Positions 1-43,416 of a DNA stretch of 43,416 bases are shown one piece after another. The notes under the pieces are model-generated. The model did not search any database and was not told the DNA's origin. It saw only the letters and a list, made by a program, of their open reading frames with translations. The DNA is from Gammaproteobacteria bacterium (GTDB taxonomy: Bacteria; Pseudomonadota; Gammaproteobacteria; Arenicellales; CAJQKF01). How positions within the stretch are numbered: the stretch's first letter is position 1; every line of letters begins with the position of its first letter. The DNA lies in NCBI GenBank assembly GCA_030429125.1, contig JAUIDF010000001.1, positions 1 through 43,416 of the forward strand, given 5' to 3'. Both the position numbers and the translations under genes were made by a program.

Positions 1-32
1 CACCAGCGTGGCGTTGAGCGAGATGTCGTTGA

Positions 33-1949
33 TCACACCGTAACTGTCGGACGTGCCCAGCGTGTGGGTCGGCGGCAGGCGCGACAGGATCGCAAACTTG
101 CCGGGGGTGTTCGTCCTTTCCCAGATCTGCGTGGCCAGAAGCCGGCCGACGAACCGATCACCAGGGGTTCGCGGTATGGGTCCGCATCGGCCGCCGGTCG
201 CTCGACGACGTACTCGTAGGGATGCGGCAGCACCACGTGGGGCACGCCGTGTCGTTCGAGCTCGTCGCGCAGCAGGTCCGTGGTGACGATGACGAGGTCG
301 CAGGCGCGCAGCAGCGGCCACATCGGCGCCCACAGCCGGTCGGACTCCCACATCAGGTACATGGCGACGGTCGCGTCGAGCCGCTTGCGCGCGCGGGCGA
401 TGCGTTCGAGTTGACGCTCGATGGCCTTTTGATTCGGGTGCAGCCCGACCACGTCGAGGTACAGGCCGCCCTGGAAGAGGTCGGGGCGCTGTTCGTGGGC
501 GTCGGGGGCGACCGGTTGAAGCACGCGGGCATCGAAGGCGGACGGCAGCTCGTCGAGGCTCTTGTAGCGAATGGCGGGTGAATCGAACACCAGTCCGTCG
601 AGCAGGCGCAGGTGTCGGCCGATGCTGTCGCGCGGATTGTCCCAGCCGCAGTAGACGATGCTCGTGAACGCGGGCGGTTCCGCCTCGGGCACCGCGGTCG
701 CGGGGCGCGATGTCGCCCGGCGGCCTGCCGCTTCGTAGGCGGCGCGGATGGCGCTCTCGTCCACGAGGTCGCGGCACGCTTCGGCGAAGGTGTGCTGGTC
801 GCGGCATTGAAGGGCGGTGTCGATCCGCGCGAGAAACGGCGCCAGCGCACGCGCCCATGCATAGCGGGTGCGAATCGATGCCGACGCCGCCTCGACCCGT
901 TCGTGCTCGACGTCCCACTGTGCCACCGCGTGACGCATCCGGTCGACCAGATGATCCTCGTCGATGGCCCGCATGTGCCCGCAGAAATGGTCGACGCGCG
1001 CCGCGCGCAGCATCTCCCCGGTATTCAGGATCATCGCATTGCCGTCGTCGAGGTAGTCGGCCAGTCCCGTATGCGCCGGCGCGATGACCGGCGTTGCGCA
1101 GGCGATCGACTCGAGCGGCACCAGCCCGAAGCCCTCGCCCAGCGACGGGTGCACGGTGCAATGCGCCGCGGCGTAGCGCCGTGCCACGATCGCCTCGTCG
1201 AGGCCGCCGGTCGACACGAACTCGATCTGCGCGGCAATCGCCGCGTCGGGTGGCGGCAGCCAGCGATGGTCGGTCACCGCGAGTCGCAGCATCACGTCGT
1301 CGCGGCCCGCGAACGCGGCGCGAAAACACCGCAGCAATTCCGCGTAGCCCTTGCGCTGGGCAACCTGGTGGCGAAAGGCATTGAAGAACACGAAACGATC
1401 CCGCTCGCGCGCAGGCGGATCGGGCGCGAAGGCCGGCGAGACCCCGTGCGGCACGATCATCACCGGTGCGTTCACCCCCGAATCGATGAAGGCGCGGCGG
1501 CAGAACGAGGAGGGTACGCAGACGAGGTCGAAACGGTTGCAGGCCTGTACCCAGTGGGGAAGGATGCGATCGGTCTCGCAGGCGAACAGGCCCACGGTCA
1601 CACCGTGTTGGAAGAACCACTCGGGCGCGTGCGTCGGGAAGCCGAGGAAGACGCCCACGTGCGCGCGGCGGTTCAGGCCTTCCTGCGGCGATAGCGGCGT
1701 GCCGTCGAGGGCGCCGCCCGCGTAGTCGCACACCGACACGGCGCCGATTGTCTCGGCCAGTGCCGAGGCCACGGCGCGCGACACGTTGGCGTAGGAGTCC
1801 CGGCCGCCCGGAAAGCCGTAGAACTGCACTCGCGTATCGTCGCGGGCGGGCGCGTCGAAGGCGATGGCCGGCGATTGTCGGGGCGGTGTCAGCCGGAACA
1901 CGGTCGAGGTGCGAGACACGTCCGGCCTGTCCCCTGGTTTGTCGTTCAT
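33..1949 (-). CDS. Glycosyltransferase, GT-B fold / GT4 family, apparently two-module; 3' end possibly frameshifted or continuing beyond the window
   Basis: 638-aa minus-strand ORF. It contains the GT4 donor-binding signature HPSLGEGFGLVPLESIACATPVIAPAHTGLADYL (E-x7-E). Residues ~430-600 look like the N-terminal half of a second GT-B module. It starts 13 nt after the UbiA gene stop on the same strand. The last ~30 codons (SGKGRTPPASLRSCRACRRPTRWARPTVTV) look non-coding-like; see the frameshift finding. Confidence 0.8.
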   Translation of the reverse strand: MNDKPGDRPDVSRTSTVFRLTPPRQSPAIAFDAPARDDTRVQFYGFPGGRDSYANVSRAVASALAETIGAVSVCDYAGGALDGTPLSPQEGLNRRAHVGVFLGFPTHAPEWFFQHGVTVGLFACETDRILPHWVQACNRFDLVCVPSSFCRRAFIDSGVNAPVMIVPHGVSPAFAPDPPARERDRFVFFNAFRHQVAQRKGYAELLRCFRAAFAGRDDVMLRLAVTDHRWLPPPDAAIAAQIEFVSTGGLDEAIVARRYAAAHCTVHPSLGEGFGLVPLESIACATPVIAPAHTGLADYLDDGNAMILNTGEMLRAARVDHFCGHMRAIDEDHLVDRMRHAVAQWDVEHERVEAASASIRTRYAWARALAPFLARIDTALQCRDQHTFAEACRDLVDESAIRAAYEAAGRRATSRPATAVPEAEPPAFTSIVYCGWDNPRDSIGRHLRLLDGLVFDSPAIRYKSLDELPSAFDARVLQPVAPDAHEQRPDLFQGGLYLDVVGLHPNQKAIERQLERIARARKRLDATVAMYLMWESDRLWAPMWPLLRACDLVIVTTDLLRDELERHGVPHVVLPHPYEYVVERPAADADPYREPLVIGSSAGFWPRRSGKGRTPPASLRSCRACRRPTRWARPTVTV

Positions 1950-1962
1950 AAGGTGACCTGTT

Positions 1963-2859
1963 CTACCGGGCCGCCCATGCGATCACAACGCACGATGCGG
2001 CGGCAAGTGCCAGGGTCAGCCGGTCGCTTGCCGCGAATACGACCGGGTCGATGTGCAAGTCGCCTCGTCGTGCGAGCGAGATCAGGCGCAACAGCCAGTA
2101 GCCGAGCATTGCCGCCAGCAGCCACAACGGCCAGGCGGAGGAATAGAAGCGATCGGCGCTGGGCGAAAAGGCATAGGCGATGAGCACCGCCGTGGCGAGG
2201 CCGGTACTGGCGCAGCCGAAGCGGAACAGCCTGTTCCGGTCCGAATCGTCGTAGGGTCGGCCCGGCACCCGATCGTCCGTACCCGGCCGGCAGACCTCGG
2301 CAATCTCGGCCAGGCGTTTCGCCAGGGCGACGGTCAGCAGCAACGATCCGGCCAGCGACAGCAGCCAGGGTGACGGATCGACGCCGGTGGCCACCGCGCC
2401 GCCGACGAGGCGCAGCAGGTACAGGCTCGTCAGTGTCACGATGTCGACGAGATAACGCTGCTTCGCCCAGGTAGTGTAGACCGTTGCGGCCAGTACGTAC
2501 ACGACAAGCACGGGCCAGGCGCGCGAGCCCATCGCCGCTGTCGCGGTGACCGCCACCAGCGGCAGCAGGGCGGCGCCGCCGAGCGCCACGCGGGTCGTCA
2601 TGTGCCCAGAGGCAATGGCGCGGCGGCGCTTGGCGGGGTGGCGTGCGTCGTCCTCGCGATCCTTCCAGTCGTTGAACAGGTACACGCCGGACGCGCACAG
2701 GCTGAAGCCGATAAACACCACCGTCGCGTCGAGCCAGGCGCCGGGCTCGTGGAGACGGTGCGCTGCCAGCAACGGTACGAACACCAGCAGGTTCTTCGAC
2801 CAGTGGTGAGGACGCAGCGCCCACAGCAGCGCGTCGATGGTGTCACGCCCGATCCTCAT
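1963..2859 (-). CDS. UbiA-superfamily polyprenyl-phosphate/prenyl transferase, resembling the decaprenyl-phosphate phosphoribosyltransferase (Rv3806c-like) branch
   Basis: Uses the internal ATG at 2859 of track ORF 1963..3600. The upstream part of that ORF is Arg/Gly-rich and overlaps the better gene 2856..4325. From MRIGRDTIDALLWALRPHHWSKNLLVFVPLLAAH onward it is a multi-TM protein with the Asp-rich motif FNDWKDREDDARH (NDxxDxxxD). An ATGA stop/start overlap with the upstream gene lies at 2856-2859. The sub-branch assignment is from memory of the family N-terminus, not computed. Confidence 0.85.
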   Translation of the reverse strand: MRIGRDTIDALLWALRPHHWSKNLLVFVPLLAAHRLHEPGAWLDATVVFIGFSLCASGVYLFNDWKDREDDARHPAKRRRAIASGHMTTRVALGGAALLPLVAVTATAAMGSRAWPVLVVYVLAATVYTTWAKQRYLVDIVTLTSLYLLRLVGGAVATGVDPSPWLLSLAGSLLLTVALAKRLAEIAEVCRPGTDDRVPGRPYDDSDRNRLFRFGCASTGLATAVLIAYAFSPSADRFYSSAWPLWLLAAMLGYWLLRLISLARRGDLHIDPVVFAASDRLTLALAAASCVVIAWAAR

Positions 2860-4325
2860 GGCGATTGGCGAACGGCGACAACCGCGGACTTCACGATCGG
2901 TTCGGTCCACGGTTCGCGCCACAGAAGATAACGCACCAATTCGCCCATGGACGGTGTGCGCTCGTGCGCATGCCACCACAGCCGCACGGGCACCTCGCGC
3001 CACTGGTAGCCGTCGCCGAGCACTTGCGACACCGTCTCGCGGTCGGCCGCATCGGCAACCGCGAGGACCGGCGAGGGGTCCGCCACGGGGTCGCCGAATC
3101 GCACCGGGAGGTGTCGCCAGTACCAGGCGAGGGGCCAGCTGGCGCCGCCCGACACCGAGGCATAGCGATCGACGCCCGGACCGATGAACGGCGACGCGTC
3201 GATCACGGCGTCGAAGCCGTCGACCGTGGTGGCATAGTGCAGCGCCTCGACCCGGTCGTTGCGCGGGTATTCGTGGTGGTGCAGGAAGACCGCGCGGAAG
3301 GCGACGGCCGCGGTCAGGACCAGCGCCGTGGTCGCGATGGTGCGACTGAACCATCGCCCGCGCGGCCCGAAGGTGCGCGCCAGTTGCGCGCCGGCCAGCG
3401 GCACGAAGGCCCACACCTGGTGAACCGCCAGCCAGGGCGTCTTCTCGCCGAGCCAGGCGTACATCACGATGGACGACAGGCCGAAGCAGATCAGCGCGAT
3501 TTCGAACGCACGGACTTCCCGTCGGCGGACGATCCACGCCAGCGCGGCGCCCATGATCAGAAACTCGTACACGCCGATCCGGAACAGGTGATACCACCAC
3601 GGGCCGTCGATGCGCGCGGCGTCATGCTGACCGGTCCAGTAGCGCACCGCGTCGATGGCGAACGTCCAGTCTCCGGGACGCGACAGAAAGAACGTGTAGA
3701 GCAGCAGCACGACCACGACGAAGACCGACAGCGCCTGCGCGATGGGCACGCGCAGGCGCCAGGCGGCGGTGAGCAGCCGACCCGGCCGCAGCGGCCAACG
3801 GCAGGCGGCCGCCACCATCAGCCAGGTCGCGACGGCGAGAAATACCGTCACGAAGGCATTCTCCTTGGCGCCGAAGGCGAGCGCCGCCCAGAACCCCGCC
3901 CACGGCCAGGCGCTGGCACTATCGTCGCGCAATGCCAGGTAGAGCGACAGCAGGCTGGCGCTGGCCGCGAACATCACCAGCAGGTCCATGGCCAGGAAGC
4001 GGCCGTAGTAGAGGAACATCGGCGAGATGGTGACCAGCAGGCCGCTCCACCACGCCGCCTTCATGCCGAGCGGGCGTTTCAGTCGCCATGCCAGCCACAG
4101 GAACGACACCCCGGTCAGCGCGGCCGGCAGCCGGGCCACGAAGTCGCCGTCGCCGAACAGCAGAAAGCCGAGCGCAGTCAGGTAGTAGAGAAGCGGACCG
4201 TGGTAGGCGGGATCGTAGGCGTAGCGTCCCTCGAGCAGGAGGTCGAGGGACAGCTTGGCGTGGATGGCCTCGTCGGCGTGCAAGGGTCGCTCCGCGAGAC
4301 CCGCGAGGTGCAGCACGCACGACAA
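2856..4325 (-). CDS. TIGR03663-like polytopic membrane protein (GT-C / PMT-ArnT-like putative glycosyltransferase, function unknown)
   Basis: 489-aa hydrophobic ORF. Near the N-terminus it has RPLHADEAIHAKLS (DE dipeptide) and YHGPLLYY (HGP tripeptide), the invariant residues I recall for TIGR03663. The track start (TTG 4325) truncates the first TM helix. The frame stays open upstream, and a CTG at 4385 overlapping the upstream stop (CTGA) would give SIDKLARSPGFWPWAALFALSCVLHLAGL. The true start is therefore uncertain (4325-4385). Confidence 0.75.
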   Translation of the reverse strand: MSCVLHLAGLAERPLHADEAIHAKLSLDLLLEGRYAYDPAYHGPLLYYLTALGFLLFGDGDFVARLPAALTGVSFLWLAWRLKRPLGMKAAWWSGLLVTISPMFLYYGRFLAMDLLVMFAASASLLSLYLALRDDSASAWPWAGFWAALAFGAKENAFVTVFLAVATWLMVAAACRWPLRPGRLLTAAWRLRVPIAQALSVFVVVVLLLYTFFLSRPGDWTFAIDAVRYWTGQHDAARIDGPWWYHLFRIGVYEFLIMGAALAWIVRRREVRAFEIALICFGLSSIVMYAWLGEKTPWLAVHQVWAFVPLAGAQLARTFGPRGRWFSRTIATTALVLTAAVAFRAVFLHHHEYPRNDRVEALHYATTVDGFDAVIDASPFIGPGVDRYASVSGGASWPLAWYWRHLPVRFGDPVADPSPVLAVADAADRETVSQVLGDGYQWREVPVRLWWHAHERTPSMGELVRYLLWREPWTEPIVKSAVVAVRQSP

Positions 4326-4381
4326 CGCGAACAGCGCCGCCCAGGGCCAGAACCCGGGCGAGCGTGCCAGTTTGTCGATAC

Positions 4382-6412
4382 TCAGAATTGCACCACCCTC
4401 GCCTCGTTCGACGACAGCACGACGTCGCCCGCCGCCTCGATCGCGTCCAGCGCCATGGCCGGGTAGCGGCTGCGCTCGACGCTGCCGATGACGACGAGCG
4501 CGATGTTCTCGCGCGCGGCCAGCCGTCGTACCCGGTCGACGTCGCCCGCGGAGTATAGGTCATCGGCCACGCGCCAACGCCGTTCGAGTTCCGGTTCGAC
4601 GCCGGCACCGCGCCAGAAGCGTTCGTGCCGGCGCCAGCCGAGGTAGCCGGGCGTACCGGTGGCGGCGGCAATGCGGCCGGCATCCTCGTAGGCGCGGCCG
4701 GGCGCCTCGAGCAGCGCGCCGCGCGGGGCCCGGTCACGCACGAAGGCGACCACGGCGCGGTCGCCGGCCGCCATCCAGCGCAGGCCGTCGAGCCCGGGTT
4801 CGCGGTCGAGGCCGGCGCCGACCAGCGCCAGGGCATGCGGCAGGGAAGCGACCAGGAGCGCGGCGCAGACGACACGCCTCGCGGCGTTCGACGGAAAGGC
4901 GTTGCAGACAATGGCCGGCAGCGCCACGGCAATGAGCATCCAGCCCTGCACGTAGGTCTTGAACACGGTGTTGGCGCGGCGAAAGGCGTCGCCGTAGTCG
5001 TCTCTTACGATCACGATCTCGGGCACCGCGAACAGGCCGAGGCCCAGTACCGCGATCCACACGGCGCACCGCGGGGCCGGATCGCGGGCGCACGACGCGG
5101 TCCAGGCGGCGAGCGCGGCGAGGGCCAGCAGTACCACCAGCAGCGGACGGCCGCTGGCGGCGGCGACCGCGACCGCGAGCGCCGAGGCGCCCCACAGCCC
5201 GGTCACGCCGAGGCGGCGGTCGTCGGCCGCACGGGCCGCCAGTCGAAACAGGCCGGCGGCCAGCGGGACCAGCACGATACCGGCATAGAGGAACAGCGCC
5301 CCGGGCGTCGTCTGCGTCCGCGCGAACTCGAGACCGTTCGCCGGCGGCTCGAATCGCGAGAAGAACGGGTAGGCGAGCCATGCAGCGGCCGCCAGCGCCA
5401 GGGCGGCCGACGCCGTCGCGAAGAGCGCGCCATGCCGATCTTCACGCCCGCGCACGGCGGCGCACGCCGCCAGTATCGCCACCAGCGCCGCCAGCGTCGG
5501 TGCCAGCCAGGGATTGGCCATGGCGGCGGCGGCGGTCAGCACCGCGAGCAGCGCCAGGCCGTAGCGTGGGGTTCCGGACCCGAACGCGACCAGGGCGAGG
5601 AGCAGCGCGGCCAGCAGCATGGGCGCCGAGGTGAAGTGCGCGTGCAAGTCGCCGAGCCACGTGGTGAACAGCGGGTACTCGGTGATCGTCCCGGTGACCT
5701 GTCGGGAGGATGCCCAGGTATCGATGCCCCCCGGGTCGCGTGTCACGGCCAACTGGCGCACGCCGTCCAGGGTGCCGGAGAAGGTGCAAAGAAAAGCGCC
5801 GAGCAGCGCCATGGGGGCGGCGGCGCCGAGCCGCGATGCGACAGCCCACGCCATCGAGAAGACCGACGCGCCGACCGAGGCGACCGCCAGGTTGTAGACG
5901 TACTCCGTGGGGATGCCGGTGAGACGCGCGGGAATCACCCACGGCATCAGCCCGAAGTAGTAGTAGTTGAGCGTCTCGCCGGCCAGCCAGAAATCGGGCG
6001 GCGGGAATGCGCGTGCGCCGAGCAGGGTGTTGAGTATGCCGAAATCGAGCGGCTTCTCGGTGCCCCGGATCTCGGGCGTTTGAAGTCGCAGCAGGAGGAT
6101 CGCGGCGAAGGCGGCGAGGAATACGAGCTCGGCCCGGGCGATGCGACCGGCGAAGGGCGCATCGAGCCGCAGGTGCTTGACGGACAGGAGCAGGCCGGCC
6201 GCGAGCAGGGCAATGCCGGCCAGCGGCCACGGCGACATGCCGAGATGGGCAGCGCCCCAGGCGGCGGTCGCCGCGACCACGAGGGAGATCGTGCGCGATC
6301 CGGTCCAGGCGAGCGCGGGCTCCAGGTCGAGGCGGCGCAGCAGCGGATATAGTGCCGGCGCCGCCAGCCACGTCGCCAGGTACCACAGCGGCAGGTAGAA
6401 TGAAATCGTCAC
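4382..6412 (-). CDS. DUF2298 / Chlor_Arch_YYY (TIGR03662) integral membrane protein, function unknown
   Basis: 676-aa very hydrophobic ORF with RGTEKPLDFGILNTLL, ETLNYYYFG (the YYYxG motif) and TEYPLFTTWLGDLHAHF. It is the first gene of a minus-strand gene string running 6412 -> 33. Confidence 0.8.
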   Translation of the reverse strand: MTISFYLPLWYLATWLAAPALYPLLRRLDLEPALAWTGSRTISLVVAATAAWGAAHLGMSPWPLAGIALLAAGLLLSVKHLRLDAPFAGRIARAELVFLAAFAAILLLRLQTPEIRGTEKPLDFGILNTLLGARAFPPPDFWLAGETLNYYYFGLMPWVIPARLTGIPTEYVYNLAVASVGASVFSMAWAVASRLGAAAPMALLGAFLCTFSGTLDGVRQLAVTRDPGGIDTWASSRQVTGTITEYPLFTTWLGDLHAHFTSAPMLLAALLLALVAFGSGTPRYGLALLAVLTAAAAMANPWLAPTLAALVAILAACAAVRGREDRHGALFATASAALALAAAAWLAYPFFSRFEPPANGLEFARTQTTPGALFLYAGIVLVPLAAGLFRLAARAADDRRLGVTGLWGASALAVAVAAASGRPLLVVLLALAALAAWTASCARDPAPRCAVWIAVLGLGLFAVPEIVIVRDDYGDAFRRANTVFKTYVQGWMLIAVALPAIVCNAFPSNAARRVVCAALLVASLPHALALVGAGLDREPGLDGLRWMAAGDRAVVAFVRDRAPRGALLEAPGRAYEDAGRIAAATGTPGYLGWRRHERFWRGAGVEPELERRWRVADDLYSAGDVDRVRRLAARENIALVVIGSVERSRYPAMALDAIEAAGDVVLSSNEARVVQF

Positions 6413-6504
6413 CGATCGCCCTCAAGCGGTAGCAGGACCCGCGAGCGGGGAATCCGTTCCACCTGTCGCGCCATCGCCGGGCACGACGCGGGGAGCCCCT
6501 GCCC

Positions 6505-9500
6505 TTGAAGAGCCAGCATCACTGCGCGCGTGTCGCCCTCATGGTACTCGTCCTCGGCGCCGTCGCCTGGGCGGCGGCGGTGCGTTTCGCGTTCAACGAC
6601 TGGGACGGCCTCGCCAACCTGCATCCGGACGAACGTCACCTGGCGCGGGTGGTGGCGGCGGTCGAGATTCCCCCCGCCTGGTCCGACTACCTCGATGCCG
6701 ATGTCTCGCCGCTGAACCCCCGCGAACGCGGCGTCGACCTGTTCGTCTACGGCGACCTGCCGGTCACCCTGGCGCGGCTGGCCGCGGAAAGCTTAGCCGA
6801 TCTCTGCGGGCAGTCAATGTCGGTGCCCGCGCCGCTTGGGCGCGCTGCCTGTGTCGACGCCACCGGCAGCCCGGTGTCGTGGACCGACATCGACGGCATC
6901 ACCCGGCTCGGTCGCGCCCTGTCGTCGCTGTTCGCGCTGTTGAGCGTGGTGCTGACCGGGCTGATCGCGTGGCGGCTCGCCGGCGCGGCGGCCGGCGTCA
7001 TCGCCACCTGGCTGGCGGCGGGATGCGTCCTGTCGATCCAGTCGTCGAACTTCTTCACCGTCGACGCAGCGGCGACCGCCTTCGTGCTGGCGTCGTTTGT
7101 TTGCGTGCTGTACTGCCGCCGCCTGCCGCGGGACTGGCCGGCCATGCTGCTGGCCGGGTTCGCCCTCGGGGCGGCGGCCGCTTGCAAGATCACCCTGCTT
7201 ACGTTCGCCGTCGTGCCGGCCGCCGCCGTCATCGCGGTGGCCATGGCCGAACCGGCCGCTCGTTCGGTCCGCGCCACGATTGGCATCGCGGCGATGTCGG
7301 TGGGCCTGTACGTGGCGGTGAGAGTGCTGTCGCCCAGCGCCTTCGACGGATGGGTCGGTCTCGACCAACGCTGGCTCGAAGACCTCCGCGTGGCGCGTGC
7401 GCTGGTCAGCGGGTCGGTGGATTATCCGCCGGGCGTGCAGTGGACCGGCCGCGTCCCCTGGCTGTTTCCGCTGCACACTCTGGTGACGTGGGGCATGGGC
7501 CTGCCGCTGGCAGCGGTGGCGCTGGGCGGCTGGCTTGCCTGGGGTGTGGCCGCCGTGCGGCGTATGCCCGCGATGGGCCCGAGGGGATTTCACGATCCGG
7601 CGGCTCGCGGCCTGGCGCTTGCGTGGCTATGGGTTGCCGTGTTCTTCGCGTGGCAGGGGGGTCAATGGGTTTCGACCCTGCGCTACCTGCTGCCCATGGT
7701 CTTTTTCCTGGTCGTCTTCGCGGCCTGGGCGCTGTCGCGCTGGTGGCGCCAGGGGCGCGTGTCGGCGTGGGCTCGCCGCGGCGCGGTGCTCGGCGTGATC
7801 GGCCTGTCCCTGGCCTGGACGTTCGCGTTCCTCGCCGTCTACGCCCCGCCGCATCCGCGCCTGGCGGCCTCGGACTGGATCAGCGCCCGGTTCGACCCGG
7901 GCGCGGTAATCGGCTACGAGTACTGGGACGACCCGTTGCCCGTCGGTGGCGACAGTGGCGACAGCTTCGAACGGGTCGCCCTGGACCTGTATGCCGAGGA
8001 CACGGCCGCCAAGCGCCAGCGCCTCGTCGACCAGCTCGCGTCGATCGACTACCTGGTGCTGTCCAGCAACCGGCTCGTTGCCTCGATTCCGCGCCAGCCG
8101 ATGCGCTATCCCATGACCGGCCGCTACTACGCGGCGCTGACGAGTGGCGCGCTGGGGTTCGAGCCGGTCGCGGATTTCGCCGCCTGGCCGCGTCTCGGGC
8201 CGTTCGTGTTTCCCGACCAGGAATGGCCGCTGCCGCCCGCTCTGCGCGCCGGCGACGTGGTCGTGCCGCTGCCGCCGGCCGAGGAGGCGTTCAGTGTCTA
8301 CGATCATCCGCGGGTGATCGTCTATCGAAAACGTGCCGACTTCTCGGCGTCGCTGGTGTCGCAGGTGCTGTCGGCCGTGGATGTCGAGTCCGCCTACCAC
8401 GGCTTTCGTCCGCGCGCGGAAACCGCCGCGCCCGACGGCCTGTTGTTCACCCCCGCGCAATGGCGAGCGCGCGAGACGCGTGCCGCGCCTGCGGGCGACG
8501 GCGGCGACGGCGGTGACGGCGGCATGCCGCGACACGTCCTCGCGTGGCTCGCCGCTTCCCTGATCCTGGGCTGGCTGGCCATGCCGGTGGTCGCGCGACT
8601 CGCCCCCGGGCTCGCCGACGGCGGCGCCTCGCTGGCGCGCGTTTTCGCCATCGTCGCCGTCTCCCTGGGCGTGTGGTGGGCGGCAAACACGGGATGGGGG
8701 GCAAACACGGCGCGTGGCGCGTACGCGGCCGTCGCGCTGCTCGCTCTCGTGTCGGTCCTGTCGTGGCGGCGGGCGCGCGTGCCGATTGCGCGACGCACCT
8801 GGCTGATCCCGGAGGCGGTGTTCGTCGTCGCCTTCGCCGTGGCACTGGTGGTGCGGGCGGGCACACCGGAACTGTGGCACCCCGTATTCGGCGGCGAGAA
8901 GCCGATGGACTTCGCCTACTTCAATGCCGTGCTGCAAAGCCCCGCGCTCCCGCCCCACGATCCGTGGTTCGCCCTCGGCGTTCTCAACTACTACTACTTC
9001 GGCTTCGTCATGGTGTCGGTGCTGACGAAGTTGACGGCGGTACCGCCGGCGGTCGCCTACAACCTCGCCATGGCGCTGTGGTTCGCGCTCCTGTGCCAGG
9101 TCGCGTTCGGCATCGGCTTTCATCTCTCGGCGCGGCTGGCCAGCCGCCGGTCCGGCTATCGTCCGCTTGCCGGCGGCGTGCTGGCCGCCCTGCTGACCGG
9201 TTGTGCCGGCAACCTGGTACACGCGGTGATGCAGCTCCGCGGCGAATGCCGGGTGCTTTCCGTCGATCCCTGCGTCTTCTGGAATGCGAGCCGCGCCGTT
9301 GCCGCCGCGCCCGGCGAGCCGGCGCCGATCACCGAGTTCCCGTTCTTCACGATGCTCTACGGCGATCTGCATGCACACTTTCTGTCGCTGCCCGTGCTGC
9401 TGCTCACGGTCGGCCTGGCGCTGGCCTGGACGGGCCTGCGCACCGGCTTGTCGAACCCTGTCGTCGACGGGGCTCGCGCGGCGGTGGTCGGCGCGTTGAT

Positions 9501-10836
9501 CGCGGTGCTCTACATGACCAATGCCTGGGATGCGCCGGTGGCCCTGGCGCTGGTCGTCATGCTGGTGGCCAGCGCCGTGGCGCGGGATCCGGGCACGCCG
9601 CGACGCAAGACGTTCGTGGCGCTGGCCATCGTCGCGCTGGCGATCGGCGTCGCGGCAATGGTCGCGACGCCGTATGTCGCACACTTCGCCACCGACTACG
9701 GTCGCCTTGCCTGGTGGCGCGGCTCGCGCACCACGCTGCCCGGTTTCCTGGCGATGCTCGCCCCTTTCCTGTTTCCACTGGCCGCGGCCTGGCTGCTGGG
9801 GCGCCGCCGGGTGCCGGCCTCGGCGAGCGGGCTCGGCGACGTTGCCCGATACTTCGTTGCCGGCGCGGTGGTGGTGCCGGCCAGCGCGCTCGTGTTACTG
9901 AGCGCGCCGACGGCGCTGATCGTTCTGCCGCTACTGCTGGTCACGTGGCAATCGTGGCGCCGCGGCGATTTCGACGCACCGTTGGCGTGCCTCGTGGGCA
10001 CCGGTCTCGGCCTGGTCCTGGCGGTCGAGTTCGTGCACGTGCAGGGCGACGTCGGCCGCATGAACACCGTGTTCAAGTTCACCTATCACGCATGGGTGCT
10101 GCTCGGCATCTCCGCCGCCGTGCTCGTGCCGAGGCTGTGGTACCTCGCGGGGCGGCGGCGCGCGGCGGTCCGCCTTCCGGTTCGCGCATCGGTACTGCTT
10201 CTCCTGGCCGGTGCGCTGTCCTACCCGCTGTTCGCGGTGCCGGCGAAGTGGGCCGGACGCCCCGTGCTCGATGCCGGCTGGCAGCTGGACGGGACCGCCT
10301 ACCTGCGCCGGCCGCACGCCCGCGAAGCGGGCAGGATCCAGTTGCCGGACGGCGATCTCGCCGCCATCCGCTGGCTGCGGGCGAACGCCGGGCCGGTCGA
10401 CGTCGTCGCCGAGGGGGCGTCGACCGCGGCCTACACCTGGGGTGGACGGATCGCGGTCCACACCGGTCGGCCCACGCTGCTCGGCTGGCTGGGCCATCAG
10501 CGACAGCAGAAGTCGATCCTGCCGCGCCCCGTGGTGGATCGGCGGGCGGCGGATGTCGAGCGGCTCTACGGCTCGGGGGATGCGCAGACGGTGCGTCGCA
10601 TCCTGGCACGGTATCACGTCGCCTATATCGTCGTCGGTGGTTGGGAGCGTGCACACTACGATGCAAATGCGCTGGCGCTCTTCGACCGGCTCGTCGCGCG
10701 CGGCGAACTGGTCGAGCGCTTGCGGCAGGACGCGGTGGTGATCTACGAGGTCGCGGCGCGCGCCCCGCTCGAGGCGTCGCTGCTGCAGCCGGTGTTCCTC
10801 GCGCGGAATCGAGTTGCGATGCCTAGCGGCCGTTGA
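6505..10836 (+). CDS. Fusion protein: N-terminal GT-C/PMT_2-ArnT-like membrane glycosyltransferase module + C-terminal DUF2298/Chlor_Arch_YYY module
   Basis: 1443-aa ORF. TTG start at 6505 with GGGGAG 9 nt upstream; ATG 6541 is an alternative. The N-terminal ~640 aa are polytopic with an HPDERH loop after TM1. A GDGGDGGDG linker follows. The C-terminal ~770 aa carry FGGEKPMDFAYFNAVL, GVLNYYYFG and TEFPFFTMLYGDLHAHF, clearly paralogous to 4382..6412. Divergently transcribed from that gene. Confidence 0.8.
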   Translation: MKSQHHCARVALMVLVLGAVAWAAAVRFAFNDWDGLANLHPDERHLARVVAAVEIPPAWSDYLDADVSPLNPRERGVDLFVYGDLPVTLARLAAESLADLCGQSMSVPAPLGRAACVDATGSPVSWTDIDGITRLGRALSSLFALLSVVLTGLIAWRLAGAAAGVIATWLAAGCVLSIQSSNFFTVDAAATAFVLASFVCVLYCRRLPRDWPAMLLAGFALGAAAACKITLLTFAVVPAAAVIAVAMAEPAARSVRATIGIAAMSVGLYVAVRVLSPSAFDGWVGLDQRWLEDLRVARALVSGSVDYPPGVQWTGRVPWLFPLHTLVTWGMGLPLAAVALGGWLAWGVAAVRRMPAMGPRGFHDPAARGLALAWLWVAVFFAWQGGQWVSTLRYLLPMVFFLVVFAAWALSRWWRQGRVSAWARRGAVLGVIGLSLAWTFAFLAVYAPPHPRLAASDWISARFDPGAVIGYEYWDDPLPVGGDSGDSFERVALDLYAEDTAAKRQRLVDQLASIDYLVLSSNRLVASIPRQPMRYPMTGRYYAALTSGALGFEPVADFAAWPRLGPFVFPDQEWPLPPALRAGDVVVPLPPAEEAFSVYDHPRVIVYRKRADFSASLVSQVLSAVDVESAYHGFRPRAETAAPDGLLFTPAQWRARETRAAPAGDGGDGGDGGMPRHVLAWLAASLILGWLAMPVVARLAPGLADGGASLARVFAIVAVSLGVWWAANTGWGANTARGAYAAVALLALVSVLSWRRARVPIARRTWLIPEAVFVVAFAVALVVRAGTPELWHPVFGGEKPMDFAYFNAVLQSPALPPHDPWFALGVLNYYYFGFVMVSVLTKLTAVPPAVAYNLAMALWFALLCQVAFGIGFHLSARLASRRSGYRPLAGGVLAALLTGCAGNLVHAVMQLRGECRVLSVDPCVFWNASRAVAAAPGEPAPITEFPFFTMLYGDLHAHFLSLPVLLLTVGLALAWTGLRTGLSNPVVDGARAAVVGALIAVLYMTNAWDAPVALALVVMLVASAVARDPGTPRRKTFVALAIVALAIGVAAMVATPYVAHFATDYGRLAWWRGSRTTLPGFLAMLAPFLFPLAAAWLLGRRRVPASASGLGDVARYFVAGAVVVPASALVLLSAPTALIVLPLLLVTWQSWRRGDFDAPLACLVGTGLGLVLAVEFVHVQGDVGRMNTVFKFTYHAWVLLGISAAVLVPRLWYLAGRRRAAVRLPVRASVLLLLAGALSYPLFAVPAKWAGRPVLDAGWQLDGTAYLRRPHAREAGRIQLPDGDLAAIRWLRANAGPVDVVAEGASTAAYTWGGRIAVHTGRPTLLGWLGHQRQQKSILPRPVVDRRAADVERLYGSGDAQTVRRILARYHVAYIVVGGWERAHYDANALALFDRLVARGELVERLRQDAVVIYEVAARAPLEASLLQPVFLARNRVAMPSGR
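8494..8520 (+). repeat. 3 x 9-nt tandem repeat (GGCGACGGC, GGCGACGGC, GGTGACGGC) encoding the GDG-GDG-GDG inter-module linker
   Basis: Read directly from the sequence. It is followed by GGC and then an in-frame ATG at 8524 (MPRHVLAWLAAS...) that opens the DUF2298 module. Confidence 0.9.
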
Positions 10837-12259
10837 CGAGGGCCGGGTGATCGATGGTCGTCTCGGCGCTGCCGAGCAGCCACCTCTCGACCACCTCGCG
10901 CCCCTGCATGTAGCTGTGATCCATGTTGCCCACCTCGTACTTCCAGGCCCCGAACCGGCCGCGGCTGAAGATGCCGAGCGGCTCCAGCTCGCCGCGAGCG
11001 GCGTCGAGGATGTGGTCGCGATCCAGGGTTGGCACCGGGTAGCCGTGCTCGGCGCGATAGTGCCAGCTGCTGCGTACCGCGTCGCCCGCGAGGCCCAGCC
11101 GGCGGCAGGCGTCGAGACAGTCGGCGGCGAGCCGGTGGGTGTCGCGTGGCCGGTGCGCGGAGTGGGAGACCTCCAGCAGCAGCGACCAGCAGCCCGGGGG
11201 CGCGTTGTGATCGCTGTAGTTGCTGAACACCGTGGCGCGATAGAACGGGCAGTCGTGGTCGGGGAAGTACATCCAGCTGTGCTCGCCGATCGGCGCGGGC
11301 GGCGCGCCCTCGAAGCCAATGCCGATGACGTCGACGGCGGCATGCGCCAGTTTGCCGGCCAGGTCGGACAGTCCGGCGAAGCCGCATTGGCGCACCAGGT
11401 GGGTCAAGGGCATGGTGCTCAGCAGGTGGCGGTAGCGGAACCGGCGGCCGTCGGCCGTTTCCGCCACGCGCTCGGCGGCCCGCACCCGCACCACGGCGGC
11501 GCCGAACTCGAGCCGCGACGGCGGCAGTCGCGATGCCAGCGATCGCCAGATGGCGCCGGTCCCGCCACGGCACGGAAAGCGGAATTCGCTGTTCGGGCCC
11601 CAGGTCTTCGGTGAGCGCGCCGGACGCGACTCGTCGGACGACGGCGGCGCCACGCGTTCACCCAGCCATTGCGTGCTCATCCGCTCCAGGGGATGCGACC
11701 ATACCTTGCGGTTGTAGGGCTGCATGAACAGTTCCGCGATGCCGTCGCCAAATGTTGTTCGGATGTAGGCGTCGAAGGACGAACGGTCCGGCGCGATGCC
11801 GGCGGCAACGAGCGCCGCCAGTCCGTCCCGGCATCGCCGGGCCGCCGCCGCGGGCAGGGCGTCGAGGTGATTCTGGAACGGGTAGGGGACCCAGGCACCG
11901 GCGCAGTGGACGTAGGCCCGCCGCGGATGATGCACCCAGTCGTCGGCGTCGATGACGGCAGCGAGCATCGCGTCGTAGGCCGGGTAGTGCGAAAAGATGA
12001 CGTGGCCGCCGACGTCCCAGGTGAAGCCGTCGTGCCCGAAGCTCGCGGCGAGTCCGCCGGGTACCGGTTGGCGCTCCAGCAAGCGGAAGTCGGCGCCGGC
12101 CTCGGCCAGTCGCTGCGCTGCCCCCAGTCCCGTGGGTCCGGCGCCGATGACGAGGTAGTCGACGGTCGTGGTCAAGGTGTGTCGGGTCAGAGTGGATTTC
12201 GAGGTTTGGGGTATACTACTCCCCCAGTAACGGCGCGCGTCGTGCAACCGGCGGGACAT
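10823..12259 (-). CDS. glf: UDP-galactopyranose mutase, long (eukaryote-type) form; FAD-dependent
   Basis: 478-aa ORF with the Rossmann motif DYLVIGAGPTGLGAA. It then has DVGGHVIFSHY, WVPYPFQN, LFMQPYNRKVW, WLGERVAPP, FRFPCRGGTG, CPFYRATVFSNYS, HGYPVPTL, SRGRFGAWKYEVGNMDHSYMQG and a terminal VNGR. These blocks match, in the same order, my recollection of fungal/protozoan UGM (e.g. the Aspergillus enzyme). The start is uncertain: ATG 12259, or an in-frame TTG giving MTTTVDYLVIG. The 3' end overlaps the convergent 6505..10836 gene by 14 nt. Confidence 0.8.
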   Translation of the reverse strand: MSRRLHDARRYWGSSIPQTSKSTLTRHTLTTTVDYLVIGAGPTGLGAAQRLAEAGADFRLLERQPVPGGLAASFGHDGFTWDVGGHVIFSHYPAYDAMLAAVIDADDWVHHPRRAYVHCAGAWVPYPFQNHLDALPAAAARRCRDGLAALVAAGIAPDRSSFDAYIRTTFGDGIAELFMQPYNRKVWSHPLERMSTQWLGERVAPPSSDESRPARSPKTWGPNSEFRFPCRGGTGAIWRSLASRLPPSRLEFGAAVVRVRAAERVAETADGRRFRYRHLLSTMPLTHLVRQCGFAGLSDLAGKLAHAAVDVIGIGFEGAPPAPIGEHSWMYFPDHDCPFYRATVFSNYSDHNAPPGCWSLLLEVSHSAHRPRDTHRLAADCLDACRRLGLAGDAVRSSWHYRAEHGYPVPTLDRDHILDAARGELEPLGIFSRGRFGAWKYEVGNMDHSYMQGREVVERWLLGSAETTIDHPALVNGR

Positions 12260-12321
12260 TATTGTCGGCCGCGCATCCGGGTATCAATCGACGACACCTT
12301 GAGCGTGTCAGGGGAACGAGC

Positions 12322-12936
12322 ATGAAGAAGTCGTCCGGCGATCCGCGCGAGCATTCCACGTCCTCCTCCGGTCGGGTCGGCCGGCGACGGCTGATCAAGG
12401 TCGTGGCCGCCGGCGGCGGCGTGGCCACCGGCGCGGCCTTGGTGCCATCGAAGTGGACCCAGCCGATCATCGAGTCGGTGACGCTACCCGTGCACGCCCA
12501 GACCACCACCGAGAGTGTCACGTTCGCGGCGCCGTTGACCGGCGCCATCGGCATGAACCGGGTTCGCCGCAATGGCTCGGTGCTCGAGTCGCTGCTGGCG
12601 CCCGCGCATGCTGAAGAGGCGCCCAGCGAACTCGCGCCGATCGGTAACCTGGAAAACGCGTGCATCGTTCTCACCTTCCTGCTGGATCGTGTCGACGCAC
12701 AGATCAACACGTTCGCCAACGGATCGTTCTTCGGCAACCTCGCCAATCCCGTTGGCGCCGCCTTCGACATCAACGTCACCGGACCCTACATTGTCGGGGT
12801 GTTCCCCAACACCCTGCCGTTTCCGACCGCCGTCAACGGCATCGTCATCGGCGACGGTGGCAACCTCGCCTACAACGGAGCCGTCAACGGCATCTGCGTG
12901 CCGGCTTCCGTCGAGCCCACGTCGACGCCGGACTAG
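12322..12936 (+). CDS. Hypothetical exported protein with Tat-type signal peptide
   Basis: ATG at 12322 (MKKSSG...) inside track ORF 12262..12936. Twin-arginine motif GRRRLIKVVAAGGGVATGAALV followed by an AHA-type cleavage region. I recognise no family. The TAG stop lies inside the left arm of the inverted-repeat element. Confidence 0.55.
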   Translation: MKKSSGDPREHSTSSSGRVGRRRLIKVVAAGGGVATGAALVPSKWTQPIIESVTLPVHAQTTTESVTFAAPLTGAIGMNRVRRNGSVLESLLAPAHAEEAPSELAPIGNLENACIVLTFLLDRVDAQINTFANGSFFGNLANPVGAAFDINVTGPYIVGVFPNTLPFPTAVNGIVIGDGGNLAYNGAVNGICVPASVEPTSTPD

Positions 12937-13102
12937 GGCCTGTTCACACTATGCGTTCGCGGCGATCTTTCGGCCCATTTTCGCCCCGACGGCGTTGCAT
13001 CTCGTCGCCATGGAACCACCATGACTCCTCGATGCGCCTTGTCGGATGCGAAAAAGTGCACGAAATCTCACTCGCTCAGCGTAGTGTGAACAGGCCCTAG
13101 TC
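12931..13102. mobile_element. MITE-like element: 21-bp perfect terminal inverted repeats flanking ~130 bp of non-coding sequence
   Basis: 12931-12951 gactagggcctgttcacacta is the exact reverse complement of 13082-13102 tagtgtgaacaggccctagtc. CTAG abuts both ends of the GGCCTGTTCACAC... core. The interior is visibly less GC-rich than the flanks and has no credible ORF. It sits in the intergenic gap between two + strand genes. Confidence 0.55.
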
Positions 13103-13254
13103 GGGGCGGCCGTCCGGCGGGCGCTGTCCGGTTGTCGCGTCGCCAGTCCGGTTTCGCCGCCCGTCGATCCGCGACGGTTCTTCCCGCGACCCTGACCGAC
13201 GTCGACGGCCGAACCGTCGATGGCGCGCCGACCGGATTCCTGCATCGTGGGCGC

Positions 13255-14385
13255 GTGGAACATTCCGGTATCGCGCGACGACGATATCTGCTCCTCACGG
13301 AATACTTTCATCCCCACTGGACCGGGCTCTCGACGTCGTTCCTGTCGCTTGCCCGCACGCTGTCGGCCGGCGGTCACGAGGTGACCGTGCTGACCACGCG
13401 CCATGCCGATGAGCTTGCGCCGGCCGAATGCCTCGACAACATCGAAGTACGCCGGGTGCCTCACGCGTTCCGCATCAGTCGTACGCACTATGCCTGGCGC
13501 ATCCTGCCGGCCGCCTGGCGCTCGATGCGGCGCTGTGACGTGGTCATCATCAATTCACCCTTCAGCAATGTACTTCCCTGCGCGATGATGGCGCGGCTGT
13601 TTCGCCGCCGCCTCGTCATCTTTCACCAGGGCGATCTCGTATTGCCGCGGCGCCGGCGCCTGCCGCTGTCCGCGGTGGTGCTGGAGCGGTGCTTCGATGC
13701 CTTCACCCTGCCGGCCATGGCGCTGGCGCACGTCGTATCCACCTATACGGCCGACTATGCCCGTCACTCACGCGTGATGCGGCACTTCACCGCCAAGTGC
13801 CGACCCTTCGTGCCGCGCCCGTTGGTCGAAAGCGAACCGCCCCGCACGAATCGTCCGGCGCCATCGCCGGCTGCCCCGCGCATCGGGTTCGCCGGCCGGT
13901 TCGCCGACGAGAAGGGCCTCGATGTCCTGCTCGATGCGATTCCCCGCGTGATCGAACGGATTCCCGGCGCCCGCTTCGTGTTCGCCGGCGCCACCGAGCT
14001 GCCCTACGAGGACACCTTCGCCCGCCTCGGCGAGCGCCTCGGGCGCGTCGCCGCCCATGTCGACTTCCTCGGACTGTTGCATGGCGACGCGCTGCGCGAT
14101 TTCTACCGGGGACTCGACGTCTTCGTGCTGAGCTCGCGCACCGAATGCTTCGCCTTGACCCAGGCCGAGGCCGCGCTGCTCGGTGTGCCCGTGGTGGCAA
14201 CCGACGTGCCGGGCGCGAGAATGCTGGTGCGGGAAACCGGGTTCGGCGAGCTCGTACGTGCCGGTGATCCGGCAGCCCTCGCCGACGGCATCCTGCGCGT
14301 GCTACACGACCGTGCGCAGTACCTGTCGATGTACGACAACGTCGAGCGATTCTTCGAACGCCATGGACAGCCCGCCTTCGATTGA
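13255..14385 (+). CDS. Glycosyltransferase family 4 (GT-B)
   Basis: YLLLTEYFHPHWTGLSTSF (Glyco_trans_4-like N-terminus), FAGRFADEKGLDVLLDA, and SSRTECFALTQAEAALLGVPVVATDVPGA (E-x7-E region). The GTG at 13255 gives a typical ~377-aa protein. The track ORF starts at TTG 13132, and that upstream 41 aa is Arg-rich and doubtful. Confidence 0.85.
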   Translation: MEHSGIARRRYLLLTEYFHPHWTGLSTSFLSLARTLSAGGHEVTVLTTRHADELAPAECLDNIEVRRVPHAFRISRTHYAWRILPAAWRSMRRCDVVIINSPFSNVLPCAMMARLFRRRLVIFHQGDLVLPRRRRLPLSAVVLERCFDAFTLPAMALAHVVSTYTADYARHSRVMRHFTAKCRPFVPRPLVESEPPRTNRPAPSPAAPRIGFAGRFADEKGLDVLLDAIPRVIERIPGARFVFAGATELPYEDTFARLGERLGRVAAHVDFLGLLHGDALRDFYRGLDVFVLSSRTECFALTQAEAALLGVPVVATDVPGARMLVRETGFGELVRAGDPAALADGILRVLHDRAQYLSMYDNVERFFERHGQPAFD

Positions 14386-15181
14386 ATGCTACCTCGCCGG
14401 CGAGATCGATCCGGCCTTCGCCGCGCGCGCCCGCCTGATACTCGACGCCGTCGCCCGCGAGCAGCCGCTACGAATACTCGATGCAGGATGCGGGCGCGGC
14501 TTTTACCTGCGCATGGCGAGCCTGCTTTGCCGCCGGGGTACCATCATCGGCATTGATCGCGACGCCGACTGTGTCGCGCGCGCGCAAGGCGCGCTGCGTG
14601 GGCGGTCGAACGTCTCGATCATGCGCGGCGATATCTGCCGCCTGCCGTTCGACGACGACAGCTTCGATTTCATTGTCTGCAGCGAGGTGCTCGAGCACCT
14701 GCCGGACGACGATCGGGCGCTGATCGAACTCAGGCGCGTGCTCGCACCGGGCGGTACGCTGGCCGTCAGCGTGCCGTGCCGGGACTTCCCGTTTTCCTGG
14801 GACCCGATCAACTGGGTCCTGATGCGCGTCGCCGGTCGACACGTGCCGGCACGCATGCACTGGCTGGCCGGCATCTGGGCGGATCACGAACGGCTGTATT
14901 CCGCGCCGGAACTGGCACGGCTCGTGGGCCGGCTGTTCCGGCCGGACCGCTATCGCGCCGTGGTCCGGCGCTCATGGCCCTTCGCCCACCTCGTGTTCTA
15001 CGGCCTCGGCAAGAACCTCGTCGATCGTCTCGGCTGGTCGGCATTCGATCGCTTCGACCCGGCGCCGCCCGGCCGCGCCAGGCGGTTGTTGGCGCGCCTG
15101 TGCGCGCTGCCGTGCGGCGCGTTGGAATTCGATGCGACGTGCTCGCCCGCGGTCAATCTCGTTCTTCTCTCGCGCAAGTGA
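14363..15181 (+). CDS. Class I SAM-dependent methyltransferase
   Basis: ATG 14363 within track ORF 14183..15181. SAM motif I is LRILDAGCGRGFY, followed by FDFIVCSEVLEHLPD and LAPGGTLAVSVP. It overlaps the upstream GT4 stop by 23 nt, suggesting an operon. Confidence 0.85.
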   Translation: MDSPPSIECYLAGEIDPAFAARARLILDAVAREQPLRILDAGCGRGFYLRMASLLCRRGTIIGIDRDADCVARAQGALRGRSNVSIMRGDICRLPFDDDSFDFIVCSEVLEHLPDDDRALIELRRVLAPGGTLAVSVPCRDFPFSWDPINWVLMRVAGRHVPARMHWLAGIWADHERLYSAPELARLVGRLFRPDRYRAVVRRSWPFAHLVFYGLGKNLVDRLGWSAFDRFDPAPPGRARRLLARLCALPCGALEFDATCSPAVNLVLLSRK

Positions 15182-15882
15182 AACTGCGCAAGACGGGGTA
15201 CTACGTCCGCTCCCTGCTCGCGGTACTCGGCACGCTCGACAATCCCCACCGGCTGCCGTGCCTGGTGCTCGGGCGTGCCGTTGCCCTCGACCTCGACGGT
15301 CGTCGCGTCTGGATGTCGAGTGCGCTCGATGTGCTGGTGTTCAAGGAGGTCTGCATCGACGACGAATACCGCCTCGGCGAGCTGGTCGATCCACACTGCA
15401 TCGTCGATGTCGGCGCCGGCGTGGGTGAGTTCGCCGTCGAGGCGGCGCGACGCCACCCTCGCGCCCGCGTGCTGTGCTTCGAGCCGGATCCCGCCCGATA
15501 CGCGCTGCTCAAGCGAACCATCGACGACAACGACTGCACCCGTGTCGAGACACACCGTGCAGCCGTCGGTACCGATGCGTTCCGTCTCGACCGCCTGAAC
15601 CTGCCCGCGATCGACCTGCTGAAAATCGATTGCGAGGGCGCCGAGTTCGACGTGCTCGAAAGCCTGTCCCCGGCGCAACTCGCCGTCACCCGGCGCGTCG
15701 CCCTGGAGTACCACGATACGGGCGCCGAGCGGCGCTCGGTGTCGACCAGCCGGTTCCTGGGCGATCACGGCTTCGCCGTCGAGGTGGTTCCCGACCGGTT
15801 CGATCCTTCGCTGGGTCACGTCTACGCCAGTCGTGCTCCCGCGTCCGGCGGCCAGGGGGCGCCGCTCGTCCGGAAAACTTGA
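15178..15882 (+). CDS. FkbM-family methyltransferase
   Basis: GTG 15178 overlaps the upstream TGA (GTGA). Motifs IVDVGAGVGEFAVEAARR and IDLLKIDCEGAEFDVLESL are typical of FkbM/TIGR01444. The upstream part of track ORF 14776..15882 is out-of-frame overlap with the previous gene. Confidence 0.85.
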   Translation: MKLRKTGYYVRSLLAVLGTLDNPHRLPCLVLGRAVALDLDGRRVWMSSALDVLVFKEVCIDDEYRLGELVDPHCIVDVGAGVGEFAVEAARRHPRARVLCFEPDPARYALLKRTIDDNDCTRVETHRAAVGTDAFRLDRLNLPAIDLLKIDCEGAEFDVLESLSPAQLAVTRRVALEYHDTGAERRSVSTSRFLGDHGFAVEVVPDRFDPSLGHVYASRAPASGGQGAPLVRKT

Positions 15883-15885
15883 CGC

Positions 15886-15905
15886 CATCGACCCGCCGGT
15901 CGATG
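15886..15905 (+). terminator. Weak hairpin (8-bp stem CATCGACC/GGTCGATG, 4-nt loop) followed by CTTTC
   Basis: Read directly. It lies just after the FkbM stop and before the peptidase gene. There is no proper U-tract, so terminator function is doubtful. Confidence 0.3.
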
Positions 15906-15989
15906 CTTTCGCCCGTGCCCGCCACGTACCGCGTACGCGGGCCGCAAGGAGGAGAACCGGACGTCGCATCGCCGACGGGGAGGACGACC

Positions 15990-17870
15990 ATGGATGCCGT
16001 ACGAAAAAACACCGCCGAGCGCAGCATCGACGGTCACGTGCTCGACGTGTTCGCGGACGTCGCCGATTTTCGCGACTTCGTGTACGAGCCCCCCCTGGTG
16101 CGGATCCGGGACGCCCTTTCGCCGCGCCACAAGCTGAAGATTCTCGATCAGCAGCGCGAAGGCGCCTGCACCGGTTTCGCCCTCGCGGCGGTCATCAACC
16201 TGCTCAACAGCACGCGCGGCAAGCGCTACCGGGTCAGCCCGCGAATGCTCTACGAGATGTCGCGGCATCACGACGAATGGCCGGGCAACGACTACAGTGG
16301 CTCCTCCTGTCGCGGCGCCATCAAGGGCTGGTATGCCATGGGTGTCTGCCGCGACGCCGACTGGCCCTACGTCGAGGGCGAACCGGGGGCATTGACCGTG
16401 GCTCGCGCCAAGGGTGCCCGCGAGACGCGCATCGGTGCCTACTACCGGCTGCGGCATCGGCTCGCCGATTTTCATGCCGCGCTCGGCGAGGCCGGCGCCA
16501 TTTTCGTCTCCGCCAACGTGCACGACGGTTGGGGGGCGGCCGCGGTGCGGGCCGCCGACGGCGTCATCGTTCACCGGCGGCAGACACCGCAGGCGGCCGG
16601 CCATGCCTTTGCATTGGTCGGCTACGACGAGCGCGGCTTCATCGTCCAGAACTCCTGGGGGGAGGACTGGGGACGGCAGGGCACCGCGATCTGGACCTAC
16701 GAGGACTGGTTCGAGAATGTTCGCGACGCCTGGGCATTCAGGCTGAGCCTGTCGGCGAAGGGCGTGTGGCAGGTATCGACCCGGGAGAAGCCGCGCGGCG
16801 ACGCGGGCGAGGCAGCCGCGGCGCCGACGCCGTTGCGAGGCGAGATCGCGGGCCACTTCGTCCATATCGATGACGGCGAATTTCATGCCCACGGTCGTTA
16901 CTGGAGCGATGCGAACGACGTCGAGGAGACCGCCCGCCTGCTCGCCGACAGCGCCGACTACGATCATCTCGTCCTGTACGCGCACGGCGGTCTGAACTCG
17001 CCCGCCGACTCGGCGCGACGCATCAAGGCGATGGCGCCGGTGTTCAAGGCCAACCGCGTGTATCCCTATCACTTCATGTACGACACCGGTCTCGGCGAGG
17101 AGATCAAGGACCTCGTGCTGCGCCGTGTCGGCGTCGCCAGCGAACGCGTCGGCGACGTTACCGACTGGACCGACCCCTTTCTCGAGCGCTCGCTGCGCAC
17201 CGCGGGCCGGGCCATATGGCGCGAGATGAAGCGCGGCGCCGAGCGCCCCTTCGAGCCCGGACGCGCCGGCTGGCGCACCCTCGAAACAATGGTCGGCCAC
17301 CTGCTGGGTGCAGCGCATCGCAAGGAAGTCCATCTCGTCGGCCACAGCACCGGCGCCATCCTGCTGGCCTACCTGCTGGCGGCGCTGGAAGCGCTGGCGC
17401 CGGGCATGCGCGTACGCAGCGTTTCGCTGTTCGCGCCGGCCGCCACGGTGGCCCTGTACCGGAGCCATTACCACCCGTTGCTGGAAACGGATCGGGCGTT
17501 CTTCGGTGTCGACCGGATGTGCGTCTACTCCCTCGACGACGATCTGGAGCAACGCGACAGCGTGGCGAAGCTGTATCGCAAGTCGCTGCTCTACCTGGTG
17601 TCGCGCGCCTTCGAGGAGAGGATTCCCGAGGCACTGCTCGGCATGCAGCACTACAGTGTCGCACTCGATCGGCGGGTGGGCCGGGCGGTCGATTTCGTCT
17701 ACAGCGACGGTGCCCCGGGTCCGAATGCCAGGACCGCGTCCACGACGCACGGCGGTTTCGACAACGATCCGTCCACGCTCAACGACGTGCTGGCCGGCGT
17801 CCTGGGCGGCGCGCCGCCGGTCCCGTTTCGCGACGAGGACCTCGTCTTCGCGCCGTCGTCGGCGGCCTGA
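15990..17870 (+). CDS. Fusion: papain-like (C1 family) cysteine peptidase domain + alpha/beta-hydrolase-like domain with GHSTG nucleophile elbow; no signal peptide
   Basis: ATG 15990 with GGGGAGGA 5 nt upstream; 626 aa. The C1 triad context is QREGAC(60)TGFA, AAGH(205)AFALVGYD and QN(221)SWGEDWG. After a linker come LVLYAHGGLNSPADSARR and VHLVGHS(453)TGAILLAYL, a lipase/esterase-type elbow reminiscent of DUF900-type hydrolases. The upstream 172 codons of track ORF 15474..17870 are Arg/Pro-rich and rejected. Confidence 0.8.
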   Translation: MDAVRKNTAERSIDGHVLDVFADVADFRDFVYEPPLVRIRDALSPRHKLKILDQQREGACTGFALAAVINLLNSTRGKRYRVSPRMLYEMSRHHDEWPGNDYSGSSCRGAIKGWYAMGVCRDADWPYVEGEPGALTVARAKGARETRIGAYYRLRHRLADFHAALGEAGAIFVSANVHDGWGAAAVRAADGVIVHRRQTPQAAGHAFALVGYDERGFIVQNSWGEDWGRQGTAIWTYEDWFENVRDAWAFRLSLSAKGVWQVSTREKPRGDAGEAAAAPTPLRGEIAGHFVHIDDGEFHAHGRYWSDANDVEETARLLADSADYDHLVLYAHGGLNSPADSARRIKAMAPVFKANRVYPYHFMYDTGLGEEIKDLVLRRVGVASERVGDVTDWTDPFLERSLRTAGRAIWREMKRGAERPFEPGRAGWRTLETMVGHLLGAAHRKEVHLVGHSTGAILLAYLLAALEALAPGMRVRSVSLFAPAATVALYRSHYHPLLETDRAFFGVDRMCVYSLDDDLEQRDSVAKLYRKSLLYLVSRAFEERIPEALLGMQHYSVALDRRVGRAVDFVYSDGAPGPNARTASTTHGGFDNDPSTLNDVLAGVLGGAPPVPFRDEDLVFAPSSAA

Positions 17871-17875
17871 GCGCG

Positions 17876-18457
17876 ATGGCCGAGTTCACACAGGCCTTCG
17901 CCCACGTGCTCGGTCACGAGGGCGGATACGTCGACGATCCTGCAGACGCCGGCGGAGAGACCTACAAGGGGATCGCGCGTGTGCACCATGGCGACTGGGG
18001 AGGATTCCGGCGTATCGACGCGGCGCGCGAGCGCGACGGTTTTCCGGATGTCCTGGAAGAAGACGGCATTCTCCAGCGGCAGGTACGCAAGTTCTACAAG
18101 GACCACTACTGGGATCGCCTGCTTGGCGATCACATCACCGACCAGGCGCTGGCCACGGAGCTGTTCGACACCGGCGTCAACATGGGGCTTCGCACCGCCG
18201 TGCGATTCCTGCAGGAGTCGGTCAACCTGCTCGACCGGGGCGCACCCGGCGGTCTCGTCGTCGACGGCTGGCTGGGTCGCAAAACCCTGGACGCGGTGCA
18301 CGCCCGGCTATCCGAGGACGGCGGCAGCGCATTCCTGTTGCAGCTGATCAACATTCTGCAGGGACATCGCTACGTCGAGATCATGCGCGCCAATCCCGGG
18401 CAGGAGCGCTTCGCGCGCGGATGGCTCAGGCGGGTGTCGATGGAGCGGGACGTATAG
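17876..18457 (+). CDS. GH108-family N-acetylmuramidase with C-terminal PG_binding_3 peptidoglycan-binding domain (endolysin-like)
   Basis: ATG 17876, 5 nt after the peptidase stop; 193 aa. The N-terminus FAHVLGHEGGYVDDPADAGGETYKGI is the GH108 signature with the catalytic Glu in HEGG. The C-terminal part DGWLGRKTLDAV fits PG_binding_3. There is no signal peptide. Confidence 0.9.
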   Translation: MAEFTQAFAHVLGHEGGYVDDPADAGGETYKGIARVHHGDWGGFRRIDAARERDGFPDVLEEDGILQRQVRKFYKDHYWDRLLGDHITDQALATELFDTGVNMGLRTAVRFLQESVNLLDRGAPGGLVVDGWLGRKTLDAVHARLSEDGGSAFLLQLINILQGHRYVEIMRANPGQERFARGWLRRVSMERDV

Positions 18458-18642
18458 CGGGCGCATCGCCCAACAGTCACCCGCATTGCCGCCGGCGGTG
18501 CCGGTGCCTTCTCGTCGCGGCGCACGGGGAAGGGCGACCCCGTCGCCGGTTTCCCCGCCTGCAACCAGCATGCATAATGACGCCATGAACGGGCGGCTCG
18601 CGCGCCGGGCGCCAGGCAGGGCGTCGCATCCGCCTTGACGAT

Positions 18643-21324
18643 ATGGCCGCCGGCAAGGCGTCCATGCTTCACTCCGATTCCGTCTTTCCACCCCGACGCC
18701 CGCGAATGACTCGTCAACTGCCCGCAGTCGTCCGCAAGGCCCTGGAGGGTCTGTCGCAGCCGGTCCCGGTCGTCGTCCACCCCGACGTTCTCGACGTCAT
18801 TGCGCGGTTGCCGGGGCCGACCGGCGGTGTCATGCCGTTGCCCGACGACATCGTCGCGAGACCGGCACCCTGCACCGCCTGGCAGTGGCATCGCGAGCGG
18901 CTGATCGAAGCGCTGCGCACGGAAGACGACGTGGTGCAGCGGGCCAGGCGTGCCTTTCATGCCAACTGGCTGCTGGTACTGGCATCGCCACCGGCGACCC
19001 GGCAGGCGCTGACCCTGAGCGTGATCATTCCCGTGTACAACCGCGCGGGCATGGTGGTCGAGGCGATCGAGAGCGCATTGGCGCAAACCGCGGTGGCGGT
19101 GCAGGTCGTGGTGGTGGACGACGGGTCCACCGACGACATCGACGTTGCACTTGCGCCTTATGCCGGCCGCATCGTGTGGCGGCGCCAGCGGAATCACGGC
19201 GTTGCCCACGCGCGCAACCGCGGCATCGAGCTGGCAAGCGGCGATTTCCTGTGCTTTCTCGATTCGGATAACCTGCTCGATGCCGACGCCGCCCGGCAAT
19301 GGCTTCGGGGCTTCTGCGCGGTGCCGGATGCCGGCCTGTGCCATGCGCCGCCGCGGCAGCGTGTGCAGGCGCTCGGCCGCGGCGGCGAGTGGCCGTTTCC
19401 CGATGGTGGCGACGACTGCCCGACGACCGACCTGCTTCGCGCGGCGTCCATTTCCTACCCGTTCCCCATGGTGGGCGTGTGCCTGCCGCGATGGGTGGTG
19501 CTTGAGGCCGGGGGGTTCGACGAGTCGCTGGTGAAGGGCGAGGACAATCGCTTCTGGTTTCGGCTGGGTCTCGAAGGTGTCAAGGCGGTGGGATTGAAGC
19601 GCCGGCTCAACGAACGGCGCGTCGTCGCCGGCAGCCTGTCCGACGACCCGGTATATGCGACCGGCGCCGAGGCCGGTATCCTGGCACGCCATGTCCTCGA
19701 CCTGCTTGAGCGGCCGTGTCATTGGCACCTGGTCGGCAACGTCTTGCGACAGCTGTCGTACACCAGGCGATGGCCCTGGCTGGCAACCTCGACGCACGAC
19801 GATGCCGTGCGCATGCGCTCCGTCCTGTCGGAGTGCGTGCGGGACATCGCCCGGCAGCCGTGGTCGGACGTGGCGGCGACGGCCTCGTTGCTGGCGACGT
19901 TCGCACGCGCCATCGACGCCTTGCGCGCCGCGCAGCCCGACCTCTTCGTCGATGCCGGCGGCTTTCTGCCGGACTTGTCCCGGACCATCGCCGATGCGGT
20001 GATCGACCCGCCGGCCGGTGTCCGCGCCGGTCGGGATCGGGGCGAACGGGCAACTGCAGCGGTTCCCCGATGGCTCGAAGCGCTGGCCATCGACGGTGTG
20101 CTGCCGTCGCCCGGCAGCGTTCACGCTCTACCGACTGCCGCGGCGCCACCGCGGACCGCGGACCTCGTCGCCCGGCCCGGTCCGCCGTGCCCGGTCGAGT
20201 GGCATGCGCGACGGCTGCGCCGATGGTTGCGGGACCGGGCGGCGGCGTCGCCTGCACGACTCGCGGCGGCGCAGTACCACGCCCGCGCCTGCGCACGCCT
20301 GCTGGCACCCGGCGACGGACGCTTCGCCGCCACCGTAAGCGTCGTGATTCCGGTGCGTGACCGGGCCCGGGAGGTCGTGGAGGCGGTGCACAGCGTGCTT
20401 CGGCAAACGCTGCCGCCGCTGGAGGTCATCGTCGTCGACGATGGTTCGACGCAGGATACCGGCGCCGCGCTGTCGCGCTGCAGCGAACCGGTCCACCTGA
20501 TCCGGCAGCCACATGCGGGACCGGCCGTGGCCCGAAATCGCGGCATCGCCGCCGCGCGCGGCGAATTCGTGCATTTTCTCGACTCCGACGACCTGCTCGA
20601 TGCCGACGCCATCGCCGCCAAGGTGGCCGCCTTCGCCGCCGTTGCCGATGCCGGGCTCGTGTTTTCCGCGGTGCGAATCGCCGAAGACGGCGAGGGACGG
20701 ATTTCGAAGGTCTACGAGGACTTCGAAATGCCGGCCACCGGCCTGCCGGGCTGCCCGACGCTCGACCTGATGGCGGTGGTGGCCGCGGGGCGCTATCCGT
20801 TCCTGACCAGTACGGTCATGGCGCCGCGCTGGCTTCTCCTGGCCGAGGGCGGATTCCACCCGCTGCTGCACCGTGCGGAGGATTCCCACCTGTTCTTTCG
20901 CCTGGGCCTGCGCGGTACCAAGGTCGTCGGATCCAAGCGTTCGCTGACCACGCGTCGGCTGTTGCCGGTTCGGCAATCCGTGGCGAACCATCGCGGCGAC
21001 GCCTGTTCCGGGCTCGTGACGCTTCTCGACCTGCTTGCCGTTCTCGCGCGGCCCGCCTCGCGGCTGCATCTCGCCTCGACGCTGCGGCGGATGGCGCAGC
21101 CCCATCGCTGGCCGTGGATCGAGGACTCGGCCGATCAGCGAATCGAGGGCCTGCGCCTCGATGTCCTGGGTGCCGTCCCGCGCCTGGATCGGGCCACGGC
21201 GAGCCGCTGTCTCGACGAAGTGCAGAAATGGCCGGCGTCGACGACGGGGTGCGGTCGATTCCGGGCCCGGTTGGAGATGGCGCTTCGGCAGGCGGCAGGC
21301 ACGGCACGCGGCGCGACCGAATGA
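18643..21324 (+). CDS. Tandem-duplicated family 2 glycosyltransferase (two complete GT2 modules in one 893-aa protein)
   Basis: Module 1: LSVIIPVYNRAGMVVEAIESALAQT...VVVVDDGSTDD...HGVAHARNRGIELASGDFLCFLDSDNLLD. Module 2: VSVVIPVRDRAREVVEAVHSVLRQT...VIVVDDGSTQD...AGPAVARNRGIAAARGEFVHFLDSDDLLD. The start is uncertain (ATG 18643, 18664 or 18706). Confidence 0.85.
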   Translation: MAAGKASMLHSDSVFPPRRPRMTRQLPAVVRKALEGLSQPVPVVVHPDVLDVIARLPGPTGGVMPLPDDIVARPAPCTAWQWHRERLIEALRTEDDVVQRARRAFHANWLLVLASPPATRQALTLSVIIPVYNRAGMVVEAIESALAQTAVAVQVVVVDDGSTDDIDVALAPYAGRIVWRRQRNHGVAHARNRGIELASGDFLCFLDSDNLLDADAARQWLRGFCAVPDAGLCHAPPRQRVQALGRGGEWPFPDGGDDCPTTDLLRAASISYPFPMVGVCLPRWVVLEAGGFDESLVKGEDNRFWFRLGLEGVKAVGLKRRLNERRVVAGSLSDDPVYATGAEAGILARHVLDLLERPCHWHLVGNVLRQLSYTRRWPWLATSTHDDAVRMRSVLSECVRDIARQPWSDVAATASLLATFARAIDALRAAQPDLFVDAGGFLPDLSRTIADAVIDPPAGVRAGRDRGERATAAVPRWLEALAIDGVLPSPGSVHALPTAAAPPRTADLVARPGPPCPVEWHARRLRRWLRDRAAASPARLAAAQYHARACARLLAPGDGRFAATVSVVIPVRDRAREVVEAVHSVLRQTLPPLEVIVVDDGSTQDTGAALSRCSEPVHLIRQPHAGPAVARNRGIAAARGEFVHFLDSDDLLDADAIAAKVAAFAAVADAGLVFSAVRIAEDGEGRISKVYEDFEMPATGLPGCPTLDLMAVVAAGRYPFLTSTVMAPRWLLLAEGGFHPLLHRAEDSHLFFRLGLRGTKVVGSKRSLTTRRLLPVRQSVANHRGDACSGLVTLLDLLAVLARPASRLHLASTLRRMAQPHRWPWIEDSADQRIEGLRLDVLGAVPRLDRATASRCLDEVQKWPASTTGCGRFRARLEMALRQAAGTARGATE

Positions 21325-21342
21325 TCCCCGGACCGCGCCGTG

Positions 21343-22653
21343 TCAGGTGGCGGTCCTTGCCTGGTCGTGTTCAGGCCCTGTCCCAACGTACGCCGACGCC
21401 AGCCGGGACGTGGCCGGCACCAGCTCGTCGGGCTTCGCCCCGGCGCGCAACCGGTCGAACGTCGAGAAGAAGCTGTCGATACTGGCCGCGTCGGCAACGT
21501 CGACCAGTGCGGCGAGGGGACGGCGGGTGAAGGACAGTGCGGCGCGCGCGATGGCGCGTCGGTCGCCGGCATCGACCGAATCCAGGTGGACGTAGCGCAG
21601 GTACTTCTTGCTGCCGATGAAGCGAAAAGCGTGACTTCCGGCCTCGACCACCAGCACCTCGTAGTCGCGAAAATGCTTCTCGAGATAGGCCGCGATTTCC
21701 CGGGGTGCGCGGCGTCCGTCGCCGGCGGTGCGGGCGCTGACCGGCAACACCACGGAAACAGAAGGCAGCGCAACGGTCTTCGGGTCGACCCGCTCCCAGC
21801 CCCAGCGGCGATCGTTCGCCGCCAGCGTGACGGGCGCGTCGTGGCTGAAGCGCACCGCGCGAAATCCCCGGTTGGCGTAGTCGCGCAGTGCCTCCGGATC
21901 CATGGCCTGCACGCGCAGGTACTCGGCTTCGTTGGAGCGGTAGTACTCGTTGTAGACGCTGTCGCTGAGACGCGGGTGTGCAAGGTGATACGCGTTGAAC
22001 CGCGACACCCGCGCGAGGCCGGCATCGAGCTTGGCGACCCGTTCGGCGAATTCCATGTCTTCGAATCCGTAGGAGACGAAGTTCTCGTTCCAGCCGCCGA
22101 TCTCGTTGAAGGCGCGTCGCCGGCACAGCGTGCCGCCGCCCGTGGCCAGGTACTGGTGGTTGCCGTAAATCGGCCGCATGTGCCGGTGGCTGTACCGGTT
22201 GCCGTGTTGCTGGTACGTGGGGGGGAAGAAGGCGAGTTCGTCGATTACACCGGGGAAGTGCAATTCGCCGTCGATGAACGCCTCGTCGATCTCGACCAGC
22301 ACGCCGTTGAAGGGCTGCACGAAATTCTCGCCGTCGATGACCCGGCGATACGCCAGCGCCATGGCGGCGGGATGCATGAATACGTCGCAGTCGGCCATCA
22401 GCAGCCACTCGCCGGCAGCCATGCGTGCCGCGTAATTGAAGTTTCGCGTCTTCCAGTGAACGTCCCCGGATCGAATGAAATGATAGTGGACATTCGCAGC
22501 CTTCGTGGCCCGCGCAGGGACGCGGCGTTCGAGGTCCTGTTCGACGATGACCACGTCGTAGTCGACGAAGAACGTCTCGTAGTAGTCCAGTACCAGGTGC
22601 AGGTTGCGCAGGCGCTCGGGGGAGTCGATCCGGATCGACAGCAGAATGCTCAC
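21343..22653 (-). CDS. GT-A fold glycosyltransferase with beta-1,4-galactosyltransferase-like (Glyco_transf_7C-type) C-terminal motif, plus extra C-terminal domain
   Basis: The protein-like part of track ORF 21343..23151 begins at VSILLSIRIDSPERL (GTG 22653). It has ADCDVF (DxD-like) and ATGGGTLCRRRAFNEIGGWNENFVSYGFEDMEFAERV. The upstream 166 codons are Arg/Pro-rich and overlap the next gene. AAGGAG abuts the GTG, so the exact start is uncertain. Confidence 0.7.
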   Translation of the reverse strand: MSILLSIRIDSPERLRNLHLVLDYYETFFVDYDVVIVEQDLERRVPARATKAANVHYHFIRSGDVHWKTRNFNYAARMAAGEWLLMADCDVFMHPAAMALAYRRVIDGENFVQPFNGVLVEIDEAFIDGELHFPGVIDELAFFPPTYQQHGNRYSHRHMRPIYGNHQYLATGGGTLCRRRAFNEIGGWNENFVSYGFEDMEFAERVAKLDAGLARVSRFNAYHLAHPRLSDSVYNEYYRSNEAEYLRVQAMDPEALRDYANRGFRAVRFSHDAPVTLAANDRRWGWERVDPKTVALPSVSVVLPVSARTAGDGRRAPREIAAYLEKHFRDYEVLVVEAGSHAFRFIGSKKYLRYVHLDSVDAGDRRAIARAALSFTRRPLAALVDVADAASIDSFFSTFDRLRAGAKPDELVPATSRLASAYVGTGPEHDQARTAT

Positions 22654-22739
22654 TCCTTCGAGCGATGTTCGCCCAGCGCCCCCCGCTACGTGCGGTGGGC
22701 GATCGCTTTCTTGGTCGTCTCCCGACACCGGCGAAGCCG

Positions 22740-23810
22740 TCAGGCGACCACGATCCAGCGGGCGCGGGGGTCCTGTCCGGGGACGCGCTGCGGCGGGAAC
22801 AGGCTGATCAATCGTCCCGAGTCCGCCAGTTGCCTGCCGCGCGCGGAGCCGGGATCGGCGAGGGCAACGCGCGCGCCGAGCTCGCTCATGCATTGCACGA
22901 CGTCGAGCGCCCGTCGGTACGGCGGGCGGCCGGGGTGCGGGGCCAGCGCGTCGAGGAATTTCTCCGCGTCCACGATGCCGTCGTACTTGTAGTCGCTCCG
23001 CGACTCGAACCGTTCCGGCTGTTGCGAGCAGCGCACGTCGGGCGGCAGGTTCTCGATGTCGAGACCGAGTTCCAGCACGCCGTAGCACAGGAAGTCGTCG
23101 CTGAAGTAGTGGGGATAGCGCCGCACGTCGAAGCCGCCGATGCGGTTCCACACGCTCCTTCTAATGCCGAAAAACGAGGTGTTGGCGCAAAGGATCCGGC
23201 GATCGCCCGCTGCCGTCAGCACCCGACCGGTGTTCCAGGGTGCGCGCTGGACGTTGAGCGCGTGCACCTTGTCCAGGTAGCCTTTTCGGGCGACGTTCGA
23301 CTCGCGCGTGCGCAGCGTGAACTCGAGTCCGTCGTTGCGCCAGCGCGTGGCGTCGTGTCCACCACCCCAGTTGTAGTGCCAGCCCACGAGGCCGACGTTG
23401 GGCGCATGGAACAGTCGCTCGGCACAGGTGTCCACCAGCCCCCGGCCCACCCGAACGTCGGTGTTGATGTTGAAGAGAAACTCGTGCCGGGCCAGGCTGA
23501 AGCCGAGATTGACGCCGGCGACGTGCCCGTGTCCGGACGGCGCCCTGACCAGGCGGTCGATGACGCCCGACATGGCCAGGTACTCGAGATACAGGTTCAA
23601 CGTCGGCGACGCGTCATGGACGACGACGATGAGTTCGTGGTGGCGGCACTTCCACCTGGCGATCTTCTCCAGGCAGCGCTGCGTATAGCGTGTATCGATG
23701 CCGTACGTGGTGACGACGACGGAAACGGGAAGCTGGTGTGTCACGACGCGGCAGCGGGTGGCTGAAGGATGATCCCTGGTGGCTGGTTGTGTAGTATTGG
23801 CCAATTCCAC
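22740..23810 (-). CDS. Family 2-like glycosyltransferase (GT-A fold)
   Basis: 356-aa ORF with LPVSVVVTTYGIDTRYTQRCLEKI, LIVVVHDASP, GHVAGVNLGFSLARHEFLFNINTDV and FGIRRSVWNRIGGFD. Start is GTG 23810, or GTG 23744 giving MTHQLPVSVVV. Confidence 0.75.
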   Translation of the reverse strand: MELANTTQPATRDHPSATRCRVVTHQLPVSVVVTTYGIDTRYTQRCLEKIARWKCRHHELIVVVHDASPTLNLYLEYLAMSGVIDRLVRAPSGHGHVAGVNLGFSLARHEFLFNINTDVRVGRGLVDTCAERLFHAPNVGLVGWHYNWGGGHDATRWRNDGLEFTLRTRESNVARKGYLDKVHALNVQRAPWNTGRVLTAAGDRRILCANTSFFGIRRSVWNRIGGFDVRRYPHYFSDDFLCYGVLELGLDIENLPPDVRCSQQPERFESRSDYKYDGIVDAEKFLDALAPHPGRPPYRRALDVVQCMSELGARVALADPGSARGRQLADSGRLISLFPPQRVPGQDPRARWIVVA

Positions 23811-23875
23811 GATCCCGGGTCACGGACGATGCCACTGGGTGATCGACCGTAGCGAATATCGAGGACGCTCAAGAC

Positions 23876-24613
23876 GTGACCGTGCCACGCTTTTACCCGG
23901 AAGAAGGTGATCTGCTCCAGCGCGCTGCGTCGCTCAGGGACGCATACAACGCCGCCCGTCCCTTTCCGCACGCGGTTATTGACGGCCTGTTTCCGGAGGT
24001 CGTGCTCGACGCCATTCTAGACGAATTTCCGCAACCCGGGCAATGCGACTGGTTCCGGTTCGACAACCCGCGCGAGCAGAAACTGGGTACCCGTGCGACC
24101 GAAGGACTGGGGGCGGCGACGCGTGACTTTCTGTGCCGACTGAACGAACCCGGCTTCGTGAAATTCGTCGAGTCGGTGACGGGAATCGGAGCGCTGGTGC
24201 CGGACCCGGCCTATCACGGTGGCGGATTGCACCAGATCGAACCGGGCGGTTTCCTGAAGATTCACGCCGATTTCAACTGGCATCGGCAGTTGCAGCTATA
24301 CCGTCGTGTCAACCTGATCGTCTATCTCAACCGCTCGTGGGAGCCGCGCTACGGCGGCCACCTGCAGCTCTGGAATCGCGACATGTCGGCGTGCGAGGCG
24401 ACGGTGTCGCCCGTTTTCAACCGCACCGTGATCTTCACCACCACGGACAGTTCCTTTCACGGGCATCCGGATCCGCTGAACTGCCCGGCGGGTCGAACAC
24501 GCAAGTCCCTGGCGCTCTATTACTACGCCAAGGAACCGCCGCCATCGGCGACGGTCGATGCTCATTGCACGATCTTCAGGCAGCGCCCCGGAGAGGCCTT
24601 CGGCTCCGGCTGA
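23876..24613 (+). CDS. 2OG-Fe(II) oxygenase (prolyl-4-hydroxylase-like superfamily)
   Basis: GTG 23876 with GAGGA 10 nt upstream; 245 aa. FPHAVIDGLFP, GGFLKIHADF (HxD), RRVNLIVYLN, GGHLQLW and the distal SFHGHP with RKSLALYYY fit a 2OG oxygenase jelly-roll. Confidence 0.75.
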   Translation: MTVPRFYPEEGDLLQRAASLRDAYNAARPFPHAVIDGLFPEVVLDAILDEFPQPGQCDWFRFDNPREQKLGTRATEGLGAATRDFLCRLNEPGFVKFVESVTGIGALVPDPAYHGGGLHQIEPGGFLKIHADFNWHRQLQLYRRVNLIVYLNRSWEPRYGGHLQLWNRDMSACEATVSPVFNRTVIFTTTDSSFHGHPDPLNCPAGRTRKSLALYYYAKEPPPSATVDAHCTIFRQRPGEAFGSG

Positions 24614-25467
24614 GCCGCGTTCGATCCGTGTTCGTCGGCGTACCGGTACGACCGGTACATTGTTCTGAGCTTCTCGTTGAGCCCGTTCAGCCGTTTCCAC
24701 TTCAGGAAGGCCTCGGTGTCGGGTTTGTGGTTGCTGAAATGGAGCAGGCGCACCTCGTCGAGGTCGAGCCGGAGCGATTCGTCGCCCAGCAGCGGTGTCT
24801 GGCAGTTGAACCGGTAGTCGCGCGAGTACGGTATACCGCGCAACAGGCACCACAGCGAGATGACGCTCTGGTCGGCGTAGGCGAGGTACGGCCCGTAACG
24901 CATGGTCAGGCGTTCGATCAGGGCGTGTTCTTCGCTGTTGCGAAAGCGTCGCGGAAGAACGAAAACGCCGGCATTGGCCATGTCGTCCATGTCATGCGGG
25001 TAGTCGAGCCCGTCCTCGCGAAGCAGGGCATGCAGGTCGGCGTCCTCGCTGGCGCCTTCGACGAAGACTCGCGTCGTCGGCCACGGTTCGTGGTTGGCGA
25101 TGATGAAGAACCCAGGGCTTGATATGATCTCATCCAGGGAGCCGAGAACGAGAGTGTCGACATCCAGGTGCAGCAGGTTGTCGTAGTCATCGAAATAGTC
25201 CGTCCACAGGGAGAAGCGGTCGAAGACGATGGGGCTCTTGATTCGATTCGGGTCGATGGCGTCGTGCCGCGGCGGTCGGTCAGGCGAGATCCGGGTGATG
25301 CCGGTCCTGTCAAGGAATGCTTCGACGTCGGGTGAGTGTCCGTCATAGGCGACCAGCAGCGGGGGGTGTGCGGGATAGTTCCGCTTCAGGCTGTGATAGC
25401 AGGCGCGAAAGTAATCGAAGTACCGATCGTTGAAAAAGCTCACGATGGCGTGTCGGGGAGTTGCCAT
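24562..25467 (-). CDS. GT-A fold glycosyltransferase, GT8-like (DxD)
   Basis: 301-aa ORF: IVSFFNDRYFDYFRACYHSL, LLHLDVDTLVLGSL (DxD), ANAGVFVLPRRF, YADQSVISLW. The 3' end overlaps the convergent oxygenase gene by 52 nt. Confidence 0.7.
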   Translation of the reverse strand: MATPRHAIVSFFNDRYFDYFRACYHSLKRNYPAHPPLLVAYDGHSPDVEAFLDRTGITRISPDRPPRHDAIDPNRIKSPIVFDRFSLWTDYFDDYDNLLHLDVDTLVLGSLDEIISSPGFFIIANHEPWPTTRVFVEGASEDADLHALLREDGLDYPHDMDDMANAGVFVLPRRFRNSEEHALIERLTMRYGPYLAYADQSVISLWCLLRGIPYSRDYRFNCQTPLLGDESLRLDLDEVRLLHFSNHKPDTEAFLKWKRLNGLNEKLRTMYRSYRYADEHGSNAAQPEPKASPGRCLKIVQ

Positions 25468-25568
25468 TGCCGGGGGTCGCAGTCGGCGACGCGCGAGGTC
25501 GTCCCGGACCGTGCCGTTCGCGTCAGGTCATTGAAAACAAACAGTATCGCCGGATTCTAACATTGCCC

Positions 25569-26732
25569 ATGACGAACATTGCCCTGGCTGACGACTACCT
25601 GGAAGCGGTTTCGCGCTCCCCGCTTGCCGGGGGCTCGTTTCGTGTCGTCGGCATCGCGGTGGTGAAGGACGAATCGGACATCATCGAGTACTTCGTTCGA
25701 TACAACCTGCGTTATCTCGATGCGCTGATCGTGATCGACAACGCCAGTGCGGACAGCACGCGCGACATCCTGGAGCGGCTCCGCGCCGAGTCGCTGCCGC
25801 TGGTCGTCATCGCCGACGATCGCGTGGGTCATTTCCAGGCGACCCGCCTGACGCACCTGGCCAGGGTCTGTACCCGCTGCCTTCAGACCGAGTACATCGT
25901 GCCGCTGGACGCCGACGAGATTATCGATAGCGGCTCGCGCGATCACTTCCTGCAATCGATCCGGGCAGTCCCCGACGGGTCCGCGCCCCTGTTGCTCTGG
26001 CGAACGCATGTTCCCGTGCCCGGTGACGACCCTTCGATCCTCGACCCCGTTCGTCGCATCGGCCACCGGCGGCAGCACGAGCGCCAGGACCTCGGCAAGG
26101 TCGTCATCCGCGTCGACGAGATGTCACGCGATGACGTGGTCCTGCGCGAGGGCAATCACGGGCTCGCCACACCGGACAACTCCATTCTTCACGCCGTTGT
26201 CGACGGCGTGCGTCTTGCCCATTTCCCGGTTCGCTCCGCGGAGCAGTTCGTGGCCAAGGCGCTGACCGGCCAGTTGGCAATCCAGCTCAACCCCGGGCGC
26301 GTCAACGGTGGGGCGTTTCACTGGAAGGCGATGTGTGAGCGCGTGGCACAGTCGTGGTCCGCTTCGGCCGAGATGCTGAGTGAGGTCGGCGCCGGCTACT
26401 CGGATCGCAGCAGATCCGCACTGGTGCACGATCCACTGGATGTCGATCCGGCACCGCGCTGTCGCTACGCGTCCCTCGCGGTCGCCGATGCGGCGGTGCG
26501 GATAGCCGGATTCCTCGCGGCCGTCGTGCGCCAGCATCCGGTGTTCCCGGCCGAAGAAACCCCCCGGGTGCTGGATAGACTGCGCGACCTCGCGGCGGCG
26601 GGACGCCTGGACCCGGGTTTGCGGGAGATCTGGTGCGCCGTGGCGGACTACTGTGCGGCCGCGGACCGTTCGGCCCGGAACGTGCGCTTGCCCGATATCC
26701 GTCGAGTCGCCGCGGTACCCGCATCGGCGTAG
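25569..26732 (+). CDS. Glycosyltransferase family 2-like (Glyco_tranf_2_4 type)
   Basis: ATG 25569 inside track ORF 25461..26732. Motifs are VVGIAVVKDESDIIEYFVRYNLRYLDALIVIDNASADSTRDIL and YIVPLDADEII (DxD). Confidence 0.7.
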   Translation: MTNIALADDYLEAVSRSPLAGGSFRVVGIAVVKDESDIIEYFVRYNLRYLDALIVIDNASADSTRDILERLRAESLPLVVIADDRVGHFQATRLTHLARVCTRCLQTEYIVPLDADEIIDSGSRDHFLQSIRAVPDGSAPLLLWRTHVPVPGDDPSILDPVRRIGHRRQHERQDLGKVVIRVDEMSRDDVVLREGNHGLATPDNSILHAVVDGVRLAHFPVRSAEQFVAKALTGQLAIQLNPGRVNGGAFHWKAMCERVAQSWSASAEMLSEVGAGYSDRSRSALVHDPLDVDPAPRCRYASLAVADAAVRIAGFLAAVVRQHPVFPAEETPRVLDRLRDLAAAGRLDPGLREIWCAVADYCAAADRSARNVRLPDIRRVAAVPASA

Positions 26733-26808
26733 TCGGGCTCGGTGCGCGGCGATGAATGGCCGGGCGCATTCACGGCGTGGCGGCGCCCGCCTTGGCCACG
26801 ACGGGCCG

Positions 26809-27669
26809 TCAGTAGAGCTTGTTCCAGCTTCGCCACTGCGCCGGGAATTCGCGCACCCAGGGTTCCGTCCGTTCGAGGAACTCGCCGGTGGCACGGCTTG
26901 CCTCGGTGTCCCGCCCGGCCCGCGAATCGATCGGCAGGGGCGGCAGGATTTCGACCCGAAAGCCCTCGTTGCCCGGCAGCCGGCAGCCGACCACGGGTAG
27001 CAGCGCCGCGCCGGTGCGATGGGCGATGGCCGGCGCGCCGTTGGCGAGTGCGACGCGCCGGCCCAGGATGCCGGCCTCGACGACGCGGCGCCCTTCCCAG
27101 GCGCCGGCGGTGATCGAAACGATGCCGTTGCGCGACAGCGCCTCAAGCAGTCGTTGCATGTACCCCAGGCTGTGGTCCCGGTCGATGACGATGCGTTCGG
27201 CAAGGAACGGGTCTTCGGCACGTACCCGGACGCGGTTGATGGTGCGGATACCGACACGCGTCTTGGAAAATCCATGCTCCGGACGACTGAGGTGAAGCAC
27301 GCGGTAGCCGTGTGCATGCAGCGCCATCTTGCCGACCAATCCGTTGTGAATGAAATGGGTCATCCACAGTATCGCGCCGCGGCCCCTCTCAAGCGCCGCG
27401 TCGAGGTGTTCGAGCCCACCCGTCGCGATGCGGGGGCGCTCGGCACCGACCTCCGGGGTGAGAACGGCCTTGACCACGGCGGCGTCTGGAAGTCGCTCCC
27501 ATGGTGCGACCCGCTTGTAAGCGGTGACGATTCGGCAAAAGCCCGGCCAGAATCGTTCCGGCAACAGCCAGGCGACCGGATACAGGCCGGCCAGGGCCAG
27601 GGCGAGCTTGAGATCCCGCAGTTCGAAAGTTTTCAAGTCCGGGACGCTCCTCGCGAGACCGTTGTCCAT
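26809..27669 (-). CDS. Lipid A biosynthesis (LpxL/HtrB-type) acyltransferase family protein, divergent
   Basis: 286 aa with an N-terminal TM segment LKLALALAGLYPVAWLL. The core is GRGAILWMTHFIHNG and the C-terminus is EFPAQWRSWNKLY, like the P-x-Q-W/Y-x-W tail of the family. The acidic residue of the canonical H-x4-D/E is not in the expected position (HFIHNG), so activity and substrate are uncertain. Confidence 0.6.
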   Translation of the reverse strand: MDNGLARSVPDLKTFELRDLKLALALAGLYPVAWLLPERFWPGFCRIVTAYKRVAPWERLPDAAVVKAVLTPEVGAERPRIATGGLEHLDAALERGRGAILWMTHFIHNGLVGKMALHAHGYRVLHLSRPEHGFSKTRVGIRTINRVRVRAEDPFLAERIVIDRDHSLGYMQRLLEALSRNGIVSITAGAWEGRRVVEAGILGRRVALANGAPAIAHRTGAALLPVVGCRLPGNEGFRVEILPPLPIDSRAGRDTEASRATGEFLERTEPWVREFPAQWRSWNKLY

Positions 27670-27797
27670 CCGGTGCGAATGCTGGTCCGCGCACCGGTTC
27701 GTCGCCGCCGTGCCGTCGATAGGTCGAGGACGAGTCGCGGTAGTATACTGGCATCGCCGCGAACGGCCTGCCCGACGACATCCGAAAGCGAATCATC

Positions 27798-28694
27798 TTG
27801 ACTGTCCCGACCATTGCATTGTTCGGCTGCGGCACCTGGGGTCGCGTCATTCTCGAGACTCTCGGGCGGCTGGACTGCCGCGTCATCGTGATCGATCCGG
27901 ATGGCGGCGCTGGCGCATGCGCGGATGCCCACGGTGCACCATGGCATCCGAGCGACTCTCCCCGACTGGGCTTCGACGCGGCGATCGTGGCGACGCCGGC
28001 GTCGACTCATTTCGACGTCGTATCGAAGCTGTGCGACCGGGGCGTTCCGCTGTTCGTGGAAAAGCCGTTTACCCTCTCCGGCACCGATGCCCGCGCGCTC
28101 GTGGACCGGGCAGGCGAGCGATTGTTTCCCCTGCATGTGTGGCGTTATCACCCGGGGATCGTTGCCATGGCGTCGTTGGCGACGCGCGGCGATTTCGGCG
28201 CCGTCAAGGGTGTGCGCACGTTCAGAACCAACTGGACGAGCCCACGTACCGATGTCGGCGCCGAGTGGACCCTGCTTCCCCATGACCTGACGATCTGCCT
28301 CGCTCTTCTTGGAAGGATTCCGGAGCTTCGACATGCCGTCGCCGAGCGTTCGCCGGGTGGCGTCAACGGCGTCCTGGCATGTTATGGTTCCGAACCTTGG
28401 TTTGTCGCCGACGTGTCGAACCGGTACGAGGGCAAGAACCGACAGGTCAGGTTGCACCTGGAATCGGCGGTCGTCGTACTCGAACATGGAGAGGCCGAAG
28501 GGCTTCGGATTCTGCGCGGCAACGAACGCTCACCGGCGATCGATACGATACCCATCGATACGACGCCCGCGCTTGAAGTCGAGTTAAGGGCCTGCCTCGA
28601 CTACCTGGCCGGTGGTGAGCGGCCGACCTGTGGCGCCGAAGAGGGCCTGGAGATCGTCAGGCAGGTTGAAATGATCAGGACATACATTGGATAA
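27798..28694 (+). CDS. Gfo/Idh/MocA-family NAD(P)-dependent sugar oxidoreductase
   Basis: TTG 27798; 298 aa. Rossmann motif IALFGCGTWGRVIL, ATPASTHFD, and the EKP motif in LFVEKPFT. Confidence 0.8.
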   Translation: MTVPTIALFGCGTWGRVILETLGRLDCRVIVIDPDGGAGACADAHGAPWHPSDSPRLGFDAAIVATPASTHFDVVSKLCDRGVPLFVEKPFTLSGTDARALVDRAGERLFPLHVWRYHPGIVAMASLATRGDFGAVKGVRTFRTNWTSPRTDVGAEWTLLPHDLTICLALLGRIPELRHAVAERSPGGVNGVLACYGSEPWFVADVSNRYEGKNRQVRLHLESAVVVLEHGEAEGLRILRGNERSPAIDTIPIDTTPALEVELRACLDYLAGGERPTCGAEEGLEIVRQVEMIRTYIG

Positions 28695-29292
28695 CCCCGT
28701 CATCGTCCCGCGCGAGGCGGCAACCGCGCATCTGGTTCACGGCAGCGTGCTGGCCGGTGTCAACACGGTCGCTCTCGTGCCGCATCGCGATCGCCGCGGG
28801 AGTTTCACCGAGATCTACAACGCGTCGTTCGAGCCGTTTCTGGCGCCGTCGCAGTGGAGCGTGGTGCGGTCGCGGCGCGACACGTTGCGCGGCATGCACG
28901 TTCACCTGCGGCACGACGAGTACTTCCATCTGCTCGACGGCCACGTGTTCGTGGGCCTGCACGACGTCAGGCCGGGCTCGCCGACGCAGGGACTGTCGAG
29001 TCTCTACGAGTTCGGTGCAGACACCGACGTCAGCCTCGTTTTTCCTCGCGGCCTGCTGCACGGCTGGCTGTTCACCCGGGATTCGGTCCACATCCAGGCG
29101 ACGTCGGAAGACTACGACGATTATCGCGACGACGACAATTTCGGCTGCGCGTGGAACGACCCGGCGCTCGACCTGCCGTGGCCCTCGACGCCGAACCGGG
29201 TCTCTTCGCGCGCCCGCGGGTTTCCGCGCCTCGCCGAATTGCTGGCCGACATCGACAGACGCACGCCGGGCTTTCGTTATGGCGAATCCTGA
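28687..29292 (+). CDS. dTDP-4-dehydrorhamnose 3,5-epimerase-like cupin (RmlC family)
   Basis: TTG 28687 overlaps the upstream stop by 8 nt. Motifs are HRDRRGSFTEIY, LRGMHVHL and FPRGLLHGW. Confidence 0.75.
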   Translation: MDNPVIVPREAATAHLVHGSVLAGVNTVALVPHRDRRGSFTEIYNASFEPFLAPSQWSVVRSRRDTLRGMHVHLRHDEYFHLLDGHVFVGLHDVRPGSPTQGLSSLYEFGADTDVSLVFPRGLLHGWLFTRDSVHIQATSEDYDDYRDDDNFGCAWNDPALDLPWPSTPNRVSSRARGFPRLAELLADIDRRTPGFRYGES

Positions 29293-29767
29293 TACGGTTC
29301 GTCTTGTGGACGCAAAGCCGTCGGCAACGGTTCGCCGCGATCGCCAGATCGTGGTGCCGGTGCAGGACGGACTCCGCGTCGTGGTGTTCCTGAAGTCGCA
29401 GGGCGAGTCGTCGTTCGTCGGCTTCGCCGTGGATGCGTCCGGTGTCGAGCTCCTGAAGTTCGATTGCAGCGGGGTGCTTGCGAACCTGCACGGGCACTAT
29501 CATCTCGGCGTCACCTACGATGGCCACCCGGCGTATTCGAAGCGGTTCGAGTTTCCGGAAGGGGATCCCGGCCGCCAGATCGCCTTCGCCGTGCATTTCT
29601 ATCGTCACCACCTGGCGATGGTCATCGGGCTGCATCATGCCGAGGCGATCAGGTGCATGCGGCTCGACGCCGGCCTCGTTGCAGACTCGTGCGAACGCAT
29701 CGGCGAGGCCTTGACGGCGCTGCTGCCGTCGGTCACGCCCGACTGCTTCCCATCCGCGCCCGCCTGA
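29279..29767 (+). CDS. Hypothetical protein (162 aa)
   Basis: ATG 29279 within track ORF 28757..29767, overlapping the RmlC-like gene end by 14 nt. The composition is protein-like (MANPDTVRLVDAKPSATV...HGHYHLGVTYDGHPAYSKRFEF). I recognise no family. Confidence 0.5.
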   Translation: MANPDTVRLVDAKPSATVRRDRQIVVPVQDGLRVVVFLKSQGESSFVGFAVDASGVELLKFDCSGVLANLHGHYHLGVTYDGHPAYSKRFEFPEGDPGRQIAFAVHFYRHHLAMVIGLHHAEAIRCMRLDAGLVADSCERIGEALTALLPSVTPDCFPSAPA

Positions 29768-29841
29768 TCGCCGCTGCAACCGGGACGGACGCGGACCTGC
29801 GCGCCGTGCCCCGACGCGCTGGCGTCACGCTGAGGGCTCGT

Positions 29842-30720
29842 TCAACCGGCGCGATCCCGGTCGGCTTCGTGCAGCAGACGGGTGAGGTGGTGCGACGAAC
29901 GCGCAAAGTGCCAGGCCATGACGCGAAACGCGAGTTCGGTTCGGCGTGGAATCCAGGTTTCGTCGGTGGCCCGACCGATCCACCTGGACAGCGCCTCGCC
30001 CTGGGCGGCGAGATCGCGATGCCACAGTGAGGTCGGGAAGTAGATCACGGTAGGCTGCACCGTCGATGCCATCCTCATGCGCCCGCTCGACCACAGTTTG
30101 CGCCACATGTAGTGATCCGTGGGCCAGCCGGGCGGCGTCGTGTCCCAGTGCGCGCCCGATTGCAGGTAGGCCTCGCGGGCGTGTGCTGCCGCACTCAGGG
30201 GAATGCCCCGCACGTGTTCCCCGCGTTCGTACGATGGTGGATAGGGATCGGCCTGGCACCAGAGATCACGGATTTCGTTCTCGTCGGCCGCGTGCCGGCC
30301 CAGCACCAGCGGCGGCTGGCAGTTCACGACATCGTCGTGGCCGATTACGAGCACCATCGAGTGCGCGAAATCGCAGCGCTGAAGCGTGGTACGCAGCGTC
30401 TGGAGGTGATCGACGCACCACAGGTCGCGGTCACAGATGTAGGCGATGTGACGACCCGTGGCGCGGGTCGCGATCAGGTCGTGCCGGTGCGGCTCGCCGC
30501 GCTGGACGTGCTTGGCGAACCCGATGAACCGCACGCGCTCGTCGTTCGCTGAAAACCGGTCCACCACGGCGCGCGTTTCCTGTCCGGCGCCGTCGCCGAC
30601 GACGAACAGCTCGAAGTCAGCCAGGGTCTGGGACAGGACGCTGCGGATGGCATGGCCGATCACGGGCGCCTTGTCGCCCGTGGTCGGCATGATCACGGTG
30701 AACTCTCGTTTCTCACTCAT
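29842..30720 (-). CDS. Family 2 glycosyltransferase
   Basis: 292 aa: FTVIMPTTGDKAPVIGHAIRSVLSQTLADFELFVVGDGAGQET, YICDRDLW (DxD-like). Confidence 0.75.
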   Translation of the reverse strand: MSEKREFTVIMPTTGDKAPVIGHAIRSVLSQTLADFELFVVGDGAGQETRAVVDRFSANDERVRFIGFAKHVQRGEPHRHDLIATRATGRHIAYICDRDLWCVDHLQTLRTTLQRCDFAHSMVLVIGHDDVVNCQPPLVLGRHAADENEIRDLWCQADPYPPSYERGEHVRGIPLSAAAHAREAYLQSGAHWDTTPPGWPTDHYMWRKLWSSGRMRMASTVQPTVIYFPTSLWHRDLAAQGEALSRWIGRATDETWIPRRTELAFRVMAWHFARSSHHLTRLLHEADRDRAG

Positions 30721-30786
30721 ATCGCATCGCCTGGTGCGGACAGTTCGTCGGTGTCGGCCGCTTCCCGGGCCGGCAAAGGGACCGGG

Positions 30787-31794
30787 CTAGTTCCCGGCTT
30801 CGAGCGGCGGCTCGTCCATGGCGGCCGCCTGTTCGCGCAGGTCGAGGATGTGCTGTTGCCACGCGCGCTGGGTATTGAACCAGGGGAAGGCGCGGGGGAA
30901 CGCGGGATCGCTCCAGCGTCGAGCCAGCCACGCGTTGTAGTGCAGCAGCCTCAGCGTGCGAAGCGCTTCCACCAGGTGCAGTTGGCGCATCGGGAACTCG
31001 CAGAAATCCGTGTACCCGGTGAGCAGGGCGTCGAGGGCCGCGGTGCGGTCGGCGCGATCGCCCGACAGCAGCATCCACAGGTCCTGTATCGCCGGCGCCA
31101 TGCGCGCGTCGTCGAGGTCGACGAGGTGCGGTCCGGCTTCGGTCCACAGGATGTTGCCGATGTGCATGTCGCCGTGGGTGCGGATCAGCTGCACGTCGCC
31201 GGCGCGTTCGTAACACCACCGGACCCGTTGCAGCAGGTCCTCGGCGAGCGTGCGATAGGGCGTTTCGAGCTCCGGCGGCAGCAGCGGGCAGGCGAGCACG
31301 AAGCGGCAGGCATCGTCCCCGAAGCTGGCTGCGTCCAGGGTCGGTCGGTGGTCGAACGCGCGCACCGCGCCGACGGCGTGCAGGCGGCCGATGAAGCGGC
31401 CGATGATCTCCAGCTGATCGAGGTCGTCGGGCTCGGGCGCGCGCCCGCCGGCGCGTGGGAACAGGGCGAACCGGTACGCCGCGTGCCGACGGAGCGTGAC
31501 GCCGTCCCCGTCGGCCAGCGGGGCCACCACCGGTACCTCGGCATCGGCGAGTTCTTGCGAAAAGGCGTGCTCCTCGACGATGGCGTCGTCGCTCCAGCGG
31601 TGAGGCCGATAGAACTTGGCGATGATCGGCGGAGCCTCCTCGAGGCCGACCTGGTAGACGCGATTCTCGTAGCTGTTCAGCGCCAGCAGGCGGCCGTCGC
31701 ACCGCCAGCCGGCACTCTCCACGGCGTCCAGGACCTGGTCGGGGCCGAGGTCACGATAGCGCAGGGACTCGTCGTCGTTGTCGGGTGAATGCAT
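30787..31794 (-). CDS. srkA: Stress response kinase A (YihE/RdoA family Ser/Thr kinase)
   Basis: ATG 31794 (MHSPDNDD...) inside track ORF 30787..31926. Hallmark motifs are LALNSYENRVYQV, IAKFYRP, IRTHGDMHIGNILW and VDLDDARMAPAIQDLWML. Confidence 0.9.
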   Translation of the reverse strand: MHSPDNDDESLRYRDLGPDQVLDAVESAGWRCDGRLLALNSYENRVYQVGLEEAPPIIAKFYRPHRWSDDAIVEEHAFSQELADAEVPVVAPLADGDGVTLRRHAAYRFALFPRAGGRAPEPDDLDQLEIIGRFIGRLHAVGAVRAFDHRPTLDAASFGDDACRFVLACPLLPPELETPYRTLAEDLLQRVRWCYERAGDVQLIRTHGDMHIGNILWTEAGPHLVDLDDARMAPAIQDLWMLLSGDRADRTAALDALLTGYTDFCEFPMRQLHLVEALRTLRLLHYNAWLARRWSDPAFPRAFPWFNTQRAWQQHILDLREQAAAMDEPPLEAGN

Positions 31795-31913
31795 GCGTGG
31801 ATTATCCCACGATGCGTGGCCGCGAGGCGGGCGATATCCGCTTAAAGCGGTTAAAGTAGCGGGCGCGGCGCGAACGCCGCGACACGCAACAGAATACCGA
31901 CAGAATACACAGC

Positions 31914-34157
31914 ATGCCGCATTCAAAGTACCTGCCCGAACGCATGGGCACCGCCGTCGTATCTCCGCGAGGCCGCTTCGAGGCCGGCGCCTACCAGTCC
32001 TTCGAGCTGACCTATACCGCGGGGTATTTCGGCATCGACGATACCGGCTCGATCAAGGTGGTGCATCGATTCGCCAGCGACATGGGGCGCCCGCAGTTCG
32101 ACGATCCGGCGGCGCCCAACTACGTCTCCGCCGAGGCCAGCAATGGCGCCGTGCTGCATCTGGAATACGACATGAAGCGCAACATCCGTCCATGGGACAA
32201 GACGCTGTACATCAAGGTCGTGAGGGGCTTCCTGCGCGAGGGGGACACTATCACCGTGCGCTTCGGCGACCCGCGCGGCGGCTCGCCGGGCATGCGTTTG
32301 CAGACCTTCTGCGAGGACACGTTCGAGTTCCGCGTACTGGTCGATGCCATCGCCACCTACAACTACGTCGAACTCCCGGTTCAGCCCGAGATCGCCATCG
32401 TGCCCGGGCCGCCGACGCTGTACAAGGCAATCCTGCCAACGGCGCGCGAGGTGGGCGAGGTATTCCGGCTGTGCCTGAAGGGCGAGGACCGCTGGGGCAA
32501 TCCGTCGGACCGTTGCGACGAATCGTTCGCCCTGGTCGCCAGCCGCCCGATGCAGGGGCTGCCGGCGCGCGTGACCTTTTCGCCGGGCGAGTTCTCGGTG
32601 ATCGTCGAGGGCCTGTCCGTCGACGAACCCGGCGACGTGCACATCGAGTTGCGCGCGGATGATGGCACGGTGCGTGCACGGTCCAATCCGCTGCGCATCG
32701 AGGCGTCGATGGATCTCAAGCCCTACTGGGGCGACCTGCACGGGCAGTCCGAGGAGACCATCGGCACGAATTCGGCGCGGGACTTCCATCGCTTCGCCCG
32801 CGACCGCGCCTTCCTCGACGCCGTCGGCCACCAGGGCAACGACTTTCAGATCACGACGCCGTTCTGGCATCACCTCAACGAGCTGTCGCGCGAGTTCAGC
32901 GTGGATGGTTCGTTCGTCGTCTTTCCCGGCTACGAATGGTCGGGCAACACCGGACTCGGCGGCGATCGCAACGTGCTGTACCGCCACGAGGGCCGGCAGA
33001 TCCATCGCTCATCTCATGCATTGGTGGACGACCTGTCCGACATCGATACCGACGCCAATTCGGCCGAGGCCCTGTTCCATGCCCTGAAGAACGAGGACTG
33101 CGTCGTATTCGCCCACATCGGCGGGCGCTATGCCGACATCAATATCGCCCACGACATCCGCCTGGAGCGCGCGGTGGAGGTGCATTCGGCGTGGGGCACG
33201 TTCGAGTGGCTCATCCACGATGCCTTCAGGCAGGGCTACCGGGTCGGCATCGTCTCCAACTCCGACGGCCACAAGGGACGCCCCGGCGCCAGTCATCCCG
33301 GGGCTACCAAGTTCGGCGCCTACGGCGGGCTGACCTGCATGCTGGCCGGGACGTTCAGCCGCGACGGCCTGCTCGACTCATTGCGTCGTCGCCACCACTA
33401 CGGCACTACCGGCTGCCGCATGGTGCTCGATACGCGCGTGGACTTCGATGCGGCCGCGACGATCTTCGACGACGATCCGCTGCTGGGCGACACGGCGAGC
33501 CGGCAGGCGTCGTCGGCGATGATGGGGGACATCTGCCGCAGCGCGGACGAGGCGGTGACCTTCAGTATCGATGTACATGGCTCGGCGCCGATCGAACGCA
33601 TCGAGATACGCAACGGTCTCGAGGTGCTCGAAACGCTGCGGCCCTACGTCGACGCGGATCTCGGACGGCGCATTCGCGTGATCTGGGAAGGCTCGGAGTA
33701 TCGCGGACGTGGCCGCGAAACCACCTGGGACGGCAGCGCGACGCTCCAGGGCAACACCTTCGAGCGGCTCGCGCCGATCAACCGCTACAACCTCGACAAG
33801 CGCTTCGAGCAGACCGCGCCCGGCGTCGTCCAGTGGCAGGCGTTGACCACCGGCGGCTTTGGCGGTTTCGACGCGTGGCTCGCCGATCCCGAGGCCGGTG
33901 AGCTCGAGATCGATACCGCCCTGGTCAGGACGCGAATCGATATCGCCGACATCGGCCGCGACGATCTCGTCTTCGAGGCCGGCGGTATCGCCCGCCGGAT
34001 TCGCGTGTTTCGCCTACCCGACGACAATCCTCACCGGGTGCTCACCGCTCGCCGGCGCGTGACACTGCGCGACGACGGCGACAATGCGTTCTACGTGTGC
34101 GTCACCCAGGAGGACGGCCACCTCGCCTGGTCGAGTCCGATTTACGTTTTTCGCTGA
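31914..34157 (+). CDS. DUF3604-like metal-dependent (PHP-like) hydrolase family protein
   Basis: 747-aa ORF. It has an N-terminal beta-rich region, then YWGDLHGQSEETIGTNS, GYEWSGNTGLGGDRNV, VFAHIGGRYA, EVHSAWGTFEWL and SNSDGHKGRPG, a pattern of His/Asp ligands as in DUF3604/PHP proteins. Family assignment is from memory. Confidence 0.7.
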   Translation: MPHSKYLPERMGTAVVSPRGRFEAGAYQSFELTYTAGYFGIDDTGSIKVVHRFASDMGRPQFDDPAAPNYVSAEASNGAVLHLEYDMKRNIRPWDKTLYIKVVRGFLREGDTITVRFGDPRGGSPGMRLQTFCEDTFEFRVLVDAIATYNYVELPVQPEIAIVPGPPTLYKAILPTAREVGEVFRLCLKGEDRWGNPSDRCDESFALVASRPMQGLPARVTFSPGEFSVIVEGLSVDEPGDVHIELRADDGTVRARSNPLRIEASMDLKPYWGDLHGQSEETIGTNSARDFHRFARDRAFLDAVGHQGNDFQITTPFWHHLNELSREFSVDGSFVVFPGYEWSGNTGLGGDRNVLYRHEGRQIHRSSHALVDDLSDIDTDANSAEALFHALKNEDCVVFAHIGGRYADINIAHDIRLERAVEVHSAWGTFEWLIHDAFRQGYRVGIVSNSDGHKGRPGASHPGATKFGAYGGLTCMLAGTFSRDGLLDSLRRRHHYGTTGCRMVLDTRVDFDAAATIFDDDPLLGDTASRQASSAMMGDICRSADEAVTFSIDVHGSAPIERIEIRNGLEVLETLRPYVDADLGRRIRVIWEGSEYRGRGRETTWDGSATLQGNTFERLAPINRYNLDKRFEQTAPGVVQWQALTTGGFGGFDAWLADPEAGELEIDTALVRTRIDIADIGRDDLVFEAGGIARRIRVFRLPDDNPHRVLTARRRVTLRDDGDNAFYVCVTQEDGHLAWSSPIYVFR

Positions 34158-34171
34158 CACGCGCCTGGCGG

Positions 34172-36703
34172 TCAGTAGCCCAGCAGGGGCGGCGCCTCGG
34201 GCAGGTAGCGGGAGCGGTTCGCCTCGGACAGTGGCGCCGGCACCAGTGCGTCGGCGTGCTGGCGCAGCGTGAGGCCCGTCGGCGCGAGGTCGAGGATCGC
34301 GATCCCGGCGCCGTCGCGCGTCGCCAGCCGACGACCGTCCGGTGACAGCGCGCCGCCCGGCAGGACCGCAACGGCGACCGGTTCGCCGCTCTCGGTGTCC
34401 CAGACGCGCGTGGCGTCGGCGCTGGTGACGAAGCGTGTGCCATCGGCGTTGAAGGCCGCGCGCACGATACCATGGTGGCCCGGCAGTTCGTGGATCGGCT
34501 CACCCGTTCTCGCGTCCCACAGGATGACGCGATTGTCGTCGAGGCCGGTGCTGAAGTCGGCGAACTCGGTGGTCAGCAGGTGGCGGCCGTCGGGACTGTA
34601 TTCGACCGAGCCGGCGTCGCGCCGGTGCCCTGGCAGTGTCAGCACGAGGGCGCCGTCGAGGGTCCAGACGCGTGCGGTACCGTCCGCCGAGCGGGTGGCG
34701 ACGCGGCGGCCGAACGGTGCGAAGGCGGCGCCCGTCACCCGGCCTTCATGACCGGAAAGCTCGAACAGGGCGGCGCCAGTCTCCATGTCGAAGCCGCGCG
34801 CGGAACCGTCGGCATAGCCGAGCAGCAGTCGCGCGCCGTCGGCATCGAAACGCATGGCCGTCACGCCCGGTTTTCGCGACGACAATGCGTGCCGCAGGTC
34901 GCCGGTCACGACATCGCGCACGTCGACCCCCTTCGACGTGCGAACCGCGACATGACGCCCGGACGGGTCGAGTACGGCGGCAGTGGCCGGGCCGTCTTCG
35001 TCTTCGAACGCCTGCAGGAACTCGCCGCTGCGCGCATCCCAGGTGCGCGGCGCGTCACCGGCCGCAAGCGTCAATACGCGGCTTCCGTCGGCGGCGACCT
35101 GGAAGCGATCCGGTTGATAACCGGGGGCGTCCAGTCGGCGCCGCTCGACGCCGCGACCAAGGTCCCAAAGCCGGACCGAATGGGTCGTGAGGGCGTCTGT
35201 GATGCTGAAGCGGTCGAGGCTGAACAACTCGTCGCGGTCCCGGCCGAAGGCAAGCTGCGCCGTGCTGTCGAAGATGCCTTCGAGGCGTATTGGCCGTGTC
35301 TGCAGGTCATGGACACGAACGCCGTCACCGCCCACGATCAGCAGCTTCTCGCCCGAGGCGTCGAACGACAGACCGTCCACGTGGTGACCGCTACCGGGCA
35401 GGGTATACATGACCCGGCCGTCGCGCGAGTCCACGACCACGGCGTCGCTGCCCTGGTCCAGGGCGAGTCGTCGCCCGTCGGGTGCGAATGCACCGTGGTT
35501 GACGGGCAGTTCCAGGTACAGCGGTACCGGGCGCGAGGTGCGGGCGTCGAACAGCCGCGCGCCGCCGTCGCCGAAAAACGCGAGCAGTCGGTCCGCGTCC
35601 GAACTGACGATGGCATTGGCGAAGCGCAGGCCGCGCGGTGCGTGAAACTCGCGCCGCGTACCGCCGAGGGGGTCGACGAGCTCGAGCACGCCGTCGCCGG
35701 ACAGGCTGACGACCGGTCCCGCGCTTGCCGGCGCCGGGCGCGCCTGCGTCGCCAGCGACTTCACACCGCCACCCTCGACGGGGACCGGGTAGGCGGCGAC
35801 TGCCTCGGTCAAACGCGCCTGGGCGGCGACGTTCATGCGACGATCCAGTTCGGCGCGTGCGGAAATCGGCACGCCGAGAAGCGCCTCCAGTCGCCGCGTG
35901 AAGCGTCCGAGGTCGAGCGCCTGGATGTCACCGAGCGCCGTGCGGGCCAGTTGTACGGCCAGCGCGTGATGTCCTTCGCGAGTGCGCTCGTATGACGCGT
36001 CGAGCGTGGCGATGGTGCGGGCAAACAGGCGCTGCTGTTGCTGCTGCTCGAACAGGAACAGGCTGCCGCCCGCGACCAACAGCAGCAGGGCCGATGCAGC
36101 GGCGACAACGGCTCGTCGCGCGCGCCGACGCCGTCGCTCGCGTTGCCGCAGGCTGTCGTATCTCACGCCGAGAATTCCGCTGATGAGTTTAAGCCGCGCC
36201 GCCGCACGGCCGTCACCGTTCGCTCGCGCGTCGGCGGCGATGGGCTCCGTGCGCTCGCTGGTCACGGCACGATTCCCGTCGACCCGGTAGCGAATCGCCT
36301 CGGGAAAGCACTCCAGCGCCGGGTCGTCCCTGTCCGTGGCATTGGGTTCGCCGGCGACGATCAGGCACAGCACCCGGTCGGCCCGGCCCATGGCCTTGAA
36401 TGACTTGATCTCCTCGTTGACCCACAACGAACCCGCGGCGTCGGGTGAGCAGATCACGATCAGGCAGGCGGACTGCGACAGCGCCCGGGAAATATTCTCG
36501 GTCAGATCGGACGCCGTCGGCAGCTCTTCGCGGTCACGGAATATCGGTGTCAGGCGGCGCGGTACGGGACCGTCACGCCCCTGGGTGTCGACCAGTCGCC
36601 GCGGTACGCGGTAGTTCTCGAGCGTTTTGTGCAGCCACTCGCCCCAGCGGCGATCCCGGTGGCTGTAGCTGATGAAGGCACGGTAACCAAACGCCTCGGC
36701 CAC
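34172..36703 (-). CDS. TIR domain - single transmembrane helix - WD40 beta-propeller protein
   Basis: GTG 36703; 843 aa. The TIR region is YRAFISYSHRDRRWGEWL...PIFRDREELP...LIVICSPDAAGSLWVNEEIKSF, with the conserved Glu in WVNEE. RQRERRRRRARR is followed by the hydrophobic AVVAAASALLLLVAGGSLFLF (nt ~36050-36112). Multiple canonical WD40 units follow, e.g. LSGHEGRVTGAAFAPFGRRVATRSADGTARVWTL and LPGHHGIVRAAFNADGTRFVTSADATRVWD. Confidence 0.9.
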   Translation of the reverse strand: MAEAFGYRAFISYSHRDRRWGEWLHKTLENYRVPRRLVDTQGRDGPVPRRLTPIFRDREELPTASDLTENISRALSQSACLIVICSPDAAGSLWVNEEIKSFKAMGRADRVLCLIVAGEPNATDRDDPALECFPEAIRYRVDGNRAVTSERTEPIAADARANGDGRAAARLKLISGILGVRYDSLRQRERRRRRARRAVVAAASALLLLVAGGSLFLFEQQQQQRLFARTIATLDASYERTREGHHALAVQLARTALGDIQALDLGRFTRRLEALLGVPISARAELDRRMNVAAQARLTEAVAAYPVPVEGGGVKSLATQARPAPASAGPVVSLSGDGVLELVDPLGGTRREFHAPRGLRFANAIVSSDADRLLAFFGDGGARLFDARTSRPVPLYLELPVNHGAFAPDGRRLALDQGSDAVVVDSRDGRVMYTLPGSGHHVDGLSFDASGEKLLIVGGDGVRVHDLQTRPIRLEGIFDSTAQLAFGRDRDELFSLDRFSITDALTTHSVRLWDLGRGVERRRLDAPGYQPDRFQVAADGSRVLTLAAGDAPRTWDARSGEFLQAFEDEDGPATAAVLDPSGRHVAVRTSKGVDVRDVVTGDLRHALSSRKPGVTAMRFDADGARLLLGYADGSARGFDMETGAALFELSGHEGRVTGAAFAPFGRRVATRSADGTARVWTLDGALVLTLPGHRRDAGSVEYSPDGRHLLTTEFADFSTGLDDNRVILWDARTGEPIHELPGHHGIVRAAFNADGTRFVTSADATRVWDTESGEPVAVAVLPGGALSPDGRRLATRDGAGIAILDLAPTGLTLRQHADALVPAPLSEANRSRYLPEAPPLLGY

Positions 36704-36751
36704 GTCACCCGTCCGCGACGAGATGTCGATGATGCCCCTTCGTGTCCAAGC

Positions 36752-37579
36752 CTATTCGGACTCCAGGCTCTTGATGATGTAACCGCCGGACTTCTCGTCG
36801 TGTTGCAGGGTCAGCAGCTTGCGGTTCTCGGCTTCTTCGAGCAGTTGACCGAAGGTGCGAAAGCCGTGGTAGGTCTCGTCGAAGCCCGGCTTGCGCCGCT
36901 TAAGCGCCTGCTTGACCATCGATCCCCAGACCTTCTCCTGTTCGCCGCGCTCCTTGAGCAGGGCCTCGATCGTCTCGATGACCAGGTCGAGCCCTTCCTG
37001 CTTCTTGTCTTCCTCGCCGTTCCCGGACGCCTTCTTGCTGGCCTTCTTCGACGTCGCCTTGCGCTTTGCCGGCTTCTTGCGCTTCTCCGATTCGCGCACC
37101 AGGTCGTCGTAGAAAATAAACTCGTCGCAGTTCGCGATGAGCAGGTCCGAGGTGGCGTTCTTCACTCCCACCCCGATGACAATGCGATCGTTCTCCCGGA
37201 GCTTGCTGACCAGCGGCGAGAAATCGGAGTCGCCCGACAGGATGACGAACGTGTCCACGTGGGACTTCGTGTAGCAAAGGTCCAGCGCGTCGACCACCAT
37301 GCGGATATCGGCCGAGTTCTTGCCCGACAGGCGCACGTGCGGTATCTCGATCATCTCGAAGGCCGCCTCGTGCATGGCCTGCTTGAACTCCTTGTAACGA
37401 TCCCAGTCGCAGTAGGCCTTCTTCACCACGATGGAACCCTTGAGCAGCAGCCTCTCGAGTACCTTCTGGATCTCGAAGGCCGAGTACTTGGCGTCGCGCA
37501 CGCCGAGCGCCATGTTCTCGAAGTCGCAGAACAGGGCCATGTTGCGGGTTTCGGATCGTTCGTTCATGTGGTCGAGCAT
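36752..37579 (-). CDS. NYN (LabA/PIN-like) domain protein with Lys-rich linker and C-terminal OST-HTH/LOTUS domain
   Basis: NYN core: MALFCDFENMALGVRD...VDALDLCYTKSHVDTFVILSGDSDFSPLVSKLRENDRIVIGVG. Linker: KRKKPAKRKATSKKASKKAS. LOTUS-like region: VWGSMVKQALKRRKPGFDETYHGFRTFGQLLEEA. The start is ambiguous (ATG 37600, 37579 or 37567). It lies 48 nt upstream of the TIR gene on the same strand. Confidence 0.85.
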   Translation of the reverse strand: MLDHMNERSETRNMALFCDFENMALGVRDAKYSAFEIQKVLERLLLKGSIVVKKAYCDWDRYKEFKQAMHEAAFEMIEIPHVRLSGKNSADIRMVVDALDLCYTKSHVDTFVILSGDSDFSPLVSKLRENDRIVIGVGVKNATSDLLIANCDEFIFYDDLVRESEKRKKPAKRKATSKKASKKASGNGEEDKKQEGLDLVIETIEALLKERGEQEKVWGSMVKQALKRRKPGFDETYHGFRTFGQLLEEAENRKLLTLQHDEKSGGYIIKSLESE

Positions 37580-37716
37580 GCCCCGTGGCGGTTGAATCAT
37601 GCCGACACAATAGGCATCCGGCGTCCAAGTTGCAATGACCCGCGCGCGTCGCGGGCCTTGCCGGGTTGTGTAATACTGGCGCGAGCCGCACCCGGCGTTC
37701 ACCGACGGAGGATCTC

Positions 37717-38742
37717 ATGTTCACGACCACGATCGCCGGCAGTCTGCCGAAGCCGGCCTGGCTTGCCGAGCCGGAGAAACTCTGGGCCGGGTGGCGCCTC
37801 GAAGGCGATGCCCTGGTCGACGCCCAGCGCGACGCCGCGCTGGTATGGATCAGGGAGCAGGAAGACGCCGGTATAGATATCGCTACCAATGGCGAGCAAT
37901 TCCGCGTTCACTTCGTCCACGGGTTCCTGCAGCACGTCGAGGGGATCGACTGGAATCTCATGACGCCCATGGGCATTCGGGACAACCGCTACATCGTGGA
38001 TGTACCCACGGTTACCGCCGCGGTGCGCCGACCGGCCCCGGTTCACGACGACGAGGTGCGTTACACCCGCGCCCGCGTCCGCGGCAAGCTCAAGTTCACC
38101 CTGCCGGGGCCGATGACCATATGCGACACCATCGCCGATGCACATTACGGTCGTCGCGCGGACATGGCCATGGCGTTCGCCGCGTTGCTCAACGACGAGG
38201 CACGCGAGCTCGAAGCGCTTGGCGTCGACGTTATCCAGTTCGACGAACCGGCGTTCAACGTATTCATGGACGATGTGGCCGAATGGGGTATGGCTGCACT
38301 GGAGCGGGCTGCCGACGGGCTGAAGTGCAAGACCGCCGTACATATCTGCTACGGCTATGGTATCGACGAGAATGTCCGTTGGAAGCAAACGCTCGGTGCC
38401 GAGTGGCGACAGTATGAAAAGACGTTTCCTGTCATCAATGACAGTCGCATTGACCAGGTATCACTCGAATGCGCCAACTCTCATGTCCCCATGTCTCTCA
38501 TCCGCCTGCTCCCTGACAAGGAGATCATGGTGGGCGTGATCGACGTGGCATCACGCGATGTCGAGACACCGGAGCAGGTGCTCTCGGTGATCGACGAGGC
38601 CTGTCGGCACGCGGATGTCGAGCGCGTGCTGCCCTGCACCAACTGCGGTCTCGCACCCTTGCCGCGTTCGATCGCCGTGCACAAGCTCGCGGCGCTCGGA
38701 CAAGGTGCCCGACTGGCCCGAAAGAAGCGGGGGCTTGCCTGA
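37717..38742 (+). CDS. Cobalamin-independent methionine synthase family protein (MetE C-terminal-domain-only, Meth_synt_2)
   Basis: ATG 37717 with GGAGGA ~5 nt upstream; 341 aa. Motifs are MFTTTIAGSLPKPAWL, GEQFRVHFVH, IQFDEPAF, VHICYGY and LPCTNCGL (Zn-ligand contexts). Confidence 0.85.
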   Translation: MFTTTIAGSLPKPAWLAEPEKLWAGWRLEGDALVDAQRDAALVWIREQEDAGIDIATNGEQFRVHFVHGFLQHVEGIDWNLMTPMGIRDNRYIVDVPTVTAAVRRPAPVHDDEVRYTRARVRGKLKFTLPGPMTICDTIADAHYGRRADMAMAFAALLNDEARELEALGVDVIQFDEPAFNVFMDDVAEWGMAALERAADGLKCKTAVHICYGYGIDENVRWKQTLGAEWRQYEKTFPVINDSRIDQVSLECANSHVPMSLIRLLPDKEIMVGVIDVASRDVETPEQVLSVIDEACRHADVERVLPCTNCGLAPLPRSIAVHKLAALGQGARLARKKRGLA

Positions 38743-39071
38743 CGGGCGGGCTTGCTGCGCCGAAAGGCATCGGCGTTCAATTGGCGATTCACCTGGCCGA
38801 CAGAGGCGAATCGTTGAGCACCATCCCGGTCCGCATTCGATATTCCTGATGCGAACGGAGTCGATCGCCCCTTGTCCTGTTCGGATGGTCGCGCTACATT
38901 TTCGTCCGCCTCGTCGATGAGCCGATCCCGTGCCGGCCAGCACGTCGACAGTATTGAACAACCCGTGATCGAGAGAAGTCGAAACCAGTCGAAGTATTGC
39001 AAATAGAGCAACGACGGTGCGCGCAGGCAAGTATCGGATGGCCGCGACGCTACCGCCCAGGAGGAAGCACC

Positions 39072-39920
39072 TTGTCCAACGACAGCCATCTACGCGATGC
39101 AGTAGCCAAAGTTGGAACGCCCGAGACGATCGATCGGCGTTCGTACGATCCCGGTCCGGCGACGCGGCCGGGTGGCGCCGGATTCCTGGAAATCTCCAGC
39201 GAACCGGCGCAGGGTCGGAAAGCGGCAGGCGCCGATTCCCCTCCCTTTCCCGGGACTGCTTCGTATCACGGCCACTTCCATGTGCTCGACTCGTTGTCCG
39301 CGGAAACGCGAAGACACATCCTGGCACTGTGCGACGAAGTGTATCTCGACCGCGGTGAAATACTGTGGAACCAGGGGGATCTCAATACGGGCTTCGGCGT
39401 GGTCAGGAAGGGGATCGTAGCAGGCATCTACAATAGCCCGACCGGGAAGACCGGCCTGTCGGGATTCTGGCGCGACGGCGACGCCATCGGAACCAGTTCC
39501 GGTTCCACGCGAATGCTGACTGCCATGGCGTTGACCGGGGCAAGCGTGCTGACGATCGAAAGGGAGATGTTCTTCGAGGCCGTTCGCACCTACCCCGATT
39601 TCGCGGAGGCCGCCGTCAACATGGCCTTCGAGCGTCTGACGTGGCTGGGCGAACTGATTTTCTCGCACGAAACGCAGTCCACGACACAGCGTGTCGCCAC
39701 CATCCTGCTCGCGATGCTGGATTGCTTTGGCCGGCCGATGCGACACGGCATGGTGATCGATGCGCCGCTGACCAACGATATGCTGGCCGCGCTGGTTGGT
39801 GCGTCGCGCCAGTTCATCAACGGAATCCTGCACAAACTGCAGGATGAGCAGGTTCTCAGGTTGCGGCGCTCGTCGATCGTCGTCGTCGACCGCAAACGCC
39901 TGGAATCGCTGCTTTCCTGA
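39072..39920 (+). CDS. Crp/Fnr-family transcriptional regulator (cNMP-binding-like domain + C-terminal HTH), no FNR-type Cys cluster
   Basis: TTG 39072 is preceded by AGGAGGA with 6-nt spacing. GTG 39282 would give a more typical 212-aa protein. The effector domain is LCDEVYLDRGEILWNQGDLNTGFGVVRKGIVAG. The HTH is TNDMLAALVGASRQFINGILHKLQDEQVL. Confidence 0.8.
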   Translation: MSNDSHLRDAVAKVGTPETIDRRSYDPGPATRPGGAGFLEISSEPAQGRKAAGADSPPFPGTASYHGHFHVLDSLSAETRRHILALCDEVYLDRGEILWNQGDLNTGFGVVRKGIVAGIYNSPTGKTGLSGFWRDGDAIGTSSGSTRMLTAMALTGASVLTIEREMFFEAVRTYPDFAEAAVNMAFERLTWLGELIFSHETQSTTQRVATILLAMLDCFGRPMRHGMVIDAPLTNDMLAALVGASRQFINGILHKLQDEQVLRLRRSSIVVVDRKRLESLLS

Positions 39921-40112
39921 CGCGGGCCGTCACACCGATCGCATCGCGCGTTACTTCCTTGCAAGGACTTTGTTGCTGATTGCGGATCGTGTTGCCGATA
40001 CGCGGACCAGGTTTGCGGATCGGGACGTGCATCTCTTGCCGCCGGCGTGGTGTGAAGCACGCGATGACCTCCCGATCCATCGTACCAGAACAGAAAAAAT
40101 CTCCTCGACCAG

Positions 40113-40128
40113 TGTCAGTTTTCTGACA
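40113..40128. promoter_or_regulatory. Perfect 5-6-5 palindrome TGTCA-GTTTTC-TGACA, candidate Crp-family operator upstream of the cytochrome operon
   Basis: Read directly. It has the same half-site spacing as the CRP consensus TGTGA-N6-TCACA. It lies 181 nt upstream of the cytochrome c ATG and 193 nt downstream of the regulator stop, in a 388-bp, relatively AT-richer intergenic region. Confidence 0.4.
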
Positions 40129-40308
40129 TTCACCCCGCTGTACGAACTGCAATACTTCCACGCGAGTCAAGTAATCCGGCAGTAGTTTGCCGGTTAACCG
40201 TGGTTCCAACGGGCCGCGCGTTGCTGTTTGCTGTGCCGGCAGCGCAAGGCTGTTACGCGATGTGGATCTTACCGCGCATGGATGCGTTGTTCGGAGGAGT
40301 GAAAACAA

Positions 40309-40671
40309 ATGAAGCTACCGAGACGGCAGATAGTGGCCGGCGCCTGTCTTTTGGCGCTCGGCGGGTTCTCTTCGTCGGCTTTCTCGCAGTCGGTCGACGA
40401 GTTGTTCGACGGTGCGTGGCGCTACCAGGCGTCCTGTGCCGGCTGTCATGACAGTGACGGATCCGGCATCTATCCGTTCGGGCCACCGCTCAAGGGCAAT
40501 GCATTCGTTCAGAATGCACCGGTTCCGATCGTCGTACAGGTTATCCAGAACGGTCGCAACTACGGTGAGAGAAATCATCTCGCCTACGTTGGCATGCCGG
40601 CGTTTCACTACATACGCGGCGGTGAAGCGATAGCGCTGGTCAACTACATGAAGAACGGCCTGCAAAACTGA
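40309..40671 (+). CDS. Periplasmic monoheme class I c-type cytochrome
   Basis: ATG 40309 with GGAGGAG 9 nt upstream; 120 aa. Signal peptide is MKLPRRQIVAGACLLALGGFSSSAFS. The heme motif is CAGCH (nt 40435-40449), with a probable distal Met in YVGMPAF. Confidence 0.85.
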   Translation: MKLPRRQIVAGACLLALGGFSSSAFSQSVDELFDGAWRYQASCAGCHDSDGSGIYPFGPPLKGNAFVQNAPVPIVVQVIQNGRNYGERNHLAYVGMPAFHYIRGGEAIALVNYMKNGLQN

Positions 40672-40731
40672 CGACTAGTGCCCGACACGTATTGTCTTGG
40701 CGATTCGGGTTCACTAAGTAGGAGAGCAATA

Positions 40732-42174
40732 ATGCGAAGATTGACTGCAACCCTTGCAATGGTTACCGGCACGCTGGCTATGCTGGCGGTCACATTGCCA
40801 CAGGACGCTCATGCCGTCGCGGGATTCTCCCGGCAGACCGGCATGACGTGTAACATGTGCCATACCCTGCATGGCGCACCGACTCCCAACTTCACCTTTA
40901 CCGGCAAGAAGTTCAACGCCCTCGGTTATCGTCTGCCTGGCGGCTTCAAGAACAGCATGTCCGACTCCCAGGAACAGGGCAAGCCGGAGGACAAGGGTGA
41001 ATACTTCAAGCTGCTGCCGACGTCGACCAGTGCGCGTTTTCAGTACCAGATCGCCAATACCAGCGAACCGCCGGGCGCGGACAGCTTCGGTCCCGTCATT
41101 ACCAACCCGACGTCCCGCTTGGCGTTCTTCCCCTTTACCGGGCCGGTCGGCGACCACTTCGGCATCTGGACCGAGTTCTACATTACGCCATTCACCAGCG
41201 AAGACAATGAATGGGGTATTGCGGATACTTCGTACGAAGAGTTCGACTTCCGTTACGTATTCGATACCGATGACGACTCGACGTTTACCGGTCTTGCGAT
41301 AAGCAACCAGGGTGTTGCTTCGCTCTTCGGATTCAGTCCCTTTCCCGGACTGCCCAGTGAAATCGGGCGCGGCGGCGTAGGCGGATATTCGCATCCCAAC
41401 TGGGGAGGGCTGTATGCCTATGGTTGGCGTGATGACCGCTGGGTCTGGGGCGTCGGCGCGGAGACCGGTGATACCAACTACGATTGGGACGACAGCAATA
41501 TCGCCGGCGTGATCGGCTATGCGGCGCGTAACCGAAACGACGACGAGCTGTGGTACAACCTGTACTTCCGTACCGGCGACGATGCATTGCCGATGGTCAC
41601 GTCGAGTGGCGCGCAGGCTTCTTCTCGTTCGTGGCAGTATCGGGACGCCGTCGGCGGTGTCAGTGCGACGAGAACCATGGGCGGCGCCTGTCCGGGCGTC
41701 AGCGGACGCCGGGTATCGGGCAGCTGCGCCTACCTGGCCGAGGAACTCGACGATCACACGTCCATCGATCTCGAGATACGCCGGGGTGGTCAGAACGTCG
41801 ACAAGTTCTTCGGTGAGAAAGCCGCGGGACCGTGGAGTTTCGAGTACGTCGCCAGGTTGAGCCTCAACGACGAGGACTACAACGACGGCGCCAGCGCCGA
41901 GCGCAACTCCTGGGGCTTTGAGACCGTGATCGGTTACAAGCACACCCACTACTTCAAGCCCGCGATCTATGGCGACTTCGATTTCGAGTTCACCGACAGC
42001 TCGGGCGTGAAGCACGACATCGACACGAAGCTCAGCTGGTCGCTGCGCTACGCGTACAAGGCGACGGAGAACTTCCTGCTGTACGCCCAGTACGCAAACA
42101 GTCAGCGCAATTCACTCGACGGGAAGGCGCTGACCGGGAAGTCGTTCTCGATCACCGCCGATATCTCCTTCTAG
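40732..42174 (+). CDS. cyc2: Cyc2-like fused monoheme cytochrome c / outer-membrane porin (candidate Fe(II) oxidase)
   Basis: ATG 40732 with GGAGAG 5 nt upstream; 480 aa. The signal peptide ends in AHA. A single CNMCH heme motif (nt 40849-40863) lies within ~15 residues of the mature N-terminus, in FSRQTGMTCNMCHTLHG. The remaining ~430 aa are rich in Gly/Tyr/Asp/aromatic alternation and end in ITADISF, the terminal Phe typical of OM beta-barrels. A strong terminator follows. Confidence 0.65.
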   Translation: MRRLTATLAMVTGTLAMLAVTLPQDAHAVAGFSRQTGMTCNMCHTLHGAPTPNFTFTGKKFNALGYRLPGGFKNSMSDSQEQGKPEDKGEYFKLLPTSTSARFQYQIANTSEPPGADSFGPVITNPTSRLAFFPFTGPVGDHFGIWTEFYITPFTSEDNEWGIADTSYEEFDFRYVFDTDDDSTFTGLAISNQGVASLFGFSPFPGLPSEIGRGGVGGYSHPNWGGLYAYGWRDDRWVWGVGAETGDTNYDWDDSNIAGVIGYAARNRNDDELWYNLYFRTGDDALPMVTSSGAQASSRSWQYRDAVGGVSATRTMGGACPGVSGRRVSGSCAYLAEELDDHTSIDLEIRRGGQNVDKFFGEKAAGPWSFEYVARLSLNDEDYNDGASAERNSWGFETVIGYKHTHYFKPAIYGDFDFEFTDSSGVKHDIDTKLSWSLRYAYKATENFLLYAQYANSQRNSLDGKALTGKSFSITADISF

Positions 42175-42212
42175 GGATGTCGGAACCGTCAACGTAGCCT
42201 ATCGCTACTGGT

Positions 42213-42248
42213 GGTCGACCGCCGGCAGGGCCGGCGGTCGACCTTTTT
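42213..42248 (+). terminator. Rho-independent terminator: 14-bp perfect GC-rich stem, 3-nt loop, T5 tract
   Basis: GGTCGACCGCCGGC (42213-42226), loop AGG, GCCGGCGGTCGACC (42230-42243), then TTTTT (42244-42248). It starts 39 nt after the Cyc2-like stop. Confidence 0.85.
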
Positions 42249-42308
42249 CCAGGCAATCGGAGAATTCATCACCTCTCCGATCCACCCAGATCCCAAGGAC
42301 TCCCGACA

Positions 42309-42635
42309 ATGTTCGATTCTCTTGAAATGTCCCGGCGCCGGATGTTCCGGTTCGGTTTGTACGCGATCTCCGCCGCCGGCGTCGCGATGGGCCTGTCGCC
42401 GCGACGAGTTAAGGCGCAGGACCTTCCGCAGCTCTCCGAGGATGATGCGACCGCCAAGGAACTGCAATACGTGCACGACGGTACGGCCTCGGCGCGAACC
42501 GACGCCTCGCAGGAGTGTGCCAATTGCACTTACTACAAGGGCGGCGCAGGCGATGCATGGGCGCGCTGCGACCTGTTTCCCGGCAAGGTGGTCAACGGTA
42601 AGGGTTGGTGCAAGGTTTGGACGGCGAAATCCTAG
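42309..42635 (+). CDS. High-potential iron-sulfur protein (HiPIP), Tat-exported
   Basis: 108 aa. Twin-arginine signal MSRRRMFRFGLYAISAAGVAMG. The C-terminal region is QECANCTYYKGGAGDAWARCDLFPGKVVNGKGWCKVWTAKS, with the four-Cys HiPIP pattern and GWCxxW. Confidence 0.9.
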   Translation: MFDSLEMSRRRMFRFGLYAISAAGVAMGLSPRRVKAQDLPQLSEDDATAKELQYVHDGTASARTDASQECANCTYYKGGAGDAWARCDLFPGKVVNGKGWCKVWTAKS

Positions 42636-42708
42636 TGTACGATCCCGGTCGGCCGCACAGTCTCGTGCGGTCGATTTCGGCCGCATTCGCCTCGGGAGGA
42701 TGATTTGC

Positions 42709-43293
42709 ATGGTTCGCCGACCTGGCAGGTCGCCGGCAATCTCGCTGGCGTTTCTCTTCATTTCACTGCCGCTTGCCCAGCCGGCCGTATCCGCGGAGTG
42801 CCGCTACGACGACGCGGGATTTACCGCCGGCGCAGTCCTTTGCCAGGCCGGGTTGCGGATGCAGTGCCAGTCGGTCGACGACGACGGGCCGCAATGGGTC
42901 TCGTTGAATCAGTCGTGTTCGACCGGGGCGCCTTCGGTGAGCGAAACCGGTGGCGACGTCGAACGGGACGATCCGGCGCCGGCAATCGTCGAGGACTCGA
43001 CCGCCGCGCTCGAATCGACAACCACTGAACCGGTGGAGAGTGCCGAAGTCGGTATCACGGTTCACTGGGCGGAATATGGCCGCGACGGGCTGAACTGCGA
43101 CGCGGTTGCGGAGGTGCGCGCGCATTGCGCCGAGCGCACCGGGTGTTCGCTGGACGTGGTGCCTGAGAATCTCTGTGGCGACTCGAACCCGGAGCGGCCG
43201 AACCTGCTCACCGTGTTCTGGTCCTGCGGCGATCTGCTGCGCAATCCCGCCTATGCCCAGGACGGAACCCGGCTCGAACTGGACTGCTCCTGA
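42709..43293 (+). CDS. Secreted Cys-rich protein; C-terminal domain resembles SUEL/rhamnose-binding (Gal_Lectin) fold
   Basis: ATG 42709 with GGGAGGA 8 nt upstream, inside track ORF 42211..43293. Signal peptide is MVRRPGRSPAISLAFLFISLPLAQPAVSA. An acidic linker follows. Then comes ITVHWAEYGRDGLNCDAVAEVRAHCAERTGCSLDVVPENLCGDSNPERPNLLTVFWSCG, similar to the A-x-YGR...C...C-x-G...C...GDPC...L-x-V-x-Y-x-C pattern. The lectin call is tentative. Confidence 0.55.
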   Translation: MVRRPGRSPAISLAFLFISLPLAQPAVSAECRYDDAGFTAGAVLCQAGLRMQCQSVDDDGPQWVSLNQSCSTGAPSVSETGGDVERDDPAPAIVEDSTAALESTTTEPVESAEVGITVHWAEYGRDGLNCDAVAEVRAHCAERTGCSLDVVPENLCGDSNPERPNLLTVFWSCGDLLRNPAYAQDGTRLELDCS

Positions 43294-43416
43294 TCCCTTC
43301 GACCGGCGCGGCTACGTCGTTGCGCCGGGCGGAACGGCAGCGTAATCATGGATGCGGCGTTTGTGCCACGAAGCCCCGCAATGGGCGGTCGGCCTCATCG
43401 CTGCTTCAACGACGGC

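Follow-up and report, generated by a model that had tools for sequence, protein, structure and literature searches.

Citrobacter youngae O1 has a three-component pentofuranose side-chain system, in which ORF15 is a PPPRS-PRP protein, ORF14 a MATE flippase, and ORF12 a GT-C enzyme of family GT136 (Kelly et al. 2024, PMC11127046). Biochemically, the HAD-UbiA fusion type of synthase makes polyprenyl-P-ribofuranose (PMC11127046). In Mycobacterium tuberculosis, the decaprenyl-phosphate phosphoribosyltransferase is Rv3806c (PMC10994848). The haloarchaeal proteins Agl22 and Agl23 are a Dol-P-hexose synthase and a flippase-associated protein, respectively (Lu et al. 2020; PMC11182771). When purified and placed in liposomes, Agl23 of Haloarcula flips a lipid-linked oligosaccharide (PMC11182771). 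Our literature search returned no protein of the DUF2298 ("YYY") family with biochemical characterisation.

Here, we analyzed a 43-kb stretch of DNA (43,416 nucleotides; hereafter the window), with the locus under study at ~33-12259. With moderate confidence, we read this locus as a lipid-phosphate-sugar-dependent extracytoplasmic glycosylation system that follows the three-component Gtr/Arn logic with a pentofuranose donor. This suggests a role for the uncharacterised DUF2298/YYY family.

Layout of the locus

The locus comprises two back-to-back (divergent) operons, which encode four predicted GT-C modules and a UbiA enzyme. Its features are as follows:

33-1949, minus strand: GT4-family cytoplasmic glycosyltransferase (Pfam Glyco_trans_1_4, Glycos_transf_1, GT4-conflict), last gene of the minus-strand operon
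1963-2859, minus strand: UbiA-superfamily polyprenyl-phosphate 5-phosphoribosyltransferase-like protein (PPPRS/DPPRS type), 298 aa, from HMM and Rv3806c matches
2856-4325, minus strand: TIGR03663 (Agl23 family) PMT_2-type polytopic membrane protein, 489 aa, from HMM matches
4382-6412, minus strand: YYY/DUF2298 protein, 676 aa, predicted GT-C (HMM and AF2), first gene of the minus-strand operon
6413-6504, no strand: divergent intergenic region of 92 bp, presumed shared promoter region
6505-8532, plus strand: N-terminal module of the fusion protein, divergent PMT_2/ArnT-like GT-C with HPDERH (AF2/Foldseek, weak PMT_2 match)
8533-10836, plus strand: C-terminal module of the fusion protein, second YYY/DUF2298 GT-C (TIGR03662)
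10823-12259, minus strand: eukaryote-type (long-form) UDP-galactopyranose mutase (UGM), E 1e-121 to UGMs

All genes, coordinates, and motifs given in a preliminary description of this DNA were present, and HMM searches confirmed its two YYY modules and its TIGR03663, UbiA, GT4, and UGM assignments. The stop codon of the TIGR03663 gene overlaps the UbiA start codon (ATGA at 2856-2859), as described there. The UGM gene is convergent with the fusion gene, and the tails of the two overlap by 14 bp. The divergent operon layout was kept in a relative with 48% YYY identity (L093), and region 6413-6504 presumably serves as the promoter region of both operons. Across the 43-kb window, only the UbiA, TIGR03663, YYY, and fusion proteins were credible as multi-transmembrane proteins.

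The UbiA enzyme and its probable donor sugar

The UbiA protein scored 277 bits with NF006088, matching the UbiA half of this HAD-UbiA model, and 141, 118, and 104 bits with phosphoribosyltransferase models, versus at most 40 bits with haem O synthase (40) and UbiA models. The 141-bit score lies under the curated NCBIfam phosphoribosyltransferase cutoff of 207. Its only PDB matches were the two deposited Rv3806c sequences (best E 1e-21, 8j8j). Judged by sequence, the enzyme groups with the phosphoribosyltransferase branch and with neither the quinone nor the haem branch, which agrees with its earlier placement.

The NDWKDREDD segment of the UbiA protein fits the NDxxDxxxD motif. We compared 16 residues functionally tested in Rv3806c (PMC10994848, PMC11127046), and 14 of them were kept in the alignment (R16, K22, Y60, N63, D64, D67, D71, K77, R80, Y128, K133, Y147, K181, and E185). 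Their Rv3806c counterparts are PRPP, Mg, and lipid-phosphate residues (PMC10994848). Among those kept are the counterparts of Rv3806c K28, Y70, and Y157, three 5-phosphate ligands that prenyl-transferring UbiA enzymes do not conserve (PMC10994848). The two replaced positions are Q135, a ribose contact (Ala), and K208 (Val). The UbiA enzyme probably makes a lipid-linked ribofuranose donor.

The nearest homologues of the UbiA protein are HAD-UbiA fusions, whereas the UbiA protein itself stands alone, without the HAD phosphatase domain. Both HAD-UbiA fusion loci that we examined (2/2) were operons with DprE1-like and DprE2-like genes. The preliminary description had noted the absence of a DprE1/DprE2-like pair and of a PAP2 phosphatase, and this absence held across the 43-kb window. 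Ribofuranose is therefore the likelier donor and, since no epimerase is present in the window, the sugar probably stays in this form. No phosphatase for the 5-phosphate was visible in the window.

The YYY protein and the tandem fusion protein

The stand-alone YYY protein (4382-6412) scored 343 bits with TIGR03662 (cutoff 300) and 291 bits with PF10060. It has ~16 transmembrane helices followed by a C-terminal soluble domain (residues ~540-676). Its AlphaFold (AF2) model was of high quality (pLDDT 94, pTM 0.95). The best 12 Foldseek matches of this model in the PDB were all GT-C enzymes (DPY19, with E 2e-6, STT3, AglB, and PglB; PMT was also matched), and at E < 0.01 only GT-C enzymes were matched. 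The best matches, with E 2e-6 to 3e-4, had a moderate TM of about 0.41 over 570-745 aligned columns, which is a likeness at the level of the fold. The GT-C-like fold expected in the preliminary description was thus borne out by the model, and the YYY protein is predicted to be a GT-C fold glycosyltransferase. The (near-)invariant residues in the family alignment are E119, D123, D140, E245, D255, H257, H259, R479, N481-K485, W593, and H596; by the positive-inside rule, all of them would lie in outside-facing loops.

The fusion protein (6505-10836, 1443 aa) scored 496 bits with TIGR03662 over residues 677-1416. The two YYY modules are paralogues (34% identity, E 7e-52) that have EKP(L/M)DF, LNYYYFG, ITE(Y/F)P(L/F)FT..GDLHAHF, and R(A/M)NTVFK in common. 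The N-module of the fusion matched PMT_2 below threshold (E 0.0016). Six homologues of it were found, of which four were partial DUF2298 proteins matched over the N-module and two were PMT_2/ArnT-like, and its H-x-D-E was conserved in their alignment. The AF2 model of the N-module was of lower confidence (pLDDT 63) and matched GT-C enzymes only (STT3, AglB, Pmt4, ALG9/12, and ArnT; E 1e-7 to 4e-3). Because the N-terminal half is also GT-C-like, the 1443-aa protein would be a tandem GT-C. A counterpart of the N-module occurs as a separate gene directly 3' of YYY in 7/80 related loci.

Linkage of YYY with lipid-phosphate-sugar synthases

The comparison set consisted of 80 genome loci with YYY relatives (Acidobacteriota). 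A GT2 gene lay downstream of YYY on the same strand in 70 of these, and most of the others were short of downstream sequence. This GT2 followed YYY either directly or with a TIGR03663-like gene in between. It is of GtrB type (E 1e-98 to Synechocystis GtrB, 5ekp; E 1e-47 to ArnC) and is also PgfS-like (285 bits). YYY is thus consistently linked with a lipid-phosphate-sugar synthase gene, and this part of the conserved linkage proposed earlier stands. A TIGR03663-like gene was found downstream of YYY in 50/80 loci; wherever a GtrB gene was seen as well, the TIGR03663-like gene preceded it. In ~30/80 loci, GtrB directly followed YYY and the nearest 10 kb contained no TIGR03663-like gene, so that, of the two, only YYY accompanies the synthase constantly. 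In the window and in one related locus (L003; 69% identity for YYY, 67% for UbiA, 82% for GT4), the synthase slot is filled by a UbiA gene instead of GtrB. These two independent lineages are the only ones in which the UbiA-YYY linkage was seen.

Two haloarchaeal loci were also sampled. In Natronomonas, a GtrA gene and a Dol-P-hexose-synthase-like GT2 adjoin DUF2298, and in Halarchaeum, a GtrA gene accompanies it. These genes fit the three-component reading favored here. They also bear on the very unlikely reading that YYY and TIGR03663 are not glycosyltransferases but flippases or scramblases of lipid-linked sugars, or have another membrane function with the GT-C-like fold retained, and that unrelated enzymes use the UbiA lipid. 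Such a reading could draw on Agl23 flipping as the sole experimental activity for either family (PMC11182771) and on the lack of a characterised DUF2298 member in our literature search. However, a flippase role for YYY would be redundant beside GtrA-type flippases in haloarchaea. Moreover, clusters of invariant acidic, histidine, and arginine residues in predicted outward loops, together with a conserved soluble C-terminal domain, characterise catalytic GT-C enzymes, not scramblases.

The TIGR03663 protein

The TIGR03663 protein scored 229 bits with its family model (cutoff 126) and 66 bits with PMT_2, and contains the HADEAIH and YHGPLLYY motifs. It had been described as function-unknown, which is outdated, as NCBIfam now names the family "flippase activity-associated protein Agl23", after the protein with flipping activity in liposomes. 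Nevertheless, its role is ambiguous between flippase and catalytic GT-C enzyme, because the DE motif directly after its first helix is typical of catalytic GT-C enzymes.

We consider it doubtful that pentofuranose transfer from the UbiA product is the task of the TIGR03663 protein instead of YYY, on the model of the ArnT-like GT136 in Citrobacter. Under this reading, flipping would depend on a gene elsewhere, and YYY would be a ligase, a polymerase, or an OST/DPY19-like enzyme that draws on a different donor. The translational coupling to UbiA, the PMT_2 domain, and the DE motif, which resembles D31/E34 of GT136 ORF12, are consistent with this assignment, as is the finding that YYY is structurally closest to oligosaccharyltransferases and DPY19 instead of ArnT or Emb. 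The ~30 YYY-GtrB loci without a nearby TIGR03663-like gene and the flippase activity measured for Agl23 (PMC11182771) argue against it.

UGM and the glycosyltransferase island

The UGM is collinear over 445 residues with the Trypanosoma cruzi (4dsg) and Aspergillus fumigatus enzymes (E 1e-121), so the long-form UGM noted earlier as abutting the string is genuine. Beyond it come several GT2/GT4 genes, along with one for a polymerase-like dual-GT2 protein that resembles chondroitin synthase (E 4e-22). The GT4 at the left edge of the window is cut or chimeric and covers the ~607 first residues of an 804-aa protein. This product, with two GT4 stretches, is encoded by two contigs (L001 and L002) that are 100% identical to the window over 128-3254, whereas bases 1-127 of the window deviate from them.

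An arabinogalactan-like assembly line, in which a galactan is made from the UDP-Galf that UGM supplies and is extended, within one integrated pathway, by a pentofuranan that the GT-C proteins polymerise extracytoplasmically, would account for the position of UGM beside the GT-C fusion gene and for the polymerase-like and GT2/GT4 genes that follow, and four GT-C modules could lengthen a chain stepwise as Emb and Aft enzymes do. We regard this as improbable. UGM and GT4 homologues were each found in 0/80 related YYY loci, in disagreement with the wider linkage proposed earlier, and the flavoproteins near DUF2298 in other genomes are CrtI/PPO-like, not UGM. The UGM gene is not co-transcribed with the fusion gene. 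No GlfT2-type match, polyprenyl-phosphate GlcNAc-1-P transferase, Wzx, Wzy, or ABC exporter was found in the 43-kb window, which also lacks DprE1/E2, and the single GtrB paired with YYY in relatives is typical of single-sugar decoration. UGM is therefore not a conserved partner of the YYY system. As a convergent neighbour, it probably acts for the cytoplasmic GT2/GT4 genes at 13-31 kb; this island and UGM most likely make up a cytoplasmic arm of glycan synthesis apart from the YYY system. Of the earlier proposal that the membrane proteins are polyprenyl-phosphate-sugar-dependent glycosyltransferases or polymerases, the first part agrees with the GT-C fold and the synthase linkage, whereas arabinogalactan-style polymerisation gained no specific support.

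Proposed mechanism

In the glycosylation system that we favor, the UbiA-type enzyme would move 5-phosphoribose from PRPP onto polyprenyl phosphate at the cytoplasmic face. Because this enzyme is without the HAD phosphatase domain of its closest relatives, the 5-phosphate would be either retained or removed by a separate phosphatase. The translationally coupled TIGR03663 protein, the sole flippase candidate in the window owing to the measured activity of Agl23 from the same family, may carry the donor across the membrane; alternatively, it may be a second ArnT-like transferase. YYY, whose C-terminal domain and conserved loops with acidic and histidine residues are predicted to face outward, would then pass the sugar to a protein or to a glycan of the envelope. 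The tandem GT-C fusion, which is transcribed divergently, probably attaches additional residues or acts on a different acceptor.

Comparison with known systems

Like STT3/AglB/PglB and the C-mannosyltransferase DPY19 (GT-C class A), the modelled YYY protein combines a multi-helix bundle with an extracytoplasmic domain at its C-terminal end. Unlike these enzymes, with which it has a sequence identity of only 10-13%, YYY lacks WWDYG and DxD motifs, has motifs of its own (EKPxD, YYYxG, TE(F/Y)PxF..GDLHxH, and RxNTVFK), and carries three extra N-terminal helices, and its gene context predicts a monophosphate-linked single-sugar donor.

The mycobacterial decaprenyl-P-arabinose pathway (Rv3806c, Rv3807c, DprE1/DprE2, and Emb/Aft, with the Glf/GlfT galactan) is similar in its Rv3806c-like synthase with the PRPP-site residues kept, its extracytoplasmic GT-C enzymes (predicted here), and a UGM nearby. 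However, the window lacks DprE1/E2, the PAP2 phosphatase, an Rv3789-like flippase, and a GlfT2-like enzyme; its UGM is eukaryote-type, not Glf-type, and is not conserved with YYY; and nothing in the locus points to polymerisation.

As with Agl22/Agl23, the gene of a TIGR03663 member (229 bits) stands beside one for a lipid-phosphate-sugar synthase, but the system in the window is bacterial and has a synthase of UbiA type, not a GT2. The flippase measurement concerns the archaeal Agl23, to which the bacterial protein is likened by family only.

The polyprenyl-P-hexose synthase and GT-C systems GtrA/GtrB/GtrV, ArnC/ArnT, and PgfS/PgfM are resembled by the YYY-(TIGR03663)-GtrB operons of relatives, and therefore YYY sits in the position of their GT-C transferase. 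The window differs by a PRPP-dependent UbiA enzyme in place of the GtrB-type synthase, and DUF2298 differs from GtrV and ArnT by its ~16 transmembrane helices and STT3-like C-terminal domain.

Compared with the Citrobacter system, the locus lacks the HAD phosphoribose-phosphatase domain on the synthase and a carbohydrate-binding module, and no MATE, SMR, or GtrA flippase was found in the 43-kb window. Its GT-C proteins are DUF2298, TIGR03663, and divergent PMT_2-like, with four modules versus one. Both systems nevertheless have a predicted polyprenyl-phosphate phosphoribosyltransferase of the same clade, a synthase gene that adjoins GT-C fold membrane proteins, and no epimerase, which predicts ribofuranose. 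The three-component pentofuranose side-chain system (PMC11127046) is a closer published precedent for this locus than arabinogalactan.

Genes and families of the YYY region

The ~69% G+C content of the window makes long spurious ORFs frequent. By their G+C distribution over codon positions, the genes singled out in the preliminary description behave as real genes do, and the families assigned to them there were recovered at the same positions by HMM matches to TIGR03662, TIGR03663, PMT_2, UbiA, and GT4, together with the UDP-galactopyranose mutase (UGM). Direct reading of the sequence showed the motifs quoted for these proteins as well as the ATGA at 2856-2859, where stop and start codons overlap.

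Genes of the YYY region
33-1949 (-), GT4 glycosyltransferase: family match, 3' end of the ORF foreign in the window
1963-2859 (-), UbiA-family protein, 298 aa: phosphoribosyltransferase models, Rv3806c match
2856-4325 (-), TIGR03663 protein: 229 bits and a PMT_2 match, HADEAIH and YHGPLLYY present
4382-6412 (-), YYY protein: TIGR03662 343 bits, PF10060 291 bits
6505-10836 (+), fusion, C-terminal YYY module (residues 677-1416): TIGR03662 496 bits, PF10060 350 bits
10823-12259 (-), UGM, eukaryote-type long form: E 1e-121, aligned end to end with eukaryotic UGMs

Predicted fold of the YYY proteins

DUF2298/TIGR03662 is a large family of Acidobacteriota, Chloroflexota, and Archaea. No functional study of DUF2298, TIGR03662, or PF10060 was found in the literature searched. 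The two YYY modules of the window, both above the curated TIGR03662 cutoff of 300.25 bits, are paralogues of 34% identity with the conserved YYY motifs in common. In an alignment of 42 homologues, Y150-Y152 and G154 of the YYYxG signature (numbering of the stand-alone protein) were invariant or nearly so, and E119, D123, D140, E245, D255, H257, H259, R479-K485, W593, and H596 were also conserved. The conserved residues group in three loops and the C-terminal domain.

The AlphaFold model of YYY built from this 42-sequence alignment had a pLDDT of 94 and a pTM of 0.95. Its 12 best PDB matches were all GT-C enzymes (DPY19, yeast and human STT3, archaeal AglB, and PglB), with probability 1.00, E 2e-6 to 2e-3, and TM about 0.41 over 570-745 columns; the matches that followed were unrelated transporters with probability below 0.3. 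The model helices and the positive-inside rule suggest about 16 transmembrane helices, with all conserved elements outside. By this rule, the loop after helix 4, which carries E119-K-P-x-D123, was placed outside.

The N-module of the fusion (the first 676 of its 1443 residues), previously without a family, has six detectable homologues in all: four partial DUF2298-annotated proteins that align with it and two PMT_2/ArnT-like proteins. A PMT_2 match was present in two of the six, one of them among the four DUF2298-annotated proteins. In the N-module, as in the TIGR03663 protein, the first helix is directly followed by H-x-D-E, a motif that is conserved for the N-module; BLASTP detected no similarity between the two. 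The N-module model was of lower confidence (pLDDT 63), and its 29 best PDB matches were all GT-C. The GT-C fold expected in the preliminary description was borne out for the YYY model. Given the YYY fold and the GT-C matches of the N-module, the region has four GT-C-like modules, one each in YYY and the TIGR03663 protein and two in the tandem fusion. Tandem YYY architectures also occur in other phyla, as seen in a Chloroflexus locus (L008), where the 2492-aa product of 2526-10004 combines two DUF2298 domains with TPR repeats and a third DUF2298 gene comes directly downstream.

Related loci and the synthase partner of YYY

Reference genomes were scanned for YYY relatives with a 13-sequence alignment, the 42-sequence alignment being too divergent. 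The 80 loci obtained, all at ≤44% identity, were mostly from Acidobacteriota of the class Thermoanaerobaculia. Translated searches placed a GT2 gene downstream of YYY on the same strand in 70 of them, and most exceptions lacked downstream sequence. This GT2 is GtrB-type and PgfS-like (E 1e-98 to Synechocystis GtrB, E 1e-47 to ArnC). GtrB-type enzymes put a sugar on polyprenyl phosphate. A TIGR03663-like gene was found downstream of YYY in 50/80 loci, usually between YYY and the GT2, and a separate gene resembling the fusion N-module follows YYY in seven. Similar neighbours adjoin DUF2298 in sampled distant members: a GtrA gene and a Dol-P-hexose-synthase-like GT2 in Natronomonas, and a GtrA gene in Halarchaeum; a GT2 lies near DUF2298 in Chloroflexus. 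The conserved linkage in these loci joins YYY to the GtrB-type synthase and to TIGR03663, not to UGM or GT4, neither of which was detected in any of the 80 loci by translated searches. The sole UbiA match among these loci (L085, 31% over 153 residues, 7.6 kb away) was not counted as linkage.

The genes for YYY, TIGR03663, UbiA, and GT4 follow one another in the same order in the window and in L003, the one close relative with enough sequence for this comparison (YYY 69%, UbiA 67% identical). From this shared order, the UbiA gene occupies the place that GtrB holds in other loci. A GT2 gene 6 kb downstream in L003 is not of the GtrB type (28% over 95 residues). In L093, a 48% identical relative, YYY and TIGR03663 are again paired, with the fusion gene divergent from them, and the contig ends before the next gene. 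As a metagenome scan for close relatives returned only four distant loci, all at ≤42% identity, L003 and L093 are the only places where linkage of UbiA and UGM to YYY can be checked within the window's own clade.

The UbiA-family enzyme

The UbiA protein scored 141 bits with NF008978, 118 with NF008977, and 277 with NF006088, all under the curated cutoffs (207, 234, and 351 bits, respectively); NF006088 is a HAD-UbiA fusion model, of which the UbiA half alone (positions 191-480) can match the window protein. The other models gave 40 bits (CyoE, haem O synthase), 23 (UbiA), and 20 (menaquinone MqnP), with no MenA model listed. Identity as a quinone or haem prenyltransferase was rejected on these scores of ≤40 bits, compared to 141-277 bits for the phosphoribosyltransferase models NF008978 and NF006088. 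Rv3806c, the decaprenyl-phosphate phosphoribosyltransferase of M. tuberculosis, was the only PDB match at E < 0.01. The assignment to the phosphoribosyltransferase branch was thereby upheld. In an exact-sequence look-up, UbiA matched only short contigs of the same organism.

The NDxxDxxxD motif (N63-D64-W-K-D67-R-E-D-D71) and loop IV (K181-R182-L-A-E185) align with N247, D248, D251, D255, R366, and E369 of the Citrobacter PPPRS-PRP (ORF15), where this motif and the loop IV R/E residues are needed for activity (PMC11127046). In Rv3806c, the residues that contact the 5-phosphate, ribose, or pyrophosphate of PRPP (R22, K28, Y70, N73, K87, R90, Q135, Y138, K143, Y157, and K208) set the group apart from prenyl-transferring UbiA enzymes; K28, Y70, and Y157 bind the 5-phosphate and distinguish phosphoribosyl from prenyl transfer (PMC10994848). 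Nine of the 11 are kept in the window protein, as R16, K22, Y60, N63, K77, R80, Y128, K133, and Y147, while Q135 is replaced by Ala125 and K208 by Val198, so that the phosphoribosyltransferase signature is mostly, not fully, present. When the functionally tested residues of both enzymes were mapped onto the alignment, 14 of 16 were kept.

The closest homologues, at 40-45% identity, are mostly HAD-UbiA fusions (best 120 homologues). In the two HAD-UbiA loci examined, the operon also contains genes of the DprE1-like type (FAD_binding_4) and of the DprE2-like type (short-chain dehydrogenase); one of these operons has a GtrA gene too. The HAD phosphatase domain is absent from the window UbiA protein, and no HAD or PAP2 phosphatase gene was found among the window proteins scanned. 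Neither were DprE1/DprE2 genes (FAD_binding_4, adh_short), which confirms, for the window proteins scanned, the earlier remark that this pair and PAP2 are missing.

The TIGR03663 protein: flippase or transferase

The product of 2856-4325 exceeds the TIGR03663 cutoff of 126.25 bits; a PDB sequence search with it gave no match. The preliminary description had this family without assigned function, which is outdated: its member Agl23 of Haloarcula hispanica flips lipid-linked oligosaccharide in liposomes, an activity shown for this member only (PMC11182771). Apart from UbiA, TIGR03663, YYY, and the fusion, no ORF of the window is a credible multi-transmembrane protein. For this reason and because of the Agl23 activity, the TIGR03663 protein is the sole flippase candidate. 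Given its DE motif and ArnT-like domain, this protein, and not YYY, could instead be the transferase. We gave the transferase role to YYY because YYY is what constantly accompanies the synthase gene from lineage to lineage, and it is accordingly predicted to be the transferase of a periplasmic glycosylation system.

UGM, GT4, and neighboring genes

The eukaryotic long-form UGM is unusual in a bacterium. Residues 33-477 of the window UGM align with 10-469 of the Trypanosoma cruzi enzyme (445 residues collinear), and the motifs GAGPTGLGAA, GGHVIFSHY, and RGRFGAW(K/R)YEVGN are kept; the usual bacterial short-form UGM (Glf) matched only at E 8e-5. An exact-sequence look-up gave no match. The proposal that UGM is wired to the YYY/TIGR03663 pair was not borne out, as its gene runs convergently to the fusion gene and none of the 80 related loci has one. 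More plausibly, UGM serves the cytoplasmic GT2/GT4/GT8 island at 13-31 kb.

Dense cytoplasmic glycan-gene island, 13132-31926
Island genes: GT4, methyltransferase, dual-GT2, further GT2s, GT8, 2OG oxygenase
Further island genes: LpxL-like acyltransferase, MocA-type oxidoreductase, RmlC-like epimerase, APH-type kinase

The dual-GT2 protein of the island (893 aa) is chondroitin-synthase-like, with chondroitin synthase and not GlfT2 as its best match. No initiating phosphoglycosyltransferase, Wzx, Wzy, or ABC exporter was found in the window. Two ORFs overlap at 15474-18457 (+): one of 798 aa that has a papain-like peptidase domain (15474-17870) shares its 3' part with another that has GH108 lysozyme and PG_binding_3 domains (17216-18457). 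An NYN-domain nuclease-like protein adjoins an 843-aa protein that has a TIR domain and WD40 repeats (34172-37702, -); together the two resemble a defence or signalling module.

The recurrence of amine-oxidase-family genes close to DUF2298 (in L007, L008, L090, and L091) led us to consider a UGM-like flavoprotein as a conserved partner. This was rejected: the recurrent proteins are CrtI/protoporphyrinogen-oxidase-like and have only the FAD-binding N-terminus in common with UGM.

CrtI/protoporphyrinogen-oxidase-like flavoproteins, not UGM homologues
L008, 12706-14367
L091, 10021-11343
L007, 1249-2577
L090, 12393-13706

Such flavoproteins adjoin DUF2298 in genomes including Chloroflexus and Natronomonas, and one lies in an operon with HAD-UbiA, DprE1-like, DprE2-like, and GtrA genes. 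It is conceivable that they modify the polyprenyl carrier.

The GT4 said to follow UbiA was confirmed as to family, but not as to its extent. Window bases 1-127 differ from L001 and L002, public contigs that are otherwise 100% identical over 128-3254, so the window GT4 is cut or chimeric at its end, with the last ~31 codons foreign. Judged from this mismatch, 1-127 is probably a contig-end chimera. The real protein, as encoded in L001/L002, has 804 aa and two GT4 stretches.

In the relatives, GT4 is followed by two pairs of small predicted exported proteins, each pair with an 80-aa and a 133-aa member; the window protein of this type is encoded divergently from UGM.

Small predicted exported proteins
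Window, 12322-12936 (+)
L003, 7113-8730 (-)
L001, 4272-5410 (-)

They have a twin-arginine-like leader, a W(S/T)xP(V/I)(V/I)ESVxLPxHAQTT motif, and a Thr/Ser/Gly-rich tail. None of the 80 Acidobacteriota loci has this motif, and the proteins match no family. They could be glycosylation acceptors.

Proposed mechanism and comparison with known systems

In the best-supported reading, the locus would be a Gtr/Arn-type three-component system, in the pentofuranose version described by Kelly et al. 2024. The UbiA enzyme would make polyprenyl-P-(5-phospho)ribofuranose at the cytoplasmic face, the lipid-linked donor would be flipped across the membrane, and a GT-C enzyme would transfer the sugar outside.

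A wider picture can be drawn, although we regard it as rather unlikely. YYY would be a widespread, uncharacterised OST/DPY19-like GT-C family (Acidobacteriota, Chloroflexota, and Archaea) that puts single sugars from polyprenyl-monophosphate donors on exported proteins or envelope glycans, and TIGR03663 would be a GT-C fold repurposed as a dedicated flippase. In the present lineage, the synthase would have been swapped for the phosphatase-less, PRPP-dependent enzyme, so that ribofuranose, or even ribofuranose-5-phosphate, could be what is transferred, with the small exported proteins and their Thr-rich tails as possible acceptors.

DUF2298 gains a concrete predicted role from these results: it has a GT-C fold, a GtrB-type gene almost always follows it, and in one lineage another kind of lipid-sugar synthase stands in for GtrB. 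The recently described Agl23 flippase family is placed in a bacterial operon context, and the pentofuranose three-component concept is extended past Proteobacteria and Actinobacteria to new GT-C families. Two predictions appear to be new: that DUF2298 acts as GT-C partner to GtrB-type synthases, and that the synthase was swapped in this lineage. How such systems operate is already known; what we offer is a prediction of function rather than a new principle in the assembly of glycans.

The mycobacterial arabinogalactan pathway, on which the preliminary description was modelled, uses a DprE1/DprE2 pair and a GlfT-type galactofuranosyltransferase. Neither was found in the window, and nothing indicates arabinogalactan-like polymerisation. 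The pentofuranose three-component system (PMC11127046) has a HAD PRP domain or PAP2 phosphoribose phosphatase, whereas none was found among the window proteins scanned. It also has a dedicated MATE, SMR, or GtrA flippase, for which the Agl23-like protein is the only substitute candidate here. In both, a GT-C fold transferase, in the window a predicted one, is encoded with the synthase; that of the window belongs, as far as can be judged, outside the GT136 family.

Follow-up and report, generated by a model that had tools for sequence, protein, structure and literature searches.

In Toll-like receptors (TLRs) the TIR domains serve as scaffolds. Those of SARM1, the plant TIR-NLRs and TIR-STING are NADases which are switched on by self-association. 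To our knowledge, every bacterial TIR system characterised so far detects its trigger in the cytoplasm. According to a 2024 survey of TIR defence systems in E. coli, bacterial TIR systems seem to lack membrane features like those of TLRs (PMC11350192). A precedent for a topology with a cytoplasmic output domain, one transmembrane (TM) helix and WD40 or TPR arrays predicted to be periplasmic is found in the Ser/Thr kinases of Planctomycetota (PMC11032199). Further, TirC of Dictyostelium is a TM-tethered TIR NADase of bacterial origin, and removal of the tether unleashes its toxicity (PMC13142454).

Here we analysed a gammaproteobacterial contig stretch of 43,416 nucleotides, the window. Judged by sequence, one of its genes likely encodes a membrane-spanning protein whose TIR domain, probably an NAD-cleaving one, faces the cytoplasm and whose double beta-propeller lies beyond the membrane. 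The original prediction was aware of no functional characterisation of this architecture, and our literature search agreed: neither a characterisation nor a description of a TIR-TM-propeller protein was found. The architecture goes unmentioned in the available portions of two conflict-system papers from the Aravind laboratory (PMC7159879, PMC8195603), as well as of a 2020 TIR survey (PMC7075850).

The gene and its TIR domain

The gene (34172..36703, minus strand; ORF list, GC3 gene calling and ortholog match) codes for 843 amino acids. It begins with a GTG start at 36703 and ends with a stop codon at 34172-34174. GC3 is 0.82 vs a GC2 of 0.53, the same pattern as in the neighbouring real genes. 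The start position agrees with that of an ortholog which is 77% identical (P0002). Scans for promoters and terminators around the gene yielded nothing beyond chance. The same architecture is present in thousands of homologs, which excludes a chance arrangement. An AlphaFold2 (AF2) model was built from an alignment of 88 sequences and reached a pLDDT of 82; single-sequence AlphaFold gave 37.

The TIR core comprises aa 1-120 (36344..36703, minus strand) as delimited by Pfam, invariant columns, an alignment with L6 and ROQ1, and a pLDDT of 90-97. Pfam TIR_2 (PF13676) matched aa 10-119 with 50.0 bits vs a cut-off of 28 and ThsB_TIR (PF08937) matched with 40.3 bits vs 21.2. This confirmed the leaderless N-terminal TIR domain that had been predicted. 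The core carries the motifs FISYSHRD (aa 10-17), FRDREEL (aa 55-61) and SLWVNEEI (aa 92-99). A catalytic-type Glu had been recognised in the last of these and is indeed retained, yet its numbering as E97 was wrong; the conserved residue is E98. E98 is invariant in 88 of 88 homologs, as are S92, W94 and V95, and E97 is conserved in 77 of the 88. E98 aligns with the second Glu of SKWCLMEL in L6 and of STWCLEEL in ROQ1, which is the catalytic one in those plant TIRs. With E98 the S-x-W-x-x-x-E motif of the enzymatic (NADase) TIR subset is present. By its motifs the domain is thus likely an NADase. Among solved structures, a profile search ranked the TLR2 TIR as the best match of the TIR module (E 2.5e-5). 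The PDB entry 9m0n, a 'Tetratricopeptide repeat protein', was considered as a solved relative and dropped: it matched the TIR profile weakly, and a TPR-type family member matched nothing in the PDB.

The core is followed by a family-specific TIR extension, aa 121-181 (36161..36343, minus strand), which emerged from conservation and from the AF2 model (pLDDT 87-95) and is covered by no Pfam model. In it E131, E153, D158 and R160 are invariant and C132, F133, P154, A156 and A157 are at least 90% conserved, giving the motifs ECFP and EPIAADAR. AF2 predicts three short strands and a helix which form one confident unit packed with the TIR domain.

Membrane helix, topology and ectodomain

A juxtamembrane helix and a TM helix occupy aa 182-218 (36050..36160, minus strand) according to hydropathy, flank charges, homologs and AF2; YDSLRQRERRRRRARR is followed by AVVAAASALLLLVAGGSLFLF. 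The TM helix AVVAAASALLLLVAGGSLFLF has 21 residues (aa 198-218) and a Kyte-Doolittle (KD) value of 2.36. It is the sole strongly hydrophobic segment of the 843-residue protein; the next hydropathy peak, 1.2, lies within the TIR core. It is preceded by the Arg-rich stop-transfer stretch RQRERRRRRARR and followed by EQQQQQ, with 9 K/R in the 15 residues before the helix vs 2 after it. Thus, the basic run, the single 21-residue hydrophobic helix and the Q-run were as originally described. The protein has the properties of a bitopic one, i.e. one apolar segment of at least 19 residues and neither a signal peptide nor a second TM segment. The juxtamembrane segment, which had merely looked conserved, proved to be so: K172, G176, V180 and D183 are conserved to at least 90% and R188 is invariant. 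In the AF2 model one continuous helix, aa 182-242, runs across the juxtamembrane and TM parts.

The TM helix is kept in all complete homologs and in all 55 further TIR-bearing representatives. Among 164 family members the 15-residue flanks had a mean of 6.2 K+R before the helix vs 2.9 behind it. In 160 of the 164 the N-terminal flank had more, and the bias was reversed in none; a second hydrophobic segment occurred in a single member. Since the products of the window include a lipid A acyltransferase family protein as well as a c-type cytochrome, the host is diderm and has a periplasm. The original placement of the TIR domain in the cytoplasm and of the propeller(s) in the periplasm by the positive-inside rule agrees with these data. 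A single-pass N-in/C-out topology, predicted from hydropathy and flank charge, is well supported by computation.

Beyond the membrane AF2 predicts an extracytoplasmic helical stalk, aa 219-305 (35789..36049, minus strand), which consists of EQQQQQ and a helical bundle. The helices from the juxtamembrane part to the stalk span aa 182-242, 246-262, 265-276 and 281-304. The stalk is poorly conserved in the family (10%). It leads into a disordered linker, aa 306-330 (35714..35788, minus strand), with a pLDDT of 23-38 and 6% family conservation. Then follows the WD40-like beta-propeller region, aa 331-808 (34280..35713, minus strand), as delimited by Pfam, AF2 strands (aa 331-805) and Foldseek. PF00400 (WD40) scored 76.7 bits vs a cut-off of 27, and many propeller models of Pfam match aa ~507-777. 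AF2 has about 12 four-stranded, WD40-like blades, which in this model most likely form two propellers. The best Foldseek matches were tandem propellers, 2ymu, Pwp2 and Apaf-1 (E 8e-29). Canonical WD40 repeats are confined to this region's C-terminal half. The ectodomain contains four GH and four WD dipeptides, and three WD40 stretches pass the Pfam cut-off on their own; the remaining blades are degenerate. Accordingly, the original claim of a WD40 ectodomain held, but its 'many' canonical GH...WD repeats are three to four, and the propeller part has about 480 and not about 600 residues because about 100 residues after the TM helix belong to the helical stalk, with the disordered linker behind them. 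The protein ends with a disordered tail, aa 809-843 (34175..34279, minus strand; pLDDT <30), which is 86% identical in the ortholog and not conserved family-wide.

A modular family and its genomic surroundings

The protein is not unique. It is a member of a large bacterial family with a swapped outer sensor. At least 574 species genomes carry the TIR-juxtamembrane-TM module, almost all of them from diderm (Gram-negative) phyla, and the module recurs in over 3000 protein clusters. The N-terminal profile search retrieved mostly fragments from short contigs; it set a lower limit to the family size and told little about architecture. An exhaustive search of representatives with the full protein returned 249,970 proteins at E<=0.001, mostly WD40 matches, and every TIR-bearing match among them also has the TM helix. 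Between phyla the module keeps about 60% identity. Conservation of a TIR module to this extent is atypical of fast-evolving defence effectors and would fit a conserved regulatory role too. The ectodomain on this constant module varies. It is WD40, TPR, a combination of PEGA, FG-GAP and PQQ_2, or has an unknown fold, and some of these modules are typical envelope or surface domains. Varied ectodomains on a constant TIR-TM module strengthen the sensor-effector logic of the original prediction; a modular-receptor logic is well supported by computation. The family is enriched in large-genome bacteria that live freely in soil and water. Cultured carriers are Rhizomicrobium electricum, Mesorhizobium escarrei, Dyella and Rhodanobacter. 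As the family is large, modular and present in cultured bacteria, the hypothesis is directly testable.

At the locus under study the TIR gene is accompanied by a glycosyltransferase/polysaccharide cluster, APH, DUF3604, an NYN gene and a MetE-like gene. The neighbourhood is syntenic in a related genome. The TIR gene has diverged more quickly than the genes directly beside it (77% vs 84-96% identity). The upstream neighbour, an NYN (LabA-like) domain protein (36752..37702, minus strand; Pfam NYN 122 bits), lies on the same strand 48 nt from the start of the TIR gene, and its ortholog is 96% identical. Possibly the two genes are co-transcribed. NYN was rejected as a family-wide partner because it did not recur as a neighbour in 82 loci and the adjacency was limited to the close relative (L001).

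We also surveyed the homologs for an association with defence islands. The 21 WD40-type loci had 123 neighbours from diverse, mostly housekeeping Pfam families without a common neighbour. Recurrent defence genes were not found among them; the defence-type matches were scattered and of the generic ATPase kind. Some family loci adjoin OLD/GajA/AriA-like ATPases. In sister subfamilies, SLOG/SLATT-like membrane proteins are neighbours in 25 loci and RyR-TPR-S-cyclase proteins in 14, and tandem paralogs occur as well. The SLOG/SLATT-like neighbour of TPR-type members had Pfam matches below threshold, no PADLOC match and none in the profile search of solved structures (PDB). These sister-subfamily neighbours are hints at nucleotide signalling. 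Relatives of either protein were found neither in the window nor in the syntenic contig. IMG/VR viral contigs and phage records contained no family members. On plasmids the family is nearly absent, with only distant relatives on megaplasmids. A phage or plasmid origin was discarded on these grounds. For the TIR protein PADLOC reported no system match above threshold; it gave a partial match to SAVED_TIR within the TIR part (aa 53-117, E 4e-6) and ThsB at E 0.043. The anti-phage or abortive-infection role of the original prediction received no support from these results. With a polysaccharide cluster and conserved neighbours here, mostly housekeeping families at the 21 WD40-type loci and a weak SAVED_TIR match as the PADLOC result, a defence role at this locus is not supported.

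Receptor model, rival readings and known systems

The best explanation of the data is a single-pass inner-membrane receptor. It would consist of a cytoplasmic TIR domain with its extension, one helix and a periplasmic part of stalk, linker and tandem WD40-type propeller, and clustering would lead to NAD+ cleavage. We give this reading a probability of roughly 0.55. The ligand of the propellers may come from the periplasm or the envelope and would probably be multivalent, and its binding would cluster the receptors. The TIR domains would then meet on the inner face of the membrane and be activated by self-association. Assembled TIRs presumably would cleave NAD+, resulting in NAD+ depletion or in an ADP-ribose-derived signal. 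The disordered linker speaks against a rigid conformational coupling, hence the activation step is speculative. Alternatively, the ligand might trigger a proteolytic release of the TIR domain. Physiologically, such a receptor could serve phage or envelope surveillance or other periplasmic sensing.

That the hydrophobic segment does not span the membrane, and is an oligomerisation helix or a peripheral anchor in a wholly cytoplasmic, STAND-less TIR-WD40 sensor of intracellular ligands, is very improbable. The repeats would suit such a protein. Cytoplasmic bacterial STAND proteins are the best-known carriers of FSPDG-type WD40 and of TPR_12/TPR_10 repeats, and for this reason a periplasmic location is unusual for such repeats. 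The single long helix of the AF2 model is by itself no proof of insertion. However, essentially all members have, at one and the same position, an apolar stretch of 21 residues with a KD of 2.1-2.4. A conserved cluster of Arg/Lys lies ahead of it, and no member shows the opposite charge bias. In sister members the helix is followed by domains of the envelope or surface, namely PEGA, FG-GAP and PQQ_2/BamB-like ones. In sequence the helix is poorly conserved, but its hydrophobicity is kept; thus, it behaves as a membrane anchor and not as a specific interface. If a membrane receptor is accepted, its purpose may be disputed. One reading is a device dedicated to abortive infection against phages. 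Its periplasmic propeller would detect either envelope damage or, while a phage adsorbs or injects its genome, a phage component such as a tail tip or an ejected protein, and the TIR domain would deplete NAD+ and kill or arrest the cell. This was the reading of the original prediction and is a sub-case of the receptor model. It is in keeping with the invariant catalytic-type Glu, the weak similarity to the ThsB and SAVED-TIR defence models, and the faster evolution compared to the flanking genes. Sensor swapping and tandem paralog arrays are reminiscent of immune receptor families. Some loci adjoin OLD/GajA/AriA-like ATPases, RyR-TPR-S-cyclase or SLOG/SLATT-like proteins, and the present gene adjoins a surface-polysaccharide cluster. 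Yet neither this locus nor most WD40-type loci have a defence-island context, synteny with housekeeping genes is stable, and across phyla the conservation of the TIR module is very strong. Together with the lack of a PADLOC system match above threshold and of members in the viral and phage collections, and the near absence from plasmids, this renders the anti-phage device possible but doubtful.

Equally doubtful is a non-immune receptor for envelope or environmental signals in which the TIR domain makes a nucleotide second messenger or acts as a scaffold and so regulates physiology, be it in envelope stress, surface polysaccharide, contact between cells or predation. Topology and sensor repeat types are those of the kinase-TM-WD40/TPR proteins (PMC11032199). 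The neighbourhoods are chromosomal, syntenic and housekeeping-like, the output module is highly conserved, and the enrichment in free-living, large-genome bacteria of soil and water would fit as well. The recurrent linkage to cyclase-containing RyR-TPR-S proteins suggests a second-messenger network. Against this, we know of no TIR domain in housekeeping bacterial signalling, and the invariant Glu speaks for cleavage of NAD+; in the bacterial systems that have been characterised, this is an output of defence or toxicity. Also, the WD40 subfamily has no conserved downstream partner. If true, this would make it the first catalytic TIR with a housekeeping use in bacteria. In a broader proposal, which we put forward quite tentatively and consider less likely still, the family would correspond, in bacteria, to transmembrane pattern-recognition receptors. 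Its constant cytoplasmic TIR enzyme, connected by one helix to interchangeable periplasmic sensors (WD40, TPR, PEGA/FG-GAP/PQQ), would respond to invaders or damage at the stage of the envelope, when nothing has yet reached the cytoplasm, and in some lineages an NAD-derived messenger might act on SLOG/SLATT-like membrane effectors or RyR-TPR-S-cyclase partners. This would constitute the first bacterial TIR immune pathway sensing outside the cytoplasm and an independent TLR-like invention. If the receptor model as such holds, with a TIR enzyme linked across the membrane to a sensor in the periplasm, TIR signalling would also cover envelope surveillance, and the receptor would parallel TLRs in function with an origin of its own.

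How does the protein compare with known systems? It shares with the anti-phage TIR proteins (ThsB of Thoeris, TIR-SAVED and TIR-STING of CBASS, TIR-STAND) the ThsB_TIR/TIR_2 matches and the catalytic Glu motif, and with TIR-STAND-WD40/TPR proteins the combination of TIR with sensor repeats. In contrast, the Thoeris, CBASS and STAND TIR proteins are cytoplasmic. The window neighbours include no ThsA-like gene, and neither the protein nor the window neighbours contain SAVED, STING or CD-NTase. No NTPase model matches; aa 121-330 are extension, TM helix, bundle and linker in the AF2 model. Thus, the TM helix occupies the place which the NTPase has in STAND proteins. With SARM1, the plant TIR-NLR resistosomes and the TIR-STING filaments the protein has the S-x-W-x-x-x-E catalytic motif in common, and the induced-proximity activation proposed above follows these cases by analogy; they are, however, driven by cytoplasmic ligands, NTPase or cyclic-nucleotide sensors. 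In TirC, as predicted here, a single helix holds the TIR domain, an NADase in that case, at the membrane, and its toxicity upon removal of the tether suggests the release-type alternative for the TIR-TM protein. Unlike our protein, TirC is eukaryotic and TIR-STING-derived, its TM segment is N-terminal and an ectodomain sensor is absent. The membrane Ser/Thr kinases of Planctomycetota and Myxobacteria and the PknD-type kinase-TM-propeller sensors have the same order of parts, a cytoplasmic N-terminal output domain, a single TM helix and a C-terminal WD40/TPR array predicted to be periplasmic (PMC11032199). The alternation of WD40 and TPR sensors is found in both families. Here, however, the output is a TIR domain and not a kinase, and the juxtamembrane motif and the TIR extension are family-specific.

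Finally, Toll-like and IL-1 receptors also have a repeat-built extracytoplasmic sensor, one TM helix and a TIR domain in the cytoplasm. The order is inverted: the TIR domain is N-terminal here (type II, N-in) and C-terminal in TLRs (type I). The sensor is a WD40 propeller instead of LRR or Ig, and the catalytic-type Glu is invariant, whereas TLR TIRs are scaffolds. The whole architecture bears no sign of common descent, and the resemblance to TLRs is one of logic only.

Domain architecture and predicted topology

The receptor gene (window 34172..36703, minus strand) is an open reading frame of 843 amino acids with a GTG start. Its codon-position GC (GC3 0.82, GC2 0.53) agrees with that of the other real genes of the window, where GC content is 62-72%. 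The Pfam check proposed with the original prediction returned TIR and WD40 profiles above cut-off, i.e. TIR_2 at residues 10-119 (50 bits; cut-off 28), ThsB_TIR (40 bits; cut-off 21) and WD40 (76.7 bits; cut-off 27); many propeller models matched between residues ~507 and 777. As predicted for a leaderless N-terminal TIR, a signal peptide was not found; the protein begins MAEAFGYRAFISYSH and the TIR starts at residue 7. The sole strongly hydrophobic stretch, AVVAAASALLLLVAGGSLFLF (residues 198-218; Kyte-Doolittle 2.36), lies between RQRERRRRRARR on its N-terminal side and EQQQQQ on its C-terminal side. Thus, the succession of TIR, juxtamembrane segment, one TM segment and WD40 was borne out by Pfam and hydropathy, with three corrections. 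The catalytic-type Glu had been numbered E97, which is present in 77 of 88 homologs; the residue conserved in all 88 is E98. The 'many canonical GH...WD repeats' are canonical in just three to four repeats. Concerning the ~600 residues assigned to propellers after the helix, a propeller is present, yet the first ~100 residues are a helical stalk and a linker.

AlphaFold yielded a pLDDT of 37 from the single sequence versus 82 with an 88-sequence alignment. In the model, residues 1-180 comprise a compact TIR with a family-specific extension (pLDDT mostly >90). Juxtamembrane motif, Arg cluster, apolar segment and its continuation are predicted as one unbroken helix (182-242), followed by a small helical bundle (246-304), a disordered linker (306-328), about 12 four-stranded blades (331-805) and a disordered C-terminal tail. 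The model's first Foldseek matches in the PDB were tandem double propellers (2ymu, Pwp2 and Apaf-1; E down to 8e-29). By sequence, the solved structures closest to the query TIR were those of the TLR2, plant L6, AtTIR and ROQ1 TIRs. There, SRWVNEEI aligns over SKWCLMEL and STWCLEEL; hence E98 coincides with the Glu known as the catalytic residue of plant TIRs. The top viral fold match of the whole model was BFVD A0A2P0VP16 (E 8.5e-21, 11% identity), a 'TIR/WD40 domain-containing protein' from the giant algal virus Tetraselmis virus 1; accordingly, giant viruses too have TIR plus WD40 combinations. An 824-aa 'Tetratricopeptide repeat protein' (PDB 9m0n / 9umd) gave a weak TIR-profile match (E 0.0016, chain residues 44-103). 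A paper on it was not found in the literature searched, and it was rejected as a close relative of the TIR-TM family.

Flank charges were counted in 164 family members with a locatable juxtamembrane motif, using 15 residues on either side of the apolar segment (mean KD 2.1). The segment is preceded by 6.2 K+R on average and followed by 2.9. In 160 members the N-terminal flank has the higher count, in four the two flanks are equal and in none is the C-terminal flank the richer one, which agrees with the positive-inside charge bias claimed for the query. A second hydrophobic segment was seen in only one of the 164. With a single span, the N- and C-terminal halves face different sides of the membrane. 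Because the TIR is leaderless, Arg-flanked and its substrate NAD+ is cytoplasmic, it should, as judged from sequence, reside inside the cell and the C-terminal part outside. Genes for a c-type cytochrome and a lipid A acyltransferase family protein in the window indicate a diderm host with a periplasm. PEGA, FG-GAP and PQQ_2 (BamB-like) are envelope or surface domains. Their presence after the helix in some sister members, together with a diderm host, supports the predicted topology. Planctomycetota commonly possess membrane Ser/Thr kinases whose kinase domain is cytoplasmic and whose WD40 or TPR arrays are predicted to lie in the periplasm (PMC11032199). By analogy, they are a precedent for the predicted TIR-TM-WD40 topology.

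The conserved module and its ectodomains

A search of the query against 5.8 billion proteins gave 2544 matches at E<=1e-5. The 120 best mostly align over at least 90% of the query, with lengths of 733-1427 aa; those that carry names in databases are annotated as 'TIR domain-containing protein' or 'WD40 repeat protein'. Around 100 of these 120 have a hydrophobic 19-mer (KD >1.6) near residue 200, preceded by a conserved motif (F/Y)D(E/D)LKQR(D/E)..RR..RR. This motif before the TM segment, with R188 invariant across 88 sequences, substantiates what had been described as a conserved-looking juxtamembrane segment. The 88 aligned sequences are ~30% identical overall with strong conservation over the N-terminal 195 residues; for the N-terminal module alone the mean column identity is 60%. 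Besides R188, the invariant residues include Y7, S12, Y13, S14, D17, W23, E29, F55, D57, E60, C85, S86, P87, S92, W94, V95, E98, G118, P120, E131, E153, D158 and R160. Mean identity to the query in 86 homologs was 63% for the TIR core, 52% for the extension, 34% for juxtamembrane segment plus TM, 10% for the stalk, 6% for the linker and 22% for the propellers.

A GTDB scan with one genome per species detected the TIR-juxtamembrane-TM module in at least 574 species. Carriers are Verrucomicrobiota, Acidobacteriota (Pyrinomonadaceae, Blastocatellia), Planctomycetota and others, among them gammaproteobacteria (Rhodanobacter, Dyella, Lysobacter, Steroidobacteraceae) and alphaproteobacteria (Rhizomicrobium, Mesorhizobium, Phenylobacterium, Xanthobacteraceae). 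In a profile search, at least 3019 protein clusters matched at E<=1e-20. In the separate search of 50%-identity representatives, a TM helix was present in all 55 further TIR-bearing matches. Over 80 genome loci (designated by L numbers) the module is constant and the remainder variable. According to Pfam, the ectodomains are WD40 arrays (L061, L076, L082), TPR_12/TPR_10 arrays (L020, L037, L047, L054) or PEGA + FG-GAP + PQQ_2 (L022). A fourth kind is a ~630-aa protein of Pyrinomonadaceae (L014:4823-6709:+ and similar Pyrinomonadaceae / Blastocatellia loci), in which the ~400-aa ectodomain had no Pfam match. Short forms with little ectodomain occur on long contigs. A constant putative output combined with variable predicted sensors is the pattern expected in a receptor family.

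Genomic neighbourhoods

In the window the receptor gene sits between a DUF3604 gene and a NYN/LabA-like gene. The former (31914-34157, plus strand; 747 aa, partial DUF3604 match only) is convergent, the stop codons being 14 nt apart; the latter is located 48 nt upstream on the same strand. Scans for promoters and terminators around the receptor gene gave nothing above chance. A long glycosyltransferase/polysaccharide cluster with an APH-family kinase borders the locus on one side, a MetE-like gene and a gene for a Crp-family regulator on the other. The only close relative (syntenic contig L001) shares this arrangement. There, the receptor is 77% identical and its flanking genes 84-96% (the DUF3604 protein 90%); thus, the receptor evolves faster than the genes adjoining it, and at about the rate of the polysaccharide genes (68-77% identical). 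This surface-polysaccharide-type cluster (13132-31926) contains several GT2, GT4 and GT8 glycosyltransferases, a lipid A acyltransferase family protein, a dTDP-sugar isomerase-like protein, a GFO/IDH oxidoreductase, a 2OG-Fe(II) oxygenase and the APH-family kinase; its gene content differs partly in L001, which has methyltransferases. An unusual companion inside it is a papain-family (Peptidase_C1) ORF of 798 aa (15474-17870, plus strand). Elsewhere in the window are a very long ORF of 1443 aa (6505-10836, plus strand) with a coding-type GC3 of 0.87, and two ORFs of 498 aa (40678-42174, plus) and 360 aa (42211-43293, plus) with no Pfam match at E<=0.001, which closely follow a small gene for a c-type cytochrome (40309-40671).

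Neighbours were clustered over 82 family loci. A ~600-aa membrane protein recurs beside family genes in 25 of them (L013, L017, L019, L020, L024, L039, L041, L042, L044, L045, L050, L053-L055, L060, L067, L070, L071, L073, L081, L083, L085 and L086; e.g. L071:8165-9967:+). The adjacent family members are all 716-828 aa long (one truncated at a contig end) and of the TPR type in those tested. A VAVTGHRD...EGAD region marks the N-terminus of the ~600-aa protein, which also contains several TM helices. Its Pfam matches to SLOG (YAcAr) and SLATT_3/SLATT_6/DUF4231 were consistent and sub-threshold; PADLOC and PDB searches were without a match. SLOG-SLATT proteins are predicted to act as nucleotide-sensing membrane effectors (PMC7159879). 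The ~600-aa protein may be such an effector, partnering TPR-type members. In 14 of the 82 loci, proteins with RyR, TPR-S (MAP3K_TRAF_bd-like) and adenylate/guanylate cyclase domains are encoded directly beside family genes (L014:6669-9014:+, L009:7746-9962:+, L031:5339-7618:-, L084:6720-8534:- and 10 further loci), mostly directly downstream of Pyrinomonadaceae-type members; three WD40-type members (L009, L031, L084) are also adjoined. Eleven neighbouring ORFs in ten loci are tandem paralogs with the same TIR N-terminal motifs. With one further, more divergent copy, Rhizomicrobium electricum DSM 21034, a cultured strain suited to genetics, has a total of three tandem TIR-TM-WD40 genes (L021:10001-20534; 958, 971 and 970 aa); a RyR-domain protein of 557 aa is encoded between genes two and three. 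These associations would fit a TIR making a nucleotide signal in a multi-component network. Neither the ~600-aa nor the RyR-TPR-S-cyclase partner is encoded in the window or the syntenic contig.

Possible role, mechanism and relation to known systems

The original prediction favoured an envelope-surveillance or abortive-infection role. The neighbourhoods of distant WD40-type relatives are unlike the window locus and housekeeping in appearance. The 123 neighbours of 21 WD40-type loci belong to diverse Pfam families, such as ABC transporters, luciferase-like oxygenases, CTP synthase, ClpB, MlaE and sulfatases, with scattered PADLOC matches of a generic ATPase type. Family relatives were not found in IMG/VR viral contigs or GenBank phages, and the nine plasmid matches are distant and nearly all on megaplasmids or chromids. 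The query itself had a weak partial SAVED_TIR match only in PADLOC. Because the neighbours are housekeeping-like, PADLOC matches scattered and viral or phage relatives absent from those collections, we see no defence-island association of the WD40 subfamily in these 21 loci and 123 neighbours. We give anti-phage or envelope surveillance and non-immune periplasmic sensing similar weight.

The data are read most economically as a bitopic receptor with ligand-binding periplasmic propellers. Ligand binding would cluster the receptor and gather the cytoplasmic TIRs, which would then deplete NAD+ or produce a signal derived from ADP-ribose. In the model a disordered linker parts the propellers from the stalk, which makes a rigid piston-type coupling unlikely; by analogy, ligand-driven clustering is more plausible. 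TIR NADases such as SARM1, plant resistosomes and TIR-STING filaments are switched on by being brought together. Alternatively, regulated proteolysis might release the TIR; in Dictyostelium a membrane-tethered TIR NADase turns toxic once untethered (PMC13142454). We infer each step, from ligand binding through clustering or proteolytic release to NAD+ output.

Family sequences are already in databases in thousands of copies under generic names. What is new is not the sequence but the recognition of a conserved TIR-juxtamembrane-TM module with interchangeable ectodomains. A description of the TIR-TM-propeller architecture was not found in the literature searched, nor was a functional characterization, in line with the original prediction. 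According to a survey of TIR defence systems in E. coli from 2024, bacterial TIR systems seem to lack membrane features like those of TLRs (PMC11350192). By profile and fold the query belongs to the TIR superfamily and to WD40. It resembles Toll-like receptors in logic only and is not a member, as it has no LRR, a reversed orientation and a TIR of the catalytic type. It differs from Thoeris by the absence of the defining ThsA, from CBASS TIR effectors by the lack of SAVED, STING or CD-NTase, and from STAND/NLR-like proteins by the lack of an NTPase. The closest architectural analogue is the kinase-TM-WD40/TPR class, in which the output domain differs.

What the first reader, a model, noticed from the sequence alone, without database searches (positions are those of the whole stretch)
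39072..42635. Candidate Fe(II)-oxidation / extracellular electron-uptake module: Crp-family regulator, periplasmic cytochrome c, Cyc2-like fused cytochrome-porin, HiPIP
Seen in the sequence: 40732-42174 encodes a signal peptide, one CxxCH (CNMCH) about 12 residues into the mature protein, then ~430 aa of beta-barrel-like sequence ending in Phe. The gene immediately upstream is a small monoheme cytochrome c (CAGCH). After a strong terminator comes a Tat-exported HiPIP with the full 4-Cys pattern. Established knowledge: Cyc2 of Acidithiobacillus and the Zetaproteobacteria/Gallionellaceae is exactly such a fused monoheme cytochrome-porin. It passes electrons from Fe(II) to periplasmic carriers (Cyc1-type cytochromes, rusticyanin or the HiPIP Iro). 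Inference: this GC-rich organism may oxidise iron, or exchange electrons with another extracellular donor, through a compact cyt c / Cyc2 / HiPIP chain. Expression may be controlled by the adjacent Crp-family regulator.
Basis: partly seen in the sequence, partly recalled or inferred. Interest (0 to 1): 0.7.

Follow-up and report, generated by a model that had tools for sequence, protein, structure and literature searches.

The report
Divergent Cyc2-type cytochrome-porin electron-uptake operon
The window carries a three-gene set (small cytochrome c, an outer-membrane pore with a built-in heme related to the iron oxidase Cyc2, and a HiPIP iron-sulfur protein) that most likely carries electrons from outside the cell, probably from dissolved iron, to the respiratory chain; it belongs to an unnamed side branch of a known protein family.

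Summary

The 480-aa protein (40732-42174) has no Pfam or NCBIfam family. It is nevertheless a full-length homologue of Cyc2:
- Its family profile aligns end to end with a profile of canonical Cyc2-type proteins that includes Acidithiobacillus Cyc2 from rus operons (hhalign probability 99.9%, E 1e-31).
- The reverse HMM hits only this ORF in the window.
- AlphaFold gives a confident barrel that matches 16-stranded porins, including OprP and OprO.

It belongs to a distinct clade. CxxCH is invariant in 108 of 108 members, but only 6 pass the published strict Cyc2 motif, and the PxL motif is replaced by a shifted PNF.

The order cyt c / porin-cytochrome / HiPIP recurs in five other gammaproteobacterial contexts. 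In two loci the module abuts a heme-copper oxidase operon.

The Crp regulator is not conserved next to the module.

Inward electron flow to an oxidase is well supported by context. Fe(II) as the donor is inferred, not shown. I rate this a new variant of a known kind, of moderate interest.

The parts
39072..39920 (+). Crp/Fnr-family transcription regulator, 282 aa, with no FNR-type cysteine cluster. It is a neighbour of the module, not a conserved part of it.
   Evidence: Pfam finds cNMP_binding and HTH_Crp_2. NCBIfam gives only weak sub-threshold hits to NtcA, FixK and CRP. No such regulator lies next to the module in L001-L011 or L033-L035.
40113..40128 (.). Perfect palindrome TGTCAGTTTTCTGACA (TGTCA-N6-TGACA), about 180 nt upstream of the cytochrome c start codon. 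It is a candidate operator for a Crp-family dimer (inference).
   Evidence: It is the only exact match in the window. With up to 1 mismatch there are 2 matches against 0.72 expected by chance. This is a weak lead.
40309..40671 (+). Periplasmic monoheme class I cytochrome c, 120 aa, with a Sec signal, CAGCH and the axial Met in GMPAF.
   Evidence: Pfam finds PF00034 and PF13442. Orthologues at 41-62% identity lie immediately upstream of the porin-cytochrome gene in L001, L006, L009 and L010, and CxxCH and M96 are invariant. The nearest solved sequences are c-552, c6 and CcoP-type domains.
40732..42174 (+). Cyc2-superfamily fused monoheme cytochrome-porin, 480 aa. Signal peptide: residues 1-28. 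Short heme region: residues 29 to about 95. Beta-barrel: residues 100-480. The C-terminal residue is Phe.
   Evidence: No Pfam or NCBIfam family matches. hhalign against Acidithiobacillus ferrianus Cyc2 gives probability 98.3%, E 2.6e-14. The profile-profile comparison with canonical Cyc2-type proteins gives probability 99.9%, E 1.2e-31 over 407 columns. The reverse HMM scores 72 bits and hits only this ORF in the window. The AlphaFold barrel has pTM 0.76. Foldseek matches Omp32, VhChiP, OprP and OprO.
40849..40863 (+). Heme c attachment motif CNMCH (residues 40-44). It follows AVAGFSRQTGMT, a variant of the Cyc2 signature AxPxFAR[Q/K][T/Y].
   Evidence: Translation. The motif is invariant in alignment A1. 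The signature definition comes from Keffer et al. 2021, PMC8406198.
42213..42248 (+). G+C-rich 14-bp hairpin followed by T5, between the porin-cytochrome and HiPIP genes. It looks like an intrinsic terminator and is probably an intercistronic attenuator or mRNA stabiliser.
   Evidence: L008 and L010 have hairpins of 17 and 13 bp at the same position, with different sequences and no U-run.
42309..42635 (+). Tat-exported high-potential iron-sulfur protein (HiPIP), 108 aa.
   Evidence: Pfam PF01355 scores 1.7e-18. The RR pair and four Cys are invariant in orthologues that lie directly downstream of the porin-cytochrome gene in L001, L006, L008 and L010, and a HiPIP also follows in L033. The closest solved sequences are the HiPIP entries 1HPI, 1CKU and 1EYT.

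Best explanation
Genes 40309-42635 encode a compact chain that takes electrons across the outer membrane.

1. The 480-aa protein is a divergent member of the Cyc2 superfamily. A porin-type barrel of 16 to 18 strands carries one c-type heme on a short N-terminal segment of about 65 residues. That segment is too small to fold as a free-standing cytochrome, so it presumably sits in or under the barrel.
2. A soluble reductant reaches the heme through or at the pore and is oxidised there. Fe(II) is the most likely reductant.
3. The electron passes to the co-encoded periplasmic carriers, the class I cytochrome c and the Tat-exported HiPIP.
4. These carriers deliver it to a terminal oxidase encoded elsewhere in this genome. 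In relatives, A-type heme-copper oxidase genes lie immediately beside the module.

The hairpin between the porin-cytochrome and HiPIP genes probably sets the relative expression of the two parts rather than separating them.

Shown: homology to Cyc2, the invariant heme site, the barrel prediction, the conserved gene order and the adjacency to oxidase genes. Inferred: the direction of electron flow, Fe(II) as substrate, which carrier acts first, and any role of the Crp regulator.
For: Homology:
- The A1 profile against A. ferrianus Cyc2 gives probability 98.3%, E 2.6e-14 over 381 columns. That Cyc2 gene heads an operon of cyc2, a c-type cytochrome gene (the cyc1 position), a cupredoxin-like gene, cox-sized ORFs and rus.
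- BLASTP of the N-terminal region gives 28% identity over 156 aa, E 7e-9.
- The profile-profile comparison with 38 canonical sequences gives probability 99.9%, E 1.2e-31, end to end.
- An HMM built from 43 canonical sequences hits only this ORF among 282 window ORF segments: 72 bits, E 5e-15 at Z = 1.8e9.
- The A1 profile finds 1633 proteins at E <= 1e-3 among 1.84 billion. Most of the full-length distant hits listed carry AVPSFARQTG..C..CHT.FP.LT.FGR.FKLNGY, which is the published Cyc2 signature.

Heme site and fold:
- C40, C43, H44 and R34 are invariant. The C-terminal residue is aromatic in 108 of 108 family members.
- The barrel over residues 100-480 is confident, and the first 16-stranded barrels in the match list include OprP 2O4V and OprO 4RJW. 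Keffer et al. report these same templates for Cyc2.

Gene context:
- The order cyt c / porin-cytochrome / HiPIP occurs in the window, L001/L002, L006, L008/L009, L010/L011 and L033, each with unrelated flanking genes.
- Cyt c followed by the porin-cytochrome also occurs in Gemmatimonadota loci L003-L005 and L007, and in L034 and L035.
- In L006 the HiPIP gene is followed by COX1, COX3, an unknown gene, a cyt c gene and a COX2-cyt c fusion.
- In L035 the porin-cytochrome gene is followed by COX2, a cupredoxin, COX1 and COX3. This mirrors the rus operon.
- In L008 it is followed by the ccm heme-attachment operon.

HiPIPs are high-potential carriers (established knowledge). That fits delivery to an oxidase rather than export of low-potential electrons.
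Against: - No experiment or expression data exist for any member of this clade. All are labelled 'hypothetical'.
- The protein deviates from the defining Cyc2 signature. It reads AGFSRQT instead of PxFAR[QK][TY]. The post-heme motif is a PNF shifted by four residues instead of PxL. Only 6 of 108 members pass the strict filter and none has PxL in place. In a crude NJ tree the clade sits apart from the canonical sequences, including Acidithiobacillus.
- Keffer et al. state that Cyc2 homologues far from the characterised ones need verification and may have other functions.
- The heme region is modelled at pLDDT below 50, so its position relative to the pore is unknown.
- The named relatives are MAGs of Aquisalimonadaceae, an unclassified gammaproteobacterium and Gemmatimonadota. 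None of these lineages appears among the iron-oxidisers named in the papers read here.
- The window holds no oxidase, bc1 or carbon-fixation genes.
- A terminator-like hairpin separates HiPIP from the other two genes in this locus.
Confidence: 0.6

Rival explanations
1. The hardware is the same (porin-cytochrome, cyt c, HiPIP), but the physiological donor is not Fe(II). The clade's altered heme-pocket motif and extra loops tune it to another soluble or surface-bound reductant. Candidates are Mn(II), reduced humic or quinone compounds, a reduced sulfur or arsenic species, or a cathode-like mineral. Alternatively it removes toxic Fe(II) without conserving energy.
For: - The clade is separate from canonical Cyc2, and its signature motifs differ systematically.
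- None of its named hosts belongs to a lineage listed among the iron-oxidisers in the papers read.
- Keffer et al. leave other functions open for distant homologues.
- The gammaproteobacterial subclade has a private Cys-Cys loop, C321 and C334.
Against: - All three biochemically tested Cyc2-type proteins oxidise Fe(II).
- A single heme behind a pore suits a small dissolved ion such as Fe2+, which is the argument Keffer et al. make.
- No gene pointing to another substrate is conserved next to the module.
Confidence: 0.25
2. The chain runs outward. The module exports respiratory electrons from the periplasm to an extracellular acceptor, as the Mtr-type porin-cytochrome conduits of metal reducers do.
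For: - A heme in a trans-outer-membrane barrel can in principle work in either direction.
- One paper notes that FeGenie-type Cyc2 hits in Gemmatimonadota cannot be assigned to oxidation or reduction.
Against: - HiPIP is a high-potential carrier (established knowledge).
- The module is physically joined to terminal oxidase operons in L006 and L035. That makes sense for electron delivery to O2, not for export.
- A single heme cannot span the membrane the way decaheme MtrA does (established knowledge).
Confidence: 0.07
3. The protein is an ordinary diffusion porin that happens to contain CxxCH, and the neighbouring redox genes are unrelated.
For: No Pfam or NCBIfam family matches. The barrel resembles general porins.
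Against: - CxxCH is invariant, and is the only such motif, in 108 of 108 homologues across two phyla.
- The flanking motif matches the Cyc2 signature.
- There is full-length profile homology to Cyc2.
- The cyt c and HiPIP neighbours are conserved.
Confidence: 0.01
4. The adjacent Crp-family protein is the dedicated regulator of the module. It would act at the TGTCA-N6-TGACA palindrome at 40113-40128.
For: - The regulator gene lies directly upstream on the same strand.
- The palindrome is perfect and has the half-site spacing of CRP-type operators. It sits in the 388-nt gap before the cyt c gene and is the only exact copy in 43 kb.
Against: - None of the 9 other genomic contexts has a Crp-family gene next to the module. 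Their neighbours are AbiEi_1, CBS, TetR, HTH_23, AraC or none.
- With one mismatch allowed, 14 of 100 shuffles give at least 2 matches.
- The effector is unknown, and the protein has no FNR-type Cys cluster.
Confidence: 0.25

Closest known systems
Cyc2 of Acidithiobacillus (first gene of the rus operon cyc2-cyc1-cup-coxBACD-rus), compared here through the A. ferrianus orthologue L016:3127-4584
   Same: - The lengths are almost equal (480 vs 485 aa).
- Both have a signal peptide, one CxxCH about 12 residues into the mature protein, the F.RQTG motif before it, and a porin barrel ending in an aromatic residue.
- Full-length profile homology is established.
- In both, a c-type cytochrome gene is adjacent. 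In relatives (L006, L035) a heme-copper oxidase operon, with or without a cupredoxin, follows, as in the rus operon.
   Different: - Identity is only about 28%, and only over the N-terminal 156 residues.
- The window protein has AGFSRQT where Cyc2 has PSFARQT.
- PxL is replaced by PNF after a 4-residue insertion.
- The cytochrome gene lies upstream and is monoheme, rather than downstream and diheme.
- The partner is a HiPIP instead of rusticyanin.
- The host is not an acidophile, as far as can be told.
Neutrophilic Cluster 1 Cyc2 (Mariprofundus ferrooxydans PV-1, Gallionellaceae), described by Keffer et al. 2021 (PMC8406198) and McAllister et al. 2020 (PMC7029218)
   Same: - The fused cytochrome-porin architecture is the same, and so are the structural templates OprP and OprO.
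- The proposed pathway runs through periplasmic cytochrome c to a terminal oxidase.
   Different: I had no Cluster 1 sequence, so the relationship could not be measured. The window clade fails the motif filter used to build the published tree.
PioABC of Rhodopseudomonas palustris TIE-1 and the Iro/Hip HiPIPs of Acidithiobacillus and Ferrovum
   Same: A HiPIP is encoded with, or proposed to work with, an outer-membrane iron-oxidising conduit as the periplasmic electron acceptor (PMC10654088; PMC10879576).
   Different: PioAB is a decaheme cytochrome inside a separate porin, not a fused monoheme porin. None of the papers I searched or read describes a cyt c / cyc2 / HiPIP gene trio.
General 16-stranded porins (Omp32, VhChiP, OmpT, OprP, OprO)
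   Same: The barrel fold matches: Foldseek E 3e-9 to 7e-7, TM-score normalised to target 0.49-0.60.
   Different: - These porins have no heme region and no CxxCH.
- There is no detectable sequence similarity.

Membership tests
Cyc2 fused cytochrome-porin family (criteria of Keffer et al. 2021 and FeGenie) | N-terminal signal peptide | tested here: met
   The hydrophobic N-terminus ends AHA|V, and V29 is invariant in the family. This was judged by eye; no SignalP run was possible.
Cyc2 fused cytochrome-porin family (criteria of Keffer et al. 2021 and FeGenie) | Single CxxCH heme-binding motif near the N-terminus | tested here: met
   CNMCH lies at residues 40-44 and is the only CxxCH. It is invariant in 108 of 108 homologues.
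Cyc2 fused cytochrome-porin family (criteria of Keffer et al. 2021 and FeGenie) | AxPxFAR[Q/K][T/Y] motif just upstream of CxxCH (strict filter PxFAR[Q/K][T/Y]) | tested here: not met
   The window protein reads A-V-A-G-F-S-R-Q-T, with P changed to A and A changed to S. Only 6 of 108 clade members pass the strict pattern, while 99 of 108 keep F.R[QK][TY].
Cyc2 fused cytochrome-porin family (criteria of Keffer et al. 2021 and FeGenie) | PxL motif about 4 residues downstream of CxxCH | tested here: not met
   After the His comes TLHGAPTPNF. None of 108 clade members has PxL at +2 to +4, against 40 of 43 canonical sequences. hhalign places a 4-residue insertion there, so that PNF aligns with PxL.
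Cyc2 fused cytochrome-porin family (criteria of Keffer et al. 2021 and FeGenie) | Length of at least 365 aa with a C-terminal porin barrel (16 strands predicted) | tested here: met
   The protein is 480 aa. AlphaFold predicts a barrel over residues 100-480, with 16 long strands plus a short hairpin (16 or 18 strands by DSSP). The first 16-stranded barrels in the match list include OprP and OprO.
Cyc2 fused cytochrome-porin family (criteria of Keffer et al. 2021 and FeGenie) | Significant sequence homology to a characterised Cyc2 | tested here: met
   hhalign against A. ferrianus Cyc2 gives probability 98.3%, E 2.6e-14. BLASTP gives E 7e-9, below the 1e-5 cut-off of the published pipeline. The profile-profile comparison gives E 1.2e-31. 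The reciprocal HMM scores 72 bits.
Cyc2 fused cytochrome-porin family (criteria of Keffer et al. 2021 and FeGenie) | Score above the calibrated cut-off of a FeGenie Cyc2 cluster 1, 2 or 3 HMM, and placement in the published tree | not testable with these tools
   The FeGenie HMMs and the figshare alignment are not available here. My own NJ tree places the clade apart from the canonical sequences sampled.
Cyc2 fused cytochrome-porin family (criteria of Keffer et al. 2021 and FeGenie) | Fe(II) oxidation activity, covalent heme and outer-membrane location | not testable with these tools
   This needs experiments.
HiPIP (PF01355) | Four Cys that ligate the [4Fe-4S] cluster, a family HMM score above the cut-off, and periplasmic export | tested here: met
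   The Pfam score is 67 bits against a cut-off of 22. C70, C73, C87 and C101 and the RR pair are invariant.
Class I c-type cytochrome | N-terminal CxxCH, a distal Met near the C-terminus, and a family HMM score above the cut-off | tested here: met
   PF00034 scores 31.5 bits (cut-off 21.3) and PF13442 scores 31.2 bits (cut-off 27). C43, C46, H47 and M96 are invariant in 7 sequences.
Crp/Fnr transcription regulators | cNMP-binding-like effector domain plus a C-terminal Crp-type HTH | tested here: met
   Both Pfam domains score above their cut-offs. No NCBIfam equivalog reaches its cut-off, so the subfamily and effector are unknown.

The most novel reading that the evidence does not exclude
The window protein represents an unrecognised fourth lineage of Cyc2-type porin-cytochromes. 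The lineage is found in soil Gemmatimonadota and in saline or alkaline Gammaproteobacteria. It has its own heme-pocket signature, F[AST]RQTGM.C..CH....P.PNFTFTGKKF. Motif-filtered Cyc2 surveys would discard it. In Gammaproteobacteria it has a dedicated HiPIP partner, and in some members a hard-wired heme-copper oxidase. If these proteins oxidise Fe(II), or a different donor, then a large group of supposedly heterotrophic bacteria has a lithotrophic side-metabolism that is not currently counted.
Probability: 0.3. Interest if true: 0.6.

Novelty: new variant of a known kind. Interest (0 to 1): 0.45.

Why it matters
Cyc2 is the main genetic marker used to find iron-oxidising bacteria in genomes and metagenomes. 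This clade is clearly homologous to Cyc2, yet its members are annotated only as 'hypothetical protein'. It also fails the strict motif filter used to curate the reference tree, so surveys may miss it.

The conserved three-gene unit, and its direct fusion to oxidase operons in relatives, give a ready-made and testable pathway from the outer membrane to O2. The lineages that carry it (Gemmatimonadota, Aquisalimonadaceae-like Gammaproteobacteria) are not among the iron-oxidisers named in the papers read here.

If activity is confirmed, the taxonomic range of microbial iron oxidation or extracellular electron uptake would widen. It would also provide a natural Cyc2-HiPIP pair for biochemical study.

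Tried and rejected
- Pfam and NCBIfam scans of the 480-aa protein gave no family. The only hit was a sub-threshold 'choice-of-anchor V' match over the signal and heme region, which I rejected as meaningless.
- A sequence search of the PDB with the family profile found nothing significant.
- Two cluster look-ups for source names and organisms returned almost only unnamed metagenomic entries.
- I searched the neighbouring methionine synthase to identify the host organism. The closest named hits scatter over Alpha- and Gammaproteobacteria, so the host stays unassigned.
- The supplements of Keffer et al. hold identity tables but no sequences. I therefore recovered a reference Cyc2 indirectly. I then read the first gene of the rus operon.
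- The 'fortuitous CxxCH in a porin' idea was rejected on conservation.
- The 'terminator marks the operon end' idea was weakened by the hairpins at the same position in relatives.
- The first attempt at a tree timed out. The tree is a crude NJ tree on a fast alignment and should not be over-read.

Full report
**1. Observation**

- **Crp-family regulator.** ORF 39072-39920 (+) starts at a TTG preceded by AGGAGG. It carries cNMP_binding and HTH_Crp_2 domains. No NCBIfam equivalog reaches its cut-off, so its subfamily and effector are unknown.
- **Cytochrome c.** ORF 40309-40671 (+) is a 120-aa secreted class I cytochrome c with CAGCH and a GMPAF methionine.
- **Porin-cytochrome candidate.** ORF 40732-42174 (+) starts at an ATG behind AGGAG.
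  - It has a signal peptide ending AHA|V and a single CNMCH at residues 40-44, nt 40849-40863.
  - It has about 380 residues of beta-rich sequence and a terminal Phe.
- **Hairpin.** A 14-bp hairpin with 12 G-C pairs and a T5 run lies at 42213-42248.
- **HiPIP.** ORF 42309-42635 (+) is a HiPIP with an SRRRMF twin-arginine signal and four cysteines.

The rest of the window is mostly a glycosyltransferase and LPS gene cluster. Closer to the module lie a TIR-WD40 protein, an NYN-domain protein and a MetE-type methionine synthase. The window contains no oxidase, bc1 or RuBisCO gene.

**2. What the 480-aa protein is**

It matches no Pfam or NCBIfam family. A word-indexed search of 5.8 billion proteins found 108 homologues of 432-497 aa. 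None carries any name other than 'hypothetical protein'. The few that come with an organism label are MAGs of Aquisalimonadaceae, an unclassified gammaproteobacterium and Gemmatimonadota.

In an alignment of 34 homologues, down to 35% identity:
- C40, C43, H44, R34 and the C-terminal Phe are invariant.
- The region around the heme site is the best-conserved part of the protein: AV[PA].F[AST]RQTGM.C..CH....P.PNFTFTGKKF..GYR.P.

All 108 homologues have exactly one CxxCH and a C-terminal aromatic residue. The motif is therefore functional, not fortuitous.

AlphaFold2 with this alignment gives pTM 0.76. The barrel over residues 100-480 is confident. The heme region, residues 22-94, is unmodelled with pLDDT below 50, as expected without the cofactor. 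DSSP shows 16 long strands plus a short hairpin, so the barrel has 16 or 18 strands.

Foldseek against the PDB returns 16-stranded porins: Omp32, VhChiP, OmpT, OprP 2O4V, and OprO 4RJW and 4RJX. Keffer et al. (PMC8406198) report OprO and OprP as the structural templates for Cyc2.

**3. Homology to Cyc2**

*Forward search.* A profile of the family was searched against 1.84 billion representative proteins. It found 41 proteins at E <= 1e-30, which are the clade itself. It also found a halo of about 1600 proteins at E <= 1e-3. Most of the full-length distant hits listed are 414-493 aa and carry AVPSFARQTG..C..CHT.FP.LT.FGR.FKLNGY. This is the AxPxFAR[Q/K][T/Y]...CxxCH...PxL signature that Keffer et al. 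give as defining for Cyc2.

*A named reference.* To get a reference sequence from a known iron oxidiser, I located rusticyanin genes in Acidithiobacillus genomes. I then read the first gene of the operon upstream. In A. ferrianus p1MG this is a 485-aa protein beginning ...ALPSFARQTGWSCAACHTSYPQLTPMGRMFKLLGF. It is followed by:
- a c-type cytochrome gene in the cyc1 position;
- a cupredoxin-like ORF;
- cox-sized ORFs;
- rus.

This is the classical rus operon layout (established knowledge).

*Comparisons.*

| Comparison | Result |
|---|---|
| Family profile vs A. ferrianus Cyc2 (hhalign) | probability 98.3%, E 2.6e-14, 381 columns |
| Window protein vs A. ferrianus Cyc2 (BLASTP) | 28% identity over the first 156 residues, E 7e-9 |
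| Family profile vs 38 canonical sequences, incl. three Acidithiobacillus Cyc2 (hhalign) | probability 99.9%, E 1.2e-31, 407 columns, end to end |
| HMM of 43 canonical sequences vs 282 window ORF segments | hits only this ORF, 72 bits, E 5e-15 scaled to 1.8 billion sequences |

Homology is therefore established in both directions and over the whole length.

**4. How it differs from canonical Cyc2**

- The window protein reads AVAGFSRQT where the signature requires PxFAR. After the heme His it reads TLHGAPTPNF. hhalign places a four-residue insertion there, so PNF occupies the position of PxL.
- Across the clade, 6 of 108 members pass the strict PxFAR[QK][TY] filter, 99 of 108 keep F.R[QK][TY], and none has PxL at the canonical distance. 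Among the canonical sequences, 40 of 43 have PxL there.
- Keffer et al. removed sequences lacking the strict motif before building their tree. Most of this clade would therefore have been discarded. This is my inference.
- A quick NJ tree separates the clade and its intermediates from the canonical sequences, including Acidithiobacillus. I could not obtain Cluster 1 or 2 references or the FeGenie HMMs, so placement relative to the three published clusters is untested.

**5. Gene context**

I fetched nine further genomic contexts of homologues.

| Locus | Gene order around the porin-cytochrome | Flanks or extras |
|---|---|---|
| L001/L002 | cyt c / porin-cytochrome / HiPIP | AbiEi_1 upstream, GGT downstream |
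| L006 | cyt c / porin-cytochrome / HiPIP | CBS upstream; followed by COX1, COX3, an unknown gene, cyt c and a COX2-cyt c fusion |
| L008/L009 | cyt c / porin-cytochrome / HiPIP | TetR upstream; the complete ccm operon follows |
| L010/L011 | cyt c / porin-cytochrome / HiPIP | HTH_23 upstream; a convergent diheme cyt c gene |
| L033 | cyt c / porin-cytochrome / HiPIP | AraC-type gene downstream |
| L034 | cyt c / porin-cytochrome, no HiPIP gene called | AraC-type gene downstream |
| L035 (deeper-branching relative) | cyt c / porin-cytochrome | followed by COX2, a cupredoxin, COX1 and COX3 |
| L003-L005, L007 (Gemmatimonadota) | a more distant class I cyt c / porin-cytochrome | unknown proteins in place of HiPIP |

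Points that follow from the table:
- The L035 layout closely echoes the rus operon.
- The cytochromes and HiPIPs of the gammaproteobacterial loci are orthologous: 41-62% and 34-52% identity, with all ligands invariant.
- The unit therefore travels as a block through unrelated neighbourhoods.
- In the window it lies in the lowest-GC stretch, 0.57-0.63 against 0.66-0.72 elsewhere.
- No context other than the window has a Crp-family gene.

**6. Mechanism**

The best-supported reading is an inward electron path:
1. A small reductant reaches the single heme held at the pore.
2. The electron passes to the periplasmic cytochrome c and/or the HiPIP.
3. It then passes to a terminal oxidase.

Adjacency to oxidase operons in two independent loci argues for uptake rather than export. 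So does the high-potential nature of HiPIPs (established knowledge).

Fe(II) is the leading candidate donor. All three characterised Cyc2-type proteins oxidise it, and Keffer et al. argue that a monoheme behind a pore suits dissolved Fe2+. The same authors warn that distant homologues need verification. The altered heme-pocket motif leaves room for a different donor.

**7. Regulation**

The hairpin at 42213-42243 looks like a terminator. L008 and L010 also have strong hairpins, of 17 and 13 bp with z = -4.9 and -3.6, at the same intergenic position. Their sequences differ and they have no U-run. In L001 and L006 the two genes are only 10-18 nt apart. I therefore read the hairpin as an intercistronic attenuator or stabiliser (inference).

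A perfect TGTCA-N6-TGACA palindrome at 40113-40128 lies upstream of the cyt c gene. It is a possible site for the Crp-family protein, but statistically it is only a weak lead.

**8. Comparison with the literature and verdict**

- Cyc2 genes adjacent to periplasmic cytochrome c genes are known in Acidithiobacillus and Ferrovum (PMC10879576).
- HiPIPs are proposed or shown as periplasmic acceptors in Acidithiobacillus (Iro) and Rhodopseudomonas (PioC) (PMC10654088).
- FeGenie Cyc2 hits have been noted in marine Gemmatimonadota without further analysis (PMC11316326).
- None of the papers I searched or read describes this clade or the cyt c / cyc2 / HiPIP trio.

The finding is a divergent variant of a known system, not a new kind of system. 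The identification is solid, the module is conserved, and the substrate is unproven. Interest is moderate. The main value is a testable candidate pathway in lineages not counted as iron oxidisers, plus a warning that motif filters may hide a whole Cyc2 lineage.

Noticed in passing
window 34172-36703 (-) and 36752-37702 (-): An 843-aa protein has an N-terminal TIR domain (TIR_2 and ThsB_TIR hits) and a C-terminal WD40 beta-propeller. It lies next to a protein with NYN and OST-HTH/LOTUS domains. This could be a defence or signalling pair.
   Followed up: partly
window 1-31000: A large cluster of glycosyltransferase genes (GT2, GT4, GT8). It also holds a PMT_2 mannosyltransferase-like protein, a lipid A acyltransferase, a dTDP-sugar epimerase and a papain-like protease. 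Two big DUF2298 membrane proteins lie at 4382-6412 (-) and 6505-10836 (+).
   Followed up: partly
window 37000-43000: G+C drops to 0.57-0.63 here, against 0.66-0.72 over most of the window. The minimum, 0.573, lies over the cyt c and porin-cytochrome genes. This is consistent with the module having been acquired horizontally.
   Followed up: no
L008:11453-11549 and L010:11438-11501: Relatives also have very stable hairpins between the porin-cytochrome and HiPIP genes, of 17 and 13 bp with z = -4.9 and -3.6. Their sequences are unrelated and they lack a U-run. The position of the structure is conserved but its sequence is not.
   Followed up: partly
window 41692-41733 (residues 321-334 of the 480-aa protein): A second cysteine pair (CPGVSGRRVSGSC) lies in a long predicted loop. 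It occurs only in the gammaproteobacterial subclade and not in the Gemmatimonadota subclade. It may form a disulfide-stapled surface loop.
   Followed up: no
L035:7598-13685 and L006:7439-14275: In two relatives the porin-cytochrome module is joined directly to an A-type heme-copper oxidase operon. L035 has COX2, a cupredoxin, COX1 and COX3. L006 has HiPIP, COX1, COX3, an unknown gene, cyt c and a COX2-cyt c fusion. This resembles the Acidithiobacillus rus operon layout.
   Followed up: partly
L003:5418-9299 and L007:6454-9889: In the Gemmatimonadota loci a YceI-family gene lies divergently upstream of the cyt c and porin-cytochrome pair. Proteins of 213, 152 or 145 aa with no Pfam family take the place of HiPIP. 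They may be unrecognised electron carriers.
   Followed up: partly
L013 (NZ_CP130948.1) and L016 (NZ_CP127524.1): Rusticyanin genes with cyc2 upstream lie on plasmids: pCF3-2 of Acidithiobacillus ferruginosus CF3 and p1MG of A. ferrianus MG. A. ferrianus also has a chromosomal rusticyanin gene. The full cyc2-to-rus operon layout was checked only in p1MG.
   Followed up: no
window 31914-34157 (+) and L034:13220-15082: A DUF3604-containing protein lies a few kb from the module both in the window and in one relative's locus. This is probably coincidence.
   Followed up: no
window 42733-43293 (+): Downstream of the HiPIP gene is a secreted, Cys-rich protein of about 186 aa. Its only match is a sub-threshold SUEL-lectin hit, and its function is unknown.
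   Followed up: no
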